Origin: an uncultured Candidatus Saccharibacteria bacterium
GTDB taxonomy: Bacteria > Patescibacteriota > Minisyncoccia > Phycocordibacterales > UBA12088
Length of the DNA stretch: 64,000 nucleotides
Direction: 5' to 3'
NCBI GenBank assembly: GCA_964567265.1
Contig: CAZMLK010000001.1
Coordinates: forward strand, 395,723 to 459,722
Shown here: positions 1 to 64,000 of the stretch, one piece after another
How the letters are laid out: each line of letters opens with the position of its first letter
How positions within the stretch are numbered: position 1 is the stretch's first letter
Program-made: the position numbers and the translations under genes
The notes under the pieces: model-generated
Database searches by the model: none
The model's input: only the letters and a program-made list of their open reading frames with translations
Told to the model about the DNA's origin: nothing

Positions 1-538
1 CATCTTCAATATCGACCGCCTCAATTGGTACAATCGCGAATACTTGAAACGGCTTCCGGAAGATGAGCGGCGGCGGTCGGTACTTGAGACGCTCGCGGAC
101 ATGCCGGCACTCGCAGAAGTGTTCGGGCGGAGTCCCTCGCTGGTTTCAGACGCCCTCGGCCGGGTGAATACCATTCTTGAGATCCGGTCACTTGCCGAAA
201 GCGGTGAATTCTCTTACTGCACCGAAAAGCCAAGCATAGAGAAGGAGAAGCTGCCTTGGAAGGGAGCGGATGCAGGGGACACCCGCCTTCACCTCACGGA
301 GGTGTGCACACGCATTGAATCGATTCCCGAAGATTCATTCAGTGCGGAGGCGGTAAAGACCGCAGTCATGCCGTATGCTGAAATGCAATTAGAAGGGAAG
401 GGGAAGGGGCTTGTCCTCTGGCCCATGCGCTATGCCCTTTCCGGACGAGACCGCTCCCCTGATCCATTTACGTTGTCAGAGGCGCTTGGAAGAAATGAGA
501 CACTTGCACGTCTTCAATCAGCAGTGGAACAACTATAG
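1..538 (+). CDS. gltX: glutamyl-tRNA synthetase, C-terminal part (5' end outside window)
   Basis: Frame is open from the window start. It reads IFNIDRLNWYNREYLKRL, and the C-terminal tail KGKGLVLWPMRYALSGRDRSPDPF...ETLARL matches the conserved GluRS C-terminal (anticodon-binding) motif KGxxxMPLRVALTG...SPxL. Confidence 0.7.
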   Translation, partial: IFNIDRLNWYNREYLKRLPEDERRRSVLETLADMPALAEVFGRSPSLVSDALGRVNTILEIRSLAESGEFSYCTEKPSIEKEKLPWKGADAGDTRLHLTEVCTRIESIPEDSFSAEAVKTAVMPYAEMQLEGKGKGLVLWPMRYALSGRDRSPDPFTLSEALGRNETLARLQSAVEQL

Positions 539-544
539 GCATCC

Positions 545-1882
545 ATGGGTGATCTCCGAATATACATATCAATCTGGGTTCTTTCGATGGGCCTTTTCCT
601 GATTCCAGCCACAGGCAAAATCTTTGCAGAGACGGTCGACGAGCTCAAGACTCGCATTGACGACCGTGCGTCGAAGATTGCGGAGCTGGAGGCGGACATT
701 AAGAAATACCAGGAACAGCTGCAGGAAGTCGGCAAGCAGAAACAGACACTCCAACAGGCTGTACAGACCATCGACATTTCCAGGAAAAAAATCTCTACGG
801 ACATCAAGATCACCGAGAACCGCATCCAGACCACGGCGGATCAGATTGCCGAGCTTTCATACCAGATCGGAGACAAGGAGACCACCATCTCGAAAGATAT
901 TTCAGCAGTCAAGGAGGCGCTTCGGAGCGTCGAGCTCCAAGAATCGAACTCCAATCTCGAGACATTCCTCGCGCACGACTCACTTTCTGATTATTGGGAT
1001 TCGCTCGAATCTCTCGAAGCCTTCCAGGGCGCGCTCCGGAGCGATATCGTCAGGCTCGTGACCAAGAAAGAGGAACTCGAAGGCGCGAAGAAAAGCACGG
1101 AAGAAAAGAAGCAGACGCTGACGAGCCTCCAGAACCAGCTCGGCGGACAAAAGTCCCTGCTCGATAACAACCGCCGCGAGAAGGATGCGCTCCTGGCGCA
1201 GACAAAGAACCAGGAATCGAATTATCAAAAAACGCTTGCAGAAAAAAAGAAGGCCAAGGAGCAATTTGAAAAGGAGCTTGCAGACTACGAGTCCAAGCTG
1301 AAGTTTGCACTCGACCCCTCCTCCATTCCAAAGGTCGGAGCGGGCGTGCTGTCCTGGCCGTTTGAAACGACCTACATGCAAGGGTGTACTGCTTTCCAAG
1401 GCGCGCTCGGCAACGCAAATTGCGTCACGCAGATGTTCGGCAATACCGCATTTGCCAAGGCCGGTGCCTACAGCGGCAAGGGTCATAATGGCATCGACTT
1501 CCGCGCCCCGACCGGCACCAAGATCCTTGCCGTCCTCTCAGGAACGGTCATCGGGACAGGGAATACGGATGAGGTCCGCGGATGCTATTCCTACGGGAAA
1601 TGGGTCCTAGTCCGCCATGGGAACGGCTTGACCTCCCTGTATGCCCATTTGTCCTATATCGGCGTCTCAGAGGGCCAGGCGGTCTCTACAGGCGATTCCT
1701 TGGGCTTCAGTGGGGCTACCGGCTATGCCACGGGCCCGCACCTTCATTTCGGCCTCTATGCGAGCCCTGGGGTAAAAATCATCCGCCTCACGGAATTCAC
1801 CGGCAAATCGACCCCATGCGGCAACGTGAAGCTTCCGGTTGCAGGGCTTGAAGCGTACCTGAACCCGCTCCTGTATCTCTAA
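545..1882 (+). CDS. M23 family metallopeptidase with N-terminal signal/TM and long coiled-coil (EnvC-like murein endopeptidase)
   Basis: N-terminal hydrophobic segment, ~250 aa heptad-rich Q/E/K-rich region, C-terminal M23 motifs GHNGIDFRAPTGTKILAV ... HLHFGLY. Confidence 0.85.
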   Translation: MGDLRIYISIWVLSMGLFLIPATGKIFAETVDELKTRIDDRASKIAELEADIKKYQEQLQEVGKQKQTLQQAVQTIDISRKKISTDIKITENRIQTTADQIAELSYQIGDKETTISKDISAVKEALRSVELQESNSNLETFLAHDSLSDYWDSLESLEAFQGALRSDIVRLVTKKEELEGAKKSTEEKKQTLTSLQNQLGGQKSLLDNNRREKDALLAQTKNQESNYQKTLAEKKKAKEQFEKELADYESKLKFALDPSSIPKVGAGVLSWPFETTYMQGCTAFQGALGNANCVTQMFGNTAFAKAGAYSGKGHNGIDFRAPTGTKILAVLSGTVIGTGNTDEVRGCYSYGKWVLVRHGNGLTSLYAHLSYIGVSEGQAVSTGDSLGFSGATGYATGPHLHFGLYASPGVKIIRLTEFTGKSTPCGNVKLPVAGLEAYLNPLLYL

Positions 1883-2076
1883 AAATTTATACTGTTCGTT
1901 AAGAAATTCCCGAGGAATATCCCCGGGATTTTTTATTTTGCAGCAGGGAACATGAGGCGGATTTTTACGCTGACTTATCCACATACTGATTGCCGCCCAC
2001 GTAACCGGCTGCCGCATCGTTCTATACTTAGCCTGAGCCTGTCGGGCTCGCTTATAAGAAATTTCATATCGGTAAC

Positions 2077-2316
2077 ATGCACTCGAAGCTTCACATGGTG
2101 ACTTTTATTCTTCTCATCATCGGCGGACTCAACTGGCTGTTGTACGCGCTCGGCTACAATCTCGTCGGCATGGTATTCGGAGGATTCCTGAGTGGGATGC
2201 TTGAGGACCTTATCTACATACTCGTCGGCCTCTCAGCGATCTATGAAGCGGCGACGCACAAGAAAAATTGTCGCATGTGCGACCCAGGCGGAGATAAGCA
2301 GGCACCGGCAGCGTAA
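2077..2316 (+). CDS. small DUF378-like membrane protein
   Basis: 79 aa, two hydrophobic helices, GGLNWLLYALGYNLVGMVFGG motif typical of DUF378. Confidence 0.5.
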   Translation: MHSKLHMVTFILLIIGGLNWLLYALGYNLVGMVFGGFLSGMLEDLIYILVGLSAIYEAATHKKNCRMCDPGGDKQAPAA

Positions 2317-2362
2317 GATTCTCTAAGCTAAAATGAAGCAATGACCGGCAACTTGCCGGTCA

Positions 2363-2758
2363 TTGCTTTTTAGCTCAGAATACGTGTGGAAAATCATTCG
2401 AAGCGGCTTTCAACGAAATGGAACAGATGCTGTGTCGAAGAATCGCAAGAATAGCAAGCCTACACCCGCACAACCCGATCTCGTCAACGCCCTCTGCGAA
2501 GTCTTATCCAACCGACACGACAAGAAGCGCGGACGCACCGTGACACCTCTTCTGGTCTATCTCGATGCATATGGATGGTATCGCATCGAAGATGCTGAGA
2601 ATAGAAAAGACTTGCGTTGCCGGATCAAGCTCGAGGTCAAAGAATATTCACTGACGGGGAATATTCCAGAAATAGTTTCAGAATTCTGTGCGCGCCAACT
2701 CAGATATTATTCGGGGAAGGGCGCGATCTACACTTCGAATAACGGACGGAAGGCCTAG
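2363..2758 (+). CDS. hypothetical protein
   Basis: 131-aa ORF followed directly by a hairpin plus T-run that overlaps its stop codon; no recognisable motif. Confidence 0.4.
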   Translation: MLFSSEYVWKIIRSGFQRNGTDAVSKNRKNSKPTPAQPDLVNALCEVLSNRHDKKRGRTVTPLLVYLDAYGWYRIEDAENRKDLRCRIKLEVKEYSLTGNIPEIVSEFCARQLRYYSGKGAIYTSNNGRKA

Positions 2759-2789
2759 CTGCAGCGCATGCAGACTAGGCCTTTATTTC
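2751..2789 (+). terminator. rho-independent terminator (nested hairpin aggcctag/ctaggcct + TTTATTT)
   Basis: Inverted repeat overlapping stop codon of 2363..2758 followed by T-run. Confidence 0.5.
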
Positions 2790-2959
2790 ACGCCCAATGG
2801 GTCGCAAAAGATATATTGTGCGACGCTTATGATTCTTCTTCCCTCGGGAGAAATACAGCCAAGAATTTCGTATTTCGACTTTTTGCATGCCCTGCTCTAC
2901 TTGAATGATTTGTCTGATTTTTTTGCGCGCATTATCATTGCGAAGATTCTTTTGCAGTT

Positions 2960-3002
2960 TTTTATTTTTTTAGAAATAAAAACTTCCCCTTTTTTGGGAA
3001 GT
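2960..3002 (-). terminator. terminator for the EVE-domain gene
   Basis: Hairpin acttccc/gggaagt followed on the minus strand by a T-rich run (plus-strand A-rich 2971-2981), inside an AT-rich intergenic spacer. Confidence 0.45.
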
Positions 3003-3078
3003 CCTTTTGGAATTCAGCGGGGAATACCCCTGGCATATTTTCATCACTTCCCCTTCCCTGTTATTCAAAATCGGGAAG

Positions 3079-3534
3079 TTAGGACTCCATCGAGATTATT
3101 TTTTTGAAGTGCTTTTCTGATACGGGCTGTACCGACAGCCGTGATCCCTGCGCGGTAACCGGCATCGTATTGAAGAACGGATCTGCCTTCAGCCGTACGA
3201 GCGCGATCGGCTGCTTGAATTTCCGTACGAATGCGATATCGACATTTTCCCAGATTGGCTTTTGGACTGACGCCTTCGCGTCATAGTGGCTGTCACTCCG
3301 ATCAAACTGCGTTGCGTCTAAATATGCAGTCCGTGCGACCTTGGCAACACCGACGATCGAGGGCTCGCCAGTGCTGGAATGGTAGAACAATACGCCGTCG
3401 TCTTTCTGCATCGCACGCATGAAATTCCTGGCTTGATAATTTCGAACGCCGCTCCATGCGGTTTTTTTATCGCGCCTGAGATCATCGATCGAGTAGCTGC
3501 CGGGTTCAGTCTTTACGAGCCAGTAGGTTGCCAT
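3079..3534 (-). CDS. EVE (PUA-like) domain protein
   Basis: MATYWLVKTEPGSYSIDDL ... VGVAKV ... IAFVRKF is characteristic of the EVE/thymocyte-nuclear-protein fold. Start placed at the internal Met (MATYW) rather than the ORF-track start. Confidence 0.7.
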   Translation of the reverse strand: MATYWLVKTEPGSYSIDDLRRDKKTAWSGVRNYQARNFMRAMQKDDGVLFYHSSTGEPSIVGVAKVARTAYLDATQFDRSDSHYDAKASVQKPIWENVDIAFVRKFKQPIALVRLKADPFFNTMPVTAQGSRLSVQPVSEKHFKKIISMES

Positions 3535-3617
3535 AGAGAGAGGTGTTTGGTCAGTATATCGAATCCGCAAATAACAAACCACCCGCCGAATACTCGGCGG
3601 GTGGTTTGTTATGCGTC

Positions 3618-4016
3618 TTATTTCAGCGAAATCTGTACGGACGCTTCTACGGGCTGGCTTTTCTTCCAGCACTTCGCGGATGCATTCCAGGGCTTGGTAC
3701 CCTCGCGCTCATAGAGATAGCGAGCGTAGACCATGTTCCCTTCGAGGGTGTGGAGGTCGAGACCAAGCTTCTTTGCGGTCTCCAGATGGTAGCGCTCATT
3801 GATCTGCATGACGCCGACATCGGCCGGCACCACTTCGCCCCGGAAGACCTGCCCATCGAGGGTGGTCTGGCGGAAATGCGATTCACAGCGCGCGATTTCT
3901 TTCATGACCGGAATGTCTGCAAAGTACAGGGAGACTTTCTCCTCGACCGTATACGAATCAGAATTGAGGGTCGAACTCATGCCTTCAGTTGCGGTGAGCG
4001 CAACCGGGCGGGCCAT
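3618..4016 (-). CDS. small lytic-transglycosylase/lysozyme-like protein (SLT-type E-S...GVMQI motif); true start probably upstream of first ATG
   Basis: CESHFRQ ... VGVMQINE resembles the SLT catalytic motif. The in-frame upstream codons encode KRLIILAFIAIAFASS, a signal-peptide h-region, but contain no ATG/GTG/TTG. Confidence 0.5.
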   Translation of the reverse strand: MARPVALTATEGMSSTLNSDSYTVEEKVSLYFADIPVMKEIARCESHFRQTTLDGQVFRGEVVPADVGVMQINERYHLETAKKLGLDLHTLEGNMVYARYLYEREGTKPWNASAKCWKKSQPVEASVQISLK

Positions 4017-4328
4017 AGAGGACGCGAATGCGATTGCAATGAATGCAAGAATGATAAGCCTTTTCCTATGTTGGTAGCAATAAAAAATCCCGGGCCGACA
4101 CCCGAGATATCCATAAGGCTACGCGCGCTGCCAAGAGGGGTCAATACAAGGCTATTGACAGCATTCGATTTTGGGTGAATATGGCTTATATTAAGGATAT
4201 TCTGACTTTTTTCTGTGCAATGATTTTTGAGAAAGTCTGAAAAGATTATGAGCATTGCGTCAGAAAATACTATTCGCCTGCCCTTTTCCCGATTATGGCG
4301 CTATAAATCGAAAATATGCTTATAGAGA

Positions 4329-4362
4329 GCCAAAAAATACCCTAGTGAGGGTATTTTTTGGC
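4329..4362. terminator. bidirectional terminator (perfect palindrome gccaaaaaataccct-agtg-agggtattttttggc)
   Basis: 15-bp perfect stem with an A-run and T-run inside the arms, 30 nt downstream of the LOG gene stop. Confidence 0.7.
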
Positions 4363-4392
4363 TGGCACGGCCCGGCAAGCTTTTTATCGATT

Positions 4393-5130
4393 TCAGTTAC
4401 AGAGACGCTGTACTGCCAGCTCGTAAGCTTCTTCGACCGTATCAACGACAGTGAAGAGCTCGAGGTCGGCCGCGTCAATCGTATGACGCTTTTCGGCCAG
4501 CTCGATCCGCATCCAATCAACGAGCGGTGTCCAAAAGTCCTTGCCGATCAGATACATCGGGACAGACTTGGTCTTCTTGGTCTGGACCAGCGTCAGGAGC
4601 TCGAAAAATTCATCGAGGGTGCCGATACCCCCTGGCATGTAGAAATACGCCTCTGACGCGAACATGAGCATCAGCTTCCGAACAAAGAAGTAGTGGAAAT
4701 GGGATGAATCCGTGACATAGGGATTCAGGATCTGCTCATGCGGGAGCTCGATATTGAGCCCGACCGAATTGCCGCCGGCTTCCTTGGCACCGCGCGCGGC
4801 GCCCTCCATGATTCCTCTCCCGCCGCCAGAAATGACGGTGAAGCCTGCGCCGACCAAGAGCGCTGCCAGCTTCCGCGCCGCTGCATAGTCTGGATGATCC
4901 TCCGGGATCCGTGCTGAGCCGAATATCGTCGCCGCGAGGCTGTATTTCTTCAAGACCTCGAAACCTTCCACGAATTCTGACATCATCTTGAGGATGCGCC
5001 AGGAGTTGATATCAGCTTTCTCGCCGCGAAGAAGATCCGTGTCGACGCGACAGAGATGCGCATCATCGATGCTGGGCTTTGGTTCCGATGGAATGGTCGG
5101 TGTGGATTCTGTGTCGGATGCTGGGTTCAT
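4393..5130 (-). CDS. LOG family protein (TIGR00730; cytokinin riboside 5'-monophosphate phosphoribohydrolase-like)
   Basis: GSARIPEDHPDY ... ISGGGRGIMEGAARGA ... PGGIGTLDEFFE motifs. Confidence 0.85.
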   Translation of the reverse strand: MNPASDTESTPTIPSEPKPSIDDAHLCRVDTDLLRGEKADINSWRILKMMSEFVEGFEVLKKYSLAATIFGSARIPEDHPDYAAARKLAALLVGAGFTVISGGGRGIMEGAARGAKEAGGNSVGLNIELPHEQILNPYVTDSSHFHYFFVRKLMLMFASEAYFYMPGGIGTLDEFFELLTLVQTKKTKSVPMYLIGKDFWTPLVDWMRIELAEKRHTIDAADLELFTVVDTVEEAYELAVQRLCN

Positions 5131-5163
5131 ATGAATTTCAGTTATGGAGACAGTATAACATTC

Positions 5164-6462
5164 CTACAGCGACTTCTCCGGCACCCGGCCGCGGTCCCGC
5201 AGAGCCTCGGCAAGCCGCTCGACTCCGCGGAGAAATGCAGCATCACGGAGCGGGATGTTCCGGTTGGTATGGAGCTGCCATACGCCTTCAAAGGCGTCTT
5301 TCATGATCGGTTCCAATTTCGCCGCGATGTCTGCGCGCGACCAATAAAAGTGGGATCTATTCTGCACCCATTCGAAGTAGGATACGGTCACGCCGCCCGC
5401 ATTCGCAAGGATATCCGGTATGACGATGCATCCATTCTTCTCGAGGATCGCATCAGCTTCCGGCGTGGTAGGCCCATTTGCAAGCTCGAGAATGATTCCC
5501 GCCCGGACCTTCCCCGCATTCCCCGCATGGATCTGACCATCCAGGGCCGCAGGGATGAGGACGTCGCACGCAGCCTCGAGAAGCTCATCATTTGAAATAA
5601 AACGGACGTCCGTTCCCTTCAGGTCGCCGAAGCCATTTTTTGAAAGCTTCTCGAATGAGCCTGCTTTCTCTTTTTCCCCCGCGATCGCGATGGGATCGAA
5701 GCCCTTCTCGCACCAGAGTGCTCCGCTGCTGTCCGAAAGCCCGACGATGCGCGCGCCCTTCTCGTGCAGCAAGCGTGCCGCGTGGAATCCTGCGTTTCCA
5801 AAACCTTGGACTGCGACACAGAGCCCTTCGAAGGAGCGCTCCACTGACTCCAGGAGCGCTTCAAGTACATAGACACCTCCCTGTGCCGTGGCAGTATCCC
5901 TGCCACGGCTTCCGCCCACAGAAAGCGGCTTGCCGGTAATCATTCCTGGCTCGCTTTTTCCGACTACTTTTTCATATTCATCGAGCATGACCGCCATGAT
6001 GTGCGCGTTTGTGTAGACATCGGGCGCGGGAATATCGGTATCGACTCCGATATAGGGCGCAAATGCCCGAGCAAATGCCCGAGCGACGTTATTGATCTCG
6101 TCCGGAGTTGCTGATTTGGGATCGAACGCCACACCCCCTTTCGCGCCGCCAAGTGGAATTCCTACGACTGCGCATTTCATCGCCATCGCGGCAGCAAGCG
6201 CGGACACCTCATCCAGATCCGCTGCGGGATGGAACCGGATGCCACCCTTATAGGGACCGCGCGCGTTATTGAATTGTACGCGATATGCCTGGAGCTCCCG
6301 CGGCTCGCCGCCAATGATCACTGAAAGCGTTGCCGTCCGAACTGCATCGGGCTTCGAAAGAATATCTGCATATGCATTTCCCAAGCCAAGCGCTGCAAGC
6401 GCTTGCTCGAGACGGGTCAGATATTGCTCGAAAGCATTCTTGGAAACGGGAATTTCATCCAT
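5164..6462 (-). CDS. gdhA: NAD(P)-specific glutamate dehydrogenase
   Basis: GGAKGGVAFDPK active-site lysine motif and GFGNAG Rossmann motif; ~430 aa. Confidence 0.9.
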   Translation of the reverse strand: MDEIPVSKNAFEQYLTRLEQALAALGLGNAYADILSKPDAVRTATLSVIIGGEPRELQAYRVQFNNARGPYKGGIRFHPAADLDEVSALAAAMAMKCAVVGIPLGGAKGGVAFDPKSATPDEINNVARAFARAFAPYIGVDTDIPAPDVYTNAHIMAVMLDEYEKVVGKSEPGMITGKPLSVGGSRGRDTATAQGGVYVLEALLESVERSFEGLCVAVQGFGNAGFHAARLLHEKGARIVGLSDSSGALWCEKGFDPIAIAGEKEKAGSFEKLSKNGFGDLKGTDVRFISNDELLEAACDVLIPAALDGQIHAGNAGKVRAGIILELANGPTTPEADAILEKNGCIVIPDILANAGGVTVSYFEWVQNRSHFYWSRADIAAKLEPIMKDAFEGVWQLHTNRNIPLRDAAFLRGVERLAEALRDRGRVPEKSL

Positions 6463-6497
6463 GGGAATATATTGAAGAAAATGCGTATAAGCGAAGT

Positions 6498-8090
6498 TTA
6501 CGAAACGCGCGCCTCATCCTCCTTCTCTTTCAGGAAATTAAAAAATGCGTCGATGGTCCCGAGCACTTTCTTGAACGGCGTTTCCACCAGTGTATCAAGA
6601 ATCAGGACGAAAAGATTCAGGCGCGAGAACCTGAGAGAAAGCGCTCTGCCGATGCGGACCAGCGGAAGCACGAAAAGCGCCCGGAGCGCCCCTCCCCTCC
6701 CCTCTGTGCCGGAGAATACGTACCAGCGCGTGGCAATGACATTCAGTCGGAATCCGAAGTATGCGACCAGCGTGAGGAATGAGAGGAAGAGGAGGATGCC
6801 GACGATATCGAACTGAAGGAGCCTGAGCCCAGAGATAATGAGCCCGATACTGAAGAGGAAGAGCGCCAGGTACAACGCGCCGATGAAGAGAGGGGTGCTG
6901 CCTTCCGTCGATTTGAGTCGAAGCGGCACAGGCTCCTCATCAAAAAGCGCGGCCGCGACGCCGCGGACGATTTCCTTCGTATTCCGGGCGCCTGGCTGCT
7001 TGAACGTTTGCGTGATTCCAAGGAGCAGAAGGGGGTGGAAAAGCGCGTTCGTCGCGAGCGGCAGGTACTGCGGTTTCCCGTACACGAGCTGCTCGAACGG
7101 GAATTCGATGACGCCCGTCAGGATGATCTTCGTACAGAGGAGATAGACAACCGCGCGTGCGCCACCCTGTTTCGCGCGTGCGTATTCGAGGGCATAGTGC
7201 TGCTTCGCAAGCGTTTCGACCTCGGCCGCAAGCAGCGCCTGATCGCGGAACACGCGCTCGACATCGAGCCCATACCGCCTGAGGAGATCGATGATGATGG
7301 AATAAAAAATGCAGTCGTTGTGCAGCCGACCAGCGATACGCCCGTGGAGCGCGTCCGCAAGCATCGTATCAATGCTGTCGAGGAGGCGGATCAGCGCCTG
7401 CCCTTTCGGCACGTCGAGGTCTTCACTCCGTTCGAAGCCTGTCGCGAATTTCGTGAAGAGCGCATAGCGGAGCGCCATGGCGTCCTCACGCAGGAGCGAT
7501 TCCCGTACCCCGATATAGAGCTGGATATCGAATGGGATCTCCTTCCCGGCAGGCTCCTCGTCTATGAGCATGCTTCCCTGGCGTTCATGATAGAGCGATT
7601 CTGCGGCGGCCTCCCCTTCAGGAAACGGGGTGAAGAAGCGGTCGAGCTCGCAGGCTGCGAGATCAAGCATCGCGTCTTCTGCGCGTTTCCACACACGCGC
7701 GGCCTTTGGCGCGTAGAACAGGAGCGCGAGGTATTTCGAAAGGACGCTGGAGACGTAGCCTGCGGCGCTTTCGGGAACGGTGCGATTCGGGAGATAGCCG
7801 CCGCTGATGAGTTCGCGGACAAGATGCTTCCCCGCTTTTTGGAGATCCATATCCGCATCGAAATGGCGCTTGAGGATGCGGCGGAGCGCATGGCGGCGGA
7901 TCAGGTGATCATCCTTGTAATCGAGCGCGTAGCGCAGGCGCTCATACATGACGCCTGTGCGCTCCGTAACGGAATGGACCTCAATGGTCGCTTCCCTCCC
8001 CCATTCTTCGCTACCTCGAAGAGCCGCGACACTGGCAAGCTGTCGTTCGTATTCGAATAGGAGATAGGAAAAAGGTGCGGATCGCTCCAT
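6498..8090 (-). CDS. hypothetical protein, ~400-aa soluble N-terminal region plus 3 C-terminal TM helices
   Basis: Long ORF with a C-terminal hydrophobic block (LFIGALYLALFLFSIGLIISGL ... ILLFLSFLTLVAYFGF). No catalytic motif recognised. Confidence 0.5.
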   Translation of the reverse strand: MERSAPFSYLLFEYERQLASVAALRGSEEWGREATIEVHSVTERTGVMYERLRYALDYKDDHLIRRHALRRILKRHFDADMDLQKAGKHLVRELISGGYLPNRTVPESAAGYVSSVLSKYLALLFYAPKAARVWKRAEDAMLDLAACELDRFFTPFPEGEAAAESLYHERQGSMLIDEEPAGKEIPFDIQLYIGVRESLLREDAMALRYALFTKFATGFERSEDLDVPKGQALIRLLDSIDTMLADALHGRIAGRLHNDCIFYSIIIDLLRRYGLDVERVFRDQALLAAEVETLAKQHYALEYARAKQGGARAVVYLLCTKIILTGVIEFPFEQLVYGKPQYLPLATNALFHPLLLLGITQTFKQPGARNTKEIVRGVAAALFDEEPVPLRLKSTEGSTPLFIGALYLALFLFSIGLIISGLRLLQFDIVGILLFLSFLTLVAYFGFRLNVIATRWYVFSGTEGRGGALRALFVLPLVRIGRALSLRFSRLNLFVLILDTLVETPFKKVLGTIDAFFNFLKEKEDEARVS

Positions 8091-8093
8091 AGA

Positions 8094-8681
8094 TTACAGC
8101 CAGGGAATGTCGAATTGATCGAATTCCGGCAGGAGCTTCCGGTCATAGAGGAGGCGAGAGATCACTTCTGCATGTGAGAGCGCGCCTGTGAGCGCATTGT
8201 GCGGTTCCGGCTCGCTGGGGACACCGACGTAATTGAGAATCGCATCGAGATCGAGCGCTGAACGATTGTGCGCAAGGGGTGGCGTCTGTCCGCGTTTCAC
8301 CATGTGCATGTAGGCGAGGGTGTGGGTGTCGAGCGTGCGGTACGCGAGCGTCCAGTTCTCATGGACGCGAAGCGCTGCTGCTTTTAGGAAATCGCGATCG
8401 AAGGAGACGTTCTGGCCCGCGAGCGTGTGATCCTCGATCGGCTCCTTCCACGCGAGGAATTCACGGATCAAATCCCCTTCCGTCTCCTTGGTCGGGTCGG
8501 TGATCTCATCTTCCGAGAAGCCGTTGACGCGCATCGCATCCTCCATGACATGGGCACCCTCCCAGATGCGGCATTCGCGGTAAAAGCGATTCTCGGGATG
8601 GTGAAAATCAAGCGCACCCACGGAGACGATGGAATGCTTGTCGTAATTGGTGCCTGAGGCTTCGACGTCGACGACTATCAT
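8094..8681 (-). CDS. DEDDh 3'-5' exonuclease (DnaQ/RNase T-like)
   Basis: Exo motifs VVDVEASG (I), HTLAGQNVSFDRDFL (II), HNALTGA (III). Confidence 0.8.
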   Translation of the reverse strand: MIVVDVEASGTNYDKHSIVSVGALDFHHPENRFYRECRIWEGAHVMEDAMRVNGFSEDEITDPTKETEGDLIREFLAWKEPIEDHTLAGQNVSFDRDFLKAAALRVHENWTLAYRTLDTHTLAYMHMVKRGQTPPLAHNRSALDLDAILNYVGVPSEPEPHNALTGALSHAEVISRLLYDRKLLPEFDQFDIPWL

Positions 8682-8699
8682 TGCCCTAGTATACGTGGA

Positions 8700-8981
8700 T
8701 TATTTGGATTCGTCCTTCCCTTCTTTTTCATCCCCTGGAAAGAGGCCGTCGGCTCCGAGCCGTTCCTCGATCTTGTCGAGGAAGGTGTCCAGGTGGCGAT
8801 GCTTCCCGCGGTAGGTGCGCATCCAGGTACGGAACTTCGGTGAGAATTTGGCGAGAAGGTACACGCCGATGATGAGGAAGAAAATACCTTGGAGGAAGGG
8901 CAAGAACAGCCCCACGACCCCGAGCGCTACGAAGAACCAGCCTGCTGCGAGCGCCAAAAGTCGTATCAGAAGCGGTGCCAT
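8700..8981 (-). CDS. YbaN/DUF454 family inner-membrane protein
   Basis: 93 aa, two TM helices, LFLPFLQGIFFLIIGVYLLAKFSPKFRTWM signature. Confidence 0.65.
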   Translation of the reverse strand: MAPLLIRLLALAAGWFFVALGVVGLFLPFLQGIFFLIIGVYLLAKFSPKFRTWMRTYRGKHRHLDTFLDKIEERLGADGLFPGDEKEGKDESK

Positions 8982-8989
8982 TGCCGCTA

Positions 8990-9373
8990 TTATAACCCGG
9001 GACAGTTTGCAGCCTTGTGATACCCTGCGCTTTCAGCGGCAGCACTTGAGCTGAACCAGATCTTATTCTCATCCTTGATTCGTTTCGCACCGCTGCAACT
9101 CTCAAGATAGTAGGCACTCCCGTTCTTAGAGGCGACGTACCTCCCTCCTCCGGTTCGGAGAGTAGTTGCGCCCTGCGGGAGGGAATCTTTCTTCTCAGCT
9201 ATTGCTGCTTCCGGAAGGCTCCGGACTACGGCCGCTTCCTGGCTTTTTTGGTAGATTTTGACTGGTTCTTTCGGAGGCTTCATGGAGAGTCGCCCGAGCC
9301 CAAAGGAGGCTAATCCCACCAATACGACTATCAGGGCTATGAAAAAATCCCCTGAGAGGGCCGATTTGGCCAT
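8990..9373 (-). CDS. membrane-anchored protein with Cys-containing C-terminal domain (YYLESCSG...GYHKAANCPG)
   Basis: Start placed at internal Met (MAKSAL), which has an AAAGG Shine-Dalgarno motif ~8 nt upstream. N-terminal signal anchor; conserved-looking C-terminal Cys/Tyr/His pattern. Confidence 0.45.
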   Translation of the reverse strand: MAKSALSGDFFIALIVVLVGLASFGLGRLSMKPPKEPVKIYQKSQEAAVVRSLPEAAIAEKKDSLPQGATTLRTGGGRYVASKNGSAYYLESCSGAKRIKDENKIWFSSSAAAESAGYHKAANCPGL

Positions 9374-9453
9374 ATTCTTGCCTTTCTGGACCATTTCTTG
9401 TATAGTCATGGGACAAAAGTATTTGACCAATAGTATAGCTTTAAACAAGACTT

Positions 9454-9726
9454 ATGGCACATCGTAAAGCAGGAGGCACCGCGAGAAACCTACGCGATTC
9501 AAACCCGAAATACCTCGGTGTGAAGCTGTATGCCGGCGAGACTGCCAAGGTCGGATCCGTCATCCTTCGTCAGCGAGGTACCCGCTATGAGCCGGGAGCA
9601 AACGTCGGTCTCGGCAAGGACCATACCCTGTTCGCCCTCAAGCCAGGCGTCGTCTCCTTCCGCACAAAGCGTAAGACACGCTTCAACGGCCAGGTGGTCC
9701 GAAAGCAGGTCGTGGACGTGAAATAA
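9454..9726 (+). CDS. rpmA: 50S ribosomal protein L27
   Basis: [24 protein letters not shown]...[21 protein letters not shown] is near-consensus L27. Confidence 0.95.
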
Positions 9727-9747
9727 TCCTCAAATTTGAACAAAAAA

Positions 9748-9776
9748 ACCGCAGGCTCTCGCCTGCGGTTTTTTGC
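9748..9776 (+). terminator. rho-independent terminator of rpmA
   Basis: accgcaggc-tctc-gcctgcggt hairpin followed by TTTTTTG. Confidence 0.8.
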
Positions 9777-9788
9777 ATATGCTTATCA

Positions 9789-9826
9789 AAAGGAAACCCC
9801 GTCGCGGCATGGCCGCGATGGGGTCT
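9789..9826 (-). terminator. terminator for 9847..10179 gene (two adjacent hairpins then T-run on minus strand)
   Basis: agacctcctaggaggtct and accccatcgcggccatgccgcgacggggt hairpins followed by TTCCTTTTG on the minus strand. Confidence 0.5.
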
Positions 9827-9846
9827 TGAGACCTCCTAGGAGGTCT

Positions 9847-10179
9847 TTAATGGCTCACGGATCGATCAGGAGAACGTGGAGTGGTGTCGAGAAGGATGCT
9901 GCAGTATTCCTCCGAAGTGACATACCTCTCGAGCGTTGTTCCCGGTCGTAGTTTCTGGAGCACAGACAGATGAGCAACGACATCATTTGCCAGTGCGATA
10001 CGGGACTCGCTGTTGTCCGGACGAAGAAGCCTATAGGTCCTCCACTTCTGGATTACTGTCTTAAGCCCGCGTTCTGCTTTGATTGCAGGCATCTCGACGG
10101 GCGGTGAGGCTAGCCTCCGCTCGCAGATTCTACCGACGAGTGCAGGGATGACGAACAGCATGACCGAAATCCTTTTCAT
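9847..10179 (-). CDS. hypothetical small secreted protein
   Basis: N-terminal signal peptide MKRISVMLFVIPALVG. Own promoter-like TTGACA-17-TTATAT upstream (about 10197-10225, minus strand) and a terminator downstream. Confidence 0.4.
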   Translation of the reverse strand: MKRISVMLFVIPALVGRICERRLASPPVEMPAIKAERGLKTVIQKWRTYRLLRPDNSESRIALANDVVAHLSVLQKLRPGTTLERYVTSEEYCSILLDTTPRSPDRSVSH

Positions 10180-10239
10180 AGGAACGATTCATTGAAATAT
10201 AAACACGTATATACAGCAGTGTCAATGTATCAATTTTTG

Positions 10240-10273
10240 ACGAAATAAGAAACCGTGGCTTTGTCTGCCACGG
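10240..10273 (-). terminator. terminator for 10283..10609 gene
   Basis: ccgtggc/gccacgg hairpin then TTTCTTATTTCG on the minus strand. Confidence 0.5.
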
Positions 10274-10282
10274 CGCTTCTCG

Positions 10283-10609
10283 TCAGCTCTTCGATTGTTC
10301 GTGTATCCGGTGCAGCTCATCGAACGAGTCGGCCCATGTTTGGAGCGCAGCTCGTTTTATGGGATCCGGAACGACCTCTTCGAGCTTTTGCTCCTTCTCG
10401 ATACAGAGCGCGACGACAAGTGCTGCGGCTCGTGCTATTTCAAGCGGGCTCGGCTCTTCTTCCCTTCCCCGATACTTGGCGAGGCTCGCAAGAATGAGAT
10501 TGTAGGCCTTCAATGCCTCACGCGGAGTGGTCGGCTGTTTCTTTGCCAAGAAGCGGTACTCCGATGTTCGTGGCAGATTTGCCACAGGTGCCTGCACAGA
10601 TACAAACAT
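10283..10609 (-). CDS. hypothetical protein (downstream of rplI, same strand)
   Basis: 108-aa ORF with a terminator right after its stop; no motif recognised. Confidence 0.4.
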   Translation of the reverse strand: MFVSVQAPVANLPRTSEYRFLAKKQPTTPREALKAYNLILASLAKYRGREEEPSPLEIARAAALVVALCIEKEQKLEEVVPDPIKRAALQTWADSFDELHRIHEQSKS

Positions 10610-10658
10610 CTTGAAGCACGACCGTCAATCGAGCTGTTCGAGAACTGTAGATGCCTTG

Positions 10659-11102
10659 TTACGCCTTTTGAATAGAAATGGTGAAGACTGCCGAACGCTT
10701 CTCGTACCACGCTTCAAGAGTATGGTCGCCGGTCGTCTTGAGTGGCGCGGCCAACTTGAGCGCGTCGCTTGGAAGCTTGATCTTGTATTCTGACTCGATC
10801 GCTTTCAGGATCTGATCCTTCTTGATGCCCTCGAAGAGATGGCCTTTTTCATTCGCTTTCGCTGCAATGATGACCTTGGCGCCGCGGAGCGCATCGATGT
10901 TCTGCATGAAGTACGCGCGGGTCGCCGCCTCGGCCTGAAGCGCCTGGTCCTTCTCGGCTTTTGCCGCGGCAATCTTCCCCGGCGTGGCCACTTCCGCTAC
11001 GCGCTTGGGAAAAAGGAAGTTATGGGCGTAGCCCTCAGAGACTTCCTTCACCTCATGCTTCCTGCCGACACCGCGCACGTCCTGGAGCAGAATTACTTTC
11101 AT
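10659..11102 (-). CDS. rplI: 50S ribosomal protein L9
   Basis: MKVILLQDVRGVGRKHEVKEVSEGYAHNFLFPKRVA is the L9 N-domain consensus. Start trimmed to that Met. Confidence 0.9.
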   Translation of the reverse strand: MKVILLQDVRGVGRKHEVKEVSEGYAHNFLFPKRVAEVATPGKIAAAKAEKDQALQAEAATRAYFMQNIDALRGAKVIIAAKANEKGHLFEGIKKDQILKAIESEYKIKLPSDALKLAAPLKTTGDHTLEAWYEKRSAVFTISIQKA

Positions 11103-11167
11103 ATGTGGTGATTGTATAGAACAGAGCCCCCGGATGCAACGCATCCGGGGGCTCTGTGTGGATCTGC

Positions 11168-12457
11168 CTAATTTCCAGTCTTCAGGTAGACTGCAGCGCG
11201 TTCGAGCTGGGTGTCGCGACCGAGCTTGAGATCGTCCTCAGTGAATGTGACCGGGATATCAGGCGTGAGGCCTCCGGCTGAGATGGAACGGCCATTCGGA
11301 GTGAGCCACTGCGCGACGGTCACCTTGAGCGAGGTTTCCGGAGTCACGTTGATGAGCTCCTGTACCGATCCCTTTCCAAAGCTGCGCTCGCCGATCAGCT
11401 TCGCTACTCCCTGCTCCTGGAGCGCGCCTGCGAGGATTTCTGATGCCGATGCGGAACCCTGGTTGATGAGGACCGCGACCTTGAAGTTGTTATTCCCGTA
11501 GATGTTGTAGCCCTTGCTGCGGTATGTGCGGTTCTCCTGTCCGCCTCCGAAGTGCTCCTCAACGACCACCTTTCCGGTCGGGAGGAACCATCCGGCCATA
11601 TCGACAGCAGCCTCGAGGAATCCTCCCGGATTACCGCGGAGGTCTATGACGAGCTTGTCGGACTTACTCTCGAGGAACTTGCGGATCGCGTCGCGGAAAT
11701 CATTCGCTGACGTGGCACCGAAGCTATAGAGGTGGATCACGTAGACATTGTCAGGACGGAGTTCCTGCGCGATCGTCGGGACCTTGATGGTATCGCGGAC
11801 GATGGTGACTTCGATCGGCTTGTCGGAGCCCTTGCGGATGAGCGTGAGCGTGACCTTGGTCCCGATCTTGCCGCGGATCTTCTTGACTGCTTCTTCGACA
11901 GAAAGGCCTTCCGTCGTGACGCCGTCAACCTTCGCGACGAGGTCTCCTGCCTTCACGCCGACCTTCTCCGCCGGTGAATCCTTGAGCGGAGTCACGACCG
12001 TGACAATGTCATTGCGGAGGCCGATCTCCATACCTACGCCACCGAAGCTGCCATTAATGTCATCGTTGAACTGCTGGTTCTTGACCGGTGGGAAGAAGAC
12101 CGTATACGGATCGCCCAGCGATTTCGCGAGCCCTTCGATGGCGCCCCAGACTTTGTCCTGGTCGTCGATGCGCGCTTCGAGCGCGGAGCTCGTAGATGTC
12201 GTCGCGGATGTCGCAGGAACGTAGCGCTGGTTGATTATCGCCCACGCCTTGTAGAGCGGCGCGAAATCGACTCCTTCTGGCGGCGCAGTATAATCGCTAC
12301 CGACGATGGTCATGGTACTCGCACGCGTCTCTTGGTAGTCGCCGATTGCGAGGCCTGCGAAGAATGCGACGGATACTAACACGAGGATAAACGAGTAACC
12401 GACGCCGCTCTTTCGGATATGCGCGAGTATTGTATTCATTACTAGACAGTATCGCAA
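11168..12457 (-). CDS. ctpA: carboxy-terminal processing protease (S41 family)
   Basis: PDZ-containing, GGVGMEIG and KLVIDLRGNPGG (tail-specific protease catalytic region). N-terminal TM anchor. Start may be the second Met, 18 nt downstream. Confidence 0.9.
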   Translation of the reverse strand: MRYCLVMNTILAHIRKSGVGYSFILVLVSVAFFAGLAIGDYQETRASTMTIVGSDYTAPPEGVDFAPLYKAWAIINQRYVPATSATTSTSSALEARIDDQDKVWGAIEGLAKSLGDPYTVFFPPVKNQQFNDDINGSFGGVGMEIGLRNDIVTVVTPLKDSPAEKVGVKAGDLVAKVDGVTTEGLSVEEAVKKIRGKIGTKVTLTLIRKGSDKPIEVTIVRDTIKVPTIAQELRPDNVYVIHLYSFGATSANDFRDAIRKFLESKSDKLVIDLRGNPGGFLEAAVDMAGWFLPTGKVVVEEHFGGGQENRTYRSKGYNIYGNNNFKVAVLINQGSASASEILAGALQEQGVAKLIGERSFGKGSVQELINVTPETSLKVTVAQWLTPNGRSISAGGLTPDIPVTFTEDDLKLGRDTQLERAAVYLKTGN

Positions 12458-12550
12458 AGGCGAACACTCTCGTCAATTTGCGTGGAGTCGGGAAAACGCG
12501 TTGTCCTTCGATTTTGAATCACGCTATACTGAAGTTCTAATGAATTCGAA

Positions 12551-13465
12551 ATGATCACGAGGAACACGTACAAGAAGCTGTTGTGGATCGATCTCGAATC
12601 GCCGACTGCGGAGGAAGTGAAGGAAGTGATGGGGGAATTCTCGCTCGATCCCATGATCGCGGACGAGCTTCTCTTCCCCAGCCTGAAACCGAAAGTCGAG
12701 ATCGGAGGTGACTACCTGTATCTCGTGCTCCATTTCCCTGCTCTCAAGCACAGCCATAAGAGCGGGACTGCGCAGGAGATCGATTTCATCGTCGGCGAAT
12801 CATTCGTGATCACGACCCATTACGACACCATCGACCCCCTCCACAAGTTCGCGAAGATCTTCGAGGTGAATTCGATACTCGACCGGAGCGACATCGGCAC
12901 GAATGCCGGATATCTCTTCTACTACATGCTCAAGAAGCTGTACCAGTCCTTGGACCACGAGCTTGAATACATTTATGATGCGCTTCTTACTGCCGAGGCA
13001 GGCATATTCGAAGGACAGGAGAAACAGATGGTCCGGAAGCTCTCGCTCGTGAGCCGTGACCTCCTCAATATGCGCCAGGCGCTCGTGGGACACGCAGACA
13101 TCCTCCGCTCGCTCGAGCAGAGCGCGCCCGAGATATTCGGGAAGTCCATCACGAAGCGTATCCGCGACATCTCGACCGAGTATTACCGGATCGAGAATAC
13201 GATGAAATCCCACTCCGCGCTCCTCCTCGAACTCAGGGAAACGAACAACTCGCTGGTCTCGACGAAGCAGAACGAAGTCATGAAGACCTTCACCATCATG
13301 GCGTTCACGACGCTGCCGCTTTCCCTGATTGCAGCGGTGTTCGGCATGAACACGCAGTATACGCCGGTCTCCGGGCATCCATTTGACTTTTGGATCATCG
13401 TCGCCATGATGGTGGTAACGGCGCTTGCCTTCTTCGGATACTTCCGGCACAAGGGCTGGCTCTAA
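12551..13465 (+). CDS. corA: CorA-family magnesium/cobalt transporter
   Basis: C-terminal two TM helices with the GMN motif (AVFGMNTQY). Confidence 0.85.
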   Translation: MITRNTYKKLLWIDLESPTAEEVKEVMGEFSLDPMIADELLFPSLKPKVEIGGDYLYLVLHFPALKHSHKSGTAQEIDFIVGESFVITTHYDTIDPLHKFAKIFEVNSILDRSDIGTNAGYLFYYMLKKLYQSLDHELEYIYDALLTAEAGIFEGQEKQMVRKLSLVSRDLLNMRQALVGHADILRSLEQSAPEIFGKSITKRIRDISTEYYRIENTMKSHSALLLELRETNNSLVSTKQNEVMKTFTIMAFTTLPLSLIAAVFGMNTQYTPVSGHPFDFWIIVAMMVVTALAFFGYFRHKGWL

Positions 13466-13497
13466 GCCGGACCTGTAGGCGCTGACCCACCCTCCCG

Positions 13498-14970
13498 ATG
13501 TTTTTCCTATCACTCGACAAGCAAACGCCCCCGCCACCCCCTCCGAAACCGCCCCTGCGGCTCTGGAACACCCTTTCGGCTGCCAAGGAGATCTTCGTCC
13601 CGATCCGCGGCCCCAAGGTCACGATGTACAACTGCGGCCCCACGGTGTACGACCATCAGCACATAGGCAACCTGAAACCGTATGTCTTCGCGGATGTGCT
13701 CCGGCGCACGCTCGAATACAACGACTTCGAGGTGAAGCAGGTCATCAACATCACGGATGTAGGGCATCTCGTTTCCGACGCTGACGACGGCGAGGACAAG
13801 CTCGAGAAAGGCGCGAAGAAATTCGGGCTCACCGCGCAGGCGCTCGCGAAGCAGATCACTGTTGAATATAAGGACGACCTCGAGAAGGTCGATATCAAGA
13901 CGAAAAAAATTCAATTCACGAAGGCCACCGATTATATCGGTGAGCAGATCGCGCTCGTGCAGACGCTTGAAGAAAAAGGCTACACGTACCGCACCGACGA
14001 CGGCATCTATTTCGACACCTCCCGCTTCCCTTCGTACGGCAAGCTTGGCAATATCCACATCGAGGGTTTGAAGCCGGGTGCGCGCGTCGCTGGAGGCGAG
14101 AAGCGGCATCCGACCGATTTCGCGCTCTGGAAATTCTCAGCGAAAGGCGAGAAGCGTCAACAGGAATGGAAATCGCCATGGGGCATCGGCTTCCCGGGTT
14201 GGCACCTCGAATGCACCGCGATGATCTTCGCCGAGCTCGGCCGCCAGATCGATATTCATACCGGCGGCATCGACCACATACCGGTCCACCACAACAACGA
14301 GATCGCGCAAGCGGAGGCGGCGACCGGCAAGCAGTACGTGAAGTACTGGCTCCACAACGCATTCATCACGATCGAGGGCAAGAAGATCTCGAAGTCTCTC
14401 GGGAACACCATCCTTCTCCGCAATATCACTGACCGCGGCCTGAATCCGCTCGCCTATCGCATGTGGCTCCTCGGCGGGCACTACCGTTCGCCGATGAATT
14501 TCACTTGGGAAGCCGTGGAGGGTGCGAATACCGCGCTGTTGAAGCTGCATCGGTATTTCGTTGACGAGCTTCCCTCCCGCGCTGGCGGCAGCGTTGACGC
14601 TTCATACCAACTGCGGTTTCAGGAGGCTGTCAATGACGATCTTGATACGCCGAAAGCGCTCGCACTCTTGTTTGAGCTCGTGAAGGACGATTCCGTCACG
14701 GAAGCCGACAAGCGGGCGACTATCCTCGACTTCGACCGCGTGCTCGGCATCGGATTCATCGAGGGAAGGAAGAAAATGAAGGATGCCCTTTCGATCAACG
14801 TCCTCAGAGAAGGCGACATCCCGAAAGATATTCAGGGACTCATCACTGAGCGTGAAGCGGCACGTGCCGCAAAGAACTGGATGGAAGCCGATCGCCTCCG
14901 CGACCAGCTCGAACGGAAAGGATACACCGTCACGGACACGCCGAAAGGTTCCATGGTCGAGAGGGCTTGA
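13498..14970 (+). CDS. cysS: cysteinyl-tRNA synthetase
   Basis: MYNCGPTVYDHQHIGN (HIGH region) and KISKSLGN (KMSKS) class-I motifs; Zn-binding Cys pattern. Confidence 0.9.
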   Translation: MFFLSLDKQTPPPPPPKPPLRLWNTLSAAKEIFVPIRGPKVTMYNCGPTVYDHQHIGNLKPYVFADVLRRTLEYNDFEVKQVINITDVGHLVSDADDGEDKLEKGAKKFGLTAQALAKQITVEYKDDLEKVDIKTKKIQFTKATDYIGEQIALVQTLEEKGYTYRTDDGIYFDTSRFPSYGKLGNIHIEGLKPGARVAGGEKRHPTDFALWKFSAKGEKRQQEWKSPWGIGFPGWHLECTAMIFAELGRQIDIHTGGIDHIPVHHNNEIAQAEAATGKQYVKYWLHNAFITIEGKKISKSLGNTILLRNITDRGLNPLAYRMWLLGGHYRSPMNFTWEAVEGANTALLKLHRYFVDELPSRAGGSVDASYQLRFQEAVNDDLDTPKALALLFELVKDDSVTEADKRATILDFDRVLGIGFIEGRKKMKDALSINVLREGDIPKDIQGLITEREAARAAKNWMEADRLRDQLERKGYTVTDTPKGSMVERA

Positions 14971-15111
14971 GCCGGCATCTTTCCTGCCGTATGGTGCGAG
15001 GGCAGGAATCCGAACGAACAAGCGTACTTTGTCGCTTGGACTTCCCAATGTTCTGCCGAGGTCGTTTCCTGCGCAACGGTCACGTACGCTTCAGAGGACT
15101 CCTGCACTCCT

Positions 15112-15139
15112 CCCGTCTGCATGCATGCAGCGAGTTTTT
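15112..15139 (+). terminator. terminator of cysS (14-bp palindrome ctgcatgcatgcag + TTTTTTG)
   Basis: Palindrome followed 4 nt later by a T-run. Confidence 0.55.
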
Positions 15140-15278
15140 TGTTTGAAATTCTTGACAGGTTCCACGGATTCCGGCATGGTTGGTAGCGGAGGGTGCGGTT
15201 ACATTCTTGACGCAGGTTTTTGAATGTTGCACTACCGCACCTTCCATATCGATCTTGTTGGCGTTTCCTCCCGACTTC

Positions 15279-15306
15279 GCCCGGCGCTTCGCGCCGGGCT
15301 TTTATA
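15279..15306 (+). terminator. second terminator in cysS-dnaB spacer
   Basis: gcccggcgc-ttc-gcgccgggc hairpin + TTTTATATT. Confidence 0.6.
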
Positions 15307-15405
15307 TTCCTCGGACCTCCATTTTCTATACACACCTTAGGAACACGAAATCCCTATTTGGGGACTTCCCTGCCCCCAAACCCGACGTGCTAGAATTGCC
15401 CTACC

Positions 15406-16788
15406 ATGGCAACCGCACCCGTACGCTCCCTTCGTATTCCTCCCCACAATCTCGATTCCGAGAAGGCGCTTCTTGGGGCGCTTATGTTGAAGCCGGATTC
15501 GCTCCACGACATCAGCGATCTCGTATCGCCGGAATCGTTCTACGCAGAGAAGCATCGCATGATCATGGTCGCGATCATGGAACTGTTCTCGAAGAGCGAA
15601 GGCATTGACCTCCTGACCGTTTCCTCCAAGCTCCGTGACCAGAAGCGGCTCGAGCAGATCGGCGGCGGAAGCTACCTTTCCGAGCTCATGAATACGGTTC
15701 CTGCGGCAGCAAACGCGAAGTTCTATGCCGAGATGGTCCAGAAGACGGCACTGCTTCGCGGCGTCATCGCAGCCGCCGAAGATATCGGCGAGATGGGCTA
15801 TGACCAGAATACTGCCGTAGACGAGATCCTCGATCGCGCTGAGAAGCGCATGTACCAGGTCGCGCACGCGACGTCTACCCGCAAATTCATTGCGCTCCGC
15901 GACGGGCTTGATGATGCATGGAACCGTCTCGACGCGCTCCATAACGCTAATGGCGCGACCCGCGGCGTCCCGACCGGATACAAGGATCTCGACAACCTCC
16001 TTTCCGGATTCCAGCCATCCGACCTCATCATCCTCGCAGCCCGTCCCTCGATCGGTAAGACCTCATTTGCCCTTGATATCGCGCGTCAGGCCGCGACCAT
16101 GCACAACGTGCCGGTCGGCATCTTCTCGCTTGAAATGAGCTCGCAGCAGCTCGTAGACCGCCTGCTCTCGGCCGAAGCACGCGTCGACGCCTGGAAGCTT
16201 CGAACGGGGAAGCTCTCGACCGACCAGGAGTTCGAGCAGATTCGCGGCGCGCTCGACCGCCTCGCCTCGGCGCCGATCTACATCGATGACCAGCCGTCCG
16301 CGAGCATCCTCACCATGCGCTCGGTCGCGCGCCGCCTCATGCGCGAGCATGGGCTCGGGCTCATCATCATCGACTACCTCCAGCTCATGGTCCCGACCAA
16401 CTCGCGCGCGACGGACAACCTCGTGCAGCAGGTCACCGAGATCTCACGCTCGCTGAAAGGCATGGCGCGCGAGCTCAACGTGCCTGTGCTCGCGCTCTCG
16501 CAGCTCTCGCGCGCCGTCGAGGCGCGCGGCGGCAAGCCGCGCCTCTCCGACCTCCGCGACTCCGGCTCGATCGAGCAGGACGCCGATGTCGTTATGTTCA
16601 TTCACCGCGATGACAAGATCAATCCGAACTCCGATCAGCCGAATATCGCCGAGATCATGATCGAGAAGCACCGCAACGGCCCGACCGGCAGCGTCAAGCT
16701 GTTCTTCGACAGCGCGAAGACCTCGTTCCTCCCGATCGAGAAGAGCGATTTCGGATCCTTCGAGACCGCGGTTGCCGACGACTTCTAA
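15406..16788 (+). CDS. dnaB: replicative DNA helicase
   Basis: DnaB N-domain and RecA-like domain with Walker A (ARPSIGKTSFALD) and the hexameric helicase motifs; 460 aa, no intein. Confidence 0.95.
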   Translation: MATAPVRSLRIPPHNLDSEKALLGALMLKPDSLHDISDLVSPESFYAEKHRMIMVAIMELFSKSEGIDLLTVSSKLRDQKRLEQIGGGSYLSELMNTVPAAANAKFYAEMVQKTALLRGVIAAAEDIGEMGYDQNTAVDEILDRAEKRMYQVAHATSTRKFIALRDGLDDAWNRLDALHNANGATRGVPTGYKDLDNLLSGFQPSDLIILAARPSIGKTSFALDIARQAATMHNVPVGIFSLEMSSQQLVDRLLSAEARVDAWKLRTGKLSTDQEFEQIRGALDRLASAPIYIDDQPSASILTMRSVARRLMREHGLGLIIIDYLQLMVPTNSRATDNLVQQVTEISRSLKGMARELNVPVLALSQLSRAVEARGGKPRLSDLRDSGSIEQDADVVMFIHRDDKINPNSDQPNIAEIMIEKHRNGPTGSVKLFFDSAKTSFLPIEKSDFGSFETAVADDF

Positions 16789-16798
16789 CCTCTTTCCC

Positions 16799-17419
16799 AT
16801 GAATACCATCGCCAAGCTCGCGGAGCTTTTTAACGAATTCCCTGGAATAGGGCCGCGCCAAGCGAAGCGGTTCGTGTATTTCCTCTTGACCAAGCATCCC
16901 CGATTCCTCGAGGAGCTCGCAGAGGCGCTGAAGACGCTCCAGCGGAGCGTCGCGATCTGCCCGTCCTGCTATCGCTACTTCACCCGGAATGGATCGCCCG
17001 AACCGCGTTGCGGAACCTGCGCTGACTCCTCGCGCTCGGAAGCCACCCTCATGATCGTTGAGAAGGATGTTGATTTCGAGAATATCGAGAAAAGCCGCGT
17101 CTATGACGGCAAGTATTTCATCCTCGGCGGGACCATCTCCTTGCTTGATAAGGAGCCGGAGACGAAGGTCCATTCACGGGAGCTCGCGCGGATCGTAGAC
17201 GAGCGCGGCAAGTCTGGAATATTGAAAGAGATTATCCTCGCGCTCTCAGCGAACGCAGATGGCGAAGAAACTGGAGATTATGTACGCGAAATACTGACTC
17301 CTGCAATCGAAGGGTATGGAATCAAGGTCTCACTTTTTGGCCGCGGACTCTCGACCGGCAGCGAGCTTGAGTATGCAGATTCGGAGACCATCAAGAATGC
17401 GTTCGCAAACCGAAAGTGA
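16799..17419 (+). CDS. recR: recombination protein RecR
   Basis: HhH motif FPGIGPRQAKR, C4 zinc finger CPSCYRYF...C..C, Toprim domain. Start at MNTIAKL, 10 nt after the dnaB stop. Confidence 0.9.
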   Translation: MNTIAKLAELFNEFPGIGPRQAKRFVYFLLTKHPRFLEELAEALKTLQRSVAICPSCYRYFTRNGSPEPRCGTCADSSRSEATLMIVEKDVDFENIEKSRVYDGKYFILGGTISLLDKEPETKVHSRELARIVDERGKSGILKEIILALSANADGEETGDYVREILTPAIEGYGIKVSLFGRGLSTGSELEYADSETIKNAFANRK

Positions 17420-17441
17420 TTTTGGCCCAACCATGCATATG

Positions 17442-17480
17442 AAATGGAGACAGTTGTGGACGCAACTGTCTCCATTTTCA
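17442..17480. terminator. bidirectional terminator (14-bp stem aaatggagacagttg/caactgtctccattt)
   Basis: Perfect long stem with U-tracts on both strands, between convergent recR and the 17487..17852 ORF. Confidence 0.8.
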
Positions 17481-17486
17481 ATCCGC

Positions 17487-17852
17487 TCATTGCTTATACA
17501 CGAGCGGGAGGTTATTAGAAAGAGCGTATAGACAGGTGATGAGGAGATCCTTTCGATTGCCAACGGCCTCATCCTCCGGAGTACCGGCGGCGATCCTGAT
17601 GTAGTGCTCCCCTTCGTACTCTATAATCTGTACCCCCCAAACTGGAAGACGGAGGTGCTTCCCGTCCTCGAGGGCCGCCAATAGCATTCTCTGATGCTTT
17701 TTGGGGAGCGGCGAAAGGATGCGCAGCAATTGGAGCGACGATATCGGAGAGTATAAATAACGCCGGCCATCATCGTCTGCGATTCCGACGACTTGCTGAA
17801 GCCTCTCGAGCTCGAGGTGATAGTCCACATTCCTATCCATCACGGGCATCAC
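17487..17852 (-). CDS. hypothetical protein
   Basis: 121-aa ORF, no motif recognised; terminator just past its stop. Confidence 0.4.
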   Translation of the reverse strand: MMPVMDRNVDYHLELERLQQVVGIADDDGRRYLYSPISSLQLLRILSPLPKKHQRMLLAALEDGKHLRLPVWGVQIIEYEGEHYIRIAAGTPEDEAVGNRKDLLITCLYALSNNLPLVYKQ

Positions 17853-17941
17853 TCACTCGTTGGGTTACCTACCGTAGTTATAACAAGCGAGGGGCGAAAT
17901 GCAATCCGGCCCCGCGAGAGCGGGGCCGGTTGTTTAGGGAC

Positions 17942-18250
17942 TTAGTCGATGGTGACCTTGAGGAAAGGCTGGCGATGGCCGCGGTTCTTGAAGTAGCGGG
18001 CCTTCGGCTTGTACTTGATGACCGCGATCTTCTTGTGGCGTCCGACTTCTTTGATCGTGCCGACGACCTTGCCGCCGGAGACTGATGGGAGGCCGAGCTT
18101 GGTAGCCTTGCCGTCGTCCGTGAGGAGGACCTCCTCGAAGGTGACCTTGTCGCCCACCTTCAAATCACCCTTCATCTGCTCGATAGAAATGGTATCGCCC
18201 GAGGCGACCACGTACTGCTTTCCGCCTGTTTTGATTACTGAAAAATCCAT
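17942..18250 (-). CDS. rplU: 50S ribosomal protein L21
   Basis: MDFSVIKTGGKQYVVASGDTISIEQ...KIAVIKYKPKARYFKNRGHRQPFLKV is consensus L21. Confidence 0.95.
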   Translation of the reverse strand: MDFSVIKTGGKQYVVASGDTISIEQMKGDLKVGDKVTFEEVLLTDDGKATKLGLPSVSGGKVVGTIKEVGRHKKIAVIKYKPKARYFKNRGHRQPFLKVTID

Positions 18251-18367
18251 ATGTCGTATATAAGTCCGATAAATATAGCCTATTTCCTAGAAAATACAAG
18301 GGGGTATGGAAATGGCCGCCCGCGAAGGTGCGGGCGGCCAAGATTCAGAAGGAGCACAGTCTCAGGT

Positions 18368-18556
18368 CTAGAAAAGCTGCAAATTCCTCCGGTCTTTCTC
18401 CGCCCAGTACAGGGAGCGTTGTTCAGGAGTCATTTCTTGAACGATACGCCGCTCTTGCTCCGCGGAGCGGTCGAGCGCATCACCCAGATCTGACCAGAAG
18501 GCGCGACAGGACTCCTGGAAGCTCCGGAGGAGCTGTCGAATCCATTTGAAAGGCAT
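18368..18556 (-). CDS. small hypothetical protein (62 aa)
   Basis: GGAGGT Shine-Dalgarno 9 nt upstream of the ATG, and an upstream TTGACA-17-TATTAC promoter-like element (about 18570-18620, minus strand). Confidence 0.4.
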   Translation of the reverse strand: MPFKWIRQLLRSFQESCRAFWSDLGDALDRSAEQERRIVQEMTPEQRSLYWAEKDRRNLQLF

Positions 18557-18948
18557 GGTACCCTACCTCCTCTACAGACTTACTTTTTACAGTAATACAT
18601 ATTTAATTGCCATTTGTCAAGTATCGAATGTGGAAAAGAGAACCGCCCCGAGGGGCGGTAAATGCTTTGTTTTTTGGCGCTTCAGAGTGCCCGGCGATAC
18701 TTTCTCAGCTTCTTCTCTTCTGGACTCTCCTGTTGTGGTGGGGATGGAGGTGCGCTCCACTTGTGAGATGGAGGCAACGCTCTCGGTACGAGTTGCAGCA
18801 TGTAGCGCCAATACGCAACGACGGTTCTGTAGTTGGCGTGCCACTGCAAAAGACAACGGGGTTGAAATTGGCCGAATGTCATTTGAACCACCCTTCTACG
18901 TAAAGCTGACCTTGTTGTAGGCCGATTTTTGAATGGTGTCAATGCCAG

Positions 18949-20013
18949 CTATTCGTCGAGGTCAGGCTTTTCGAGCACGAGCACGCTCGCGGCGAGTCCT
19001 GCCGACTCACCAGTGATCCGGAGCACATCTTTGTCTATCTTCTTGAATTCCTTGCCGCTCGCCATGTAGTGATTCACCACCGTCGAGAGCGACACGCCCA
19101 GTTTCGCATGATAGTCGCCATACGCGCCGAGATGCTTCGAGAGCTCGGCGACGCGCTTGATGATGTCCTTTGCCGTTTCCTCGATCTGCATGGCCTTGAG
19201 CCCTTGGAGCACCGTCTGGAGGTACGCCAAGAATGAGGTCGGCGAGACGATGATGACTTTGTACTTCCCTGCCGCGCGCTGGATCAGGTTCTCGGTGTCG
19301 TCGGTGACCGCGCCGATCTTGTTGATGAGGAGATCATAATAGATCGCCTCATGCGGGATGAACATGAATGCGAATTCCATCGTCCCTTCTTCGGGACGGA
19401 TGTATTTCGACGTCTCCTGGATGCGGAGCTTGAGGTCGTTCGTGAACAGCTTCTCGAGCCGGTCCTTCTCTGAAGGATCCTTCGCTTCGATGAGACGGTT
19501 GTAGTTCTCGAGCGAGAATTTCGAGTCGATCGGGATGATCTTGTCCTTCACGAAAACGGCAGCGTCCACGATCTCGCCACTCTTGAACATGTACTGCATC
19601 TGGAAATTGCCGGGCGGCAGGACGTTCTGGAGGAGCGTCTCCAGGTAATACTCGCCGAGGATGCCGCGCTGCTTCGGGTTCTTGAGAATATCTTGGAGGG
19701 ATTGGAGCTGCTCCGCGAACCCTTGCGTCTGCCGGCCGATTTCCTTCACCGACGTGATCTCCTCGGTGATCTCACGGATCAAGCGCGACGATTCGCCGAG
19801 TTGGACGCGCATAGTCTCGTGGATCTGCGTATTCGACTCCCCCATGCGGCGGTCGAGCGTGGTGGAGAGCGACTGGAGTTCCTTCTGGAGGAGCAGCAAG
19901 CCTTCCATCTTGTCATCCTTCCCGTCGTCTTTCCGACGGAGGAGAAACCACACCAACCCTCCATTGAAGGCCGCGAACACGACGAAAAATATGATGAGTA
20001 TCCAGATCTCCAT
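18949..20013 (-). CDS. rmuC: DNA recombination protein RmuC
   Basis: N-terminal TM, long coiled-coil, conserved RmuC C-terminal domain (FMFIPHEAIYYD ... VIIVSPTSFLAYLQTV). Confidence 0.85.
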   Translation of the reverse strand: MEIWILIIFFVVFAAFNGGLVWFLLRRKDDGKDDKMEGLLLLQKELQSLSTTLDRRMGESNTQIHETMRVQLGESSRLIREITEEITSVKEIGRQTQGFAEQLQSLQDILKNPKQRGILGEYYLETLLQNVLPPGNFQMQYMFKSGEIVDAAVFVKDKIIPIDSKFSLENYNRLIEAKDPSEKDRLEKLFTNDLKLRIQETSKYIRPEEGTMEFAFMFIPHEAIYYDLLINKIGAVTDDTENLIQRAAGKYKVIIVSPTSFLAYLQTVLQGLKAMQIEETAKDIIKRVAELSKHLGAYGDYHAKLGVSLSTVVNHYMASGKEFKKIDKDVLRITGESAGLAASVLVLEKPDLDE

Positions 20014-20022
20014 AGGGCTATC

Positions 20023-22734
20023 TTACGCTTCCGTAGCCTTTCTGCCAAAAAAAAGCAATTTTGTCGTCTCGATCGTCGCAAGGTTGAAAAACCCGATGCC
20101 AGCAAGGATGAGCACATCCGAATGCGAGAGCGGCACGAGATGGAGGAGGTGCGAAAGCGCGGGGATATTGAGGGCGCCGAGGAGCGCAGCGAAGCTCGCG
20201 GCGAGCGCCAGGAGAAGGAATCTATTCGAGAATATATTGATACGCCAGAGTGGCTGGCTGAGGCTCTTCATCGAGAACGCGAAGAAGATGGAATCGAGCG
20301 AGAGCGATATGAACATGATGGTCCGGATCTCCTCCTCCGGCATGCCTGTGAGCACGAGATAGATGTAGAGCGCGACCAGGAAGCTGCCGGAAATGAGGCT
20401 CGCGAGGATGATGAGCTTTTTCAAAGCAGGCGTCACGAGCGCGTTCTTAGAACGGGATCGCGGCTTGCGGCGCATGATTCCCTTCTCAGCCGGCTCGAAT
20501 GCGAATGCGAAATTCATAAGCCCTCCTTCGATGATATTGGTCCAGAGGAGCTGGGTCGGCAGGATCGGCAGCGGCGCCGCGAGCACCAAGGATCCCGTAA
20601 TGAGGAAGATGCTGCTGAAATTCGTCGCCAGCATGTAGGCAAAGATCTTGCGGAGGTTGTCGACGATACGGCGCCCTTCTTCGATCGCCGCGACCATGAT
20701 CGAGAAGCTGTTATCGAGGAGGATGAGATCGGATGCCTCTTTCGCGACTTCCGTACCGCTCCCGACCGCGACGCCGATGTCGGCGCTCCGGAGCGCAGGC
20801 GCGTCGTTGATGCCGTCTCCCGTCATCGCGACCACCTCGCCGGCATTCTTGAGGATGCGCACGATGCGGAGTTTCTGTTCTGGCGTCACGCGCGCGAACA
20901 CCTGCGCTTCACGGAGCGCGCGGAGGAGCGCCTCATCATCCATCTCCTCGAGCTTGGTGCCGGTGTACGATGAGAATTCCCCCTCCGCGACGCCCGCGTC
21001 GCGCGCGATCGCGCGAGCGGTCTCCTCGTTGTCGCCCGTGAGCATGATCACCGTCGCCCCCGCGCCCTTCACGGTCTTGATCGCTTCCGGCACGTCCTTG
21101 CGGATCGGATCGTGGAACGCCAGGAGGCCGACGAACGTGCTCCCATTGGTCAGCTTGTGATGCTCCTCGTCATCCTTTTCCGGAATCTTGTGCCAGGACA
21201 CTTCCTTGTACGCGACCGCGATGAAGCGCATGCCTTCGCGGCTGAGCGAGAGCTGTACCTGCTCGAATTGCCCGCGATCGTCACCCGTCATCGGGACCGC
21301 CTTTCCCTCGCGGTACACGTATTCAGCCCGCTCGAGGAATGCCTCCGGCGCACCGGTCATGATGAGCCGGCGCTCCTTTCCTTTCTGCTCATTGAGCGAC
21401 GCGCCGAACCGCCTCGAAGATTCGAAATGGAGGAAGTCTACTCGCTTCTGCTCGGCATGGAGGCCAGGCTGGGTGATTCCCTCCTTGAGGCCCGCATGCA
21501 ATATCGCTTTCTCGATGGGCCGGCCGTGGATGATGAATTTCGCTTCCCCTTCCTTCGCCTCGATGCCTGGATTCTCGAACTCCTCGATGAACGCGTCAGA
21601 TCCGAGGACTGCCATTCGGAGAAGATCCTTTGCATCTTCTTCCCACGCTTCGCCCGGGGCATGCGCGCGTGATTCGAGCGTGTAGACGGATGCCAGATCC
21701 ATGCGGGCTTCAGTCAGCGTGCCGGTCTTGTCAGTAAGGATCACCGTCGTCGCGCCGAGCGTCTCTGCCGCGAGCATGTTCCTCACTAATCCGCCGCGGC
21801 GGAGGATCGCTTCCATGCCGATCGCGAGCACTGCCGTGACTGCAGCAGGAAGGCCCTCGGGCACGACGGCAACAGCAATCGCGATCGCGATGAAGAGCAT
21901 CTCGATGAGCGGCTCGCCGCGCAGCAGCCCGAGGATGAAGATGACGGCGATGAGCACGACGACCAGGGATACGAGCATCGAAGCGATATGGTGGAGATTT
22001 TCCTGGAGCGGCGTCCGGCGCGTATCCGCGGACCCGAGCTCGCGCGCAATCGCGCCGACTTCCGTCTGCATGCCGACCGCGACCGCGACACCGAGGCCGG
22101 AACCGCCGACCACGAGCGTATTCGCGTATGCCATGTTGAGGCGTTCGGCGAGCGGCAGAGTATTCTCAAGCACTGCCGGATCCTTGGAGACCGGCAGCCA
22201 TTCGCCCGAGAGCGAAGCTTCGTTGACGGAGAGCGTGTGCACTTCAATCAACCGTACATCAGCGGGCACCGTATATCCGGCTTCCAAAACAACGATATCC
22301 CCGACGACCACTTCTTCAGAAGGAATGGTGACCTTCTCGCCATCGCGAATGACGATGGCGCGTTTGATCTCGGATGAACTGAGGAGCTGGAAGGCGCGGC
22401 TCGCCCGTCCCTCCTGGAAGAGCCCGATGCCGACATTGAGGATGAGCGCCGCGAAGATGACCGCACTGTCGGAAGTCTCATGGAGAAGGAGCGTCGCGAA
22501 GCCGGCAACCAGGAGCACTGCCGCGAGCGGATTCTCGAGCTGGCGGAGCACGCGATGGCCAGCGGTATCGGTATTCGTCGAGGTAAGGACGTTCCTCCCG
22601 AACGCTTCACGGAGCGTGGCGACCTGTGCATCGCTCTGGCCGGTCTCCGGGCTCACCTTGAAACGCGACAGCAGCGCGTCAACCGGCTCCGCGTGAGCAG
22701 GCGCTCCTTCCAGTGCATCTGTGCCTTTCGACAT
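20023..22734 (-). CDS. P-type (P2-like) cation-transporting ATPase
   Basis: DKTGTLT phosphorylation site, TGDN, GDGINDAPAL hinge, 8-10 TM helices; 903 aa. Confidence 0.9.
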   Translation of the reverse strand: MSKGTDALEGAPAHAEPVDALLSRFKVSPETGQSDAQVATLREAFGRNVLTSTNTDTAGHRVLRQLENPLAAVLLVAGFATLLLHETSDSAVIFAALILNVGIGLFQEGRASRAFQLLSSSEIKRAIVIRDGEKVTIPSEEVVVGDIVVLEAGYTVPADVRLIEVHTLSVNEASLSGEWLPVSKDPAVLENTLPLAERLNMAYANTLVVGGSGLGVAVAVGMQTEVGAIARELGSADTRRTPLQENLHHIASMLVSLVVVLIAVIFILGLLRGEPLIEMLFIAIAIAVAVVPEGLPAAVTAVLAIGMEAILRRGGLVRNMLAAETLGATTVILTDKTGTLTEARMDLASVYTLESRAHAPGEAWEEDAKDLLRMAVLGSDAFIEEFENPGIEAKEGEAKFIIHGRPIEKAILHAGLKEGITQPGLHAEQKRVDFLHFESSRRFGASLNEQKGKERRLIMTGAPEAFLERAEYVYREGKAVPMTGDDRGQFEQVQLSLSREGMRFIAVAYKEVSWHKIPEKDDEEHHKLTNGSTFVGLLAFHDPIRKDVPEAIKTVKGAGATVIMLTGDNEETARAIARDAGVAEGEFSSYTGTKLEEMDDEALLRALREAQVFARVTPEQKLRIVRILKNAGEVVAMTGDGINDAPALRSADIGVAVGSGTEVAKEASDLILLDNSFSIMVAAIEEGRRIVDNLRKIFAYMLATNFSSIFLITGSLVLAAPLPILPTQLLWTNIIEGGLMNFAFAFEPAEKGIMRRKPRSRSKNALVTPALKKLIILASLISGSFLVALYIYLVLTGMPEEEIRTIMFISLSLDSIFFAFSMKSLSQPLWRINIFSNRFLLLALAASFAALLGALNIPALSHLLHLVPLSHSDVLILAGIGFFNLATIETTKLLFFGRKATEA

Positions 22735-22800
22735 ATAGCTCTGAGTATAGCAAAGGGTCCCGTACTTTCAGAGGCATTTTTCATTTGGTATACTGCTCCC

Positions 22801-23250
22801 ATGATACAAACCCACATCCGCGAAGAGCTCTTGAAAGCCATGAAATCCAAGGAGGAACCGAAGCGGACGGTGCTTCGCGGCATCATCAGCGCCTTCACGA
22901 ACGAGCTCATCACCCTGAAGCGCTCTCCACAAGGAGAACTTACCGACCAGGAGGCCCTCGCCGTCATCCGCCGCGCCGTGAAGCAGCGCCGCGATTCGAT
23001 CGATCAGTTCCGGAAGGGTCATCGCGACGACCTCGCGCTTGCTGAGTCTGAGGAGCTCATGGTGCTCGAAGCATACGTGCCGCAGATGATGTCGAAAGAG
23101 GAGATCGTGCAGCATGCGCTCGCGAAGAAGGCGGAGCTCGGACTGACGGAGAAAGCGCAGGTCGGCCTCCTCATGGCGTCCTTGATGAAGGAACTCCACG
23201 GCAAGGCGGACGGCGCGGATGTAAAGGAAGTGGTTACTTCCCTATTCTAA
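22801..23250 (+). CDS. GatB/YqeY domain protein
   Basis: MIQTHIREELLKAMKSKEE...LRGIISAF...QRRDSIDQFRKG matches YqeY. Start at the internal ATG of the longer ORF-track ORF. Confidence 0.8.
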   Translation: MIQTHIREELLKAMKSKEEPKRTVLRGIISAFTNELITLKRSPQGELTDQEALAVIRRAVKQRRDSIDQFRKGHRDDLALAESEELMVLEAYVPQMMSKEEIVQHALAKKAELGLTEKAQVGLLMASLMKELHGKADGADVKEVVTSLF

Positions 23251-23269
23251 GGAAGCGGGAGGTTCTAAA

Positions 23270-23308
23270 AGAAAAAGCCCCCGCGCCTTCGGCGCGGGGG
23301 CTTTTTCT
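23270..23308. terminator. bidirectional terminator (gcccccgcgcc-ttcg-gcgcgggggc flanked by A- and T-runs)
   Basis: Perfect GC hairpin with a ttcg loop, between convergent genes. Confidence 0.8.
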
Positions 23309-23324
23309 AATTCTCTTTCAAACG

Positions 23325-25730
23325 CTATGGAGTCGAAACTGCCCTGAGCATCGGCTCGATGCGGTCAGCAACCCGTGCATACCCGCTGGCATTCGGATGC
23401 ACCAAGTCGCTGCTCGTGAGGAACGGATTTCCCAGGACTCCTTTCAGGATATTCTCGACATACGCCGACTGCGTATCTCGTGCCACGTCCTTATACCGAT
23501 CATTGAGCGACGGGTTGAGGATGCCTCCGCCGAGACCGACCACGAGTACAACTGCTCCCTTCGCCTGGATGCGCTCCACAATGGTCTGCAGGTTCGAGAA
23601 TGTCTCAGCCCGTGAGACCGCGGGCACGCTGAGATTCGCGCCGATGCGGACAAGGATCAAGCGTATGCGTTCAGCAAAAGCCTTGTCGCCAATCGCGAGC
23701 GCTTCCTCATACATCCGGTGAAGCTCATCGTTCGCTCCGAGGAAGACAATGACGACTTTCGGATTCTTGGAAAGGACATCAGCGTCGAGGCGCGCGAGCG
23801 CCATCGAGGTATCGTTGCCGGACACGCCTGCATTCTGGATCGGCTTGCCGAGACGCTGCGAGAGCACGCTTACGTAGTCCTTTCCGGCAGGAGCACCGAC
23901 ACCGGAGGTCAGGCTGTCTCCGAGCGCGATAATATTCTGACCTTTTGATGGGTAGTTCTTGACCGGCCAGGGATTGCCTCCCGGATTCCCGCCGGTACCA
24001 CCCGTGGTTCCCCCGGTAGTACCGGTCGTTCCAGTAGTCCCTGTGGTGCCGGTCGTGCCTGTAGTTCCTGTAGTGCCCGTTGTCCCCGTGCTTCCGCCGC
24101 CGCCAACACGAATGCTGCCAGGACTCGCTCCAACTCGAGTGAACCCATCGTTGATGAATACGCGTGCCTCATAGATGCCATCAGCAAGTGAAGGAAAGGT
24201 CATCGATCCGGATGTTCCACCAGCTGGGATGTACTGCCATGCCGTGTACGAACGATCACCCTGCCCTGCTGCATAGATTCCCACCCAGTCTTTCGCATTG
24301 CGGCTCTGAGGTGCCTGCCAGTTCACGGTCACCGCGCCTCCAGACGGAACGGTTGCTGCTGCAAAGGCGACGGCATATCCGCCGGTACCGCCCGTCGTTC
24401 CTCCTGTGGTCCCTCCGGTCGTACCTGTGGTTCCCGTAGTACCGGTAGTTCCTGTCGTGCCTGTGGTTCCGGTAGTGCCCGTCGTTCCTGTGGTGCCAGT
24501 TGTCCCGCCCGTGGTGCCTCCCGTTCCTCCCATCGTAAATGCATTCGAGACCGCGACATGCGCACCCCCGCTGGTCACAAAATATCGTGCCTCATACACG
24601 CCCGGCTGGAAGCTTGTGAAATCAACGGCACCATCAGCAGATCCGATCGGAACATACTGCCACTTCCAATAGCCGCCATCGCTTCCAGAATTCGGCGTAT
24701 AGATGCCGATCCAGTCATGCGCTCCGACTGCAGGCGTGTGATAGGTCACATGCGCAACGCTGCCATTCACAGTAACTGAGAGCGAATATGAACCTCCGCC
24801 GCCGGTCGTTCCTCCTGTAGAGCCGCCCGTCGTACCTGTGGTTCCCGTAGTGCCCGTTGTCCCTGTCGTGCCAGTGGTCCCCGTCGTTCCAGTAGTACCA
24901 GTTGTGCCGGTTGTGCCCGTTCCGCCACCACCGCCAACACTGACAGAGCCAGGACTGGTCGCTGCACGCGTATATCCATTATTCAAATACAACCGCGCTT
25001 CATACTGGCCGTTCGCAAGTCCCGGAAAGCTGAGCGTTCCAGATGTCGCACCGCCGATGTACTGCCATGCCGTATACGAGCGATCTCCCTGGCCAGTCGC
25101 GTAAATGCCGACCCAATCTTGCGTACCGCGACTTGCGGGCGCCTGCCAGTTGACCACGACAGCACCTCCAGTCGGGACCGAAGCAGATGCGAACGAGACC
25201 GCATATCCTCCGGTACCGCCGGTGGTCCCGCCGGTAGTACCTCCCGTGGTCCCAGTTGTGCCGGTCGTTCCAGTCGTCCCCGTGGTACCGGTCGTGCCTG
25301 TTGTCCCAGATGTACCCGTCGTCCCAGTGGTTCCCGTAGTGCCTCCGGTTGTTCCCGTCCCTCCTCCGCCACCGTACGTGACCGAATTCGAGACTGCGAC
25401 ATGGCTATAGCCATTGGCGACAAGATACCGTGCTTCGTATGTGCCCGGATTGACGTTTAAGAAATCAATCGCTCCGTCTACCGCACCAGCCGGAACGTAC
25501 TGGTACAGGATGAATCCATGGTTGTCTGCTCCCACCGGAAAGAGTCCAATCCAATCCTGGTTGCCGGCCGTCGGCGCATGGTAGGTAACATGAATAATCC
25601 CGCCGGTGACAGTTGCATTCAACGTATAGCTTCCAACCTGCGCGTCAGCCCTTTCCACGGCTCCAAACCCAATGAGGGCGATCGCGGCTGAAAGAAGGAT
25701 TGTTGCCCTGATGGTGGTATGCATGGTCAT
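23325..25730 (-). CDS. secreted multi-domain protein: signal peptide, 4x ~90-aa repeat domain separated by (Thr-Gly)n linkers, C-terminal SGNH/GDSL hydrolase
   Basis: Signal peptide MTMHTTIRATILLSAAIALIG. Four repeats, each with W[IV]G[IL][FY]...[QK]Y...YEAR[YLV], alternating between two subtypes. TGTTGTTGTT linkers. C-terminal GDSLTSG, GANDE and DLVHPN motifs of the SGNH hydrolase family. Confidence 0.8.
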   Translation of the reverse strand: MTMHTTIRATILLSAAIALIGFGAVERADAQVGSYTLNATVTGGIIHVTYHAPTAGNQDWIGLFPVGADNHGFILYQYVPAGAVDGAIDFLNVNPGTYEARYLVANGYSHVAVSNSVTYGGGGGTGTTGGTTGTTGTTGTSGTTGTTGTTGTTGTTGTTGTTGGTTGGTTGGTGGYAVSFASASVPTGGAVVVNWQAPASRGTQDWVGIYATGQGDRSYTAWQYIGGATSGTLSFPGLANGQYEARLYLNNGYTRAATSPGSVSVGGGGGTGTTGTTGTTGTTGTTGTTGTTGTTGTTGTTGGSTGGTTGGGGSYSLSVTVNGSVAHVTYHTPAVGAHDWIGIYTPNSGSDGGYWKWQYVPIGSADGAVDFTSFQPGVYEARYFVTSGGAHVAVSNAFTMGGTGGTTGGTTGTTGTTGTTGTTGTTGTTGTTGTTGTTGGTTGGTTGGTGGYAVAFAAATVPSGGAVTVNWQAPQSRNAKDWVGIYAAGQGDRSYTAWQYIPAGGTSGSMTFPSLADGIYEARVFINDGFTRVGASPGSIRVGGGGSTGTTGTTGTTGTTGTTGTTGTTGTTGGTTGGTGGNPGGNPWPVKNYPSKGQNIIALGDSLTSGVGAPAGKDYVSVLSQRLGKPIQNAGVSGNDTSMALARLDADVLSKNPKVVIVFLGANDELHRMYEEALAIGDKAFAERIRLILVRIGANLSVPAVSRAETFSNLQTIVERIQAKGAVVLVVGLGGGILNPSLNDRYKDVARDTQSAYVENILKGVLGNPFLTSSDLVHPNASGYARVADRIEPMLRAVSTP

Positions 25731-25857
25731 GATAGTGATGACTCGTATGATAACGGATTCTTTCTAAAGGGATTATGAAGACAGAAGTGGGTTACCCCGG
25801 CCGAGCTGCCTGATTTTTGCTCGGGCACACAATACAACGTTTTTGAGGGATTGCATA

Positions 25858-25892
25858 GGAAAAGAGGCCGCGCGAAGCGCGGCCTCTTTTTG
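25858..25892 (-). terminator. terminator for beta-helix gene (agaggccgcgc-gaa-gcgcggcctct)
   Basis: GC hairpin with T-runs on both strands. Confidence 0.7.
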
Positions 25893-25911
25893 CTACATCG
25901 CACCAATCCAA

Positions 25912-28848
25912 TTATCGCATCACTCCCCGCGTCAGCGTCCCAAAATAGCCAGTACCCGCAGAGAGTCCTGCTGGTTCGAGGATATCTGCGACATGCGCGT
26001 TCTGAAAGAGGATGAGGGCTGCCTTAGTAGCAGGTCCGAAGAAATCAGTCTCGAATCCTGGCGACCCTGCTCCTACAGCGGACACTGTAAATCCATGTAC
26101 ATTCAAGTACATCTGAAGCTGACGGACATCTTCCCCGCGAGATCTGACTCTGAGATTGCGCGGGAAAGTCACTGACGTCATGGCAGGCGTCGTTGTTGAT
26201 ACCGAAAGATTTCCAAACACTTCATTGAGTTTCGCCAGCGTCAGCGGGCCGACGACACCATAGCCGGTCGTGCTCGGTGTGCCCGTGGTGACGATACCGT
26301 ACTTCGCTTGGAATCGTCGTACTGCGGCTTCCGTCAGCGCACCATAGAATCCGTTGACAATGGCTTCCGGGTACAGGGCAGCGTCTGAGGCAAAGAGTTG
26401 TTGCAAGGTGCGGACGTCTGGGCCCTGCATGCCGGGGAAGAGCGCGTTCGTGAAGATTGGACTCCTGCCTGTCGACGGCATCAACGGGGCAGGTTGTTGA
26501 TTGGAAGTACCAGGAATGGTCACCGCAGCTGAACAGACTGAGAAGGCGTTGCAGTATTTCACATAGAGCGTGCTTGTAGTATCAGGCCATGGGAGCGAAC
26601 TGGTTGCATTCACGTAGGTTGCAGTAGCGAACGAAGGGTCCGTGGAAATGGCAATCTTCGTGATATCCGTTCCGAATGAGAATGTGAGGATCCGTCCTGA
26701 CGGGATTGGCGTCGTTGACGTGGCAGCAAATCCTCCAGATGGACCCGTAGGGACTGGTGCACTTCCACCTCCTCCGCCCGAGGGTGGCAGGACGATATTC
26801 ACCGTTCGCGTTGACACCGCACTGTTCCCTGCCGTATCGGTTGCCGTGTAGGTAATGCGGTATGTTCCGACCGTGCCCACCGTCACTGTGTCCCCACCTG
26901 TGGTGACCGACACTGTTCCATCGACATCATCGGTCGCCGATGCGCCCGGGTCCGCAAAGCCCTGGCCGATGGTTTGAGTGATGGAGGCAGCTCCCGAAAG
27001 CGTAATGGTCGGCGCGACCGAGTCGGTATATTCGTACGCACCGATATCGCAGACACCCTGACGACTGACACCATTTTTGTCTGTCGTTGGGCACAGAGAA
27101 TCCGTGCCCGCATTGATGGCTGGGGAAGATGCGAGGAGGCGGTAATCACCCCCTGACACATCAGCCAATACGGGATCACTAGTCAAAGAATGCGACCCTA
27201 GAGAAAATCCCGACCCAGAGACTGACGCCGTTGCCGTATGTGCAATGAGGCTATAGTCTTCACTCACACTCGTCGCACCGGTTGTTTTCGAGATACCCGT
27301 CGCAAATCCATATATCAAATTGTTACGCAACGTAACGTTCCCTGTTGATTGGAGCGACATCGCTACGCCTGACTGCGACGGATTGATGAGGGTGTTGTTA
27401 TAGAACGAGAGCGCGGCCGCATCAAGCAACGTTACCAGTGCATTTGTTCCTGCGACTGTGGTGTATCCGAATACGTTTCCATACGCGATAATTGACGAGT
27501 TTTCAATATTTGTGACTGCACTTTTTTTATTGCCCCAAGCATACGAATTGGTAAGCCTGCCCCCTGACGTCTCGTGCCATGAGAATCCGTCACCATCGGA
27601 ACCAGATCCATCGACTCCATTGTTTGTAGATGTAGCATGATCGATGTTGATTGTGGGTCCATTATGAAATCCAAATCCATCATTCGTGTTGCTATCTGCG
27701 GTTGAATTTAAAATCGTTACGGTACCGCCAGTACCCGCGACAGCAACCCCGTTGGAACCAGTGACCGTGCCATTACTGTTGAATGTCGAACCGGACAATG
27801 TAAGGGTGTCACTTGATCCTCCCATGGTGACATTGATGCCAGCAAGACCGTTTGAACCCACGGTGAGATTTGAAAATCTTGACCCAGTTGACCCTGCCAG
27901 CATCAATATGCCGTCAGACGTATTGTTGGAGACCGTCGTCGTAGCAATGATTGCATTTGTTGGCTTCGAATCGAATCGGATTCCACGAGCAGTATTCCCA
28001 GTAACGGTCGAGTTTTTAATCGAAATTCCACTTGCGGTATTCAATATATATATTCCGTTCGAGCCGCAGCCCTGAATGGTAACTCCATCAATGACTGCTG
28101 TGGTGACATTATTCAAGATGAGGCAATCTCCTGAACCGCCTGTGATCGTAGAGGAGGTAATGGTGATATTTGAGCCAGCAGCCACAGAACTTCCAAACTT
28201 CATGCCGCTTGTTGAGGCGGTGATCGTGAGGTTTGAAAAAGTATCTCCTTGCGACTTGGTACCATTCAAGTTTATGCCGGTTGTAAAACCACTGACCGTA
28301 ATGTTGTCATATGTGCTCGCGGTACTGGTAGCATTGGTACTGATGACGATGGCCTGCGTTGTTGTGCCGCTAATTGAGAGATGGTTGAAATTAAGTCCGG
28401 TAAACGTACCTGAAAATACAAAGATGCCTGATTCGGACGGACTTCGTAAGACAAGATTTTGAATCGTCAGATACGATGCGCTGTTGCGAATATCGAATAT
28501 CCTATTCTGGCTTCCGGCATTCAGAATGGGATTGGCACCAGTGCCGTATGCATCAAAAACAATTGGATTTCCAGATGTACCCGAATCGTCAAACAGCGTT
28601 ATCTTTATATTTGAGAACGTTTCACCTTTCTTGAATAAAATCTGGTCTCCTGCCACGAAAGTGCGCGCGTTGATTGGTGTAGCCGACTGCCACGGCGTTC
28701 CACTGCTCGTACCATTATTCGAATCGCTGCCAAGAGTGGCGTCCACATAGTATGTCGCCGCGCTTGCCAGCGACGGCACTGCAGTCACAGCAAACAACGC
28801 TATTGCTGCAAATACAAACGCGATGTTTTTTGGGTAATTTTGAGGCAT
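25912..28848 (-). CDS. secreted right-handed parallel beta-helix repeat protein with Ig-like domain and two C-terminal peptidoglycan-binding (PG_binding_1-like) domains
   Basis: Signal peptide. Dozens of degenerate PbH1-like turns (NxxGxGI/NIT/GxS ladder). Ig-like TVSVTTGGDTVTVGTVGTYRITYTATDTAGNS. Two C-terminal repeats of the form G.DVR.LQ..L...G.....DG.FG..T..A...FQ. Confidence 0.8.
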   Translation of the reverse strand: MPQNYPKNIAFVFAAIALFAVTAVPSLASAATYYVDATLGSDSNNGTSSGTPWQSATPINARTFVAGDQILFKKGETFSNIKITLFDDSGTSGNPIVFDAYGTGANPILNAGSQNRIFDIRNSASYLTIQNLVLRSPSESGIFVFSGTFTGLNFNHLSISGTTTQAIVISTNATSTASTYDNITVSGFTTGINLNGTKSQGDTFSNLTITASTSGMKFGSSVAAGSNITITSSTITGGSGDCLILNNVTTAVIDGVTIQGCGSNGIYILNTASGISIKNSTVTGNTARGIRFDSKPTNAIIATTTVSNNTSDGILMLAGSTGSRFSNLTVGSNGLAGINVTMGGSSDTLTLSGSTFNSNGTVTGSNGVAVAGTGGTVTILNSTADSNTNDGFGFHNGPTINIDHATSTNNGVDGSGSDGDGFSWHETSGGRLTNSYAWGNKKSAVTNIENSSIIAYGNVFGYTTVAGTNALVTLLDAAALSFYNNTLINPSQSGVAMSLQSTGNVTLRNNLIYGFATGISKTTGATSVSEDYSLIAHTATASVSGSGFSLGSHSLTSDPVLADVSGGDYRLLASSPAINAGTDSLCPTTDKNGVSRQGVCDIGAYEYTDSVAPTITLSGAASITQTIGQGFADPGASATDDVDGTVSVTTGGDTVTVGTVGTYRITYTATDTAGNSAVSTRTVNIVLPPSGGGGGSAPVPTGPSGGFAATSTTPIPSGRILTFSFGTDITKIAISTDPSFATATYVNATSSLPWPDTTSTLYVKYCNAFSVCSAAVTIPGTSNQQPAPLMPSTGRSPIFTNALFPGMQGPDVRTLQQLFASDAALYPEAIVNGFYGALTEAAVRRFQAKYGIVTTGTPSTTGYGVVGPLTLAKLNEVFGNLSVSTTTPAMTSVTFPRNLRVRSRGEDVRQLQMYLNVHGFTVSAVGAGSPGFETDFFGPATKAALILFQNAHVADILEPAGLSAGTGYFGTLTRGVMR

Positions 28849-28963
28849 GTAACAAATTCAATGAGTAAGCGTTTTGTATTCTCGAAGACGGATTTGAAAC
28901 GTAGTCATTGCCACTGATTCACTATACCAGCTGCATTACGACAGAGGTATTCCGAATGGGGAT

Positions 28964-29012
28964 TACGGCGGAAAAAACGGAAAAAGGCGGCCGCGCTTCG
29001 CGCGGCCGCCTT
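28964..29012 (-). terminator. terminator for 29023..30603 gene
   Basis: aggcggccgcg-cttc-gcgcggccgcct hairpin followed on the minus strand by TTTTTCCGTTTTTTCC. Confidence 0.8.
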
Positions 29013-29022
29013 TCGCCTCCAC

Positions 29023-30603
29023 CTACATCGTTATCTGCACCGCATTCCCCGCCTGATCGTATCCATTCGCCTTGAAGTAACGGATCTCGTAGCTGCCGGG
29101 AGTGACATTCTGGAATGTGTAGGTGCCCGATGGGCCGGTCGCATACGACCATGCAAGATACGAGCGGTTGCCTGCCCCGGTCGCATAGAGCCCGATCCAG
29201 TCGGTCGTCGTGAACGCAGTACTTGGGCCCACCCAGCTCGCGATGATTGTATTTCCAGATCTCGATGCGGAGAGTGAATATCCGGCTGCGGCAGAAAGAT
29301 CAGCTCGTGCGACTGCCGCCTTCGCCTGTACGGTGATTTCCGGAGTAACTGCAACTGATGTGTATTTATTATTCTTCAGATACCGGATCTCGAAGGTGCC
29401 GGTGCGGTCGAGCGTGAATGTCATGTCGCCGCTCGCAGCATCCCCGGTGTATTTCCAGGTCCCGTAGCTCCGGTTCGACGCGCCCTTCTCATAGATCGCG
29501 ATCCAGTCCTGCGTATTCGACGAGCCTCCTGGCGTCTGCCAGTGCACGGTCACGGTATCACTAACTCGCGGGGTCTGAGAGGAAATCGTGAGCGAGTATC
29601 CGGCTGCCGCTGCAGCGGAGCCCAGTGTATAGGTCGCTGAGGTCGCACGCCGGGTGTAGCCGTTGTTCTCGAAGGTACGCGCCTCATATGCGCCGGGCTC
29701 GAGCGAGTCTGTATTGAAACTGAGCGTTCCCGAATTGCCGGATGGAAGATACTGCCACAGAAGATAGGAGGAATCAGCAGCGCCGACCGGATAGAGCCCG
29801 ACCCAATCCCGCGAACTGCGGCCGGTCGGCGCCTCGAACCGCACCGAGAGCGTATTCCCGGAAATGCCATTGATGGCGAGTGCGTAGTTCCCTACGGGTG
29901 CAGCCGCAGCGCTTCCGGTCGTACCGGTGGTTCCGTCTTCTGTTCCCGTCCCGCCACCACCAGTCACGATCTCGCGCCACGGACCGCTGGGCACATTGCC
30001 CGCGTCCACGAACCGCCAAGACACCAGCATCTGGTCGCCGCCGTTCAAGCAGTCGCGCATGGCGGGAGAGAGATCGATGCCGATTGATTGGCGCGGTCCC
30101 GCGCTTCCGAATACGTACGCAATATCATCCTCACCGTATGGTCCGACATCTTCCCACTGGCCGTAGCAGGTCGCACCGTTCGAGGTGACCGCCACCCAAT
30201 GATTCTTGAGCTGCGAAACGCTCTTGCTCGCGCCGGATTGATACCACGGGATCTGGCTCGCGTTCGATTTCTGGGATCCGTTATTGCCGATGTCGTTATA
30301 CGGAAGCGCGATATAGAACGGATTCTCCTTCGGAGTGAACGCGCACGGGCGGTAGCCGCATCGATTGTCGGGATCGTCTTCCCCGCCGTAATGAGTTGCC
30401 CAGAGCTCGTCCCATGCGCTCGGGACGTTCGAGATGAAGCCGTTGTCTGAGGTCGCGCCTTCGCCTACCCAGAAGACAGTCGCGTTGACCGTTTTCGGGT
30501 TCGTTTCGGTCGCGGTGATGGCTGCTGCCGGGTATGGATAGGCTGCTCCGAGTAGAAGGAGGAATACGGCTAGCGATGCGGCTCTAATGCCCTTCCGATT
30601 CAT
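29023..30603 (-). CDS. secreted protein: N-terminal double-psi beta-barrel-like (RlpA/expansin-type) domain + 3 copies of the same ~90-aa repeat domain found in 23325..25730
   Basis: Signal peptide. N-domain with YGGEDD...C...C.F......LPY...HWVAVT.NGATCYGQWEDVGP pattern. Three repeats with WVGLY/WIAIY/WIGLY ... YEAR/FEIRY. Confidence 0.7.
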   Translation of the reverse strand: MNRKGIRAASLAVFLLLLGAAYPYPAAAITATETNPKTVNATVFWVGEGATSDNGFISNVPSAWDELWATHYGGEDDPDNRCGYRPCAFTPKENPFYIALPYNDIGNNGSQKSNASQIPWYQSGASKSVSQLKNHWVAVTSNGATCYGQWEDVGPYGEDDIAYVFGSAGPRQSIGIDLSPAMRDCLNGGDQMLVSWRFVDAGNVPSGPWREIVTGGGGTGTEDGTTGTTGSAAAAPVGNYALAINGISGNTLSVRFEAPTGRSSRDWVGLYPVGAADSSYLLWQYLPSGNSGTLSFNTDSLEPGAYEARTFENNGYTRRATSATYTLGSAAAAAGYSLTISSQTPRVSDTVTVHWQTPGGSSNTQDWIAIYEKGASNRSYGTWKYTGDAASGDMTFTLDRTGTFEIRYLKNNKYTSVAVTPEITVQAKAAVARADLSAAAGYSLSASRSGNTIIASWVGPSTAFTTTDWIGLYATGAGNRSYLAWSYATGPSGTYTFQNVTPGSYEIRYFKANGYDQAGNAVQITM

Positions 30604-30674
30604 GAAGGGGTTACTTTACAATTTTTCGGGGGTGGGGGCAAGGGAGAAATACAAAATCACAGTACCTTGAAGCA

Positions 30675-31538
30675 TCACTGATTTCCAGCTTCAAGCTGTG
30701 GATCGAGATCGTCCATGATGTACCGCATGAATTGTTTTCCCAGTTCAGTGAGAACCTGTTGATCATCGTTGAATGGAGACTTGAGCGTCTTAGCTTGGGG
30801 ACCGGCTTTCTTTTTTGCGACTCTTCGTCGCCACTGCCCATCCGCATCCGATTCTCGAGGTTGGCGCATAACGTCAGCCATTTGGAGTTCGTGGAAAAGG
30901 AACTTGAACAAATCGGCCTTCGCCGAGTCATCCCTTGGTATCTCACCGAATATCTCCGTTGCGATATCGTAAGAAGATATACCCGGATTCTGGTACACCA
31001 GCCTGAGTATCTGGAAATGAAGCTCGTGGAATCGCTCCATAAATTCCACAAAGAGGCGGACCACATCGTCATCCACAACGCGCATGCCAGCGGCGTTAGT
31101 GATGAGTTTTCGCAAACTCTCCCTTTTCTCGGTGGTATCGGCGCCGTCCCAGACGCGGAAAGTCTTACGCACAAGATTCAGATATTCTGTCGACTCTATT
31201 CGCTCTTCCGTCTGAATTCCAAATATCTCCAAACGCTCAAAGACACGACGCATATCCGCTAGTAACTCGCGAAGCTTCAACTCGTGCTCTTGTACCCACA
31301 AGAAAAGGAGCTTGTTCGTTATGCCTTGCTCCTTCTCGGCTGATAGAGTGGCAGCAGCACTTAAGACGCTTCCAACCCACGGAATACCACTCAACGCCGC
31401 CATTGCAACGCGTCCGTATTTCTTCCAATTTCCACCCGTTAGTTGCTCAAGAATAGCCCGCTCTTTTTCATTCAATACAACTGCTTCGATGCGTTCCGGG
31501 AGTTTGTGGTCTGCCATGGGAATCAGTCTACTCCTCAT
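30675..31538 (-). CDS. hypothetical protein (visibly lower GC than surroundings)
   Basis: 287-aa ORF, AT-richer codon usage than neighbours, lies between the surface locus and tRNA-Glu. No motif recognised. Start may be the second Met (MADHKL). Confidence 0.5.
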   Translation of the reverse strand: MRSRLIPMADHKLPERIEAVVLNEKERAILEQLTGGNWKKYGRVAMAALSGIPWVGSVLSAAATLSAEKEQGITNKLLFLWVQEHELKLRELLADMRRVFERLEIFGIQTEERIESTEYLNLVRKTFRVWDGADTTEKRESLRKLITNAAGMRVVDDDVVRLFVEFMERFHELHFQILRLVYQNPGISSYDIATEIFGEIPRDDSAKADLFKFLFHELQMADVMRQPRESDADGQWRRRVAKKKAGPQAKTLKSPFNDDQQVLTELGKQFMRYIMDDLDPQLEAGNQ

Positions 31539-31758
31539 ATATTTATCAGCAAATTTCTCGTAACATGTAACGAAATATGATTTTGTGCCCCCGTCTAGCT
31601 TCAGTGTGGTCGTCGGTCCTTACAGGACCAGTATCCCGATTGGATTTTTTAGTGCGGCCATAAATGGCCGACAAAAAATGCTCAATCGGGCTTCGACTCC
31701 CGGACGAAGTCTCCCCCGGAGACTTCTTAGGGTCCCAACTTTCGCTACGCTCAATTTG

Positions 31759-31830
31759 TGACCCTACCGGGAGTCGAACCCGGCTTTAGAGCTTGAGAAG
31801 CTCTCGTCCTAACCGATAGACGATAGGGCC
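31759..31830 (-). tRNA. tRNA-Glu (anticodon CUC), CCA not encoded
   Basis: Reverse complement GGCCCTATCGTCTATCGGTTAGGACGAGAGCTTCTCAAGCTCTAAAGCCGGGTTCGACTCCCGGTAGGGTCA. 7-bp acceptor (one G-U), D-arm with GG, anticodon stem AGAGC/GCTCT with loop TTCTCAA, T-arm CCGGG-TTCGACT-CCCGG. Confidence 0.85.
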
Positions 31831-31861
31831 AATGTACACCGAAAGTACCACAGTTTCCCGA

Positions 31862-31898
31862 TTTTAAAAAGGTGAGGCCGCCCAAGACATGGGCGGCC
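31862..31898 (-). terminator. terminator for 31903..32205 gene
   Basis: ggccgccc-aagacat-gggcggcc hairpin followed on the minus strand by TTTTTAAAAT. Confidence 0.65.
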
Positions 31899-31902
31899 CA
31901 CT

Positions 31903-32205
31903 TCATTGCTTTGCTGGTTCGACAAGCTCAAGCGCGTCTGGGTGATACGTCTTATCTCGGCCTGACAAATGTACCTGTCCGCGCGCGTCTACCGACTTTA
32001 CCTGGTACTCCTCCCATCCGCGCGCATCTACCAGGCGGACGATATCTCCCTTCTTGAACGTAACCACGACCTTGTTGGCTTTTTGGCCGTCAGCACGCGT
32101 CCGCTGGCGTTTTCTTGTGTCGCGCAAAATGTCAGAGATCGTCTCATTAATGATTCTCTGATGTACCGCTCCTGGCCGCCGCCTGTCTCCGCTGGCGATG
32201 TCCAT
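31903..32205 (-). CDS. hypothetical small basic protein
   Basis: Start trimmed to MDIASG, because the longer ORF would run through the upstream gene's terminator hairpin. KOW/SH3-like VVVTFKKGDIVRLVD segment. Confidence 0.4.
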   Translation of the reverse strand: MDIASGDRRRPGAVHQRIINETISDILRDTRKRQRTRADGQKANKVVVTFKKGDIVRLVDARGWEEYQVKSVDARGQVHLSGRDKTYHPDALELVEPAKQ

Positions 32206-32257
32206 CGAACCTCCATTCGTTGATGCTTTCGATATTAAGATGCATATATTGAGATGT

Positions 32258-32300
32258 GTCAAATATAAGACCCCCGCGCGCACCTCGGTGCGGCGGGGGT
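32258..32300 (-). terminator. terminator for 32309..32635 gene
   Basis: Imperfect GC hairpin cccccgcgcgcacc/ggtgcggcggggg followed on the minus strand by TCTTATATTT. Confidence 0.5.
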
Positions 32301-32308
32301 CGGACGGC

Positions 32309-32635
32309 CTAGGCCATCTGCGGCCAGACGAGACCTCTCATGAGCGAGCTGAGATCAGGCGTCGGGACTAGTTGGGAGATGCTGTGGAGCAGGCGGCGTA
32401 CTTTCCGCCCGCCCCGGACAGCGTCAGTCTGGATCGGCGTGACGTGGGCCATTAGGAGGCCAGTCCCCGTAAGAAACACTCGGCAAATGCGCACTATGAT
32501 GCGTCGTTTGCCGTCGATCAGATATGCCGTAAGCGCGGCGCCGCTTTTCAGTTGCTCCTTGAAAAATCGAAGGAGCGGATTTGTTGCCCGAGCCCGGGTA
32601 CGGCGGCCGCTATTCGTGCAAATCTTCAACGTCAT
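32309..32635 (-). CDS. hypothetical protein
   Basis: 108-aa basic ORF with a terminator after its stop. Confidence 0.4.
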   Translation of the reverse strand: MTLKICTNSGRRTRARATNPLLRFFKEQLKSGAALTAYLIDGKRRIIVRICRVFLTGTGLLMAHVTPIQTDAVRGGRKVRRLLHSISQLVPTPDLSSLMRGLVWPQMA

Positions 32636-32774
32636 CTACAAACCTCCGCTGGTTTCAGAGAACAAATGCCCTCCCTGGGCACCTGAAGATAGTACCGAAA
32701 AATTGACTTTTTGAAAAGGTGGGTTGAAAAATACCCGGGCGTGAGCCCGGGCATTGGTCGGATGAAAATTCTCT

Positions 32775-33185
32775 TCAGGCAGGCACGACGCCCGCGATTT
32801 CGAGGAAGCGCTCACGAAGCCACGCAGGCGGTCGTGGTGTTTCCTCGCTTCCATCTGCTGCAATGATCACGTGCTGGCAGTTTGTGTCCGACATACCGAG
32901 CACATGTTCCCCAAGCGAACGCGCATACGCATCCATATATTGTCTCACGTGTCTTGCAGCGTCGCGTCGCCTCCGCGTACTGAGCGAGAGCGCCTTCCGC
33001 CAGAGATGCGAGGGCTTGAACCAGTCGCGTGTTTCAACATACAGGCAGACAACCGAGATCGGGCAAATGCCGTCTCGGTAAGACGGAGGCACGAATCGTA
33101 GGTGCGTACCATGTATGAGAACGGGGGTATAGCTTCCGTTGCAGATTGCTGTTTTAAGCGTTGAAAGGAATGTTTCGATATCCAC
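32775..33185 (-). CDS. hypothetical protein (GTG start)
   Basis: 136-aa ORF; GGGGAG Shine-Dalgarno motif upstream of the GTG start; promoter-like element upstream. Confidence 0.4.
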   Translation of the reverse strand: MDIETFLSTLKTAICNGSYTPVLIHGTHLRFVPPSYRDGICPISVVCLYVETRDWFKPSHLWRKALSLSTRRRRDAARHVRQYMDAYARSLGEHVLGMSDTNCQHVIIAADGSEETPRPPAWLRERFLEIAGVVPA

Positions 33186-33220
33186 GAGTCTTCACTCCCC
33201 TAGTACTATTGACTGGAAAT

Positions 33221-33249
33221 TTTATACATTACGGAAACATTAAAGTCAA
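33221..33249 (-). promoter_or_regulatory. sigma70-like promoter (TTGACT-17-TATAAA) for 32775..33185
   Basis: Minus-strand hexamers with a 17-nt spacer in the 68-bp gap after murF. Confidence 0.4.
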
Positions 33250-33253
33250 GTTC

Positions 33254-34546
33254 CTACCTCCGGAGCCACTCTGCGTCCTGGCGGGCGAGAAGCTCTTCCT
33301 TGATCTGCGGATTCGCCATGAACTGCTCGATACAGCGCTCCATGCGGATGGACTGCGAGCCTTTGACGAAAATGACATCCCCTTCCTCCATCATGGACTC
33401 GATCATCTGTCCTGCCTCTTCCGCATCCCTGCATTCGAAAATAGTCTTCTTCTTCATGCCGGCTGCGTGCGCGCTCTTGGCTGAGAAATGCGCCCGCACA
33501 CCGACGGTGAGGAGTATATCCGCGACTTCCGCGAGCTGCTTCCCCGCGATCTTATGCGCTTCGATCGAGTACGAGCCGAGCTCGAGCATGTCGCCGAAGG
33601 CGACGATAGTGCGCCGGTGCGTGGTGAGGCTCTTCAGCGTGGCGACCGCTTCTTCGACCGCAACCGGTGAGGCATTGTAGGAATCATCAACGATCATCGT
33701 CCCCTTCTCTCCCTTCAAAATGCGCATACGGCCCGGCGACGGGATATGGTTCTGGAACGCGTCGCGGAGTTCAGAAAGCGTGACGCCTTCGAGCGTTCCC
33801 ATCGCGGTCGCGGCAAGAAGCGGGTATGCATGCTGGGCGCCAAGAACGCCCGGCAGCGTGAAGTTCGCCGTTTCTCCCCCCGCGTTCACGATGAGCGTGA
33901 TGCCGGAGGTGAGGACATCATTGGTGAGCACGTTCTGGAGCCCGCGACCTTGTATTTCGGAGCCTTCGTGGAATCCATAGGTCACCATCCTTCCTTTCCA
34001 TCCTGCTGCACGCTTCAGGATGTTGTGATCGTCCTTGTTGATGATGAGCGTGCCGTTCTCGGTGAGCGCATGCACGATCTTGAAATCCTCGTCGTTGACG
34101 GCGTCTGGCGAATCGAAATATTCCACATGAACCGGCAGGTCAGGAAAGCGCGTGAGGATGACGGCATCCACAGAGAGCCACTTTGCGAGTGCTTCGATAT
34201 CGCCCGGATGATCCGAACCGACTTCGAGCACCAGCCATTCCGGATACTGCTCCTTCACGAAAATAAGCACGAGCCCCGCGACAATGTTCTTCGTCCACAG
34301 GAACGGATTGTTCCATGCATTCGGCCGCCCGAGGATGGTGAGCGGCACGCCGATCTCGCTGTTGAAGCTCTTCTGGCTTTTCCGCACGAAGTATTTCTCG
34401 GAAAGCGCGACATACACGGCGTCCTTGGTGGACGTCTTTCCGACACTGCCAGAAACCGCGACGATGCGCGGTTTGTATTTCTTAAGGATCAGCCTGGCTT
34501 CGAAGGTCAGTATTGCAACCAGGATGCTGCGAAGAATGTGTTTCAT
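33254..34546 (-). CDS. murF: UDP-N-acetylmuramoyl-tripeptide--D-alanyl-D-alanine ligase
   Basis: Mur ligase P-loop SGSVGKTSTKD, central and C-terminal Mur ligase domains (DDSYNASP); position in the cell-division cluster downstream of ftsI. Confidence 0.75.
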   Translation of the reverse strand: MKHILRSILVAILTFEARLILKKYKPRIVAVSGSVGKTSTKDAVYVALSEKYFVRKSQKSFNSEIGVPLTILGRPNAWNNPFLWTKNIVAGLVLIFVKEQYPEWLVLEVGSDHPGDIEALAKWLSVDAVILTRFPDLPVHVEYFDSPDAVNDEDFKIVHALTENGTLIINKDDHNILKRAAGWKGRMVTYGFHEGSEIQGRGLQNVLTNDVLTSGITLIVNAGGETANFTLPGVLGAQHAYPLLAATAMGTLEGVTLSELRDAFQNHIPSPGRMRILKGEKGTMIVDDSYNASPVAVEEAVATLKSLTTHRRTIVAFGDMLELGSYSIEAHKIAGKQLAEVADILLTVGVRAHFSAKSAHAAGMKKKTIFECRDAEEAGQMIESMMEEGDVIFVKGSQSIRMERCIEQFMANPQIKEELLARQDAEWLRR

Positions 34547-34620
34547 TGTCGAGGAAGCTTAGCATCGGCCGGCAGATCGAAAGCCAGGGCGACGAAGCTT
34601 GGATGGAAGAGTTCAGCTGC

Positions 34621-36333
34621 TTAGCGGTCCGGCGGGAGGTCGTAGTAGTTGATGAGGAAGTCGGTCAGCTCCATGAACGGCTCGGTGAGCGTATGGGATG
34701 CGTATTCCACGCCCTTTGGTTCGACAGTGTAGAGGAAGATGATGAACTTGGGATCGTAGGCCGGAAAGTACCCGAAGAATGAGTGGAGGTACCTGTCATC
34801 ATAATAGCCTCGCGCGCCCTCCTTCGCAATCTGCGCGGTACCGGTTTTCGCGGCGATCGTGTAATGCTCATGCTTGTATTGGCCTCCGAGCAATGACTTA
34901 TCCACAACCTCGACGAGCATGCGCGTGATTTCCTCGGAGGTCTCCTTCTTGAGGACCGGTCCCTCCGGCGGATACACCAGCGCCTTCGAGACGCCTGACG
35001 AGAGCTCGATCTCTTTCCCAAGATGCGGGGTCGGGAGCATGCCGCCGTTCCCGAGGGACGCGAGCGCGCGGATGGTCTCGACCGGCGAGAGCGCGATTCC
35101 CTGTCCGAACGATGCAGTCGCGTATTCGACAGCACGCGGGCTTTCGAGGTTCGTTATGAGGCCTGCGGCTTCGTTCGGAAGGTCGATGCCGGTTTCCTTG
35201 CCGAGATCATAGGCACGCATGTATTTTGCAAAATCATTCCGGCCCATCTTGTCGACGACGAACGCAACGCCGGTATTCAGCGACTGGTTGAGGACTTCCT
35301 GCATCGAGACGACGCCGCGCGCCTTGTGGTCGTAATTCGAGATGGTGTATCCGTCGAGCGTGATATGCCCCATGTCGTTGTATGTCGTCGTTCGCTTCAC
35401 GGCGCCGGAATCGAGGCCAGCCGCCATGGTAAGCGGCTTGATGATCGAGCCCATTTCATACACGTGCTCGACGAGCGGCTGCGCGAAGACCGTGGCATCT
35501 TCTACCTGCTTGAAATTATTGAGATCGAAGGTCGGATTGACCGCGAGCGCGTAAATCGACCCGTCCTTCGGATTCATGATGATGCCACCCGTAAGACGCG
35601 AAGAGTATTTCTGCTCAACACCCTTCAGGATTCCTTCGAGATATTGCTGGACCGACGGCTCGAGCGTGGTTACCACGTCACCAGCCTGACGCTTGCCCGT
35701 CTCGAAGACCGCGCTCCCGATCGTCGAGAACACTTCCGCGAAGAAGTTCACGTCGACGTTCTCAGTGTCGCGCGCAAGAACATCGTTGTAGTACCGCTCG
35801 AGGCCGACGATACCGGTCTCCGTGTCGCCCTGGAATCCGACGAAGCCGAGCGTCTGCGCCCCCAGCATTCCTCCCGGATAGAACCGCCAGCGCTCGCGAT
35901 AGGCGTGCACGCCCGGGAGGTCGAGCCCGTCGATCTTGATTGCCGCATCTTCAGGGACATGATCGGCAATCTCCTCATAGGGATCCTCCTTCTTCGCGGC
36001 GTGCGCCATGAATTCAGCTCGATCGAGCGGCGTGAGCGCATTCAAGGCGGCGTACACCTTTTCAGGGTCGCTGATAAGCCGCGGGTCGATCGCGATTGTG
36101 AAGCCAGAGGCGAGCGTCGCGCCCGAGACCTTCTTCCCATCCTTCGTCTCGAAGAAGATGGTGCCGCGATCGTAAAGATCCTGGTTCGGCCGGACATATT
36201 GCCGGTTGCCCCGCTCCGAATAGACATCGCCATGGACGATTTGTATGAAATACAGCCGGCCGATGAGGACCAGGCCGAACAGCAGTATGAATCCGGCGAT
36301 GAGGCGGATCCGGAGTGTGAAGGCGTGTCGCAT
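34621..36333 (-). CDS. ftsI: peptidoglycan D,D-transpeptidase (class B PBP, FtsI-like)
   Basis: N-terminal TM, SxxK (GSIIKP), SxN, KTGTA motifs; located in the cell-division cluster after ftsL. Confidence 0.85.
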   Translation of the reverse strand: MRHAFTLRIRLIAGFILLFGLVLIGRLYFIQIVHGDVYSERGNRQYVRPNQDLYDRGTIFFETKDGKKVSGATLASGFTIAIDPRLISDPEKVYAALNALTPLDRAEFMAHAAKKEDPYEEIADHVPEDAAIKIDGLDLPGVHAYRERWRFYPGGMLGAQTLGFVGFQGDTETGIVGLERYYNDVLARDTENVDVNFFAEVFSTIGSAVFETGKRQAGDVVTTLEPSVQQYLEGILKGVEQKYSSRLTGGIIMNPKDGSIYALAVNPTFDLNNFKQVEDATVFAQPLVEHVYEMGSIIKPLTMAAGLDSGAVKRTTTYNDMGHITLDGYTISNYDHKARGVVSMQEVLNQSLNTGVAFVVDKMGRNDFAKYMRAYDLGKETGIDLPNEAAGLITNLESPRAVEYATASFGQGIALSPVETIRALASLGNGGMLPTPHLGKEIELSSGVSKALVYPPEGPVLKKETSEEITRMLVEVVDKSLLGGQYKHEHYTIAAKTGTAQIAKEGARGYYDDRYLHSFFGYFPAYDPKFIIFLYTVEPKGVEYASHTLTEPFMELTDFLINYYDLPPDR

Positions 36334-36352
36334 GCGTCGGTTGGCCTTATGC

Positions 36353-36667
36353 CTAGCGGCTCACTGACAACGAGAGTCCCTGACGGGTCACGAATTCCTT
36401 ATCCTTTACCGGCGCGAATCCCGACGCTTCCGCGCGTGCGAAATCGATCGCATCTTTTTTCTGCAAATATATGGCTTCGAGCGTCGCCACCTGGCTGTGC
36501 GTCTGTGCAACCTTTCGGTCCAACTCCTCGCGGAGGACGACGTTCACGATCGACATGCTGATGCCGTACATGTAGACGGCAATCGAAAATCCCCCAACGG
36601 CTATCAAAAGCCAGAAGAGGCGGTAGGGCGCGTTATGAAGGACTAGGGCTCGGACGTGCGATTTCAT
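36353..36667 (-). CDS. ftsL: FtsL-like small bitopic cell-division protein
   Basis: 104 aa, a single TM (LFWLLIAVGGFSIAVYMYGI) followed by a coiled-coil; located between rsmH and ftsI. Confidence 0.5.
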   Translation of the reverse strand: MKSHVRALVLHNAPYRLFWLLIAVGGFSIAVYMYGISMSIVNVVLREELDRKVAQTHSQVATLEAIYLQKKDAIDFARAEASGFAPVKDKEFVTRQGLSLSVSR

Positions 36668-36678
36668 AAGATGTGGAG

Positions 36679-37584
36679 CTAGTGTTTTTGGAAAATGCGG
36701 AGCTTCGCGCTGCGGGATGGCGGATTCGCCTTGAGCTCCTCGGGCGATGCGGTTATCGGCCGCTTCGGTATCAAGGAACCTACTCCCTCGCGTTCTGCAT
36801 CCTTGAACATCGTCTTCACGATACGGTCTTCGATGCTATGGAAGCTGATGATTGCGATGCGACCGTTTGGCGGAAGGATCTTGACCGCTTTCTCGATCGT
36901 CTCGCGCAGGGCTCCCAACTCATCGTTGGTGGCGATACGAAGCGCCTGGAAGGTCTTTGTGGCTGGATGGATGCGTCGTCTGCGGTACCATGCCGGCACG
37001 GCAGCTTCGATGATGGCGACGAGCTTTCCGGTCGTGTCGATCGGTGATTCCTCGCGCGCTTCGACGATGGCCTTCGCGATGCGCCTGGCGAACTGCTCCT
37101 CTCCGTAGCCGAAGATGATGTCCGCGATCGTCGCCTCGCTCCACTCGTTCACGATCATCGCTGCGGTGAAATCGGAATCGCCTGGTGTCTCTTGGTAGGT
37201 CATCAGGAGTGGCTCATCCTTTTGGAACGAGAACCCCCTTCCGACCTCTCCTTCGACTCCATCTATCTGATTCCGGCTCCACCCGAGGTCGAGGAGGAGC
37301 TTGTTCGGAGCACTGATGCCAAATCTCTGGGCTATCGCATCAAAGTTCCGAAAGTTGTCCTCAACCAGGTGTATGGCGGGCTTCGCGCCCTCCAGCCGCT
37401 TCTTGGTCTTCTCAAGCGCGCTTCTATCGAGATCGATCCCGATCAAGACGCCGCCGGTGCCAAGCTTCGAGGCGATCAGCTCGCTGTGCCCCCCTCCGTT
37501 CGCGGTGCCGTCGATGACGACGTCGTTCTCAGTGAGGGCCAGTCCGTCGATCGATTCGTTCAGAAGTACGGTGTAGTGGGACAT
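36679..37584 (-). CDS. rsmH: 16S rRNA (cytosine1402-N4)-methyltransferase
   Basis: MSHYTVLLNESIDGL...DGTANGGGHS SAM-binding motif; ...ISFHSIEDRIVK. Start trimmed to that Met, 1 nt after the mraZ stop. Confidence 0.9.
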   Translation of the reverse strand: MSHYTVLLNESIDGLALTENDVVIDGTANGGGHSELIASKLGTGGVLIGIDLDRSALEKTKKRLEGAKPAIHLVEDNFRNFDAIAQRFGISAPNKLLLDLGWSRNQIDGVEGEVGRGFSFQKDEPLLMTYQETPGDSDFTAAMIVNEWSEATIADIIFGYGEEQFARRIAKAIVEAREESPIDTTGKLVAIIEAAVPAWYRRRRIHPATKTFQALRIATNDELGALRETIEKAVKILPPNGRIAIISFHSIEDRIVKTMFKDAEREGVGSLIPKRPITASPEELKANPPSRSAKLRIFQKH

Positions 37585-37585
37585 G

Positions 37586-38020
37586 TTAGATGATTCCCAC
37601 TTCCCCGAGCTTCTCTGCCATCGAATCTGCCTGCTTCTCGATCCGCTTCTTGTAGTCCTGCCAGGTATCCACGTCCCAGACTTCGACTCGGGTCTCCACT
37701 CCAGCGAGTACGACTTTGTCTTTGAGCGCAGCAAACTCCTTGAGGAAGTCCGGGACGAGCATCCTGCCCACCTGGTCTACCTCGACCTCGACTGCTCCCG
37801 AAAAGAGGAAGCGGCTGAAGCCTCGAGTGTCGGCCTGACCCATGGGAAGGTTGCGGACCTTCTCGGTAATCGTCTTCCATTCCTTCAGCGAGTACACGAA
37901 GAGGCAGGCATCGAGGCCTTTGGTCATGATGACCGTCCGGCCCAGTTCTTTGCGGAATTTCGCCGGCAAAGACAAGCGCTTCTTCGGGTCCAATGTGTGG
38001 GTGTACTCGCCTATCAGCAT
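37586..38020 (-). CDS. mraZ: transcriptional regulator MraZ
   Basis: MLIGEYTHTLDPKKRLSLPAKFRKEL and the second SpoVT/AbrB-like repeat; first gene of the cell-division cluster. Confidence 0.9.
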   Translation of the reverse strand: MLIGEYTHTLDPKKRLSLPAKFRKELGRTVIMTKGLDACLFVYSLKEWKTITEKVRNLPMGQADTRGFSRFLFSGAVEVEVDQVGRMLVPDFLKEFAALKDKVVLAGVETRVEVWDVDTWQDYKKRIEKQADSMAEKLGEVGII

Positions 38021-38115
38021 GTAGCCAATTTACCACTTCTTCCCACTTAGTCACAAGTGTATAACACTTCATCCCACCCGCCTACACCTGGGTTATCCAC
38101 AGAAATGCGAAAAAC

Positions 38116-38343
38116 TTGACAGATTAATACCAATGATTTATGGTTTCGAAGTTGTGTTTTACAATACTGTTCCTTCGTCGAGGATGTACCTCACCCAGAA
38201 TTCCGAATGACGTGCTCACGACCGCAGTGCGTAGACTTCTTTTCGGGAAACTAGACTTCTACCGCTGTAGCATTCGTCAAACAAATCCGCGCAAGCGGTA
38301 GCCTGCCAAACGCGATAGCGTACGGCAGGCTTCTTTTTTATTC
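38116..38343 (+). ncRNA. candidate small RNA (~190 nt) bounded by promoter TTGACA-17-TATGGT (38116-38144) and strong intrinsic terminator (38299-38343)
   Basis: The terminator is an 8-bp GC stem agcctgcc...ggcaggct followed by TCTTTTTTATT. No ORF longer than 8 codons lies in between, and the flanking genes are on the other strand. Confidence 0.4.
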
Positions 38344-38369
38344 GAGTATGAAAAATGGAAAGGCCCGGA

Positions 38370-38401
38370 ATTTCCTGTCGGAAATTCCGGGCCGTGTGCG
38401 C
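38370..38401 (-). terminator. terminator for 38401..38805 (perfect palindrome ggcccggaatttcc-tgtc-ggaaattccgggcc)
   Basis: 14-bp perfect stem immediately after the stop, followed on the minus strand by TTTCCATTTTTCAT. Confidence 0.6.
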
Positions 38402-38805
38402 TACGAGGACCTTCGCGGCCCCGTGGATCGAAAATCAACTGCCATAGTGCCTGCGACTTTTCGTGATGCATGTACCCCGGCCACGCGTGCCGCCTTGCCC
38501 GATCGTGCAATGATTTCAATCGGACGCGTAAGCCGAGTCGGCTTCCCGTCCAAACCATCGAGCTTCACTGTCAGTCGAATACGGGGATTCGGAGAATCCG
38601 AGCCGCCTCCAGTTTGATATTCGACGTCCCCGACCGTGATCCCCGCAAGAAGGACTGCCTCTGATTCTGATCGGCAGAGATCAACAAGCGCCTGGCGCGT
38701 TGCCCGTTTCTTTTCTTCAAGGCTTCCGCGCGTTGTGCGAAAAATCGTAATCGCAACACCATCGATGCGGGCCAGTTGCGCCTTACGCTTCGGCACTTCG
38801 ACCAT
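38401..38805 (-). CDS. hypothetical protein
   Basis: 134-aa ORF with a terminator after its stop; no motif recognised. Confidence 0.35.
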   Translation of the reverse strand: MVEVPKRKAQLARIDGVAITIFRTTRGSLEEKKRATRQALVDLCRSESEAVLLAGITVGDVEYQTGGGSDSPNPRIRLTVKLDGLDGKPTRLTRPIEIIARSGKAARVAGVHASRKVAGTMAVDFRSTGPRRSS

Positions 38806-38865
38806 CGATCACCTCCATCTGTGATTTGGAATTCTCAGTGGAGAATACAACAACAAGATCATTCG

Positions 38866-40455
38866 TCAAGCAGAGACTTCACGGAGACGCGCCACAAGGA
38901 AGTCTCGGTCCAGGACAGAGAGGAACCAGCCTGCCTTCGGACCGGAATCCTTGCCGAGGAATGACTGATAGAGCGCGCCGAAGAATGCCTTTGCATCAAG
39001 TCCGCTTTCCTTCCGAATCTCGTGGAGCGCGGTGTGAAGTCCTTCCCCAGTGAGAACTTCATTTGATTCGACATATGCAAGCACCTTCCCGAGCGCCGCC
39101 TTCTGCTCGCCTGAAATATTCTTCGCGTCCTCAGGAACGTCGCCTGTCTGGAGCTCGAACTTGAAGTCATCGTCTGCGTACTTGTCGAGCCAGAAGCGCG
39201 CATATTTTGCACGGAGGGCGGCTTCTGCGCGATCGTCTTCGGTGAGCGGACTTCCTTTCATGCGTTCGACTTCCTGGTACAGATCCATGTGCGGCATCTG
39301 CACGATGAACGCGACCTGCGAGAATCGCGGCAAGAAATGCTCGGGGATCATTTCACGCTCCTCAGGGAAATGGATGAAGCGGAAGAGACGCGTATCATCG
39401 TCTTCAACGCCGCTCCACGCCTTCTCCGCGAGCTTGTCGAATTGGTCGAAGAGTATCGGGATCGTATCACCTGCTGGATCGACATTCACTTGCTGGTTGA
39501 TGTCCTTGCCGAGAAGCGCGAGGCGGAAGATATGGGGCGGCAGAAGATCAGCGACATCGCGTGCAGCAGACGCATTCCCTTTCGAAGAAGACATCTTCTT
39601 GCCGCCGATCAGGAAGAACTCGTACGGCACGTTGAATGGCGGCTCGTGGCCAAAGACTTGCTTCGAGATAGCGTTCGCGACCTCGCGTGAGCCACCTTTC
39701 GTGGAGTGGTCCTTCCCCGCACCTTCGATCGCGACATTCATGACTTTGAATTTCGCCGCCCACTCTACTTTCCACGGAAGCTTCGCGCGGCCGTCGAACG
39801 GCGAGACGCTTCCTTCATGCGCGCACCCTTCCGCCCACTTCACCATGTTCGGCATGCAGACATACGAAACCCTTTCACCATCAAATCCGGTGACCTTGGT
39901 GGTGCCGATCTTGCCGCAGTTCTCGCAGATGACCTGGAGCGGATACCAGTCGTCAGGCTTCACTGAGTTTGAAATTTCCTTGTAGAGACGGCGAATGACG
40001 TCTGCGTGTTCAAGCGCGAGGCGGATGACGTCGTTGAATTCGCCCGCGCGATACTTGTCGCTGAGGCGATAGTAGCTTGGGTGGAACCCGGCTTCCTCGA
40101 TGACACCGGTGAACTCGAGTCCGTAGTACTCGGCGAAATTCTTCGCGTTGCCGACGGGAGATGGGATCGTAAAGAGCGGCTGGCCCATGTACTTGCGATA
40201 GACGGCCTCATCGAGGTACGCCGGCATGCCGTCCATCGGGTCCATGTCGTTGATCTCATAGAAAAACTCGTTGTCGACGCCCGCTTCCGTAAGCGCCTCA
40301 GAAATGACTCCGTGGATGGCTGCGCCGCGCATCGAGCCCACGTGTACCCGACCAGAGGCAGTCTTCTCATCGCGTATGACGAGTTTCTCTCCCGCTTTGA
40401 TGCGGGTTGCCAGCTTTTCTTGTATGTCGCCCGTAAGGCGGTCTAGCCAGAACAT
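38866..40455 (-). CDS. lysK: lysyl-tRNA synthetase, class I
   Basis: N-terminal FWLDRL...HVGSMRG (HIGH-like) and the KMSSSKGN motif diagnostic of class-I LysRS. ~530 aa. Confidence 0.8.
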   Translation of the reverse strand: MFWLDRLTGDIQEKLATRIKAGEKLVIRDEKTASGRVHVGSMRGAAIHGVISEALTEAGVDNEFFYEINDMDPMDGMPAYLDEAVYRKYMGQPLFTIPSPVGNAKNFAEYYGLEFTGVIEEAGFHPSYYRLSDKYRAGEFNDVIRLALEHADVIRRLYKEISNSVKPDDWYPLQVICENCGKIGTTKVTGFDGERVSYVCMPNMVKWAEGCAHEGSVSPFDGRAKLPWKVEWAAKFKVMNVAIEGAGKDHSTKGGSREVANAISKQVFGHEPPFNVPYEFFLIGGKKMSSSKGNASAARDVADLLPPHIFRLALLGKDINQQVNVDPAGDTIPILFDQFDKLAEKAWSGVEDDDTRLFRFIHFPEEREMIPEHFLPRFSQVAFIVQMPHMDLYQEVERMKGSPLTEDDRAEAALRAKYARFWLDKYADDDFKFELQTGDVPEDAKNISGEQKAALGKVLAYVESNEVLTGEGLHTALHEIRKESGLDAKAFFGALYQSFLGKDSGPKAGWFLSVLDRDFLVARLREVSA

Positions 40456-40531
40456 TTCCCTATCCTAGCGATAATTGACTGAATAGTAAAATGATGGTTT
40501 TCTGTGTCGGGCAATCATACGGAGGTTCAGA

Positions 40532-40879
40532 ATGGCGACCAAGATGACGGTAAGCGCAGTCCTCGCTGAGGCGGCGGATGAACTCCAAGCTGAATTTTCC
40601 ACTGGGAATGCGATTCTGATCCGAATGCTTTGCACGGATCTGAGAGACATCCCAATAGAGCGAGGGCAAGATACACTCCTTAAGAAGATGGCGAAGGGCA
40701 TGCCCCGGTCGAGTTCGGATTCGGAAGTCAACTTGTATATGTATCTGATGATCCTGCGCCTATTCGCACAGTCCTTCAGGGTAGCAGCAGCGAGCCAGAG
40801 AATGGCAGAGCTCGAACAACGTGTCGGCGAGCTCGACAATCGGACTATGGGTGATTTTCGCGTCGGCAATGTCGGCTAG
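40532..40879 (+). CDS. hypothetical protein
   Basis: ACGGAGGT Shine-Dalgarno motif 7 nt upstream of the ATG; terminator hairpin 40889-40926 after the stop. Confidence 0.45.
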   Translation: MATKMTVSAVLAEAADELQAEFSTGNAILIRMLCTDLRDIPIERGQDTLLKKMAKGMPRSSSDSEVNLYMYLMILRLFAQSFRVAAASQRMAELEQRVGELDNRTMGDFRVGNVG

Positions 40880-40888
40880 TGGCGTGTG

Positions 40889-40926
40889 GCGGAGTCCTTT
40901 CGGGACTCCGCTGCTTTCTTTTTTAC
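40889..40926 (+). terminator. rho-independent terminator
   Basis: gcggagtcc-tttcg-ggactccgc followed by TTTCTTTTTTAC. Confidence 0.7.
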
Positions 40927-40988
40927 TTTGACAGTTTTTTCTGGAAGTGGTTTAAGAAAGCAAGACCCCGAGAAAGGAGTACGAGTGG

Positions 40989-41372
40989 ATGCATGGAGGA
41001 ACTATTTCTGTCAGGGACCTGCTTCGAGATATTGGAGACCCGGAGAAGCATTGGCATCGGGACGACAAGACGCGTGCTGAGCGTTTAGCACGGCTCGGCG
41101 AGGCACTCGACGAATCGGGCAGTCGTATGCTCTCCCCATACCAAGAAGGCGTCATCCGCGAGCAGTGTCGCTCGCTTTGGTTCGGCCCATCTCCTCGGGA
41201 AGCCGAAATTATCTTTCCAGCGATCGCAAGCATGATTGCCGCGTTCATATCGATGAACGGACACAGAATCCCCACGCGCATGTTGCGCGCCGCCAAAGGA
41301 CCGTCAGCCAATGGCTCGACACCCCATGTGAACCAGGACACTCGAGACGCTGCACGTCCTCCATTTATCTGA
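40989..41372 (+). CDS. hypothetical protein
   Basis: Promoter-like TTGACA (40928-40933) and an AAAGGAG Shine-Dalgarno motif 9 nt before the ATG; GC hairpins downstream (41395-41460). Confidence 0.4.
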   Translation: MHGGTISVRDLLRDIGDPEKHWHRDDKTRAERLARLGEALDESGSRMLSPYQEGVIREQCRSLWFGPSPREAEIIFPAIASMIAAFISMNGHRIPTRMLRAAKGPSANGSTPHVNQDTRDAARPPFI

Positions 41373-41488
41373 CGAGTTGCTGCGTTTGTCGCGTCGCCGC
41401 GAAGCCCCCGAGGGCTTCGCGGCGATTTGCATAAAAAAGCCCGCGCATCTCACGAGGAGAATGGCGGGCTAGGTCGAGCGAACTCTGG

Positions 41489-41611
41489 CTACTGGATTAG
41501 GTGCGCGAACACGGGTGCTCCGGCAAGGAGGAGAAGAATGATCAATCCGAGAAACTTATAGGATCTCGGCTTCCGGCACGGCAGGCCGATGACTTCATCC
41601 ATGATGGCCAT
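41489..41611 (-). CDS. possible 40-aa hydrophobic peptide (MAIMDEVIGLPCRKPRSYKFLGLIILLLLAGAPVFAHLIQ)
   Basis: GAAGGA Shine-Dalgarno motif 6 nt upstream of the ATG, single predicted TM, hairpin + T-run downstream on the minus strand (~41437-41462). Confidence 0.3.
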   Translation of the reverse strand: MAIMDEVIGLPCRKPRSYKFLGLIILLLLAGAPVFAHLIQ

Positions 41612-41731
41612 CCTTCACGAAAAGAACATGATACTACTGAACATGCTCTTTTGGAGAGGATATGTCAATTGTGGAAAACGAAACCGCGCGGTCAAAGCCC
41701 GCGCGGTTTCGTTTTAGTACATTCAGTGAAC

Positions 41732-42202
41732 CTACTCGACCTCCGAGATCTTGTAGTACTGCTTGCCGTTCGGAGTCTCGAATGAAAACTTCTCCCCCTT
41801 CTTCTTCCCCATCATCGCCTCGCCAAGCGGTGAGAGATGCGAGATTTTCCGTTCAATCATGTTGGCCTCCTCGCTGCCCACGATCTCGTACTTGTGGAGA
41901 TCCTTGTCGCCTTCTTTTTGGATAGAGACGTGCGAGCCGATGGTCACCGCATCACCCTTCTTCGGAGAGACGATCTTCGCGGTCTGGAGGATGGTCTCGA
42001 GCTTCTTGATGCGCTCTTCAGTCGCGGCCTGGAGATCACGCGCTTCTTGATATTCCGCGTTCTCAGAGAGGTCGCCGAGCGAACGGGCATACTCAAGGCT
42101 CTCCGCGATCTCCTTGCGGCGCGTGGTTTTTAAATAATCGAGCTCTTTCTTGAGCTCTTCAAACTTCTCCTGCGATAGGTACTCGGTGTTGTTCTCAGTC
42201 AT
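41732..42202 (-). CDS. greA: transcription elongation factor GreA
   Basis: N-terminal coiled-coil with the acidic tip (DLSENAEY) and the C-terminal FKBP-like domain. Confidence 0.9.
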   Translation of the reverse strand: MTENNTEYLSQEKFEELKKELDYLKTTRRKEIAESLEYARSLGDLSENAEYQEARDLQAATEERIKKLETILQTAKIVSPKKGDAVTIGSHVSIQKEGDKDLHKYEIVGSEEANMIERKISHLSPLGEAMMGKKKGEKFSFETPNGKQYYKISEVE

Positions 42203-42258
42203 GAATATTTGTTGTTTTGAATGGGCATATTCTACACGAAATCGCCCGATTGTCGAGG

Positions 42259-43944
42259 CTAGCCTTCAAGGTATTCGGGGGTGTGGACAGCCATCCAATC
42301 GAGCAGTTGGCGCATCACGTAGACGCCGCCGAGCGTGTTCGTGACTGGCCCTCGCTCCATGAGGACGATGAAGGCGTAGCGTGGATGCTCATATGGGAAA
42401 AAACCGGTTGCCCATGAGTTCACGTGCTGCTTGTCGCGTCCGAGCTGCGCGGTTCCGGTCTTCGAGGCGACATGGATGCTGTCCTTGTTGAGCCCGACGC
42501 CGGTGCCCATGAGCACTCCTTGCCGCATACCCTCCTGCACCACCTTGAAATCCTCTGCCGGTATGTCCACCTTCGTGCCGGTTTGCGTGGTCGAGGCGAT
42601 CAACGAGGGCGTGAGGAGCGTGCCTCCGTTCGCGATCGATGCGATTGCGCGGAGCATCTGGATCGGTGTCACCTGGAACCCATACTGCCCGATGACCGTG
42701 TTGTACGTGTCACCGACGCGCCAGTCTTCCCCGTCGAACATCTTCTTCTTCCATTCCGGATTCGGGATCGTTCCCGATTCCTCGCCCGGAAGCTGGATGC
42801 CGGTCGGCGACGCGATACCGAAGAGACGCGCGTACTTCTCAACGTTCGCGATGCCCATGCCCTGCTGGCCCGGGAAGCCGCCGCCGATCTCATAGAAATA
42901 CACATCCGAGGAGACGGCGATCGCATCTCGCATATCCACCCAGCCATGCGCCTTCCAGTCATTGAACCGGGAGGGCCTCGAAGGATCGTATGGATTCGGG
43001 ACCGTGATGTAGCCCGCCGAGTAGATCTGCTTCTCAGGCGAGATGACGCCCTCCTGGAGCGCCCCGAGCGCCATGAAGGGCTTCACGATAGATCCCGGCG
43101 TGTAGAGGCCGGAGACCATCCGGTCGAGGAAGGGCTTCCGGGTATCGCTCATGTATTCCTGGACCGCAGCACGGTCGTCAGCGCTCGACATGACGCTCGG
43201 CCGGTACTCAGGATAGCTCGTGAGCGCGATCAGCTCGCCTGTGCGGACATCCATGATGGCACCTGCGCCTCCTGTGAATGGCACCTGGTCGGCAAGCCCC
43301 TTGATGAATCCATAGAAGGCTTCTTCCACGCGCGCATCGATCGAGAGCGTTACATTGCCGCCGTCCCTGGGCGGCGTCAGCACGCTCTCGGAGTGGACCG
43401 CACCATGCGCGTCCACCTCGATCATGCGCTTGCCATTCTCTCCGGAAAGCTGGTCATTGAAGGAGCGTTCAGTGCCGGCTACACCCTTGTACTCGACTTC
43501 ATAGAATTTGCCGGATGAATCCTTCTTAGGAAGCGTGATGTATCCGAGGATATGGCCGAATCCGGCTGCATCGATATATGAGCGGCTCGCGAACGGCTCC
43601 GGCGTATCGCGCGTATTCCATGCGAGCTCCGTCCCACGCCGATCGTAGAGGACGCCACGGCGCGCGAACACTGTCGATTCCTCGAGCCGGTTCTGCTCGC
43701 TCCGTTCCTTGTACGTGCTTCCCTCGGCTATCTGGAGGATAGAGAGCCGGCCCACGAGCGCGAGGAGGATGAGGACGGCGCCGCTTCCGACGATGAGGAA
43801 CGCCTGCTTGCGGATCGGCGTCTCGAGCCGTCCTTCCATCTGGGCAGTATTGAATTCGGGAAGATTGCGGGAATCAAGAAAAATCTCGTCGGGATCGATC
43901 TCGACGACGCGCGTTCGTTTCTTGCTGAAGAATGGGATGCGCAT
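42259..43944 (-). CDS. mrdA: peptidoglycan D,D-transpeptidase PBP2 (elongasome)
   Basis: N-terminal TM, SxxK (GSIVKP), SxN, KTGTA motifs; located immediately downstream of mreD/mreC/mreB. Confidence 0.85.
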   Translation of the reverse strand: MRIPFFSKKRTRVVEIDPDEIFLDSRNLPEFNTAQMEGRLETPIRKQAFLIVGSGAVLILLALVGRLSILQIAEGSTYKERSEQNRLEESTVFARRGVLYDRRGTELAWNTRDTPEPFASRSYIDAAGFGHILGYITLPKKDSSGKFYEVEYKGVAGTERSFNDQLSGENGKRMIEVDAHGAVHSESVLTPPRDGGNVTLSIDARVEEAFYGFIKGLADQVPFTGGAGAIMDVRTGELIALTSYPEYRPSVMSSADDRAAVQEYMSDTRKPFLDRMVSGLYTPGSIVKPFMALGALQEGVISPEKQIYSAGYITVPNPYDPSRPSRFNDWKAHGWVDMRDAIAVSSDVYFYEIGGGFPGQQGMGIANVEKYARLFGIASPTGIQLPGEESGTIPNPEWKKKMFDGEDWRVGDTYNTVIGQYGFQVTPIQMLRAIASIANGGTLLTPSLIASTTQTGTKVDIPAEDFKVVQEGMRQGVLMGTGVGLNKDSIHVASKTGTAQLGRDKQHVNSWATGFFPYEHPRYAFIVLMERGPVTNTLGGVYVMRQLLDWMAVHTPEYLEG

Positions 43945-43950
43945 ATGGAT

Positions 43951-44253
43951 TTAGTTCCTGCCGATCTGGAGATACCGTCTCGAAAGCGGCACGAGGGAAG
44001 CGGCGAGGAGCGCGAGCGTCGTCATCAAAAAATGCGTCTCGATGCCCACGACCATGGTCCCGCCGTAGAGCACGTCCGCAACGACGGCAACGGCGATGAG
44101 CTCGTACCAGCCGAAGTATACCAGCGTTCCCAACGTCGCGGGGATCGCGAGCCACCACGGCGCCAGGAACGCGGCAGCGAAGAGCAGCGCATCAATGCCG
44201 ACTCTTCTTGGCAAACCGGAATCCTTTTTTTGCGGACGACGTCGTTCAAGCAT
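43951..44253 (-). CDS. mreD: rod shape-determining protein MreD-like small membrane protein
   Basis: 100 aa, ~3 TM helices, position between mreC and mrdA. Confidence 0.5.
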   Translation of the reverse strand: MLERRRPQKKDSGLPRRVGIDALLFAAAFLAPWWLAIPATLGTLVYFGWYELIAVAVVADVLYGGTMVVGIETHFLMTTLALLAASLVPLSRRYLQIGRN

Positions 44254-44271
44254 GAGAAAACGGATGCTGCA

Positions 44272-45090
44272 TTACTGCGCGCTTGTCGAGGTCGCACCCG
44301 CGGGCGCGATTTCGACCGTACGGAGCTCGCGGATGTTGACGGGACTTTTCGCGAGCGCGGTCTCGAACGAATCAGCAGCCTTCGAGCGCAGCGCGCCGAC
44401 GAGCGCGACCAAGGAGCTCGTGATTCCAGGAAGCGCGATCGGAGAATTGGTAGCAGCGATCGTACCCCGCGGAAGCTGCACGATGAAATTCCCGCCGCCC
44501 TGCCCGATCAAGGAGACGGACACCGAGGTCGTCGCCTGGAGGATATCCGCGCTGGTGCTGACTCCGGGAGACGAATACAGCGTGACCCGCGCACGGCTCG
44601 GCCCCACCTCTTCGACCGTGCCGAGCGCGAGCGCGCCGTAGGCGTACACCTTGTCCCCTTTCCGGATGCCACTCTCCTGCCCCGCGTCGATGACGAGCGA
44701 ATCATACGGAATCTCGGGCGGCCGGAGCAGGATGCCCGCGCGGATGCGCGCCCTCTCGGGATTGCGTCCCGCGAATGCGCGCAGGGACTCGTTTTCAGCC
44801 TCAAGAAGTGTCATCGCGACGCTTTTCGCGTTTGCATCGCGGAGTTCCTGCTTCAGCGCGGCATTCTCGTCAACGAGCGCGCGCTTGGAGCGGAGGAGCT
44901 CGATGACGGTACCCGATGACGCGACCGTGCCCGATTCTATCGATGCGACCGGGCGGAGCACGCCGAACACGAGGTTCTCGAGGAACGCCGGCGGCTTCGC
45001 GAAGAAGAAAAGCGCAACGACCAAAAGCGCTCCCATCACTGCGAGCTTGTAGCGGCTGAATGCTGTTTTACGTTCCTGGAGAGAGCGCAT
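44272..45090 (-). CDS. mreC: rod shape-determining protein MreC
   Basis: N-terminal TM, coiled-coil, C-terminal beta domains (GDKVYAYG...). Overlaps the mreB 3' end by 23 nt. Confidence 0.8.
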   Translation of the reverse strand: MRSLQERKTAFSRYKLAVMGALLVVALFFFAKPPAFLENLVFGVLRPVASIESGTVASSGTVIELLRSKRALVDENAALKQELRDANAKSVAMTLLEAENESLRAFAGRNPERARIRAGILLRPPEIPYDSLVIDAGQESGIRKGDKVYAYGALALGTVEEVGPSRARVTLYSSPGVSTSADILQATTSVSVSLIGQGGGNFIVQLPRGTIAATNSPIALPGITSSLVALVGALRSKAADSFETALAKSPVNIRELRTVEIAPAGATSTSAQ

Positions 45091-46141
45091 CTTCGCTTTC
45101 TATGAGCACGTCCGTATGCTGGTCGAGGGTTTCAATGATAACACCGGTTCCGCGCACGACGGAGGTCAACGGATCGTTCGAGCGGTACACCGGGATCTTG
45201 AGGATCGCCGTCAAAAATTCGGGCATGCCGCGGATGAGCGCGCCGCCGCCGACCAAGTGGATGCCGCGCTGCATCACGTCCGCCAGGACTTCAGGCGGCG
45301 TGGTCTCGAGGACCTCGCGGACGGATTCGACCAAGGTATCGATGGAATGGGAAATCGCTTCGCGGATATCGGCGTCTGTAATGACGACCTCACGCGGGAG
45401 GCCGGTCACGAGATCGCGGCCGCGTACGGTCGCTTCGATCGGCGCATCGCCCGGAGATACGGAACAAGCAGCAATCTTGAGCTCCTCCGAGGTCTTCTCG
45501 CCGATCAATATCTTGAATTCGCTCCGGATGTAGGAGGCGATGTCGGCATTCAGCTTGTCGCCCGCGACGCGGAGATTCTTCGCGCGCACGATGCCGGAAA
45601 GCGAGATGACGGCGATATCGGTCGTGCCGCCGCCGATGTCTATGATCATGCTGCCGATCGGCGCATGGATCGGCAGCTTGATGCCGATCGCGGCAGCCAT
45701 CGGCTCCTCGACGATGTAGACCTCGCGGGCGCCGGCATTCTTCGCTGCATCGCGGACCGCCCGCGTCTCGACGTTCGTGATGCCAGACGGCACGCCGATG
45801 ACGACGCGCGGGCCGAAGATCGTGCGGCGTCCTTCCTGCGCTTTGTTGAGGAGGTATGAAAGCATCTCTTCGGTGACCTCGAAGTCCGAGATCACGCCAT
45901 CAACGAGAGGGCGGACGGCCGTGATGTGGGTCGGCGTGCGGCCGAGCATGTCCTTCGCCTGCGCTCCGACGGCGACCACCTGGCCCGTCTTCTGGTTGAT
46001 GGCGACGACGGAGGGCTCATTGAGGACGATGCCCTTGCCGCGAACATACACGAGCGTGTTCGCCGTGCCGAGATCGATGCCGATGTCATTCGAGAAGAGG
46101 TGCGAGAACCTCCCGAACATTTTTTTGAGTCTTTCTACCAT
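45068..46141 (-). CDS. mreB: rod shape-determining actin homolog MreB
   Basis: IGIDLGTANTLVYVRGKGIVLNEPSVVAI phosphate-1 motif and other actin-fold motifs. Start could be the second Met (MFGRF). Confidence 0.9.
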   Translation of the reverse strand: MVERLKKMFGRFSHLFSNDIGIDLGTANTLVYVRGKGIVLNEPSVVAINQKTGQVVAVGAQAKDMLGRTPTHITAVRPLVDGVISDFEVTEEMLSYLLNKAQEGRRTIFGPRVVIGVPSGITNVETRAVRDAAKNAGAREVYIVEEPMAAAIGIKLPIHAPIGSMIIDIGGGTTDIAVISLSGIVRAKNLRVAGDKLNADIASYIRSEFKILIGEKTSEELKIAACSVSPGDAPIEATVRGRDLVTGLPREVVITDADIREAISHSIDTLVESVREVLETTPPEVLADVMQRGIHLVGGGALIRGMPEFLTAILKIPVYRSNDPLTSVVRGTGVIIETLDQHTDVLIESEDALSPGT

Positions 46142-46231
46142 GGTGGTGTGTATGGGGGGATCGGTGAGGTGATGGGCGCAAAGGGTCGATCCGTCGTTCC
46201 GAGGATAGGAAAAGGCGGCAGCGGTACGAAT

Positions 46232-47482
46232 TTATCTCTGAACGAACGACGCGAGCTCCTCGAGGGTCACTTTTGAGATTTCTCCTGTCGCGCGCTCGAC
46301 GACTTCGATCTTCCCGTCGGCGATGGTCTTCGCGGATACGACGGCACGGAACGGCATGCCGAGGAGATCGCTGTCGGCGAACTTCTCGCCTGCACGGAGA
46401 TCGCGATCGTCGTAGAGCACCTCGATGCCGCTCGCGGAAAGCGCTGCGTACAACTCCTCAGCCGCCTTCACCACCGCCTCGTCATTGCCGAGCTGCACCA
46501 CATGGATCTTGAACGGCGCGACTTCGAGGGGCCAGACGATGCCGTTCTCATCTGAAAGCGTTTCAACAATCGTACCCATGACGCGGGAGGGCCCGAGGCC
46601 ATAGCATCCCATCACGACCGGCACGTCCTCCCCTTCCTCATTCTTGTAGAGGAGGCCGAGTGCCTCCGAGAAACGAGTTCCGAGCGTGAAAATATTTCCC
46701 GTTTCAATCGCCTTCCGCTCGACCAGCTTCGCTTTGTCGAGCCCGAGATCTGCGATGACTTCGTCCGTATAGACTTCCTTGTTGAGCGCGATTCCGCGCT
46801 CCTCGTCGACATAAATCAAATCTTCGCCTGCATCAGACACCGTCTGGAATTCCTCGCTGTATTTCGAGAAGATGCCGCCCGCCGCGAACGTGACGAAGGT
46901 CCGATCGCCGAGACCTATGCGCTCAAAGATTTTCTTGTATGCGCGCTTAATCTTTTCGTAGAGTTCTTTGTGTTCCTCATCAGAGCGCGCGAACGAATAC
47001 ATATCCTTCATAAAAAATTCGCGTCCGCGCATGATGCCCGATTTCGCACGCGTTTCATTGCGGAACTTCTCCTGGACCTGGTAGGCCATGACTGGAAGAT
47101 CGCGATAGGAATGGATGAAGTCGGTCATGATGCGCGTCACCGGCTCCTCGTGCGTGATGCCGAGCCCGACGGTCCCGCCCACCTTGAGTTCAGTCTTGAA
47201 CCAATTGTCGACTTTTGCATCGTCCCACCGATCCGTCTTCTCCCAGAGCGTCTTATCCTGGAACACGGTCATGAGCAACTCCTGGCCGCCGATAGCGTCC
47301 ATTTCTTCTCGCACGATGCGGCAGATATTATTGAAAGTGCGGAGGCCGAGCGGCAGAAGCGTGTAGACGCCGGCCATCTCCTTATGGATGTAACCGCCGC
47401 GGATCAGGAGTTCTGCATTCTTGGCGACCTCGTCTTTCGGCGCTTCCTTGCGGGTTTTGGTGAAAAGTGCGGATTGGCGCAT
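46232..47482 (-). CDS. proS: prolyl-tRNA synthetase
   Basis: Class II motifs, MRQSALFTKTRKEAPKDEVAKNAELLIRGGYI N-terminus. The ORF-track ORF continues in frame 351 nt further upstream (see finding). Start coordinate +/-1. Confidence 0.8.
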   Translation of the reverse strand: MRQSALFTKTRKEAPKDEVAKNAELLIRGGYIHKEMAGVYTLLPLGLRTFNNICRIVREEMDAIGGQELLMTVFQDKTLWEKTDRWDDAKVDNWFKTELKVGGTVGLGITHEEPVTRIMTDFIHSYRDLPVMAYQVQEKFRNETRAKSGIMRGREFFMKDMYSFARSDEEHKELYEKIKRAYKKIFERIGLGDRTFVTFAAGGIFSKYSEEFQTVSDAGEDLIYVDEERGIALNKEVYTDEVIADLGLDKAKLVERKAIETGNIFTLGTRFSEALGLLYKNEEGEDVPVVMGCYGLGPSRVMGTIVETLSDENGIVWPLEVAPFKIHVVQLGNDEAVVKAAEELYAALSASGIEVLYDDRDLRAGEKFADSDLLGMPFRAVVSAKTIADGKIEVVERATGEISKVTLEELASFVQR

Positions 47483-47492
47483 ATGTAGAGGC

Positions 47493-47520
47493 AATTGTAC
47501 AGGAAAAGGGTGCCTGGTCA
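47493..47520 (-). promoter_or_regulatory. promoter-like TTGACC-16-TACAAT 11 nt upstream of proS ATG
   Basis: Near-consensus hexamers on the minus strand; preceded by a perfect hairpin ggccgctc-tccttcgg-ggagcggcc (47541-47565). Confidence 0.45.
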
Positions 47521-47893
47521 AAAAGGAAAATGGCCGCTCTCCTTCGGGGAGCGGCCAGCTTGAAACGGGTGTCGGCAGGGTATGCCCGCCATCAGGAGGC
47601 ATCGGGGCGAGGTCGATGGTCGCCTCAAGAAGTATTTCTGCGATCGTGAAGAGTACGACAAGCGACCAGAGAAGCATGAACAGCGTCGCGAAGACGATGA
47701 GACGGAATTGAGTATCAACCGCGATGATGTAAATCGTTGGCGCGCAGAGAATAGTTGCGGCAACGAAACAGACACAGACGATGAGCTGGGTGTCACGCGA
47801 AAGCCCGGACATGGCTAATCTCCATGAAATCACTCTGTTCTTGTCTCAAAATAGGCGCTCCCTGGATGCGTGTCAAACGGACGCACCGAATGT

Positions 47894-48196
47894 CTAGTGG
47901 AGCGACCGGTCACGAATCACCTCGAGGTCTTCCATGATCTCGGCGAGATCTTCTGGGGTATAGACTTGCTTCTCTGAATGATCCTCTGTCCACAACCTGA
48001 ACGCTTCCGCCATGCCGCTTTCAATCCACTCCGCCATCGCGTCACGAGCGGTTGCGGTGCCATCCTTTGAGAGCTCAGGATGCTCTTCGGCAAAATACAT
48101 GATGAGCTGCTTCTGAAGACCCATCTGCTCGCGAAAATTCTCAGGATGGAATTCCTGCCCGCCGTCGCTCTCTTTCGGCCATTCACTTGGACTCAT
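47894..48196 (-). CDS. hypothetical acidic protein
   Basis: Start trimmed to MSPSEW to avoid overlapping rseP; no motif recognised. Confidence 0.3.
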   Translation of the reverse strand: MSPSEWPKESDGGQEFHPENFREQMGLQKQLIMYFAEEHPELSKDGTATARDAMAEWIESGMAEAFRLWTEDHSEKQVYTPEDLAEIMEDLEVIRDRSLH

Positions 48197-48206
48197 GCCG
48201 TGATTC

Positions 48207-49316
48207 TTAGAATAACCGGACGATATCCTGGTACGTAATAGCGGCCATGAGGACAAGAAGAAGGATAAGGCCGCCTGCATTGAGAAAGTTCGCAATCTTA
48301 GGGGAAATCGGAGTTCCTTTCACCGCCTCGATGAGGACGAAGAGGAGCCGGCCGCCGTCCAAAGCCGGGAATGGGAGCACGTTGATCACGGCCAGGTTCA
48401 GCGAGATGAATGCGGTGAAAGTGATCAGATAGACGAGGCCGAGGCGGGACGCATCGCCGACGAGCCCGACGATGCCGACGGGGCCGGTCACCTGCGAGAG
48501 ATCGGCCTTGAGGACGAATGCACTCTTGAAGAAGGTCACGAGGCCTGCCGCGACTTCATACGTCTTCTGTCCCGTCATGATCGCGCCTTCATAGAGCGCG
48601 CGCACCGGATTGTATTTCAAGGTTGCCGTGAGCGCCATCACGATACCGGCAGCGGCACGATCAGGCTCATCCTTGATGATGCCTTTTACCGGAGTCACGG
48701 TCAGGATTCCCGATTCATTGGCGCGTTCGTACGAAACGACCAACGGCAGGTTACCGTGGCTCGCGATGAAACGGAGGACGGAATCGGGACTAAGCGCGTT
48801 CCCTTCAAGCGACTCGGCGGAACCTGCCTCTATTTTTGAAATCACGTCACCCGGCTTGAGGCCTGCCTCGGATCCCGGCGCATCCGGAACGACTGCGACG
48901 ATCTCTACCTTCGCATCCGGAACGGTGTCACGGTCTTCAGGTGCGAGCGAGGTCGGCATGCCGATCATGAACCCGAGCGAAAATAGGAGCCACGCGAAGA
49001 GGATGTTGCCGATGATGCCTGCGAGGAGGATCAGCGCCTGGACCCATTTCGGCTTGTTCGGAAAACTCCGCGCGCTGTCGGGCCCGGCAAGTGACGCATC
49101 GTCAGGATCCTCGCCGAAGATCTTCACGTAGCCGCCGATCGGGAGGAGGTTGAGGACGTAGCGCGTCTCGCCCCGCTTGATACTCGCGACCTTCGGCGGG
49201 AAACCGAGCGCGAATTCATCGACGCGGACGCCGAGCTTCTTGGCGGTGATGAAATGCCCGAACTCGTGGACAAAGACCAGGGTGCCGAGCACGAGGAGGA
49301 AGAGGACTATGGACAT
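48207..49316 (-). CDS. rseP: RIP metalloprotease RseP (site-2 protease, M50)
   Basis: HEFGHF zinc motif in TM1, PDZ domain, C-terminal LDGG motif. Confidence 0.85.
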   Translation of the reverse strand: MSIVLFLLVLGTLVFVHEFGHFITAKKLGVRVDEFALGFPPKVASIKRGETRYVLNLLPIGGYVKIFGEDPDDASLAGPDSARSFPNKPKWVQALILLAGIIGNILFAWLLFSLGFMIGMPTSLAPEDRDTVPDAKVEIVAVVPDAPGSEAGLKPGDVISKIEAGSAESLEGNALSPDSVLRFIASHGNLPLVVSYERANESGILTVTPVKGIIKDEPDRAAAGIVMALTATLKYNPVRALYEGAIMTGQKTYEVAAGLVTFFKSAFVLKADLSQVTGPVGIVGLVGDASRLGLVYLITFTAFISLNLAVINVLPFPALDGGRLLFVLIEAVKGTPISPKIANFLNAGGLILLLVLMAAITYQDIVRLF

Positions 49317-49319
49317 GTG

Positions 49320-49871
49320 TTATTCGCTTATTTCTGCGTCCTTCTTTTCGGCCAGGAGTTCGAGCGCCTGATTGCCCTTATCGATGAGTTTTTGCATATC
49401 TTCTTTCGCGCGGAACTTCTCGTCCTCGCTCATCTCGCCCGCCTTCTCTTTTTTCTGGATGTCGTTCCATGCCTCGTCACGGCCCGAGCGGAGCGCGATC
49501 CGCGCTTCCTCAAGCTTCCCTTTCGAGAGCTTCACGAGCATGCCGCGGCGCTCTGAGGTCAGCTCTGGGAATGAGACGCGGACACCGCGATCGTCGGCGC
49601 CGACGGAGACGCCCATGTCTGCGGCAGTAATCGCCTTCTCGATCTCCTTCGCTTGCGACATATCCCACGGAGAGATGCGGATGGTGCGCGCATCCTCGAC
49701 GGAAATATTCCCGACCTGATTCAGCGGGACCTTCGAGCCGTACGAATCGACGCGGATATTGTCGAGCAGCTGCGGGGTCGCGCGGCCAGTCCTGATGCCC
49801 GAATATTCCCGCTTCAGCCAGTCTTCTGTTTCTGCGATTTTCTTCTTGAGTGGTGTGAAATCGTATGCCAT
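49320..49871 (-). CDS. frr: ribosome recycling factor
   Basis: MAYDFTPLKKKIAETEDWLKREYSGIRTGRATPQLLD... is consensus RRF. Start trimmed to that Met. Confidence 0.9.
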   Translation of the reverse strand: MAYDFTPLKKKIAETEDWLKREYSGIRTGRATPQLLDNIRVDSYGSKVPLNQVGNISVEDARTIRISPWDMSQAKEIEKAITAADMGVSVGADDRGVRVSFPELTSERRGMLVKLSKGKLEEARIALRSGRDEAWNDIQKKEKAGEMSEDEKFRAKEDMQKLIDKGNQALELLAEKKDAEISE

Positions 49872-50312
49872 ATGGGGCCATTCTAACGTAGATTCCGCTT
49901 CCTGTGTATGGAAAACAAAAACGCTCCGACATGGGAGTCGAAGACGTTGGTTGGGATGGAGGGGTTGCGCATGGGCAACCGCCTCCTCCCTGATCTGTAT
50001 GGATATGCTCGGGCCTGAACACGGTATGAGCGTCTCAGGAAGTCCGATGATTCCAAGGGTGACACACACCCTTTCATAAGGCCTGACCGGATGTATAACC
50101 CGGCAACGGGGTCCAGAGATTCTACTTCATGGCACATCTCCTCGGCTGCGTCCGGCCTGAGACCGGTTGTAGCGCTTGGTGTTGCAGTCGTGGCTGGTTT
50201 GGCCTTCCTCCTATATTTGCTGGAAAAAAGATATCACGTGATTGACTTATTGTCAAGCTCATTTTCTATTGTGGGATTTGGGGCAGATGAGTCATACATA
50301 GAGCCGTTTTTT

Positions 50313-51023
50313 CTACTGTTCAAAAAACGGACAGATGAGCGCGACATATTCGAGGAGGATCTTCGGCGAGGCGCCCGGGTCGGAGATGTGGCGCTTCGCG
50401 AGCATGACGGCTTCCAGCGTTTCCTGGAGCGCTTGGCTCGGGACCCCCCCGCTCGCCGCGAGGCGGATCCTCGCGGCGAGCGCCTGCTCAAGTCCGCCGA
50501 GGAAATCGACTGCGTGCGATCGGTCCTTCGTATCCGAAATCGTACCGAGGAGCTTCTTCAACTTGTCGAGGCGATTTGCAGGAGTGAGTGCAAGAAATTG
50601 CATTGCCGCTTCCGTGTCGCTGACATGCGGCATCGAAATGATCTGCATGCGCGAGCGGATGGTCGGGAGGACAAGGTCGGCGTTCGGGACGAGGAGAAAA
50701 AAATGAAGGCCCTGTGGCGGCTCTTCGAGGATCTTGAGGAGCGCGTTCTGCGCCTGCGCCGTCAGGATCTTCGCGCCGATCACGAACACGCGCCGCGCTC
50801 CGAGGGGGCGAATATATGCATCTTCCTTGAGTTCCCTGCTTTCTTCAACGCTCAGGGTCTCGAACATGCGGCCATAGTAATCGGGATTTCCAATGACAGA
50901 GCCCTTCAGGACCTCCTCGACGAAGGAAATGACGAGGGGCTCGTTGACCATAAGATCGCCCGGCACCAAGTACGCATGATGCAAGCTGCCTGTTTCCCGA
51001 TACTGCTTTCGAAGCTGCTCCAT
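50313..51023 (-). CDS. holB: DNA polymerase III delta' subunit-like (clamp-loader AAA+ fold)
   Basis: HAYLVPGD, FLLVPNADLVLPTIRSRMQII and ALLKILEEPP motifs. The overlapping plus-strand ORF 50091..51092 is judged to be an antisense artefact. Confidence 0.65.
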   Translation of the reverse strand: MEQLRKQYRETGSLHHAYLVPGDLMVNEPLVISFVEEVLKGSVIGNPDYYGRMFETLSVEESRELKEDAYIRPLGARRVFVIGAKILTAQAQNALLKILEEPPQGLHFFLLVPNADLVLPTIRSRMQIISMPHVSDTEAAMQFLALTPANRLDKLKKLLGTISDTKDRSHAVDFLGGLEQALAARIRLAASGGVPSQALQETLEAVMLAKRHISDPGASPKILLEYVALICPFFEQ

Positions 51024-51118
51024 TACCGCTCCAGCATACTGGAGATATGCACTTTGCTGAAATTGACACACTTCATGAAAGTTGTATGTTGAAGAGAGCA
51101 CATGAAAGGAGTTGCGAC

Positions 51119-51256
51119 ATGTCCGCAGCTACGAGTCATCAGATCGGGGTCCCCGTTGGACAGCCGATCGCGAGTTCCGTGAACGACCTGGCAGTATTTC
51201 TCGTCGTCGCGGGTATAGTCGGCAGCATTGCACTCCTGTTCTTCGGCGTCAAATAA
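51119..51256 (+). CDS. 45-aa single-TM small protein
   Basis: Strong AAAGGAG Shine-Dalgarno motif 8 nt upstream of the ATG. MSAATSHQIGVPVGQPIASSVNDLAVFLVVAGIVGSIALLFFGVK. GC hairpin downstream (51267-51292). Confidence 0.45.
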   Translation: MSAATSHQIGVPVGQPIASSVNDLAVFLVVAGIVGSIALLFFGVK

Positions 51257-51395
51257 CGACGCAGTATTCGGCACGGATTCCCTTCGGGAATCCGTGCCGA
51301 AATTATTATCGCGGAACTCTCGCCATGCGCGCGCATTTACAAAAATGAATTTTAAGCATCTAATGTCAGCAGAACATCGCTCTTGAGAGGGGCCG

Positions 51396-51938
51396 TTGAT
51401 GCCGCATACCCCGGTGAATGCAAGCGTTCCTGCAATCTATTACGGCGAGCAGTATGCAATTGAAAGGATCGTGGATGCACGCAAAGTCGAGCGTGACATT
51501 TTCAGGAGGCGTGTGGGCGGGATGATCGTCGAACCTACGGACGGGACCCTGTTCCAGTTGCTCACTCCGAATGCCGCATGGCAACATCCGGAGCGTCCTT
51601 TTTCGCTTCGGGAGTGCCTGACATTCCGGAGCGTGCCCGCATGGGACCCCTCTGATCCAGGGGGCAACCCGATCCGAGGCTTCGTTCGAGCCAATAGAAC
51701 GGAGTGGGAAGATCATATCTCTTCAGGGGCCATCCCGCTCGGGCATTTCTTGGGCGCGATCGTAGTGCCGATCCTCCCCGCCAAAGCTGGCGGAACGCCT
51801 GACCTGCTCACGACGCCTTCGATTCCCCAAAAAACAAGGAATGCCGGCGTCGACCCGGCATGGAGGGCTAGAGTCGGGTGCGCGATCATCGTCGCACTCC
51901 TTCTCTTTTACCTACTGAACCTCTTGCCCAAAAGTTAA
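51396..51938 (+). CDS. hypothetical protein with C-terminal TM anchor
   Basis: 180-aa ORF ending in VGCAIIVALLLFYLLNLL. Convergent with the ATPase gene; shared terminator. Confidence 0.45.
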   Translation: MMPHTPVNASVPAIYYGEQYAIERIVDARKVERDIFRRRVGGMIVEPTDGTLFQLLTPNAAWQHPERPFSLRECLTFRSVPAWDPSDPGGNPIRGFVRANRTEWEDHISSGAIPLGHFLGAIVVPILPAKAGGTPDLLTTPSIPQKTRNAGVDPAWRARVGCAIIVALLLFYLLNLLPKS

Positions 51939-51970
51939 ACCCCGCACATCCATGCGGGGTTCTTTCTTAT
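51938..51970. terminator. terminator shared by convergent genes (accccgca-catccatg-cggggt + TTCTTTCTTAT)
   Basis: Hairpin overlapping both stop codons. Confidence 0.6.
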
Positions 51971-54777
51971 ATGATTTTCGGAGGCGATACTGGAAGCGTC
52001 GACTCCTTGCGGTAGCGCGCGAGGATATCTTCCTCCACGAGCGAGCGCGCCTTTCCATATTTGAGATATGAGAGCTGCTTCAGCGCTTCCGCATTCTCAG
52101 GATTCCCCGCCTTCGGTGCCATTGTCCTGATATTGAACGGCTTTGCCGGCCTCCCTTCAGCGAGAATCTTGAGGTACGCGTTCCGGTTGTCGATATTCAT
52201 GATGTCGCTCGCAGCGAAGGTCGGCGCGAACTGCGGCTCGAAGAATTTCGCATCCTCGGCGCCGACGCGGAACACCGCCATCGATCCGACGTTGCCGAAG
52301 ATCGAATCCCGGATGCCCTCCTGGAGCTGCGCGATGAACTGGTGCGCCACCGTGAGCCCGAGCTTGTACTTGCGCGCTTCGGAAAGGATGGTCGAGATGG
52401 AATCGGTGGTGACATTCTGGAATTCGTCGATATAGAGATAGAACGGCGGCATCTCCTTCCCACTGCCGAACGCGTCCACGCGCGAGAGCGCTGCCATGAG
52501 GATCTTGCCGACCAGGATGAGGCCGAGGAGATTCGCGTTGATGTCGCCGAGCCGGCCCTTCGAGAGGTTCACGAGGAGGATCTTCTTCGAATCCATCACC
52601 TCGCGGAAATTGAACGCGGATTTTTCCTGCGCGATGATCGGGCGCATGTACTCGTTCGCGGTGAAGACATCGAACTTGTTCGTGATATACGGCACGATGT
52701 TCGCGAGCGATGCTTCCCCCTGTGCCTTCGTGGCGATCTCCTGCCAGAACTGGAGGACGACCGGGTTCTTGCAGTGTGAGAGCTTGAGCGCGCGATACTT
52801 CGCGTCCGCGAGGACGCGGGACACATCGAGCAAGGTCATGCCGCTCTCGGGGTGCTCGAGGACGAGCAGCGTCGCGTTGCGGAAATACTGCTCGAATGCA
52901 GGGCCCATCGACTCGGGAGAGCCGGCGTACAACTTCTTGAAGATGCTGAAAAGCTCATTGACCACGAAGGTCTTCTGTTCCGGGAACCGGGGATCGTATT
53001 CGAGCATGTTGAGGCCCATCACGCGCTCCATGTATGCGGGATCGAAGTAGATGACGTCTTCCGCGCGCTCGGGCGGGATCGCGGCGAGGATATCCTGCAC
53101 ATCGCTACCATGCGGATCGATGAAACAGACGCCTGCGCCCTCCTCTATGTCCTGGATGATCATGTTCTTGAGGAGCGTCGTCTTACCGGTACCCGTCTGC
53201 CCGATCACGTAGAAATGTCGGAGGCGATCCTCTGGCGCGAGATACGCTTTCGTTTCCGCATTACGGAATGAATTGATGCCGAGAAGCGTCCCCGTTGCTG
53301 AGAGCCCGAGCGGCGGCGGCGCGTCAGCGGATTTCGACTGCCGGAATTCGGGCGAGGATTTCACGACGCCTGTCGGGAAGTGGAGCACAGTCGCAAGCTC
53401 GCGGAGCGAAAACGGGAACGATTCGGCGGCGCCGAAATCACGGAAGGTGAAGCGTGTCAGGAGCGCACGAAGCGCGCCGCCCGTCGCCCGTACGAATTCG
53501 AAGCGATTGCCATCCGCATGATGGAATTGATGGAAGCTCGATTCGATGTCGCGAAGGATGCCTTCAGCGCGCGCCTGGTCAGTCGCGGATACCACGATGC
53601 GGACATTGACCGGCACAATGAAGGATTCCCTCTTTTTCCTGATCGCTTCAAGGGCGACCTTGTCGACAATCTTTTCCTCAGGCGCCTCTTTTGCTTCAGC
53701 CGGCTTCGAGGAGAGGAGTGCGCCTTTGAGCGCGCCGCCGATCGCGAATGCGGCACTTCCGAGAAGGCTCGATTCGACTTCGCGATACACGATCTTTGGC
53801 TTCTCACCCTTCTCGATACGCTTCTCGATGCGGAGGTAGCGCCCGAGATAATCGTCACGGCCAGGTCGGATCACGAACTGGATCGACGCACCTGCTCCCT
53901 CCTTCTCGATTTTCGAGAACGCATTCAAAAGCACTGAGAGCGGATCGACATCAAATGCATCGTAGGTTTTTATCGGATAGATCGGGAGTTCTGCAAGGCG
54001 CGCGGTCGAAGCCAGTGTCACGCCGTTCTCTACGAAGATGTTGTAGTCGCCTTTTTCCTCGCGGAGATGCGCATGCGGGAAGAGCGACAAGAGCTGCTTC
54101 TCGAACAGCTCTGCCTTGGTGGTCGGCACCGATACATAGAAGACGATTTCCTGGCTTGCTGATGAAACGGCGACTTCGAAGACGAAGACCTCGCCGGTGT
54201 CATTCTCGCGAGATCCCGTGCCGAAGAGTCCCGAATAGAATTGTTCCATCACAGAGACCAGCTCCTTGATGGTCTTCCGCTTCGCGCTTCCGGCATCCTC
54301 ATCCTGATTGATGGAAGGCAGTGTCACTTCGTACAAGGTCATGTTGAGCTCGCGCCAGACCGGCTCATTTTCCTTCACCCCCGGCACTGGATATCCGGCA
54401 TGGATGTATTGCACGAGGACGCGGTGGAAATCGTCGGCGATATGCGGGCTATCCATGCGGTCAGCGACCGTGAGCGCATTCTTGAGTCCCTTGTCGCGCA
54501 TGACGCCAAGAAGCTCGCCCATGATGGCGTCGTCCTTCTCAGGCGGCAGGTCGAGGATGATGTCATCCACTTGCTCGGCAGTGAGGATGCGTTCCTGTGG
54601 GAGCACTGATTCCGAAAGCGCGCGTCGGTATTCCTCGATATGCGCGCTTGTTGCCGCTTCCTTGGAGACCGGATAGCCGATTTCTGCCATGGCACGCTCC
54701 TTCTCCGCGATCTGGCCGCGCAGATACTGAATCTCCTCCTCAGGAGAGGAGAATTTCTCGTTCACTGGGAATTCCAT
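51967..54777 (-). CDS. TraD/VirD4/TraG-like P-loop ATPase (type IV coupling-protein-like / HerA-FtsK superfamily) with ~450-aa unknown N-terminal domain
   Basis: Walker A GQTGTGKTT, Walker B LYIDEFQNV, and the C-terminal TVAHQFIAQL...GSMAVFRVG motif typical of TraG/TraD C-domains. 936 aa; no TM segment obvious. Confidence 0.75.
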   Translation of the reverse strand: MEFPVNEKFSSPEEEIQYLRGQIAEKERAMAEIGYPVSKEAATSAHIEEYRRALSESVLPQERILTAEQVDDIILDLPPEKDDAIMGELLGVMRDKGLKNALTVADRMDSPHIADDFHRVLVQYIHAGYPVPGVKENEPVWRELNMTLYEVTLPSINQDEDAGSAKRKTIKELVSVMEQFYSGLFGTGSRENDTGEVFVFEVAVSSASQEIVFYVSVPTTKAELFEKQLLSLFPHAHLREEKGDYNIFVENGVTLASTARLAELPIYPIKTYDAFDVDPLSVLLNAFSKIEKEGAGASIQFVIRPGRDDYLGRYLRIEKRIEKGEKPKIVYREVESSLLGSAAFAIGGALKGALLSSKPAEAKEAPEEKIVDKVALEAIRKKRESFIVPVNVRIVVSATDQARAEGILRDIESSFHQFHHADGNRFEFVRATGGALRALLTRFTFRDFGAAESFPFSLRELATVLHFPTGVVKSSPEFRQSKSADAPPPLGLSATGTLLGINSFRNAETKAYLAPEDRLRHFYVIGQTGTGKTTLLKNMIIQDIEEGAGVCFIDPHGSDVQDILAAIPPERAEDVIYFDPAYMERVMGLNMLEYDPRFPEQKTFVVNELFSIFKKLYAGSPESMGPAFEQYFRNATLLVLEHPESGMTLLDVSRVLADAKYRALKLSHCKNPVVLQFWQEIATKAQGEASLANIVPYITNKFDVFTANEYMRPIIAQEKSAFNFREVMDSKKILLVNLSKGRLGDINANLLGLILVGKILMAALSRVDAFGSGKEMPPFYLYIDEFQNVTTDSISTILSEARKYKLGLTVAHQFIAQLQEGIRDSIFGNVGSMAVFRVGAEDAKFFEPQFAPTFAASDIMNIDNRNAYLKILAEGRPAKPFNIRTMAPKAGNPENAEALKQLSYLKYGKARSLVEEDILARYRKESTLPVSPPKII

Positions 54778-54829
54778 GTGCGTCTATTATAGTACGCCGC
54801 GCGCCGTCGGCGCGCGGCGGTTTGTGAAT

Positions 54830-54877
54830 AGCAAGAAAGAAGCGGCCGGCATTCGCCAAAAAGGCGAATGCCGGCCA
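54830..54877 (-). terminator. terminator for 54884..55603 (ggccggcattcgcc-aaaaag-gcgaatgccggcc)
   Basis: 13-bp perfect stem followed on the minus strand by GCTTCTTTCTTGC. Confidence 0.7.
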
Positions 54878-54883
54878 GAGCTG

Positions 54884-55603
54884 CTAGCGATGTCTGTCGA
54901 AGCGCGCGTCGCCAGTATCATGCGCGATAAAGAATGCGGTGTGGTTGCCGAAGAGGCATTCGCCCAACTCTCCCAGCTCCGGAATGCGCGGACGCTGGAT
55001 TGTGTAGAAGGGATCGATACCATACCGATGACGAGTCACCTTCCCTCCCGTTACCTCAAGCGCTCGCGCTACCGCATCCCATACGTGCTGCGGCACGCCC
55101 GGGTCAAGATAGTTGAGTGCCGGTACCGCTTCAGCTCTCCACCAATCGGGCCCATGTTTCGTATCGGGATGGAAAATCATCAGCTGTCGGTTGTAGATCT
55201 GGAACCCGACGAAACTGACGCACACAACCCCCACCCATCCTACGGCCGTCATGGCCGGACCCCAGGATGCGAAGATAAGGAACAGCGATGCAAGCATCAG
55301 CCACGCGAGTACTGGCCGATTGAGGTGCGCGCGGAGCAGAAATGCACCATATCGACTTTGCATCTTCGAGTACATGAAGCCCCGGCAGCAGTCACCGCGC
55401 ATGACATTGAGGCCCTGTGCCGATATGCAGGCATCGAATGCACTTCGCGTAAATAGCGAAAAGGATGGAAACCGAGGAATTGAGTCTCCGAGCAGTCTAG
55501 TGGCGATGGCGGCGGTCATGAATAGACCCTCCCAACGTGTCGAAGGCGTCTGCCTTCGATTCCATATATAAAAATGAGGCACGAGGTGCCCTGAGTCAAG
55601 CAA
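54884..55603 (-). CDS. hypothetical membrane protein (start uncertain)
   Basis: Two TM helices (VLAWLMLASLFLIFASWGPAMTAVGWVGVVCVSFVGF), with a terminator right after the stop. Starts 15 nt downstream of the mreB-paralog stop. Possible starts MTAAIAT or MYSKMQ. Confidence 0.5.
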   Translation of the reverse strand: MLDSGHLVPHFYIWNRRQTPSTRWEGLFMTAAIATRLLGDSIPRFPSFSLFTRSAFDACISAQGLNVMRGDCCRGFMYSKMQSRYGAFLLRAHLNRPVLAWLMLASLFLIFASWGPAMTAVGWVGVVCVSFVGFQIYNRQLMIFHPDTKHGPDWWRAEAVPALNYLDPGVPQHVWDAVARALEVTGGKVTRHRYGIDPFYTIQRPRIPELGELGECLFGNHTAFFIAHDTGDARFDRHR

Positions 55604-55618
55604 CGCGCAGCCTATGAG

Positions 55619-56632
55619 CTACCGCTTCGCGATGATGCTCTTCTTGTAGACGTCGAGATGGTTGAGCGCGATGCCGGTCCCCTTCACCACGCAATACGGG
55701 GCCTCTTTCGCAAGAACCGCCTTCACGCCCGTGCGACGGAGCACGAGTTCCGGGAAATTGCGAAGCTGCGAGGTGCCGCCGGTCATGATGATGCCCTTGT
55801 CGATGATGTCGGAGGCAAGCTCGGGCGGCGTCTCCTGGAGCACATCCTTGATCGCCTTGATCATTTCCCGCAAGTCGCGCGCGGTCGCTTTCACGATCTC
55901 ATTCGTCTTCACTTCTGCAGTGCGCGGAAGGCCGGTCAAGAGATCCCGGCCGCGGATCGACATGATGAGTTCCTCTTCAAGAGGGACGGCCGAGCCGACC
56001 TCGATCTTTATGCGCTCAGCGGTCTTGTCGCCGATCGCGAGATTGAAGGTCTTCTTCACATAATCGGTGATCGCATGATCGAGGCGGTTCCCGGCGCATT
56101 TCACGGACGTCGAGGCGACGATGCCGCCGAGCGAGATCACGGCGACGTCGATCGTGCCGCCGCCGATGTCGACGATCATATGCCCACGCGGCTCATGGAT
56201 CGGAATGCCGGCGCCGATTGCCGCAAGAATCGGTTCCTTGACCACGTACGCATTCTTCGCACCCGCGTTCACTGCGGCTTCGACGACGGCGCGGCGCTCG
56301 GTCGAAGTGACGCCCGCTGGAACCGAGATCATCACGTCCGGGCGGAACAGCGTCCACTTCCCCATCGATTTGCGGATATAGTAGCGGAGCATCGCTTCGG
56401 TGACGCGATAATCGGCGATGACGCCATCTTTCATCGGGCGGTACGCGATGATCGATTCCGGAGTGCGTCCGATCATCTCCTTCGCGTCGTTGCCGACCGC
56501 GAGGATCTTGTTGTCGCTGACGGAGACGGCGACCACCGACGGCTCATTGAGCACGATGCCCGCGCCCGGCACGAAGACGAGTGTCGTCGTGGTCCCGAGG
56601 TCGATCCCGATTTTCTTGGTGAAAAATGACAT
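55619..56632 (-). CDS. second MreB/Mbl-family actin homolog
   Basis: KKIGIDLGTTTTLVFVPGAGIVLNEPSVVAV plus the full set of actin-fold motifs. Start trimmed to MSFFTKK. Confidence 0.8.
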   Translation of the reverse strand: MSFFTKKIGIDLGTTTTLVFVPGAGIVLNEPSVVAVSVSDNKILAVGNDAKEMIGRTPESIIAYRPMKDGVIADYRVTEAMLRYYIRKSMGKWTLFRPDVMISVPAGVTSTERRAVVEAAVNAGAKNAYVVKEPILAAIGAGIPIHEPRGHMIVDIGGGTIDVAVISLGGIVASTSVKCAGNRLDHAITDYVKKTFNLAIGDKTAERIKIEVGSAVPLEEELIMSIRGRDLLTGLPRTAEVKTNEIVKATARDLREMIKAIKDVLQETPPELASDIIDKGIIMTGGTSQLRNFPELVLRRTGVKAVLAKEAPYCVVKGTGIALNHLDVYKKSIIAKR

Positions 56633-56736
56633 GGTGTCGCCTAGGCAGTATACCTGCTTGCGCTTTGCTGGTCGTTGTTGACATATTGGACTTAATATGT
56701 TTTTATATCTCTCAGACAAACACAGGAGGACCTCCC

Positions 56737-57033
56737 TTGCCTAGAAATCTTGTTGCGTACATAGCAATAATCGGGGATCCGGCTCGCAAAACCGTTCGGA
56801 AGCATCAATTACCAGATACAGATACCTACTATGCTGAGGATCTCGTCGGAGAGATATTCCGTATCCCTCTTACGACCGCTGAATATGTAGTCAGTGTTGG
56901 TAATGCGCAGATGAACTATTGGCAATCCAGTCTTCACAAGACTGGAGAATTATGTTCAGGCATCCCGTGGGATATTATTGCGAGGGAAATTCTTTTGTTT
57001 CGCGACCCGAAAAATAGACCCGAGCGCCTATAA
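56737..57033 (+). CDS. hypothetical protein (98 aa, TTG start)
   Basis: AGGAGGA Shine-Dalgarno motif 7 nt upstream of TTG; promoter-like TTGACA (56683-56688); degenerate terminator hairpin downstream. Confidence 0.4.
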   Translation: MPRNLVAYIAIIGDPARKTVRKHQLPDTDTYYAEDLVGEIFRIPLTTAEYVVSVGNAQMNYWQSSLHKTGELCSGIPWDIIAREILLFRDPKNRPERL

Positions 57034-57035
57034 CT

Positions 57036-57075
57036 CCGACGGAAGCTCCGGCTTTCGGTCGGGGTTTCTGTTTTT
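57036..57075 (+). terminator. degenerate copy of the 57681..57718 terminator hairpin + T-run
   Basis: ccgacggaagctccggctttcggtcgg followed by GGTTTCTGTTTTTGG; the sequence resembles the downstream terminator. Confidence 0.4.
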
Positions 57076-57146
57076 GGCGGCACATCCTTGACTTTATATT
57101 TGCGGATTGTACTGTTCTTTTAGAAATCCTTGGAGAGGAGAATGTC

Positions 57147-57680
57147 TTGAGACCACGTCTGCAAATAGTAGATATAGGGAATCGGACGCACGCGACGATC
57201 ATAGCGGAAGCACGACGATTGTCGGTAGGCGTGGAGATGCGCGGCAAGGAGCGGACAGCATTTGTTGGCATCGAATTCGATCTCGGAACGCTTACGATGC
57301 TTTCTCCCTTGTTCCGGCACATGGACACTCTCGGGGACGAGCCGAGAGTTTATGTCTTCAATGAGCACCTTGAAGCACCAGATCTCTGCGTCATTTTTTT
57401 GACGCACACGACTGGCACCAAACTCTTAGAGGAGATCATGGGTCGAAACGACCTTGCAGGGTTTCAATCACCCCCAGATACGACAATCTTTGCGACCGCG
57501 GAGGCAAACATCCCGATGGCGGGGTCACTTGATGACTTCCTCGCAATCTATGCTGGCAGAGGATTTGCGAAAGTACTGATCCTCGAATCACTTGATCGGG
57601 TGTCCGAGCGCGTACCCTTCTACACGTTCCCTACAGCGCCCGTATCCAGACGCAACCCCCTGGATGAAATGAAAACCTAA
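57147..57680 (+). CDS. hypothetical protein (177 aa, TTG start)
   Basis: GGAGAGGAG Shine-Dalgarno motif upstream; bidirectional terminator right after the stop. Confidence 0.45.
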   Translation: MRPRLQIVDIGNRTHATIIAEARRLSVGVEMRGKERTAFVGIEFDLGTLTMLSPLFRHMDTLGDEPRVYVFNEHLEAPDLCVIFLTHTTGTKLLEEIMGRNDLAGFQSPPDTTIFATAEANIPMAGSLDDFLAIYAGRGFAKVLILESLDRVSERVPFYTFPTAPVSRRNPLDEMKT

Positions 57681-57718
57681 CCCCGACGAAGCCCCGGCTT
57701 CGTCGGGGTTTCTCTTTT
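57681..57718. terminator. bidirectional terminator (ccccgacgaagc-cccg-gcttcgtcgggg + TTTCTCTTTTC)
   Basis: 12-bp perfect stem between convergent genes. Confidence 0.75.
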
Positions 57719-57724
57719 CAAGAG

Positions 57725-58000
57725 CTATTCAATCGGGTCGACCGTGTCCACAAGCGCGGCTTCAAGGCTTACGATGCGCTCCCACGCATCCTTGTTACTC
57801 GCGGAGAGCGCGAGCATCTTCGCGGCGAAGGTCGCCTGGATGAACGGGATCACCCATGGATCCTTCTCGAACAGGTCCTTGAGGTGATCGAGCGTCTCGG
57901 CATCCTGTCCTGATTTGATCAACTCGAAGAGCATCTCCTTCTCATCCTCAAGGAGCGGGGATGTATCAATTGATTTCTTGATAGAGTCCAGCGTTTTCAT
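57725..58000 (-). CDS. small helical protein, member B1 of duplicated two-gene module
   Basis: 91 aa; paralog of 58746..59045 (shared KKSIDxSxLLxxEKExL ... PWxxxxxxxxxAAKxLAxxxxNxDA ... LVxxxxP). Confidence 0.5.
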   Translation of the reverse strand: MKTLDSIKKSIDTSPLLEDEKEMLFELIKSGQDAETLDHLKDLFEKDPWVIPFIQATFAAKMLALSASNKDAWERIVSLEAALVDTVDPIE

Positions 58001-58006
58001 ACAGTG

Positions 58007-58336
58007 CTATTGGAAATCAGCCGCGTTGATTTCGAGAGATTGCTCGCCTCCGAGCTTGGCAGCGACGAGCGATACCGGGTTCCCGTCCGCGTCGACGACG
58101 TAAGTAATCGTGACTTCGCGCCCCCCGTACGTGACGACACGCTCCGCGGTCTCTCTGCCGAACTCGAATCCACTGCTCCGCTCTGCTGCAGGAGCCGTGA
58201 GCGCCCGAAGGAGCGAGGTGAGTGCTGCGCGTTCAGGCTCGCCTTCATGCAACCCGAGCACTTCTGCTTCCGCGACCTCAAGCATGGCGGGGTCGAATTC
58301 GTTTGAATATGGGATTCCCTCTTTCATAGCGGACAT
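58007..58336 (-). CDS. small acidic protein, member A1 of duplicated two-gene module
   Basis: 109 aa, N-terminus M..EGIP..E..P like 59029..59508. Ends 7 nt before the B1 start. Confidence 0.45.
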   Translation of the reverse strand: MSAMKEGIPYSNEFDPAMLEVAEAEVLGLHEGEPERAALTSLLRALTAPAAERSSGFEFGRETAERVVTYGGREVTITYVVDADGNPVSLVAAKLGGEQSLEINAADFQ

Positions 58337-58468
58337 AGTACCAGTATCTCGGAATACTAGCGAACCGGATTTTCACCTGCAAGGTTCATGAAAAAAGCGC
58401 GGCCGGATTGACAGCACTCTTGAAAAACGTTTTTATCGCATATGGAACTTGTACGGAGGAGGTGTGTA

Positions 58469-58687
58469 ATGCGAATCCACGAACTGCCGGTGCCGACAAC
58501 TCCACATGTAGACACTATTCCCTCATCGGATTGTGGTCCTGGCGACGACGAAGGCTTGCTACGCCGGGATCCGAGCCAGTGCGATCATCTCTGGATACCA
58601 ACCACCGACGACGGCACGGAAGGCTGCCCGTTCTGCAGTTCTCAGAGGCGTGGAGAGCCGGTGATGGAAGTGCCCGACGAGAGATAG
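58469..58687 (+). CDS. small Cys4 zinc-ribbon-like protein (72 aa)
   Basis: GGAGGAGG Shine-Dalgarno motif 7 nt upstream of the ATG; promoter-like TTGACA-17-TTTTAT (58408-58436); Cys pattern CGPG...CDH...GCPFC; terminator downstream. Confidence 0.5.
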   Translation: MRIHELPVPTTPHVDTIPSSDCGPGDDEGLLRRDPSQCDHLWIPTTDDGTEGCPFCSSQRRGEPVMEVPDER

Positions 58688-58706
58688 AGAGTATTCGAGG
58701 ACCATT

Positions 58707-58738
58707 CACCGCTCCCAGGGGGCGGTGTTTTCTTTTTG
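58707..58738 (+). terminator. rho-independent terminator (caccgctccc-a-gggggcggtg + TTTTCTTTTTGG)
   Basis: Hairpin and T-run 20 nt after the stop of the zinc-ribbon ORF. Confidence 0.7.
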
Positions 58739-58745
58739 GAAAATG

Positions 58746-59045
58746 TTATTCGATGCTCGCGACCAGGTTCCGCTCGAATTCGAGGATGCGCATGAGCGCG
58801 TCGGAGTTCTCGTTCTCGATCGCAAGCGACTTCGCGGCGAGCGTCATGAACAGGGTCGAGACCATCCACGGATGCGCTTCGAGAAGTGCGGCGAGATCGG
58901 CGAGATACGTCTCTTCCAAATCGCCTTCAGTGAGCGCGACCAGCAAGGCCTCCTTCTCGTGCGGCAGGAGCTGCGACTCGTCTATGCTTTTCTTGATGCG
59001 TGCCTTTGGTTCCATGCAAATGTTGCCCTTAGACGAATGCAGCAA
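58746..59045 (-). CDS. small helical protein, member B2 of duplicated two-gene module
   Basis: 99 aa; paralog of 57725..58000. Confidence 0.5.
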   Translation of the reverse strand: MLHSSKGNICMEPKARIKKSIDESQLLPHEKEALLVALTEGDLEETYLADLAALLEAHPWMVSTLFMTLAAKSLAIENENSDALMRILEFERNLVASIE

Positions 59046-59508
59046 GATCGAGGACCATGTCCGGCATACCCACGCGCTTCACGACAATCTTCTCCGTCGC
59101 TTCGCCGCCGTCATCGGAAGCGAGCACGGTATGCTCGACCTGCGTTCCATCTTGATATTCCTGCTCGAGCGCGCTGTGGCGCTGATTGCCACCACCAAAC
59201 GCTTTCCTCAGTACGGGCGCGAGATTGATGCGGGTTGTCCTTCCGGGAATGTAATTCGGATTCTCCTTGTAATGCGTCACTGCTGGGCGGGATTCGAACG
59301 AGGATTTATATTCCACATGCATGCCGGTGCAGGCGCTGGTCATGAGCGCGAGCGCGCCAGCTGCCGCCAGCTTCAGCTTTGAATTGCCATGTTCCGCGAG
59401 ATTGGCCTCGCCTTCTGAAAAGTGCGCGAACGATTCCGTGAACGGACCTCTCTCGACATCAGACACTTCCGCTTCAATCGGTATTTCGTTTGGGATCCCT
59501 TCGTGCAT
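59029..59508 (-). CDS. small acidic protein, member A2 of duplicated two-gene module
   Basis: 159 aa; N-terminus MHEGIPNEIPIEAEV resembles A1; overlaps the B2 start by 17 nt. Confidence 0.45.
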   Translation of the reverse strand: MHEGIPNEIPIEAEVSDVERGPFTESFAHFSEGEANLAEHGNSKLKLAAAGALALMTSACTGMHVEYKSSFESRPAVTHYKENPNYIPGRTTRINLAPVLRKAFGGGNQRHSALEQEYQDGTQVEHTVLASDDGGEATEKIVVKRVGMPDMVLDLAAFV

Positions 59509-59521
59509 GATGTGTTCTCAA

Positions 59522-60826
59522 TTATGCGCACATCCTCGTGCGTTCTATATGAACGCCGATCGATCGGAGGCGTGCCTCGATGTTCGCGTATCCTCGGTCG
59601 ATGAAGTACGCGTTATTAATAGTCGAATTCCCTTTCGCTATGATACCGGCGATCAGGAACGCGAGTCCAGCGCGGATGTCCGGGCCGTCGACTTCCCTTC
59701 CCTTAAGGAGCGTTGGGCCCTTCACGGTCGCGCGGTGCGCATCCCATACCTTTATGTCGGCGCCCATGTGGACCAGATCCTGCGCGTAGTTGAGGCGATT
59801 CTCGTAGATCGTCTCGAACACCAGCCCCTCGCCGCTCGACTGCGTGAGGAACACCGTCATCGGCGCCTGGAGGTCGGTCGGGAATCCCGGATACTCATGC
59901 GTTTTCAAATCGAAGGAAGTAAAGTCCGAATTCGCAATCTTCCCGTTCCCGCTAATCTGAATGAAGTCGGCACCAATCTCCATCGGGACGCTGGCACTCT
60001 GGAGTGTCCGAATCACGCTCCACGCGTGATTCGGATTGCAGTTCGAAATCCGAAGATTGTCGGCCGCAAGCGCACCGAGGACGAGGAAGCTCCCCAGCTC
60101 AATGCGATCAGGAATAATGCGGTACTGCTTTCCCTCCGATTTCAGAAGCGCGCCGCCTTCGATCTCGATGGTCGGCGAACCAGCGCCGGTGATCTTGGCG
60201 CCACAGGAGTTCAGAAATTCAGCGAGGTCGGCAATCTCCGGCTCCATCGCCGCATTCCGAAGCGTGGTCTTCCCTTCTGCGAGCACTGCGGCAAGCATGA
60301 GCGCTTCGGTTGCGGTTACGCTCATTACCGTAAAAAATATATCAGCTCCGCGGAGCTTGCCGTCTTTCGCGGCAATCTCGTAGTGAGAATCATGTGTGGT
60401 AATCGTCGCACCCATCGCTTTGTACGCGGACAGGAAGAGATCGATCGGCCGCGGACCGATGACACACCCGCCTGGATGTGGAAAAGAGACTTTGCCGAAG
60501 CGGCCAAGAAGGGGTCCGGTCAAGATCACAGAAGCGCGCATGCGCTTGGCGGCGTCCGCATCGATGACGGTCTCGAACAAATCCTCCGTTGCAACCTCGA
60601 TGGTATCTCCCGATTGCGTGGTTCCTGCGCCGAGCTTTTCAAGAATCTCTCCCATCCGCTTCACATCCTCGATTACGGGAACATTCGTGAGTGTGAGCGT
60701 GTCCGAAAAAACGATTGCTGAAGCGAGCGCCGGAAGTACCGAATTCTTTGCGCCGCCGATCACCACTTCACCGGATAGGGTCTTCTCACCACCGAGGCCA
60801 GTGATATGGAATGATTCTTTGTTCAT
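59522..60826 (-). CDS. murA: UDP-N-acetylglucosamine 1-carboxyvinyltransferase
   Basis: MNKESFHITGLGGEKTLSGEVVIGGAKNSVLPALASAIV N-terminus, catalytic Cys region, EPT fold repeats. Start trimmed to the internal Met. Confidence 0.9.
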   Translation of the reverse strand: MNKESFHITGLGGEKTLSGEVVIGGAKNSVLPALASAIVFSDTLTLTNVPVIEDVKRMGEILEKLGAGTTQSGDTIEVATEDLFETVIDADAAKRMRASVILTGPLLGRFGKVSFPHPGGCVIGPRPIDLFLSAYKAMGATITTHDSHYEIAAKDGKLRGADIFFTVMSVTATEALMLAAVLAEGKTTLRNAAMEPEIADLAEFLNSCGAKITGAGSPTIEIEGGALLKSEGKQYRIIPDRIELGSFLVLGALAADNLRISNCNPNHAWSVIRTLQSASVPMEIGADFIQISGNGKIANSDFTSFDLKTHEYPGFPTDLQAPMTVFLTQSSGEGLVFETIYENRLNYAQDLVHMGADIKVWDAHRATVKGPTLLKGREVDGPDIRAGLAFLIAGIIAKGNSTINNAYFIDRGYANIEARLRSIGVHIERTRMCA

Positions 60827-60867
60827 GTCGGAACAATTGTACGGGCAGGCGAGACTTGGCACAAATC

Positions 60868-60902
60868 GCCCGCCGGTTGGGCCCTTGGCCCAACCGGCGG
60901 GC
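60868..60902. other. 16-bp perfect GC-rich hairpin (gcccgccggttgggcc-ctt-ggcccaaccggcgggc), no U-tract
   Basis: Perfect inverted repeat in the murA/priA divergent spacer. Confidence 0.5.
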
Positions 60903-61255
60903 GTCCCTTGCACTATCCCCACACTTGTTGCCTAAACCGCTCTATGCTACATTGACGACGTAGCAGACAACGGAGGTATGCTCATTATGTTGAGCTTGCG
61001 GTCGACTTATCGTGCCGATACCCACCTCCCCTCGAAGGAGACCGATTTCGTCCAGGAAGCCCTGGATATTCCACCGAGAGACCCGCTCTTCGATCATCCA
61101 ATCGGCGATTAACGCTAATCGCCCCACGCCGACCCGCACTCGTGCGGGTCTCACCTAGAGGGTGAACGGGCTCTGTTTCTCCCCGTTCAAAGCCTTCGGC
61201 CCTGCTGACCCATTTTTGGTCAGCAGGGCTTTCTACTTTCAGGTATGCTAGGAAG

Positions 61256-63154
61256 ATGCGCCTTTTGCACGTCTATCCCATCTCAAGGGGTATCGCCAAG
61301 GATGAACTGACCTATTTCACGTCAATCGAGGCGGCGCCCGGTTCGATTGTCTCTGTCCCGCTCCGCTCGAAGACCATCCCCGCGCTCATCATCTCCTCCG
61401 AGGACGTGAGCGACGCGCGCGCCGAGCTCCGGCAATCCGATTTCGCGCTCCGGAAGATCGCGGCCCGTTCAGCGCGCGCGCTCTTCTTCCCCGCCTACGT
61501 CGATGCGATCCTGAGGTCGGCTGAATACTATGCGGCCGCGCCCGGCGCGCTCTTCGCTGCGACCATCCCCTCGACCCTTTTCAAGGAACCCTTGAAGCTC
61601 TCGCTTCCCGAAAAAATCCTTGAGAGCAGGACGGGCGGCGTCATCGGCGAGAAGCTGATCTTCCAGGGCGGCCCGACCGAGCGCCTCGAGCATCATAAGA
61701 ATCTCGTACGGGAAGAATTCGCGCGGAACCGCTCCGTATTCATCCTCGTGCCGACCGTGCGCGACCTCGAGCGGCTGGATGTATTCCTTTCCCGCGGCAT
61801 TCCTGACTTCGTCTTCGCACTCCATGGCTCGCTTCCGGAAAAGGAAATGCGCGCGCGCTGGAACAAGGCGGTGACCCTCGACCATCCCGTCGTCATCATC
61901 GGGACGGGATCATTCCTCTCGATTCCCCGCTCTGACATCGGCACCATCATCGTCGAGCGCGAGAGCGCAGGCTCGTACAAAGCGATGTCGCGCCCGTTCA
62001 CCGACATGCGCGTCGTCGCTGAGCGTCTGGCAGAAGCCCTCCACGCACGGTTCATCCTTGCGGATCTGCCGCTCCGGGTCGAGAGCGTCCACCGCTTCCG
62101 CGTCGGCGATTTCGACGAGCGCACGCCGATCCGCACGCGCGCCGTGGCCACCGCCGAGGCGACGCTCGTCGACATGCGGGAGGAGAAATCACCAGACAAG
62201 AAGGAGAAGTTCGTCGTGCTCAGCCAGACACTGATCAATGGAATCAAGGAGACCCTCGCGGCAAAAGAGAATGTCTTCCTCTTCACGGTGCGCCGCGGCA
62301 TGTCCCCCCTCACCGTCTGCGAGGACTGCGGGAACACGGTGCTCTGCGACGTCACGAAGACGCCGGTCACGCTCCACAAGGGGCCGAAAGGAAATGTCTT
62401 CGTCTGCCATTCCTGCGGCGCGATCCGTCCGGGCGACGAGCGCTGCCGGTTCTGCAATTCGTGGCGCCTGCAGTCGCTGGGCATCGGGAGCCAATTCGTT
62501 GAAGAGTTGGTGCGGAAGACCTTTCCAGAAGCAGAACTTTTTGCAATCGACCGCGATCGCACGAAAACCCATCGCGAAGCGACGAAGGTGGGCGAGAAAT
62601 TTGCCGCCGCGGAAGGAGCGATTCTCCTTGGTACAGAGATGGCGCTTCCGTATCTCCCTGACACCGTGGCACTCGCCGGCGTCGTCTCCATCGATTCCCT
62701 GCTCTCGCTTCCCGAATGGAACGCGTTCGAGCGCGTGTTTGGCATCATCACGCGCCTCCGGAGCGCAGCATCGAAGAAGCTGATCCTCCAGAGCCGGAAG
62801 ACCGAAGCCGATGTGCTCGAGTTCGCGCTTCGCGGCAATACCAGCGATTTTTATAAGGGCGAGCTCGATGCGCGGAAACAGTTCGGCTATCCGCCGTTCA
62901 CGATGTTCATAAAGATCACTTGCGAGGGAACTGCGGCCAAGGCATCATCCGACATGAAAGACGTCGAGAACGCATTCGAGCCCTATGGTTTCAGCGGCCG
63001 TTCGCACCTCATGCATACCGGCAAAGGCCGCTACGTGGTCCACGGATTCCTCCGCATCCCCAAGAAGGACTGGCCGAATCCAGAAATTGTTTCACTGCTC
63101 CGCTCCCTTCCCCCGCATATCACGGTCACTGTTGACCCTGACAGTATTTTGTAG
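61256..63154 (+). CDS. priA: primosomal protein N' (PriA)-like protein with degenerate ATPase motifs
   Basis: PriA-like N-terminal DNA-binding region and the Cys-rich zinc region CEDCGNT...CHSCGA...CRFCNS. Conserved blocks LHGSLPEKEMRARW and VIIGTGSFLSIP match PriA motifs II/III. Walker A is replaced by QGGPTERLE and DEEH by ERES. Confidence 0.7.
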   Translation: MRLLHVYPISRGIAKDELTYFTSIEAAPGSIVSVPLRSKTIPALIISSEDVSDARAELRQSDFALRKIAARSARALFFPAYVDAILRSAEYYAAAPGALFAATIPSTLFKEPLKLSLPEKILESRTGGVIGEKLIFQGGPTERLEHHKNLVREEFARNRSVFILVPTVRDLERLDVFLSRGIPDFVFALHGSLPEKEMRARWNKAVTLDHPVVIIGTGSFLSIPRSDIGTIIVERESAGSYKAMSRPFTDMRVVAERLAEALHARFILADLPLRVESVHRFRVGDFDERTPIRTRAVATAEATLVDMREEKSPDKKEKFVVLSQTLINGIKETLAAKENVFLFTVRRGMSPLTVCEDCGNTVLCDVTKTPVTLHKGPKGNVFVCHSCGAIRPGDERCRFCNSWRLQSLGIGSQFVEELVRKTFPEAELFAIDRDRTKTHREATKVGEKFAAAEGAILLGTEMALPYLPDTVALAGVVSIDSLLSLPEWNAFERVFGIITRLRSAASKKLILQSRKTEADVLEFALRGNTSDFYKGELDARKQFGYPPFTMFIKITCEGTAAKASSDMKDVENAFEPYGFSGRSHLMHTGKGRYVVHGFLRIPKKDWPNPEIVSLLRSLPPHITVTVDPDSIL

Positions 63155-63177
63155 GGCCATTCCCCGAATACGAAAAA

Positions 63178-63744
63178 TTGGCTAGAATCCTCCATATGAC
63201 CCCAAAGATAGTCCAGAAGGGCGACCCCGTGCTCGGAAAGAAAGCAGCCGAGGTCCCCATTTCCGAGATCACCTCGAAAAAGATCAAGAAGATCGTCGCC
63301 GACATGAAGGCGGCGCTTTCGAAGGAAGCGGATGGCGCGGCGATCGCCGCGCCGCAGATCGGGCACTCGCTCCGCATTTTCGTTGTGTCCGGCCGCATCC
63401 TCGCGAAGGACGATGGCAGCGAGGGCGTCGCTCCCGACATCACCTTCATCAACCCCGTCATTACCAAGCTCTCGAAGACCAAGAAGCCGCTCGACGAGGG
63501 CTGCCTCTCGGTCCGCGGCTACTATGGCATCATCGAGCGCTCGACCAAGGCGACCGTGAAAGCCTATGACGAGTGGGGCAAATCGTTCATGCGCGGCGGC
63601 AGCGGCCTCTTGGCGCAGGTGTTCCAGCACGAATGCGACCACCTCGATGGAATCCTTTTTGTCGAGAAGGCGAAGGATTTCTGGCTCGTTCCTGCCGAAA
63701 CCAAGGGCGGTAAGACGAAGAAATCCGCCGAAAAAAAGAAATGA
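63178..63744 (+). CDS. def: peptide deformylase
   Basis: GAAIAAPQIG, EGCLSV and HECDHL metal-binding motifs. Confidence 0.9.
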   Translation: MARILHMTPKIVQKGDPVLGKKAAEVPISEITSKKIKKIVADMKAALSKEADGAAIAAPQIGHSLRIFVVSGRILAKDDGSEGVAPDITFINPVITKLSKTKKPLDEGCLSVRGYYGIIERSTKATVKAYDEWGKSFMRGGSGLLAQVFQHECDHLDGILFVEKAKDFWLVPAETKGGKTKKSAEKKK

Positions 63745-64000
63745 TGAAGAATCTCAAAATCGTCTTCTTCGGATCGCCGCCCCTTGCGCAGATTACGCTT
63801 AAAGAATTGAAAGAAGCCGGGATCCTTCCGGTACTCATCGTCACGATGCCGGACGCGAGCGAGGGGCGGCGCGGCGAAGCGCTTCCCGCTCCGATCCGCC
63901 TCTGGGCGGAAGCGGAAGGTATCGACCTCCTCCAGCCCACTGATATCAATGACGAAGCGCTCCAGGACGCGCTCCGGAATACAGAATGGGACCTCTTCGT
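63741..64000 (+). CDS. fmt: methionyl-tRNA formyltransferase (5' part; continues past window)
   Basis: MMKNLKIVFFGSPPLAQITLKEL...PDAS N-terminal formyltransferase motif; the ATGA overlaps the def stop. Confidence 0.85.
   Translation, partial: MMKNLKIVFFGSPPLAQITLKELKEAGILPVLIVTMPDASEGRRGEALPAPIRLWAEAEGIDLLQPTDINDEALQDALRNTEWDLF

Follow-up and report, generated by a model that had tools for sequence, protein, structure and literature searches.

The locus described here lies in the genome of a member of the Patescibacteria (CPR), class Paceibacteria; among named lineages, those closest to it are MAGs of Kaiserbacteria and Campbellbacteria. Patescibacteria are ultra-small, mostly uncultured bacteria with reduced genomes; the stretch analysed, referred to below as the window, is 64 kb long, in a genome of about 620 kb. 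On the minus strand the gene order is a class I lysyl-tRNA synthetase (38866-40455), a gene for a 134-aa hypothetical protein (38401-38805), a spacer of 380 nt, mraZ (37586-38020), and then rsmH, ftsL and a PBP gene. The candidate RNA is read from the plus strand of the spacer. An earlier note on this DNA had placed both flanking genes, mraZ and the 134-aa gene, on the minus strand, and this is correct; its description of the hypothetical gene as divergent is not, since that gene shares the strand of mraZ, is convergent with the candidate RNA, and ends in an intrinsic terminator of its own that opposes the candidate's. This second terminator (38350-38393, minus strand) has a stem of 14 pairs at 38393-38362 followed by TTTCCATTTT, and is kept in the homologous loci L001, L004 and L099. 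The two terminators abut, and from their arrangement the transcripts of the 134-aa gene and of the candidate RNA should not overlap.

Between mraZ and the candidate lies the mraZ control region, of which about 85 nt upstream of the gene are conserved in about 70 Paceibacteria loci. In the window it holds an array of seven GTG(G) boxes (38036-38100, minus strand; starts at 38100, 38087, 38077, 38067, 38054, 38046 and 38036, spaced 8-13 nt), which by analogy with known MraZ operators we take to be the MraZ operator and refer to as presumed. An extended -10 element, TGGTAAATT, stands only 6 nt before the ATG of mraZ, so that mraZ looks leaderless. The most distal box, TGTGGATAA, is the minus-strand reading of the plus-strand 9-mer TTATCCACA at 38093-38101, which had been described as a perfect DnaA box. 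The 9-mer is indeed there, but it is better taken as the distal repeat of a widely conserved MraZ-type array. Upstream of mraZ, 36 of 79 species have a perfect TTATCCACA and 53 of 79 have it with at most one mismatch; control stretches gave 0 of 79. Within the window it has three perfect copies, and its ten copies with at most one mismatch compare with 6.7 expected, which is no enrichment. A DnaA box belonging to a replication origin was rejected for 38093-38101: the box is single, the 9-mer is not enriched, no origin features lie near, and the site is in register with the six other GTG boxes. A cluster of DnaA boxes at 1975-2393 was likewise rejected as an origin, as its neighbours are an M23 peptidase gene and small ORFs and neither dnaA nor dnaN.

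The -35 of the candidate starts 15 nt past the distal box. The promoter, TTGACA-17 nt-TATGGT on the plus strand at 38116-38144, is present exactly as first reported, is of sigma-70 type, and has its -35 hexamer at 38116-38121 and its -10 hexamer at 38139-38144. Directly 5' of the -35 is an A-rich tract, GCGAAAAAC (38106-38115, plus strand), which resembles an UP element and may act as one. Placing the 5' end 6-7 nt past the -10 hexamer and the 3' end within the T-run of the terminator gives a predicted transcript of about 190 nt (38150-38341, plus strand), its ends deduced from the positions of these two signals. The strong plus-strand terminator that the same note had pointed to was confirmed at 38300-38342. 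It consists of a hairpin, AGCCTGCC...GGCAGGCT (38300-38331), with an outer stem pairing 38300-38307 with 38324-38331 and an inner hairpin ACGC-GATA-GCGU (38310-38321), followed by TTCTTTTTTATT, with the T-run at 38331-38342. In a crude scan it ranks fourth of the 69 hairpin-plus-T-run candidates in the window; an automated terminator scan missed it because its loop is longer than 8 nt.

Between these bounds the RNA is predicted to fold as a series of separate elements. The predicted transcript opens with AAGUUGUC, which makes up the 5' arm of a 5'-terminal hairpin, P1 (GUUGUG-UUU-UACAAU, 38151-38165, plus strand), and this arm is nearly invariant in the family. In the minimum free energy (MFE) structure a central domain follows (38209-38278, plus strand), in which an outer stem of 38209-38216 with 38269-38278 encloses a core hairpin with its 5' arm at 38225-38235 and its 3' arm at 38258-38267; the core hairpin is also found in local folds of six lineages. 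The 5' arm and the apical loop of this hairpin are spanned by a nearly invariant 25-nt core, CCGCAGUGCGUAGACUUCUUUUCGG (38222-38246, plus strand; family consensus CCGCUGUGCRUAGGCUUCUUUUCGG), the last part of which is a pyrimidine-rich motif of the apical loop, CUUCUUUUCGG (38236-38246). In the local folds this motif sits in the apical region of the hairpin in all six lineages, with the loop variants CCUCUUCUCGG in L005 and UUUCUUUUCGG in L001; in L001 the central domain is closed by a different base stem, GUCUUC/GAAGAC. Downstream of the central domain the RNA of the window carries an A/C-rich linker, CAAACAAAUCC, and a GNRA hairpin, CCGC-GCAA-GCGG (together 38278-38298, the hairpin at 38287-38298, plus strand), and then the terminator. 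The z scores of single-sequence folds are modest: the window has -2.56, L092 has -1.31 and L001 has +0.81.

Homologues of the candidate were found in about six lineages in which MraZ is 83-100% identical to that of the window, in every case on the strand opposite mraZ. The closest are L099, where the RNA is identical to the window's, L004, where the spacer is 89% identical, and L001 to L003, where MraZ is 100% identical. More distant are L085 (MraZ 86%), in which the 5' half of the RNA is different, L086 and L087 (85%), L092 (83%), and L005, a GTDB MAG (83%). All of these share the anatomy of the candidate, and the conservation in relatives on which the earlier proposal depended is thus seen, with promoter, core and terminator all in place. 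The window, L004, L001, L005, L086, L087 and L092 share both promoter hexamers and the 17-nt spacing exactly, while the spacer between the hexamers differs at many positions; L085 has TTGACA-17-TAATTT. The extended motif AAAA(C/T)TTGACA is found in the window, L001, L004, L086 and L092. The terminator is kept across the family in position and shape, not in sequence. Outside the promoter, 5' end, core and terminator the RNA is variable and falls into two subtypes: that of the window, L004 and L001 has an extended core loop and alone carries the A/C-rich linker and the GNRA hairpin, and that of L005, L086, L087 and L092 has instead a segment AAGGAGAU...AUG-CGC-UAG.

Beyond this group the element is missing. 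When 80 GTDB Paceibacteria mraZ loci were searched by blastn and nhmmer, L005 was the sole match to the RNA. What usually comes after the lysyl-tRNA synthetase gene in about 75 other Paceibacteria is a bidirectional terminator and then the mraZ control region, which leaves no room for the unit. A promoter-pattern scan of JGI metagenomes returned four chance matches in AT-rich DNA, and the 64-kb window holds no second copy of the RNA. The clade itself is sparse in public data: only four MraZ clusters at least 83% identical to the window's were found in 5.8 billion proteins, and a search with the 134-aa protein gave the same picture. By sequence, then, the RNA family is confined to a small, genus-sized clade. 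A mobile origin is unsupported, with no similarity to the candidate RNA region found by blastn in phage and plasmid records.

It might be argued that there is no gene here at all, and that a promoter-like match happens to lie 5' of a terminator-like hairpin in a fast-evolving spacer. Promoter-like matches do occur in this region at chance frequency (two found against 2.2 expected in 5 kb), the spacer is a mosaic that diverges quickly, and the element is missing from most of the class. However, the hexamers, their spacing, the core and the terminator are kept where the flanking sequence is only 76-87% identical or cannot be aligned, compensatory changes are present, and a covariance model built independently of the window detects the window's copy (both described below). 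Taken together this makes a coincidence of signals highly improbable.

Nor does the transcript look like a message. The claim that the plus strand holds no ORF longer than 8 codons proved wrong, as an ATG ORF of 53 codons lies at 38140-38301, though it is not conserved. This ORF, or a shorter ORF in the same frame containing AVRRLLFGKLDF, could in principle be a small-protein gene; the frame is open across the core in all homologues, and three of the four substitutions in the core between the window and L001 are synonymous in it. However, the same "synonymous" changes are equally explained as changes that preserve base pairs in the RNA, the -10 hexamer contains the ATG, and L004, at 89% identity over the intergenic region, has a stop that breaks the frame. 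The homologues show neither a conserved start codon nor a conserved ribosome-binding site, the lengths of the ORFs vary, and in L086 and L092 the frame continues beyond the terminator. Because of a 1-nt indel, the window and L001 would read the conserved block CAAACAAATCC in different frames, and a Pfam search gave no match. We regard the small-protein reading as close to refuted, and as the least credible of those weighed here.

Support for a structured RNA was sought in the pattern of substitutions among relatives. The compensatory changes that would be expected of a structured RNA were seen in the terminator, in the GNRA hairpin and in the 5' hairpin. In the outer stem of the terminator every cell (100%) pairs in the model-fitted alignment described below, and four of the eight pairs have changed on both sides; the pair counts in a MAFFT alignment (n=8) are CG 6, UA 1 and AU 1; CG 6 and AU 2; UA 4 and UG 4; and GC 7 and GU 1. 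Changes of U-A to U.G and of G-C to G.U are tolerated on the plus strand only, where they remain pairs; on the other strand they would be A.C mismatches, which argues for specificity to the plus strand. The GNRA hairpin of L001 is CCCU-GUAA-AGGG, with two compensatory pairs relative to the window and a loop that is GNRA on the plus strand only. In P1, changes in the 3' arm retain pairing through G.U or through double changes, with G.U replaced by C-G between the window and other lineages and A-U by G-C between L086 and L092.

Formal models agree within the limits of their depth. A global MAFFT/RNAalifold consensus of eight sequences recovered the terminator alone, because the two subtypes are misaligned elsewhere, and in the window type the model-fitted alignment puts the core hairpin's 3' arm in the wrong place. 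For these reasons we used folds of each sequence and a manual table of pairs. That table covers five helices; its 136 cells include 17 G.U pairs and no non-canonical ones, with several double changes, and as its arms were chosen by hand it is descriptive and is not a test. As an independent test, a covariance model was trained on the 3' domains of L005, L086 and L092 only, with the window left out. It finds the window copy at 38214-38342 (plus strand) with 32 bits and an E value of 1.9e-5 in 582 kb, and it also detects L004, L001 and L085; no further locus fell below E 0.5, including about 80 other Paceibacteria mraZ loci. In the model-fitted alignment 87.8% of cells pair, compared with 72.4 +/- 2.2% in shuffles (0 of 500 as high) and 31-46% with the partners slid, in an alignment of seven distinct rows that leans towards structure and has helix 1 misaligned for the window type. 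With about six informative lineages only, these covariation statistics are weak.

The unit thus has four of the features expected of a free-standing bacterial sRNA gene, namely its own promoter, its own intrinsic terminator on the same strand, neither a conserved ORF nor a same-strand gene downstream, and conservation of sequence and structure in relatives, the last across about six lineages, a depth too small for R-scape-level statistics. We are fairly confident that the locus is a real non-coding RNA gene. The original suggestion of an independent sRNA of about 190 nt running from promoter to terminator is supported by a conserved unit, by the absence of any Rfam match, and by recovery of the window copy with a model that had not seen it.

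Comparison with known RNA families returned nothing. Against Rfam 15 the candidate has no match in the window at gathering score and none with E<=10 over 37950-38900 on either strand; the homologous loci of four relatives gave only noise at E<=1, and ARAGORN found no tRNA or tmRNA gene at five relatives' loci. The earlier failure to match the RNA by eye to 6S, SRP, tmRNA or RNase P RNA is in keeping with these scans. SRP RNA, tmRNA and RNase P RNA were rejected for want of any match to their family covariance models. 6S RNA (RF00013 and related) deserves closer comparison, being of similar size (~190 nt), non-coding and driven by a strong promoter. However, 6S RNA is a rod with a central bubble and paired 5' and 3' ends, whereas the candidate is predicted to fold into a succession of separate hairpins, the last of them the terminator; 6S RNA was rejected on this ground and on the lack of a model match at gathering score or E<=10. 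The mraW RNA motif (RF01746), which in some Actinobacteria acts in cis ahead of mraW/rsmH, also lies in a dcw control region. In contrast to it, the candidate is on the opposite strand and matches the model on neither strand; being transcribed away from the dcw cluster, it cannot be the leader of that cluster. A riboswitch or attenuating leader for some other gene was rejected too, in agreement with the earlier reading: no plus-strand gene lies downstream, the next gene on that side being convergent, no upstream segment was seen that might compete for the 5' arm of the terminator, and no riboswitch model matches.

The nearest parallels are in arrangement. OxyS, GcvB and SgrS are trans-encoded sRNAs, each with its own promoter and Rho-independent terminator, that are divergent from a transcription-factor gene (oxyR, gcvA and sgrR respectively). 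Like them, the candidate is a free-standing promoter-to-terminator unit in the range of 100-250 nt, with a short conserved segment in an otherwise variable RNA, and in the window it diverges from mraZ, itself a regulator gene, the two being separated by that regulator's putative operator. Unlike them, it shows no similarity in sequence or model, its adjacency to mraZ is lost in L005, L086 and L087, and its host is a member of the CPR. A second parallel concerns the loop. The Gram-positive sRNAs RsaE/RoxS and RNAIII have their seeds in pyrimidine-rich hairpin loops, and the candidate similarly presents the C/U-rich CUUCUUUUCGG at a hairpin apex, where it is complementary, allowing G.U, to purine tracts of the AAGGAG type. 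It differs in having a single such motif rather than several, in lacking an Rfam match, and in belonging to a genome with almost no Shine-Dalgarno signal.

The position of the promoter raises the question of control by MraZ, and also whether the promoter matters more than its product. In the window, L092 and L085 the promoter lies 14-20 nt past the last box of the presumed operator, a spacing from which MraZ may co-control the RNA; L005, L086 and L087 lack this adjacency. At these three loci an unrelated promoter-to-terminator unit of 230-330 nt, here called "unit 1", adjoins the operator, and the homologue of the RNA lies behind it. Unit 1 has no Rfam match either, and the 64-kb window contains no copy of it. 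It occupies the position that the RNA's promoter has elsewhere, so that in this clade some divergent promoter always flanks the operator. One could propose on this basis that the element works only in cis, the divergent promoter modulating mraZ and the dcw cluster through competition for RNA polymerase or through supercoiling, the terminator stopping antisense transcription, and the RNA itself being without function. The close placement of the -35 in the window, L092 and L085, the constant presence of a divergent promoter, and the abutment of the terminator on that of the convergent gene would all fit such a role. However, in L005, L086 and L087 the RNA unit is intact, with promoter, core and terminator retained, though it is 270-350 nt further from mraZ and behind unit 1. 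A promoter with an insulating terminator also does not require an internal 25-nt core or a 5' hairpin, both of which are conserved, and the roughly 75 other Paceibacteria manage without such a promoter, with just a bidirectional terminator. An action in cis alone is in our judgement improbable, if slightly less so than a chance arrangement of signals.

We prefer to see the product as the functional part, and on balance we judge the locus to be a lineage-restricted, independently transcribed gene for a structured non-coding RNA that acts in trans through its invariant core. As envisaged, a sigma-70-type promoter would fire away from mraZ and yield a transcript beginning with the 5' hairpin, running on through the 25-nt core and ending at the plus-strand intrinsic terminator. 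Such an RNA would be stable once made, the 5' hairpin and the terminator hairpin protecting its two ends. The core would then recognise a partner in trans, and the variable 3' arm would serve only to mask or present it. The reasoning is that the 5' arm and loop of the core hairpin are constant while the 3' arm is free to vary, as would be expected of a segment that recognises another molecule, and for this reason we propose the 25-nt core, from its sequence conservation, as the functional site. Action in trans appears probable, with base-pairing somewhat more likely than protein binding as its mode. Pairing with an mRNA is the specific mode that we favour, tentatively, and protein binding is the main alternative.

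Direct searches for a paired target covered the 64 kb of the window, about 10% of the ~620-kb genome, together with the dcw loci of relatives. A site in mraZ itself, codons 10-15 (GAYCCGAAGAAGCG, mraZ +31..+45), was rejected as a target. L086 and L085 alone place its pairing within the top 1%; it is at background in the window, L004, L001, L005 and L092, and an apparent compensatory change there fails in L004 and L092. A perfect 11-mer complement, CCGAAAAGAAG, for which the chance expectation is 0.08, was found at 49341-49351 (minus strand). It falls in the final codons of frr, and an rseP-like gene follows 26-36 nt downstream. As a conserved target it was rejected, since the five closest RRF proteins end in ...LLKKKE... 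and not in ...LAEKKD..., and the CCG part is lost. Over the whole window, a duplex scan with the 36-nt core region gave a best value of -37 kcal/mol, within the range of -33 to -39 obtained with shuffled probes. A generic anti-Shine-Dalgarno action was also rejected, as the complementarity of the loop to start regions is no better than to ORF interiors. Shine-Dalgarno-like tetramers occur at 11 of 57 starts, against a background of 25% inside ORFs, so there is almost no such signal, and this scant use by the genome weakens the case for an action of the anti-SD kind. With the mraZ, frr and duplex-scan leads rejected, no conserved complementarity between seed and mRNA was found in the 64 kb or in the relatives' dcw loci. 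This negative result is weak because the search covered 64 kb of a genome of ~620 kb.

Alternatively, the RNA could be real and bind or sequester a protein, the invariant hairpin arm and loop of 25 nt being the recognition site. What is kept is the primary sequence of one stem arm and its loop while the other arm varies, and the four target searches were negative. The A/C-rich linkers (ACAAACAAA) of the window type, and of the unit 1 RNAs of relatives, moreover resemble single-stranded protein-binding sites. On the other hand, each RNA has one copy of the core, unlike sponge RNAs with their many repeated sites, and no candidate partner is linked to the locus: the 134-aa gene is missing from the L005, L086 and L087 loci, and the L092 and L085 contigs end too early to judge. 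Protein binding seems unlikely, though less so than an effect in cis only; base-pairing with mRNA stays our preferred mode.

Neither an sRNA divergent from mraZ nor a regulatory RNA in CPR/Patescibacteria was found described in a search of the literature. The RNA is therefore of interest as a concrete first sRNA candidate in Patescibacteria that is cleanly bounded, conserved and without an Rfam match, and its position beside the presumed MraZ operator suggests a testable tie to the control of cell wall and division. Its importance is modest, as one more unannotated sRNA candidate in a genus-sized clade. A bolder idea, which we rate as a long shot, is that the dcw control region hosts a small family of regulatory RNAs, comprising this RNA and the unit 1 RNAs of relatives, that are co-controlled by MraZ, lie divergent from its operator, and act on distant mRNAs through the core. 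If that were true, Patescibacteria would gain their first described riboregulators, and a division regulator would be tied to post-transcriptional control in a genome where Shine-Dalgarno sequences see little use.

The spacer also bears a trace of its own history. DNA identity between the window and L001 is 94.5% on the mraZ side, as far as window position 38121, and 84% on the synthetase side, and no alignment can be made over the RNA's first 70 nt despite 100% identity of MraZ. The step from 94.5% to 84%, with the unalignable 5' 70 nt between, points to a recombination boundary running through the promoter.

The nine-nucleotide box TTATCCACA, which corresponds to the DnaA-box consensus, is kept 5' of mraZ across Paceibacteria (loci L005-L084 of the relatives). 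It was found perfect in 36 of 79 species and with at most one mismatch in 53, while control stretches gave 0/79. In the window the same sequence is the most distal box in a row of seven GTG(G) boxes set at intervals of 8-13 nt (38036-38101, minus strand), and we consider that TTATCCACA at this position is probably an MraZ operator repeat. Less probably, it may be a real DnaA site, coupling replication to the dcw operon, the division cluster that starts with mraZ. Next to the probable operator lies an extended -10 element, TGGTAAATT (38018-38036, minus strand), which ends 6 nt before the ATG of mraZ and is likewise kept in L005, L085 and L092. The segment holds no Shine-Dalgarno sequence, and mraZ looks leaderless. 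Across the whole window Shine-Dalgarno sequences are used very little: GGAG, GAGG, AGGA or AAGG occurred at -20 to -4 of 11 of 57 approximate starts (first-ATG guesses), below the 25% background of ORF interiors.

The candidate RNA gene itself (38150-38341, plus strand) lies across a change in divergence between the window and L001, a strain with an identical MraZ. On the dcw side the two DNAs are 94.5% identical up to 38121, and on the side of hyp134 and class I lysyl-tRNA synthetase (LysRS) they are ~84% identical. Between these, ~100 nt (38121-38222), covering the promoter spacer and the 5' part of the RNA and including a 21-nt indel, could not be aligned. This mosaic looks like a recombination boundary within the RNA gene. 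A second RNA subtype, found in other close relatives, carries a conserved segment made up of a Shine-Dalgarno-like box (AAGGAGAU), a gap of 8-9 nt and a two-codon mini-ORF, AUG-CGC-UAG (L005:2420-2470, L086:2530-2580 and L092:130-185, minus strand of the loci), a segment that the window type is without. There is complementarity between the purine box and the CUUCUUUUC loop, and also between GAUGCGCUAG and the 5' arm of the core hairpin; two mutually exclusive folds are therefore possible in the second subtype. A perfect 11-nt complement to the loop motif of the candidate RNA (chance expectation 0.08) was located in the last codons of frr (49341-49351, minus strand), 26-36 nt upstream of an rseP-like (Peptidase_M50) gene. 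We rejected this site as a conserved target; the relatives do not keep it at the protein level, and the match is therefore probably a coincidence.

Three relatives carry a further promoter-to-terminator non-coding unit of 230-330 nt, here unit 1 (L005:2560-2900, L086:2665-2905 and L087:2655-2905, minus strand), flanked by the mraZ operator on one side and the candidate RNA homologue on the other. Unit 1 is unrelated to the candidate RNA, had no match in Rfam and was not found within the 64-kb window; partial copies are present in L088, L089 and L091. It has its own promoter (TTGACG-17-TACATT/TATCTT) and terminator, and each unit contains one or two 'GUGCG...CGCAC + AAACA(A/G)AUAC' modules.

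The orphan 134-aa hypothetical protein hyp134 (38401-38805, minus strand) had only two matches among 5.8 billion proteins (99% and 76% identity), has no Pfam domain and is missing from the L005, L086 and L087 loci. The window and L001 copies are equal in length; of the codons that differ between them, 41 are synonymous and 32 non-synonymous. The gene is probably genuine but evolves fast, and would have been inserted between LysRS and the candidate RNA. LysRS-mraZ synteny is common across the class Paceibacteria. In most members, class I LysRS is followed directly 3' by a strong hairpin with A- and T-runs on its flanks, a predicted bidirectional terminator, and then by the mraZ control region (L006-L084, 100-250 nt upstream of mraZ).

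Follow-up and report, generated by a model that had tools for sequence, protein, structure and literature searches.

Genes and signals between murA and mreB

The window analysed here, a 64-kb stretch of DNA with many peptidoglycan genes (two PBPs and a Mur ligase among them), carries between murA and mreB two copies of a conserved two-gene unit, designated B-A. Six genes in this cluster are well supported, namely A1, B1, A2, B2, a 177-aa gene and a gene encoding a Cys-rich protein of 72 aa, all of which exhibit coding-type evolution with dN/dS values of 0.01-0.26 when coding constraint is measured against 86%-identical strains. A previous sequence-only reading of the region had counted seven short genes. 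The additional candidate, a 98-codon ORF on the plus strand (56737..57033), is doubtful as a protein gene and was therefore left out of our count: comparison with L001 gave 12 nonsynonymous changes to 1 synonymous, comparison with L005 gave 4 to 0 (16 to 1 in sum), and the ORF is absent from the gene calls of related assemblies. The same region was also considered as a structured RNA, a candidate that was dropped because it had no Rfam match and only a modest folding z-score (-2.2 to -2.4). Scans of all seven ORFs against Pfam, NCBIfam, PADLOC and PHROGs returned nothing above noise, in agreement with the earlier reading, which had recognised no family for any of the four A and B proteins.

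The 177-aa gene (57147..57680, plus strand; dN/dS 0.11) is a neighbour that lies outside the module. It has no match in the same four collections and is restricted to close strains, with tblastn matches only in L001-L003 and L005. Between this gene and the convergent A1 lies a GC-rich hairpin with a perfect 14-bp stem (57679..57710), which has folding z-scores of -6.2 and -5.5 on the two strands and is likely to act as a bidirectional terminator. It is approximately 83% identical to the hairpin downstream of the 98-codon ORF (57036-57075). The near-identical terminators of the two plus-strand genes had been read as a sign of local duplication; this holds for the hairpin only, as the ORFs themselves have no mutual similarity. 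Shine-Dalgarno motifs had been reported for every gene in the cluster; we found strong motifs only for the 98-codon ORF, the 177-aa gene and the Cys-rich gene.

The Cys-rich gene (58469..58687, plus strand; dN/dS 0.26) is situated between the two B-A pairs on the opposite strand, as previously described, with a Shine-Dalgarno motif (GGAGGAGG) upstream and an intrinsic terminator downstream (58707..58727) that consists of a hairpin and T-run on the plus strand and has no U-run on the minus strand. Its putative promoter, which had also been claimed, is read from promoter-like hexamers in the divergent intergenic region (58337..58468). Two such pairs were read directly from the sequence, TTGACA-17-TTTTAT and TTGCAG-17-TAGTAT, and may serve the Cys-rich gene and the divergent B1-A1, respectively; both are absent from the consensus-scan list. 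The gene is called in the NCBI record, occurs only with the B1-A1 type of module, and is intact in the window, L001 and L005 as well as in L004, which is divergent; every Cys and His of the pattern C22-x15-C38-x-H40-x12-C53-x2-C56 is invariant. A zinc ribbon is built from two CxxC (or CxxH) knuckles on beta-hairpins; the protein has one CxxC only (CPFC), the other invariant ligand candidates being C22, C38 and H40, and it matched nothing in Pfam, NCBIfam or the PDB. A 159-aa gene called antisense to it in related assemblies is spurious, as that frame contains stops in the window.

Structure of the two B-A modules

Both modules are on the minus strand, with B preceding A. In module 1, B1 (58007..58327) encodes 106 aa from its second ATG, or 109 aa from an alternative ATG at 58336, and A1 (57725..58000) encodes 91 aa, the B1 stop at 58007 and the A1 start at 58000 leaving a gap of 6 nt. 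The two genes are in frame across the TAG and two further codons in the window, and a readthrough fusion was considered; it was rejected because the gap is 7 nt in the L004 ortholog. In module 2, B2 (59029..59508; 159 aa) begins 13 nt past the stop of murA (59522..60826, minus strand; 434 aa from the ATG at 60826), and murA and B2-A2 probably form one transcription unit. A2 (58746..59015) encodes 89 aa, its most likely start being the ATG at 59015 rather than position 59045, in agreement with independent gene calls and the family alignment. From this start A2 lies 13 nt past the B2 stop at 59029, so the overlap previously proposed for this pair is removed, while the partner gene in front of each A stands. 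The A genes have no Shine-Dalgarno motif and appear to be translationally coupled to B.

A1 and A2 are clear paralogs, as had been noted, with 39% identity over 83 aa (E=3e-13). They are not sisters in a distance tree, where A2 pairs with its ortholog in L007, a single-copy A gene in the syntenic position downstream of murA. On this tree topology, the two modules do not derive from a recent tandem duplication. The murA-B-A order is also present in L007, where the synteny of module 2 with murA and mreB is kept.

The A family

A proteins are small and acidic (pI 4.2-4.8), with no hydrophobic segment of their own, and are under purifying selection (dN/dS 0.013 for A1 and 0.07 for A2). A five-helix bundle is predicted for A1 by AlphaFold2 in a confident model (pLDDT 89.9), and A2 is likewise a helical protein. 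The family alignment runs end to end across lineages around a central D/H-P-W motif, not WxG, and every credible homolog is a protein of 68-103 aa that stands alone. Members are rare: approximately 25 clusters were found among 1.8 billion representatives.

No match to the A family was found in Pfam, NCBIfam, PADLOC, PHROGs, the PDB, plasmids or phages; when 27 A homologs were scanned against Pfam, nothing but sporadic noise in individual members appeared, and tblastn of A1 found none in 72,556 plasmid records and 50,697 phage records. The scan of viral contigs was empty, two scans of metagenome contigs found nothing, and word-indexed homolog searches returned only the window's own strain cluster or training sequences. 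Several apparent matches were rejected. The one match from genome contigs, a Bacteroidetes DUF-like membrane protein, was false, sharing only the word KDSIKKSID; two large eukaryotic proteins from the representative search, with BRCA2-like and polyubiquitin-like repeats, were repeat artefacts; and the matches of the A profile to solved structures, namely the Sendai virus P X domain (E=4e-5) and designed helical proteins, were judged to be compositional or small-fold noise.

The B proteins

B2 has a 46-aa acidic N-terminal extension starting MHEGIP, followed by a 19-aa uncharged segment (LAAAGALALMTSACTGMHV) with a lipobox-like TSAC and a C-terminal domain of approximately 95 aa. The whole gene has a dN/dS of 0.14, the N-terminal extension being less constrained (0.28) than the C-terminal domain (0.10). 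B1 (dN/dS 0.05) starts MKEGIP, has a hydrophobic segment broken by an Arg (AALTSLLRALTAPAA) and ends in a beta-rich C-terminus (VTITYVVDADGNPVSL); its L004 ortholog retains a 14-aa uncharged run. The similar N-termini reported for the two proteins are thus borne out as M-[KH]-E-G-I-P, but overall similarity between B1 and B2 is not significant (BLASTP E=1.6). Their links are limited to this motif, their position and a loosely similar C-terminal end (NAADFQ versus LAAFV). An HMM built from six distant B N-termini recovered B2 as its top non-training match (E=0.023); reciprocal HMM tests fail for B1, which has no statistical link to the B family beyond the N-terminal motif. Neither sequence matched anything meaningful among solved structures, and the AlphaFold2 model of B2 was of low confidence (pLDDT 43) and unusable.

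The B family shares an architecture. A conserved, mostly acidic N-terminal extension of 35-60 aa starting M-E-G/K-x-P is followed by a K or R and then by an uncharged, Ala/Leu-rich run of 13-19 aa, the length of a signal peptide. In the two proteins with a complete N-terminus, B2 and that of L007, the n-region spans 41-46 aa, which is unusually long. A lipobox-like Cys is present in three lineages; measured against the lipobox [LVI][ASTVI][GAS]C, LSAC of L007 and LTAC of L016 are canonical and TSAC of B2 is non-canonical, with Thr at -3. The N-termini and hydrophobic segments align across lineages, whereas the C-terminal domains are unrelated and do not align. Most lineages have a short C-terminal domain of about 40-100 aa, and a domain search of the 375-aa B of L015 found only EF-hand-like loops.

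Conservation of the B-A pairing

A B-like gene lies directly 5′ of A in eight of the ten lineages examined, being found just upstream of A in the window (twice), L004, L007, L008, L009, L013, L014, L015 and L016. The gap between B and A, 6 and 13 nt in the window, ranges elsewhere from a 4-nt overlap (ATGA) to 12 nt. Besides B, no neighbour of A is conserved across lineages, the other flanking genes varying from EF-G to SOD with RelB/ParE, PG_binding with TPR, and purine genes. In the P0027 clade (L010-L012) the gene upstream of A is basic and not recognisably B-like, and in the borderline A member P0037 it is a glycoside hydrolase. Examination of relatives for further copies, as the sequence-only reading had proposed, finds the pairs conserved as pairs in other lineages. 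The structural part of that reading, two coupled B-to-A modules on either side of a Cys-rich gene, holds up, and neither outcome that it had named as refuting, housekeeping families for A and B or a lack of conserved pairing, was observed. A is conserved in parallel with the N-terminus of B, not with its variable C-terminus.

Proposed function and alternatives

We tentatively favour, at somewhat less than an even chance, an interpretation in which B is exported or anchored by a lipid and A, in the cytoplasm, binds its N-terminal extension. The two products of each module would then probably work together in a complex. B would be an envelope protein composed of the acidic extension, a basic residue, the segment of signal-peptide length and a lineage-specific C-terminal domain, the last of which would sit outside the cytoplasm. 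A, a predicted five-helix acidic bundle of approximately 90 aa, would be translated by coupling from the mRNA of B and would bind the conserved extension, serving B alone as a factor for holding, targeting or retention. The choice of the N-terminal extension as the site of binding follows from the observation that A tracks the conserved N-terminus of B and not its variable C-terminus, and a partnership of this kind is supported by the recurrence of closely spaced B-A pairs among changing neighbours, by the alignable N-termini of B and by purifying selection on all four genes, the N-terminal extension of B2 included. Module 2 is the copy behind murA, the ortholog of the sole module in a related lineage, and module 1 is the copy with its own putative promoter and an associated Cys-rich small protein. 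B1 may now remain cytoplasmic in the window lineage; given the charged residue in its hydrophobic segment, export cannot be a requirement for the pair to function. This counts against the interpretation, as do the missing statistical link of B1 to the B family beyond its N-terminal motif, the low-confidence B2 model, the Thr at -3 in the B2 lipobox and the genes found upstream of A in the P0027 clade and in P0037.

Short, closely coupled gene pairs in two copies are also what would be expected of type II toxin-antitoxin cassettes, in which an acidic labile antitoxin (B) would precede a toxin (A), or the reverse, in tandem duplicate, and the pair of L013 adjoins a RelB/ParE cassette. We nevertheless consider this resemblance, first raised by the sequence-only reading, to be most improbably functional: no toxin or antitoxin family was matched in Pfam, NCBIfam, PADLOC or PHROGs by the window proteins or 27 family members, both partners are acidic (pI 4.3-5.2) with no DNA-binding fold detected, and B carries a signal-peptide-like segment and lipobox-like Cys. 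Plasmids, phages and viral contigs gave no matches, the family being absent from such mobile elements; the synteny with murA is stable and purifying selection on A1 is very strong (dN/dS 0.013). The related proposal of a secreted effector and its cytoplasmic immunity protein, in the style of polymorphic toxins, would have the C-terminus of B exported as a toxin through an N-terminal trafficking region and A protecting the producer. It accounts for a conserved B N-terminus joined to unrelated C-terminal domains, with a small cytoplasmic protein encoded directly downstream. However, immunity proteins normally co-vary with the toxin domain, and A is conserved where the C-termini of B are unrelated; furthermore, no known toxin or trafficking domain was detected (LXG, WXG100, RHS, PAAR, DUF4157 and others), the C-terminal domains are small in most lineages, and B1 is strongly conserved with A1 despite apparent loss of its export segment. 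We regard this proposal as very unlikely.

An accessory role in cell wall synthesis or cell shape would make B an N-in single-pass membrane protein and A the adaptor on its cytoplasmic side, so that MurA or MreB would be tied to the envelope much as by RodZ, GpsB or ReoM. In both the window lineage and L007, module 2 has murA on one side and mreB on the other and probably shares a transcript with murA, the window is rich in peptidoglycan genes, and the pair of L015 comes after a PG_binding_1 protein. Against this, linkage to murA and mreB is found only in close relatives, distant pairs having unrelated neighbours; no match to RodZ (HTH), IreB/ReoM, DivIVA/GpsB or MreC/D was obtained by sequence or fold; and a stable transmembrane helix would normally be longer than the uncharged segments of 13-19 aa. 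We consider this account unlikely. That A and B are simply adjacent lineage-specific orphans with no functional coupling and an incidental N-terminal motif is hard to credit. Uncultured bacteria with small genomes very commonly carry short orphan genes, and the B1-B2 similarity is statistically weak, but the B-to-A order recurs in at least eight divergent lineages while all other neighbours change, the two genes overlapping by 4 nt at one extreme and lying 13 nt apart at the other, and the N-terminal architecture of B recurs too.

A bolder form of the partner-binding interpretation, which we consider rather unlikely, is that B-A constitutes a system linked to export that has not been described before, in bacteria with small genomes, probably of Patescibacteria type. 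The dedicated five-helix A protein would read a conserved acidic stretch of 40-60 aa that extends a signal peptide of the Sec or lipoprotein kind, either gating export of variable cargo or capturing the released signal-peptide fragment as an inward signal of export, and B1-A1 would derive from it as a copy kept in the cytoplasm.

Should binding of A to the long N-terminus of B prove true, the pair would represent a new family-specific client-partner system for envelope proteins, assigning a role to two orphan families in poorly understood small-genome bacteria whose surface biology underlies a host-dependent lifestyle. Given the rarity of the A family, the impact would be local, not general. 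For annotation, the start of A2 is moved, the 98-aa ORF is placed in doubt, the 159-aa antisense call is identified as spurious, and the tempting but unsupported toxin-antitoxin label is removed from the B-A pairs.

Comparison with known systems

The resemblance of A to redox enzyme maturation proteins (REMPs; TorD, DmsD and NapD) and other export chaperones is a matter of presumed function only. No sequence or significant fold match to A was found for REMPs, class I type III secretion chaperones or FliS/FliT/FlgN; family searches with A gave no TorD, DmsD or NapD match, and both TorD and DmsD are twice as large as A. Tat signals carry S/T-R-R-x-F-L-K before a weakly hydrophobic h-region, whereas B has no twin-arginine motif but a single R or K, with R-F-like motifs only. 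Nor is a type III or flagellar apparatus in evidence.

ReoM/IreB and RodZ are small partners in the control of MurA and MreB in Firmicutes and other bacteria. The position of the modules beside murA and mreB recalls both, and A resembles ReoM/IreB in being a helical protein of approximately 90 aa, but it matches the IreB/UPF0297 family in neither sequence nor fold, and no single protein here joins an N-terminal XRE-type HTH to a transmembrane helix and a periplasmic domain as RodZ does. Likewise, A has no PF06013 match and is predicted to form five helices, not the helical hairpin of WXG100/ESAT-6-like proteins.

With type II toxin-antitoxin systems, B-A shares two small genes, apparently coupled translation and multiple copies, and differs in the export-type segment of B and the high conservation of A; with polymorphic toxin and immunity pairs it shares the conserved N-terminal and variable C-terminal regions of B and the small downstream gene, and differs in that A does not co-vary. 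The first three helices of A find their best, non-significant matches in the paramyxovirus phosphoprotein X domain (1r4g, E=4e-5 by profile; 1t6o, Foldseek E=0.93), which are at chance level for a small helical fold, and A has five helices. A bacterial-viral relationship is implausible. X domain-type three-helix bundles bind a disordered partner segment that folds on binding, and the comparison is useful only as an analogy for how A might hold a disordered acidic tail.

Organisation of the locus between murA and mreB

Two modules, each consisting of a partner gene (B) directly upstream of a gene for a small acidic helical protein (A), lie on the minus strand between murA (59522-60826) and mreB (ATG at 56632), both also on the minus strand. 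In the ORF list and the raw sequence, murA is followed after 13 nt by B2 (59508-59029) and, after a further 13 nt, by A2 (59015-58746, 89 aa); then come B1 (ending at 58007, with alternative starts at 58336 or 58327), A1 (58000-57725, 6 nt after B1) and a perfect 14-bp hairpin (57679-57710). Three ORFs run on the plus strand, opposite to murA: a Cys-rich gene of 72 codons (58469-58687) between the modules and, between the hairpin and mreB, a 177-codon gene (57147-57680) and a 98-codon ORF (56737-57033). This bears out the layout of the sequence-only reading with some details corrected. The partner genes are tightly spaced as it described, but B2 and A2 do not overlap, and the A2 start that it placed at 59045 (99 aa), which is a TTG, almost certainly lies at the ATG at 59015, because independent assemblies call the short form, and its alignment with A1 and the family starts at residue 1. 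B1 and A1 share a reading frame and are separated by a TAG and two codons (CAC TGT; 58001-58009); stop-codon readthrough to a B1-A1 fusion was considered and rejected, as the arrangement is not conserved and the ortholog in the divergent locus L004 has a 7-nt gap instead. The hairpins after 57033 and 57680, from which local duplication of the two plus-strand genes had been proposed, are indeed about 83% identical and both fold well, but the 98-codon and 177-codon ORFs preceding them are unrelated when compared with each other.

Coding constraint

The window was compared with related assemblies of about 86% DNA identity (L001-L003), 99.35% identity (L005) and greater divergence (L004). Codon-wise comparison with L001-L003 gave dN/dS values of 0.013 for A1, 0.054 for B1, 0.071 for A2, 0.136 for B2, 0.114 for the 177-aa gene and 0.26 for the Cys-rich gene, with MreB at 0.014 as reference. 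Constraint also holds within the first 45 codons of B2 taken alone (0.28), so this extension is translated. The 98-codon ORF showed 12 nonsynonymous to 1 synonymous changes against L001 and 4 to 0 against L005, is absent from the gene calls of the related assemblies and had no detectable relatives beyond the strain cluster; it is either non-coding or unconstrained. Thus six of the seven short genes counted earlier are solid, and this ORF fails the coding-constraint comparison. From 56580 to 57060, a block that covers the 98-codon ORF, the 5′ end of mreB and its leader matches the otherwise 86%-identical L001 at 96-100% identity, while the flanking genes have dS values of 0.4-1.0; this suggests a recent recombination tract or constraint at the nucleotide level. 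Changes within the ORF are few and nearly all nonsynonymous, and a palindrome (GGAGG-N-CCTCC, 56724-56736) overlaps its apparent Shine-Dalgarno motif.

The Cys-rich reading frame is intact in all strains compared and in L004, with C22, C38, H40, C53 and C56 invariant. The earlier description as a zinc ribbon was right as to its cysteine content and its plus-strand position between the pairs, but the protein, with one CxxC plus C, C and H as further candidate ligands, does not look like a canonical zinc ribbon with two knuckles; it may plausibly bind metal. The gene accompanies only the B1-A1 type of module (window lineage and L004). A 159-aa antisense gene called in L001 (1914-2393), L002 (2311-2790) and L003 (645-1124) was rejected as spurious, given stop codons in that frame in the window and conservation of the sense ORF out to L004.

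The A family

A1 and A2 are paralogs, as read from the sequence earlier (39% identity, E=3e-13), and are the only two copies in the window. A word-indexed search with A found matches limited to its own strain cluster, and an A profile run exhaustively against 1.84 billion representative proteins returned 27, two of which were eukaryotic repeat artefacts. The family is rare. The other 25 homologs all stand alone as proteins of 68-103 aa and can be aligned over their full length; members are acidic (pI 4.2-4.8), share a central motif (D/H-P-W...P...Y-V-N..AK..A) and keep K61, A64 and E80 (A1 numbering) almost invariant. In a distance tree A2 pairs with the A protein of the divergent locus L007, and A1 and its L004 ortholog stand on a separate branch; by this topology the two modules are old paralogs rather than a recent tandem duplication.

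Pairing of B and A in other lineages

We examined the genomic context of A on contigs encoding nine divergent homologs. L007 has the synteny of the window (priA / murA-B-A / mreB / DUF87-type ATPase) with a single module, and lacks the Cys-rich gene, B1-A1 and the 177-aa gene. In L008, L009, L013, L014, L015 and L016 one same-strand gene lies directly upstream of A, either overlapping it by as much as 4 nt or separated from it by up to 12 nt. Other neighbours vary, and include EF-G, a superoxide dismutase (SOD) gene with a RelB/ParE pair, DUF2178 with an HTH gene, PG_binding_1 with TPR, and purine genes. Two cases depart from this pattern: members of the P0027 clade (L010-L012) have an upstream gene that is basic and not recognisably B-like, and in the borderline member P0037 a glycoside hydrolase gene precedes A. 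The reading of the pairs as coupled two-gene units holds: the pairing is real and conserved in other lineages.

BLASTP found no significant similarity between B1 and B2 (E=1.6); the similarity of their N-termini noted earlier is confirmed by an identical start, M-[KH]-E-G-I-P, and their C-terminal ends look alike (NAADFQ and LAAFV). B-like proteins start with M-E-G/K-x-P. The 35-60 aa that come next are mostly acidic and lead, via a basic residue, into an uncharged run of 13-19 aa that is rich in Ala and Leu (type A-L-x-L-M-T-A/S); the C-terminal region of 40-300 aa beyond it is unalignable between lineages. The uncharged run ends in a lipobox-like Cys in B2 (TSAC, with the Cys at residue 60), L007 (LSAC) and L016 (LTAC) and is followed by small AxA-type residues in others. 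With an HMM built from six distant B N-termini, the window B2 was the best non-training match (E=0.023; L001 ortholog, E=0.0056), and B1 was not detected. B1 keeps the N-terminal motif and in the window lineage carries an Arg in mid-run; its L004 ortholog keeps a 14-aa uncharged run. The predicted structure of B2 is unreliable (pLDDT 43).

Wider neighbourhood

The 429-nt priA-murA intergenic region (60827-61255) folds on the murA strand at -201.9 kcal/mol, against -155.7 kcal/mol for shuffled sequence (z=-7.5). It contains a perfect 17-bp hairpin (60867-60903), with a compensatory G-C to U-A change in L002, and a 12-13-bp hairpin (61198-61230); the L007 gap is similar in size, with blocks partly conserved. 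Rfam gave no match at threshold in this region (best Atu_C7 on the plus strand, 35 bits against a gathering score of 45). We regard the region as a candidate for a structured leader or an ncRNA.

Two genes beyond mreB, a minus-strand gene (51967-54777) encodes a 936-aa ATPase with DUF87/HerA, TraG/VirD4-type coupling-protein and TraG-D_C matches; L007 has a 920-aa counterpart (8651-11413, DUF8128 and DUF87) in the same position. In L010, four T4SS_pilin genes are found close to A. The stretch 33254-47833 is rich in peptidoglycan genes, among them a Mur ligase (33254-34546) and two PBP transpeptidases (34621-36333 and 42259-43944); the gene for a class I lysyl-tRNA synthetase (38866-40455) falls inside it, and shortly past its end comes that for an RseP-type M50 protease (48207-49316). 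In L013, too, an M50 protease is found, some 3 kb away from B-A. Two large proteins (23325-25730 and 29023-30603) have partial matches to SKICH, a normally eukaryotic domain; a GDSL lipase domain is present as well in one of the two.

Proposed function of the B-A pair

Across lineages, B followed by A is the sole surviving linkage; within B only the N-terminal extension and the hydrophobic segment are conserved, and A is conserved throughout, which suggests that A recognises this extension. The uncharged run of 13-19 aa, which comes after a basic residue and has a lipobox-like Cys in three lineages, resembles the h-region of a signal peptide more than it does a stable membrane helix. B is therefore likely to be exported or anchored to lipid, and its variable domain to lie outside the cell. 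The cytoplasmic partner of B would be A, supplied in stoichiometric amounts through translational coupling, and the complex might serve to hold or target B, to gate its export or to signal via the released leader. B1-A1 is strongly conserved despite its disrupted hydrophobic segment, an indication that the pair has some value apart from export. An exported or lipid-anchored B with an extended N-terminal leader and a dedicated cytoplasmic helical partner is our best mechanistic guess, a tentative one held at somewhat less than even confidence and drawn from architecture and co-conservation.

The position between murA and mreB in a peptidoglycan-rich neighbourhood would fit an adaptor for the cell wall or cell shape, which we consider unlikely since the murA/mreB linkage is lost in more distant lineages and RodZ, ReoM/IreB and GpsB gave no matches. 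The sequence-only reading had likened the pairs to effector-immunity or toxin-antitoxin cassettes, and neither resemblance is supported. For an effector with its immunity protein, which we regard as quite improbable, the conserved N-terminus and variable C-terminus of B are what one would expect, but A stays conserved, unlike an immunity protein, which should co-vary, and neither toxin nor trafficking domains were found. It is very improbable that the pair is a toxin-antitoxin system: neither protein matches such a family, both are acidic, one has a segment of export type, no family members were found in plasmids, phages or viral contigs, and the locus is stably placed in the core chromosome. 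That B and A are unrelated orphans that happen to be adjacent deserves as little credence as the effector-immunity reading; the remaining probability falls to explanations outside those considered here.

In every membership test run, the pair fell outside the known system concerned (type II toxin-antitoxin, polymorphic toxins, WXG100, Tat substrates with REMP chaperones, ReoM/IreB and RodZ), and it comprises two uncharacterised families. The organism is probably Patescibacteria-like with a small genome, judging by a longest contig of 621,860 bp, a class I LysRS and the T4SS-pilin genes beside A in a relative. Although it belongs to none of the chaperone-client families either, the B-A pair would in its working be most like a client-specific cytoplasmic chaperone and its exported client.

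Follow-up and report, generated by a model that had tools for sequence, protein, structure and literature searches.

A priA orthologue of Patescibacteria that has lost its ATPase and helicase motifs, a probable pseudohelicase

The stretch of DNA analyzed here (64,000 nucleotides, hereafter the window) encodes the PriA orthologue of a lineage of Patescibacteria (CPR, of the Paceibacteria type), probably a pseudohelicase that would recognize replication forks and recruit DnaB without ATP. The nucleotide-contacting motifs I, II, III and VI are lost in this protein and in all 265 relatives examined. Given that every residue that burns ATP is gone and that the gene is held under strong purifying selection, the protein most likely serves only as a loading platform that recognizes forks.

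Identity and predicted fold

The open reading frame at 61256..63154 on the + strand is uninterrupted, and its product of 632 amino acids can be divided as follows.

61256..63154, + strand: priA gene, 632 codons plus stop, a probable pseudohelicase form of primosomal protein N'
61256..61585, + strand: 3' DNA-binding domain (3'BD), aa 1-110 (Pfam PF17764, hhalign, AF2)
61586..61651, + strand: short linker, aa 111-132, in place of the winged-helix (WH) domain (hhalign gap)
61652..62155, + strand: RecA-like helicase lobe 1 (HD1), about aa 133-300, boundary approximate (alignment to K. pneumoniae and E. coli PriA, AF2, Foldseek)
62156..62899, + strand: RecA-like helicase lobe 2 (HD2), about aa 301-548, with the cysteine-rich region inserted, boundary approximate (alignment, AF2, Foldseek)
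62309..62467, + strand: cysteine-rich region (CRR), aa 352-404, aligning to E. coli 433-484 and inserted in HD2
62900..63151, + strand: C-terminal domain (CTD), aa 549-632 (hhalign, to E. coli residue 729)

Orthology to PriA is indicated by a match to NCBIfam TIGR00595 (228.8 bits, E=1e-67), which lies 1.5 bits below the equivalog cutoff of 230.35 bits. Among PDB sequences, the matches are K. pneumoniae and E. coli PriA (E=5e-35 and 7e-29), and hhalign against E. coli PriA covers E. coli residues 15-729 with a probability of 100%. When the AF2 model (pLDDT 90.8, pTM 0.89) was compared with the PDB using Foldseek, the nine best matches were PriA chains (TM 0.63-0.81), followed by other SF2 helicases, the next family being Mfd at 2e-9. 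The top match was 8fak_H (TM 0.81, rmsd 5.0), with apo PriA structures scoring lower (0.63-0.70), though the modelling itself may have produced this likeness to the fork-bound form. These sequence and structure matches bear out an earlier note on this DNA, which had proposed a PriA homologue, and all of the strings quoted in that note were found in the protein. Sub-threshold matches to a GATA zinc finger and to NaMN adenylyltransferase (Pfam, PDB), which fall on the CxxC region, were dismissed. As the protein scores under the TIGR00595 cutoff and has no Pfam match above threshold, most members of the clade at NCBI are labelled 'hypothetical protein', and with PriA unlabelled in these records, CPR genomes can be wrongly scored as lacking it.

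The predicted fold is, with high confidence, that of full PriA minus the WH domain. The earlier note had described a winged-helix/3'-binding N-terminus, of which the 3'BD is present and the WH domain (E. coli residues 109-181) is missing, as seen from the hhalign gap and from lengths across the family. About 22 residues (111-132) take the place that the WH domain and the first part of HD1 occupy in E. coli, and the stretch between 3'BD and core has a family median of 31 residues, compared with 110 in E. coli. Model confidence is lowest here (aa 121-130, pLDDT 62), and the best structural matches are PriA models that lack the WH domain (6DCR, and 8FAK as deposited). For the 3'BD, hhalign pairs residues 17-110 with E. 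coli 15-106, and PF17764 matches aa 18-105 with 22.1 bits (E=1.4e-4), 0.6 bits under the cutoff of 22.7; many relatives carry a precomputed PF17764 match. The domain is modelled as beta-strands plus helices at a pLDDT of about 78-94. The equivalent of E. coli Y18 is Y20, at least 90% conserved, and that of K61 is K or R. The pocket for the 3' end is conserved only in part, the equivalent of D17 being S or T and that of G37 being R. Both AF2 and Foldseek recover the two RecA-like lobes of the SF2 fold, and the CTD is modelled as beta-alpha-beta-beta-beta-alpha-beta with a pLDDT mostly above 90.

Loss of the ATPase and helicase motifs

The motifs were aligned with MAFFT and hhalign against PriA of E. 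coli and seven further canonical PriA proteins. These eight enzymes, from five phyla, are nearly invariant at the motifs that are lost in the window protein. The relatives considered throughout are the 270 best-scoring ones listed (120 + 150), which comprise 265 distinct proteins of about 630 amino acids.

61664..61696, + strand: remnant of motif I (Walker A), QGGPTERLEHH for GVTGSGKTEVY, with R143 for K230 (alignment)
61949..61969, + strand: remnant of motif II (Walker B/DExH), IVERESA for VIDEEHD (alignment)
61982..62017, + strand: replaced aromatic-rich loop, AMSRPFTDMRVV for QQEGWRYHARDL, family motif RPxxDxR (alignment)
62060..62071, + strand: remnant of motif III, ADLP for GSAT (alignment)
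62621..62662, + strand: altered motif V, ILLGTEMALPYLPD for ILIGTQMLAKGHHFP (alignment)
62753..62767, + strand: remnant of motif VI, RL-----RSA, in which a 5-residue deletion takes out GRAGR including arginine R584

At motif I, the column of K230 holds arginine in 264 of the 265 relatives, GK occurs in none of them, and the former P-loop has become acidic across the family (consensus QADDEER). At motif II, IVERESAGSYK aligns on VIDEEHDSSYK, so that DEEH is replaced by ERES; in the family, D320 is E or D, E321 is mostly R or K, E322 remains E in 257/265 and H323 is mostly S or N. The loss of Walker A and DExH that the earlier note had claimed is thus upheld by the alignment with canonical PriA and by the absence of GK from relatives, and both alignment methods place the motifs where the note had put them.

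The loss extends further than that note saw, to motif Ia, the aromatic-rich loop and motifs III, V and VI. Motif Ia has changed from PEIxLT to PTVRDL. The aromatic-rich loop, whose role is described for E. coli PriA (PMC5175346, PMC10175261), has been replaced by a segment in which R252 never varies and R246, P247 and D250 each reach at least 90% conservation. In motif III, SAT has become DLP, and the column of S356 holds D in 237/265 relatives. In motif V, GTQ..KG has become GTEMALP, with T460 invariant and Q539 replaced by E in 113 of 120 sequences. The deletion in motif VI is found in every one of the 265 relatives.

A displaced active site was also considered, as an intact Walker A or B elsewhere would have spoken against the earlier claim. 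A pattern scan of the whole protein for Walker A ([AG]xxxxGK[ST]) or DExH/D found neither. The Walker A pattern occurs elsewhere in three of the 265 relatives, which is about chance expectation, and these occurrences were rejected as displaced motifs. Five columns of the former active site (R143, E236, D270, T460 and R502) are invariant or nearly so, which means that the cleft is under constraint and has not simply decayed. This constraint leaves room for another ligand or for an intramolecular role.

Conservation and selection

The losses are common to all 265 of the best-scoring relatives listed, which are Patescibacteria of the Paceibacteria type, so the substitutions are shared as the earlier note had suggested checking. 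In a search of representatives, all 150 matches listed belong to the clade with dead motifs. The 3,892 matches at E<=1e-30 cannot be read as the size of this clade, since canonical PriA, at about 124 bits, reaches a similar E-value. One relative, L002, came from a search of genome contigs; its label, 'Candidatus Saccharibacteria', resolves the taxonomy only weakly.

A close comparison is with L003, an independent contig from another sample, which carries the same motifs at 88% nucleotide and 96% amino acid identity. Sequencing error, which the earlier note had named as a possible refutation, is excluded by this contig. Between the two genes, dN/dS is 0.03 overall (dS 0.61) and 0.033 for the dead helicase core alone. 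The gene is under strong purifying selection.

Retained contact residues and the cysteine-rich region

Motif IV has been kept, along with many residues through which E. coli PriA contacts DNA and its partners.

62282..62308, + strand: motif IV, FTVRRGMSP, with R346 and R347 at the positions of E. coli R427 and R428

In E. coli PriA, R427 and R428 contact lagging-strand ssDNA in the pore (PMC13594977). The R427 column holds R in 261/265 relatives and the R428 column R or K in 259/265. Similar retention is seen at the D438 column, with D in 256/265, and for the residues that keep the CRR of E. coli PriA in its partner-recruiting 'UP' position, with H455 as H or Y in 255/265, E492 as E, D or Q in 247/265 and D513 as D or E in 246/265. 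On the surface to which PriB docks in E. coli, D357 is invariant in the family, and W403, which follows the last CxxC, is present in 262 of the 265 relatives. The CRR-DOWN contacts H437, Q397 and H599/H600 vary both in the family and among canonical PriA proteins, and were set aside as uninformative.

Canonical PriA has four CxxC pairs, whose eight cysteines hold two zinc ions. In the window protein, the ligand columns read C355, C358, C364, T367, C384, C387, C397 and C400, that is, three CxxC pairs plus one lone cysteine. Contrary to the earlier note, the zinc-binding cysteines are therefore not all intact: T367 stands at the equivalent of C448, and seven of the eight are left. The outer quartet (C355, C358, C397, C400) is conserved in 266/266 sequences, and the inner quartet (C364, T367, C384, C387 in this protein) is complete in 230 of the 266, decaying stepwise within one neighbourhood of the family. 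E. coli PriA mutated at the inner site (C445G or C448G) loses its helicase activity and retains ATPase activity (PMC5778457).

Genomic context

The gene lies in the following setting, shown together with the presumed client of PriA in the same window.

59522..60922, - strand: murA-like gene, divergent, upstream of priA (Pfam EPSP_synthase, E=4e-73)
63178..63744, + strand: def (peptide deformylase), 24 nt downstream of priA (PF01327, E=2e-40)
63741..64000, + strand: start of fmt (methionyl-tRNA formyltransferase), overlapping the def stop codon and running off the window
15406..16788, + strand: dnaB, replicative helicase, presumed PriA client (Pfam DnaB_C 339.8 bits, DnaB N-terminal domain)

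The fmt start was recognized by tblastn with fmt of L003 (94% identity over 86 aa). The order priA then def is repeated in L003, L004 and L005, the murA-like neighbour is also found upstream in L004 and L005, and the order murA, priA, def, fmt is kept in relatives down to 36% identity. Canonical priA of Firmicutes has comparable neighbours, priA-def in Monoglobus and priA-fmt in Listeria, and the window gene thus has the genomic position of priA (priA-def-fmt). A tblastn search with E. coli PriA found a single locus in the window (64 kb), and likewise a single one at the locus of each of four relatives. DnaB of the same window has an intact Walker A (ARPSIGKTS), which makes the loss specific to PriA. 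Other DNA-repair genes in the window are recR, rmuC and a HerA-like ATPase. For an RNA-like intergenic element upstream of priA, there was no Rfam match above threshold and no conservation in L002.

Comparison with known PriA proteins

A PriA without ATPase and helicase activity is known from Deinococcus radiodurans, where the protein binds ssDNA, forks and DnaB (Lopper, Boone & Morrow 2015, PMC4504706). The window protein has the sequence features of such a pseudohelicase: a recognizable PriA with poor motifs I and II and a change of the Walker lysine to arginine. As in Deinococcus-Thermus, motifs I and II are off consensus, with the lysine replaced (R143 here), and the altered protein is retained as the PriA of its lineage; the function measured there is the one that, by analogy, is proposed here. 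The two differ in lineage, the present protein coming from Patescibacteria/CPR, and in extent. While the text of the Deinococcus-Thermus paper concerns motifs I and II only, the window protein also lacks the glycine-rich P-loop, has motifs Ia and III and the aromatic-rich loop replaced, carries the 5-residue deletion in motif VI and has no WH domain, and the inner zinc site is decaying in its sub-clade.

In E. coli, PriA K230R (priA300), K230A and K230D are ATPase- and helicase-dead, yet primosome assembly and PriA-PriB restart still proceed with them (PMC5778457, PMC10175261). The window protein has arginine in this column. However, the E. coli mutants are single-residue laboratory changes in an intact helicase that works with PriB and DnaT, whereas the dead state described here is natural, ancient, clade-wide and spread over several motifs. 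E. coli PriA without its winged-helix domain (PDB 6DCR, Foldseek TM 0.70) shares the arrangement of 3'BD, HD1, HD2 with CRR, and CTD. Unlike that engineered deletion, which is an active helicase, the window protein is WH-less by nature and predicted to be catalytically dead, and its model appears nearer to fork-bound 8FAK (TM 0.81) than to 6DCR.

Among the canonical tblastn matches listed, the best are PriA proteins of Firmicutes (Listeria, Staphylococcus, Monoglobus; E=2e-44 to 2e-41), which also share the priA-def or priA-fmt gene order. The matches listed were 40 of 75 matching records in a plasmid collection, with no PriA of Deinococcus-Thermus among them. The Firmicutes proteins are 797-815 amino acids long, with seven helicase motifs and eight cysteines intact, and their extra length matches the N-terminal stretch that houses the WH domain in E. 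coli PriA. In the literature on PriA in Patescibacteria/CPR groups, no description of such an ATPase-dead PriA was found. One candidate for a prior description (PMC10849945) concerns an unrelated novel family beside priA in phylum UBP6. The idea of a pseudohelicase PriA is not new; the form found here is more degenerate, WH-less and clade-wide.

Proposed function and alternative explanations

As a pseudohelicase, the protein would be unable to bind or hydrolyze ATP, and would neither translocate nor unwind. [quoted passage not shown] This hold on the lagging-strand template is proposed because the motif IV arginines and the pore-forming 'UP' residues of the CRR are conserved. DnaB would then be recruited directly, or through a partner whose docking surface would be the side of the CRR that bears the conserved D357 and W403. 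In E. coli PriA, the beta-hairpin that acts as a wedge during unwinding sits on the inner zinc site, and the loss of this site in the present sub-clade may represent relaxation after the death of the helicase. The suggestion in the earlier note of a pure loader or adaptor finds in silico support in the motif loss, the selection, the predicted fold and the retained contact residues. This reading is limited by the absence of the WH domain and of one zinc ligand.

It is also conceivable, though rather doubtful, that PriA has become, across a whole class of the CPR and possibly more widely, a minimal fork clamp that needs no ATP. The invariant arginine and the acidic former P-loop would here fill the nucleotide pocket as a built-in 'pseudo-nucleotide', fixing the RecA lobes and CRR in a conformation that encircles ssDNA and recruits partners, which E. 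coli PriA reaches only after binding a fork. The CRR would offer the family-invariant W403 as a direct docking point for DnaB or for a partner yet to be discovered.

Several other explanations can be weighed against a fork-recognizing loader. A descendant of PriA that has left replication restart, its cleft and CRR tryptophan taking another role (in recombination or competence DNA processing, in scaffolding or as a regulator), would account for the family-specific residues that replace catalytic ones (R143 in 264/265, E236, D270, W403 in 262/265), for the lost WH domain and for scores that fall short of the curated TIGR00595 and PF17764 cutoffs. Such neofunctionalization nevertheless seems unlikely, as canonical priA has an identical priA-def-fmt context, the residues known from E. 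coli to contact forks and ssDNA are kept, no other PriA candidate occurs in the window or in four relatives' loci, and the Deinococcus pseudohelicase still binds forks and DnaB (PMC4504706). Another explanation is an accessory paralogue, a regulatory or partner subunit alongside a canonical PriA or other helicase that unwinds from elsewhere in the genome. The inspection covers 64 kb of the genome, and recR, rmuC and the HerA-like ATPase indicate that helper enzymes exist. A paralogue is very improbable given the single locus found by tblastn in the window and in each of four relatives' loci, the canonical position beside def-fmt, and the 270 best-scoring listed relatives (265 distinct), which all have dead motifs with no intact paralogues mixed in. 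Furthermore, CPR genomes are about 1 Mb in size and priA is normally single-copy, which also counts against a paralogue.

The invariant charged residues left in the cleft, together with the second weak nucleotide-binding site of E. coli PriA mentioned in PMC5778457, could instead point to a cryptic enzyme that binds and hydrolyzes nucleotide through a non-canonical site, formed by R143, E236 and R502 or by the proposed second, weaker site of PriA. This explanation is very unlikely: the P-loop glycines have given way to acidic residues (QADDEER) that would repel phosphate, in E. coli the K230R change is by itself enough to abolish ATPase activity (PMC5778457, PMC4504706), all 265 relatives have a deletion of the arginine-finger segment, and the elements that link DNA binding with hydrolysis (motifs Ia and III, the aromatic-rich loop) have disappeared as well. 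Lastly, the motif changes could reflect errors in sequencing or assembly, or a gene that is being lost. The uninterrupted frame of 632 codons, the same motifs in L003 from an independent sample at a dN/dS of 0.03, the same changes in 265 relatives and the confident fold prediction all oppose an artefact or decaying pseudogene, which is refuted by the selection data from L003 and by the relatives. A loader that recognizes forks and recruits DnaB without ATP is probably the best explanation of the protein.

Implications

In many bacteria, PriA reloads DnaB without PriB and DnaT, and the protein described here bears on how this occurs, as well as on the purpose of the helicase activity of PriA. 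This large, strongly conserved clade does without the motor and the WH domain, and some of its members also without one zinc site, while the 3'BD, the residues of the ssDNA pore, the CTD and the outer zinc site persist. With these parts discarded and the others kept, the clade represents a natural experiment that defines the minimal PriA for its essential role, and the small size and stability of its PriA suit structural and biochemical studies. If the fork clamp were true, it would be a natural minimal restart system that operates without the PriA motor, the WH domain, PriB, DnaT and PriC. The pseudohelicase state is probably no mere curiosity of Deinococcus-Thermus, extending also to the ultra-small Patescibacteria.

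Identification of a PriA homolog below the annotation thresholds

The uninterrupted ORF at 61256..63154 (+) begins with ATG and encodes a protein of 632 amino acids, in whose translation all of the peptide strings quoted in the earlier note are found. That note had called the protein a PriA homolog, an assignment borne out by profile, sequence and structural comparisons. The NCBIfam model TIGR00595 ("replication restart helicase PriA") matches with 228.8 bits (E=1e-67), as do 12 further PriA models in the NCBIfam search, and the only significant phmmer matches in the PDB are PriA chains (Klebsiella pneumoniae 4NL4, E=5e-35; Escherichia coli 6DCR and 8FAK, E ~7e-29). In addition, hhalign aligns a profile of 117 family members with residues 15-729 of E. 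coli PriA at a probability of 100%, and the first nine PDB chains retrieved by Foldseek are all PriA, with Mfd, the next family, only at E=2e-9. Searches by tblastn with E. coli PriA find one locus in the window and one in the locus of each relative.

The window protein narrowly misses the TIGR00595 cutoff of 230.35 bits, by 1.5 bits, and its sole relevant Pfam match, PriA_3primeBD (PF17764), scores 22.1 against a cutoff of 22.7 (0.6 bits under). Just missing such curated thresholds is probably why the NCBI records of the clade mostly read "hypothetical protein"; the JGI name is primosomal protein N'. As a result, PriA could be counted as missing from CPR genomes.

Loss of the helicase motifs

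The window protein was aligned with E. coli PriA (NC_000913) and seven canonical PriA proteins from a plasmid collection (Listeria, S. aureus, Monoglobus, Bacteroides, Acaryochloris, Fusobacterium and Rhizobium). The helicase motifs are near-invariant among the canonical enzymes, and the window protein departs from them at all but motif IV.

Helicase motifs in canonical PriA proteins and in the window protein
Motif I: canonical GVTGSGKTE; window protein QGGPTERLE
Motif Ia: canonical PEIxLT; window protein PTVRDL
Motif II: canonical DEEH; window protein ERES
Aromatic-rich loop: canonical (P/W)RYHAR; window protein RPFTDMR
Motif III: canonical SATP; window protein DLPL
Motif IV: canonical RRG; window protein RRG, retained
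Motif V: canonical GTQMxxKG; window protein GTEMALP
Motif VI: canonical QVxGRAGR; window protein with a 5-residue deletion

The loss of Walker A and DExH, already proposed from the sequence, thus holds against all eight canonical proteins and is wider than noted. The alignment confirms the placement of the motifs, with R143 in the column of the Walker lysine (K230 in E. coli), and a scan of the whole 632 residues found no Walker A or DExH/D pattern elsewhere. Odd P-loops are not general in this genome, as the Walker A of DnaB (15406..16788) is normal (ARPSIGKTS).

In the family, a number of positions of the former active site are fixed (Q137, R143, E234, E236, D270, T460 and R502), so the ATP-site cleft is constrained. 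The former P-loop is acidic, with the family consensus QADDEER, and we speculate that an internal salt-bridge network closes the former ATP cleft.

Conservation and selection across the clade

The best 120 matches in a collection of 5.8 billion proteins are proteins of ~630 amino acids, a few of which carry source names (Paceibacterota, Paceibacteria, Parcubacteria, Minisyncoccia or "Patescibacteria group"). A search of representatives gave at least 150 clusters at 50% identity, every listed one at 429 bits or more. Together, these best listed matches (120 proteins and 150 cluster representatives) comprise 265 distinct relatives, and the substitutions are shared: the GK of motif I is absent and motif VI is deleted in 265/265, and the K230 column holds Arg in 264/265.

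Sequencing error is ruled out by these relatives and by a contig obtained independently from a second sample (L003), whose priA is 88% identical in nucleotides and 96% in amino acids. Between the two genes dS is 0.61 and dN 0.018, so that dN/dS is 0.03, or 0.033 when only the dead helicase core is taken. The motif loss is a clade property under selection, neither an error nor a pseudogene.

The sole match among species-representative genomes, L002 (CAYPKR010000002.1; 63% identity), bears the title "uncultured Candidatus Saccharibacteria bacterium", unlike the other named relatives, all labelled Paceibacterota, Paceibacteria, Parcubacteria or Minisyncoccia. This may reflect a mistaken name given by the submitter or a wider clade.

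Domain architecture and predicted structure

The 3' DNA-binding domain (3'BD) proposed in the earlier note is present, at residues 1-110, and the winged-helix (WH) domain named with it is not. The stretch between the 3'BD and the first helicase lobe (HD1, from ~residue 133) has ~22 residues, against a family median of 31 and ~110 in E. coli PriA, where the WH domain occupies residues 109-181 (PMC5778457).

An AlphaFold2 model built with the family alignment has a mean pLDDT of 90.8, a pTM of 0.89 and no segment below 50, the lowest confidence falling on the linker at 121-130. By Foldseek TM-scores normalised by query length, it fits PriA of the PriA/PriB/fork complex (8fak_H; TM 0.81, rmsd 5.0) better than apo E. 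coli PriA with the WH domain deleted (6dcr_A; TM 0.70, rmsd 8.6) or ADP-bound PriA (4nl4; TM 0.69, rmsd 8.4). As the WH domain is likewise absent from the deposited 8FAK model, the better fit than to 6DCR reflects conformation. In fork-bound PriA, the cysteine-rich region (CRR) is pivoted and the lagging-strand ssDNA enclosed (PMC10175261, PMC13594977); the resemblance of the predicted model to this state is suggestive only.

Retained residues and the zinc sites

The family was examined at E. coli PriA residues of defined role (PMC13594977, PMC10175261), and those contacting ssDNA or holding the CRR "UP" are conserved.

Conservation at functional E. coli PriA residues (n=265 unless stated)
R427 and R428, motif IV Arg contacting lagging-strand ssDNA in the pore: R in 261/265; R/K in 259/265
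H455, E492 and D513, stabilising the CRR "UP" position: H/Y in 255/265; E/D/Q in 247/265; D/E in 246/265
Y18, 3'BD pocket: Y20, conserved at 90% or more
K61, 3'BD pocket: K/R in 116/120
D17, 3'BD pocket: S/T in the family
G37, 3'BD pocket: R in the family

Canonical PriA binds two zinc ions through eight Cys in four CxxC pairs (PMC5778457). The zinc-binding cysteines had been described as intact, which is wrong in detail: the equivalent positions are C355, C358, C364, T367, C384, C387, C397 and C400, so that seven of eight remain and C448 is replaced by T367 (62354-62356). With the query included, every one of the 266 sequences has the outer quartet (C436/C439/C476/C479), and 230 have a full inner quartet (C445/C448/C463/C466); in the other 36 the inner quartet is partly or wholly lost, with all four Cys gone in 14. 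This pattern of co-loss leads us to infer two separate zinc sites, one made up of the inner four Cys and one of the outer four. Forms with an incomplete inner quartet are usually mutual nearest neighbours close to the query, and include a stepwise series, CCCtCCCC to CCCtCsCC to CCdtCsCC to CCdtssCC (relatives P0006-P0009, P0025, P0074, P0102 and others), of which the query is the first step. In E. coli, C445G and C448G keep ATPase and lose helicase activity (PMC5778457), and the inner zinc knuckle would bear the beta-hairpin that serves as the unwinding wedge. Sporadic decay of the inner site would be expected if selection for unwinding had ceased.

Two positions on the CRR face that docks PriB in E. 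coli stand out. D438 is Asp in 256/265 (query D357, 62324-62326), and T482 is a family-specific Trp in 262/265 (query W403, 62462-62464), where canonical PriA proteins have E, T, S, D or K. W403 lies directly after the last CxxC, in the family motif C-x-x-C-x-S-W-[RK]-L, and D357/W403 is a candidate surface for partner docking.

The priA locus and neighbouring genes

The window has the gene order murA(-), priA, def, fmt, which is also found in L003, L004 and L005, contigs of relatives down to 36% identity; directly downstream of canonical priA in Firmicutes lies def in Monoglobus and fmt in Listeria. This shared context supports orthology. The priA-def gap is 23 nt in the window, and an extra small gene lies there in the relatives.

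Small genes between priA and def
L003, 2357-2626: 89-aa ORF
L004, 11994-12269: 91-aa GIY-YIG protein
L005, 12091-12531: 146-aa ORF, opposite strand

The divergent murA-priA intergenic region (60930-61240, +; 330 nt) has an unusually stable RNA fold (MFE -121.4 kcal/mol, z=-5.9), and a terminator-like hairpin with a 13-bp stem (61198-61230) lies 26 nt upstream of the priA ATG. Although priA synonymous dS is 0.6, the ~120 nt at 60939-61060 show roughly a single mismatch to L003, and changes in the terminator are confined to its loop, with no difference in the stem. The element might represent a leader or a structured small RNA; an Rfam search of the region gave only sub-threshold sRNA matches, the element is absent from L002, and a 70-aa minus-strand ORF (60942-61154) lies within the region.

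Other genes in the window
15406-17419: dnaB directly followed by recR, 17-nt overlap
18949-20013, minus: rmuC, near dnaB-recR in a small replication and recombination cluster
23325-25730, 25912-28848 and 29023-30603, minus: three consecutive large ORFs (801, 978 and 526 aa)
38866-40455, minus: lysyl-tRNA synthetase, class I type (tRNA-synt_1f, E=7e-81)
45068-46141 and 55619-56719, both minus: two full-length MreB paralogues (442 and 436 bits)
51967-54777, minus: 936-aa ORF; sole Pfam match HerA/DUF87, short and weak (aa 506-557)

With dnaB, recR and rmuC, the window encodes recombination-linked replication functions. The three large ORFs appear to encode surface or secreted proteins, with matches to GDSL lipase, beta-helix, Ig-like, peptidoglycan-binding and, weakly, SKICH-like models; the 936-aa ORF may be a large P-loop ATPase. 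Class I lysyl-tRNA synthetase is the rarer form among bacteria. The two MreB paralogues share the same 64 kb of a CPR genome with two PBP transpeptidases and mraW.

Proposed role and precedents

The window protein has the fold of PriA minus the WH domain, lacks ATP-site residues and is under clade-wide purifying selection, and the family conserves the ssDNA and CRR-UP residues and the outer zinc site. These features support the predicted function suggested in the earlier note, that of an ATP-independent loader or adaptor. The protein would bind abandoned forks and D-loops through its 3'BD and its helicase-lobe, CRR and C-terminal domain surfaces, would be incapable of translocation or unwinding, and would serve as an ATP-independent platform that brings in DnaB, directly or via a partner on the D357/W403 face.

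An ATPase-dead PriA is no new principle. Deinococcus radiodurans PriA has neither ATPase nor helicase activity and still binds ssDNA, forks and DnaB, and in Deinococcus-Thermus members the Walker lysine is replaced by Arg and motifs I and II are poor (Lopper et al., PMC4504706); in E. coli, primosomes are still assembled and the PriA-PriB restart pathway still works with PriA K230R/A/D (PMC5778457, PMC10175261). The Lys-to-Arg replacement is common to Deinococcus-Thermus and the present lineage, which belongs to the CPR/Patescibacteria. Degeneration here is deeper than reported for these precedents, taking in the aromatic-rich loop as well as motifs Ia, III and VI; the WH domain is naturally absent and the inner zinc site is decaying. 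A full-text literature search of incomplete coverage found no description of a PriA pseudohelicase in Patescibacteria, CPR, Parcubacteria, Saccharibacteria or Paceibacteria. The family is a clean case of a natural "minimal PriA" common to a large uncultivated clade, bearing both on annotation, as the clade lies just below curated PriA thresholds, and on the question of DnaB loading by PriA where PriB and DnaT are absent.
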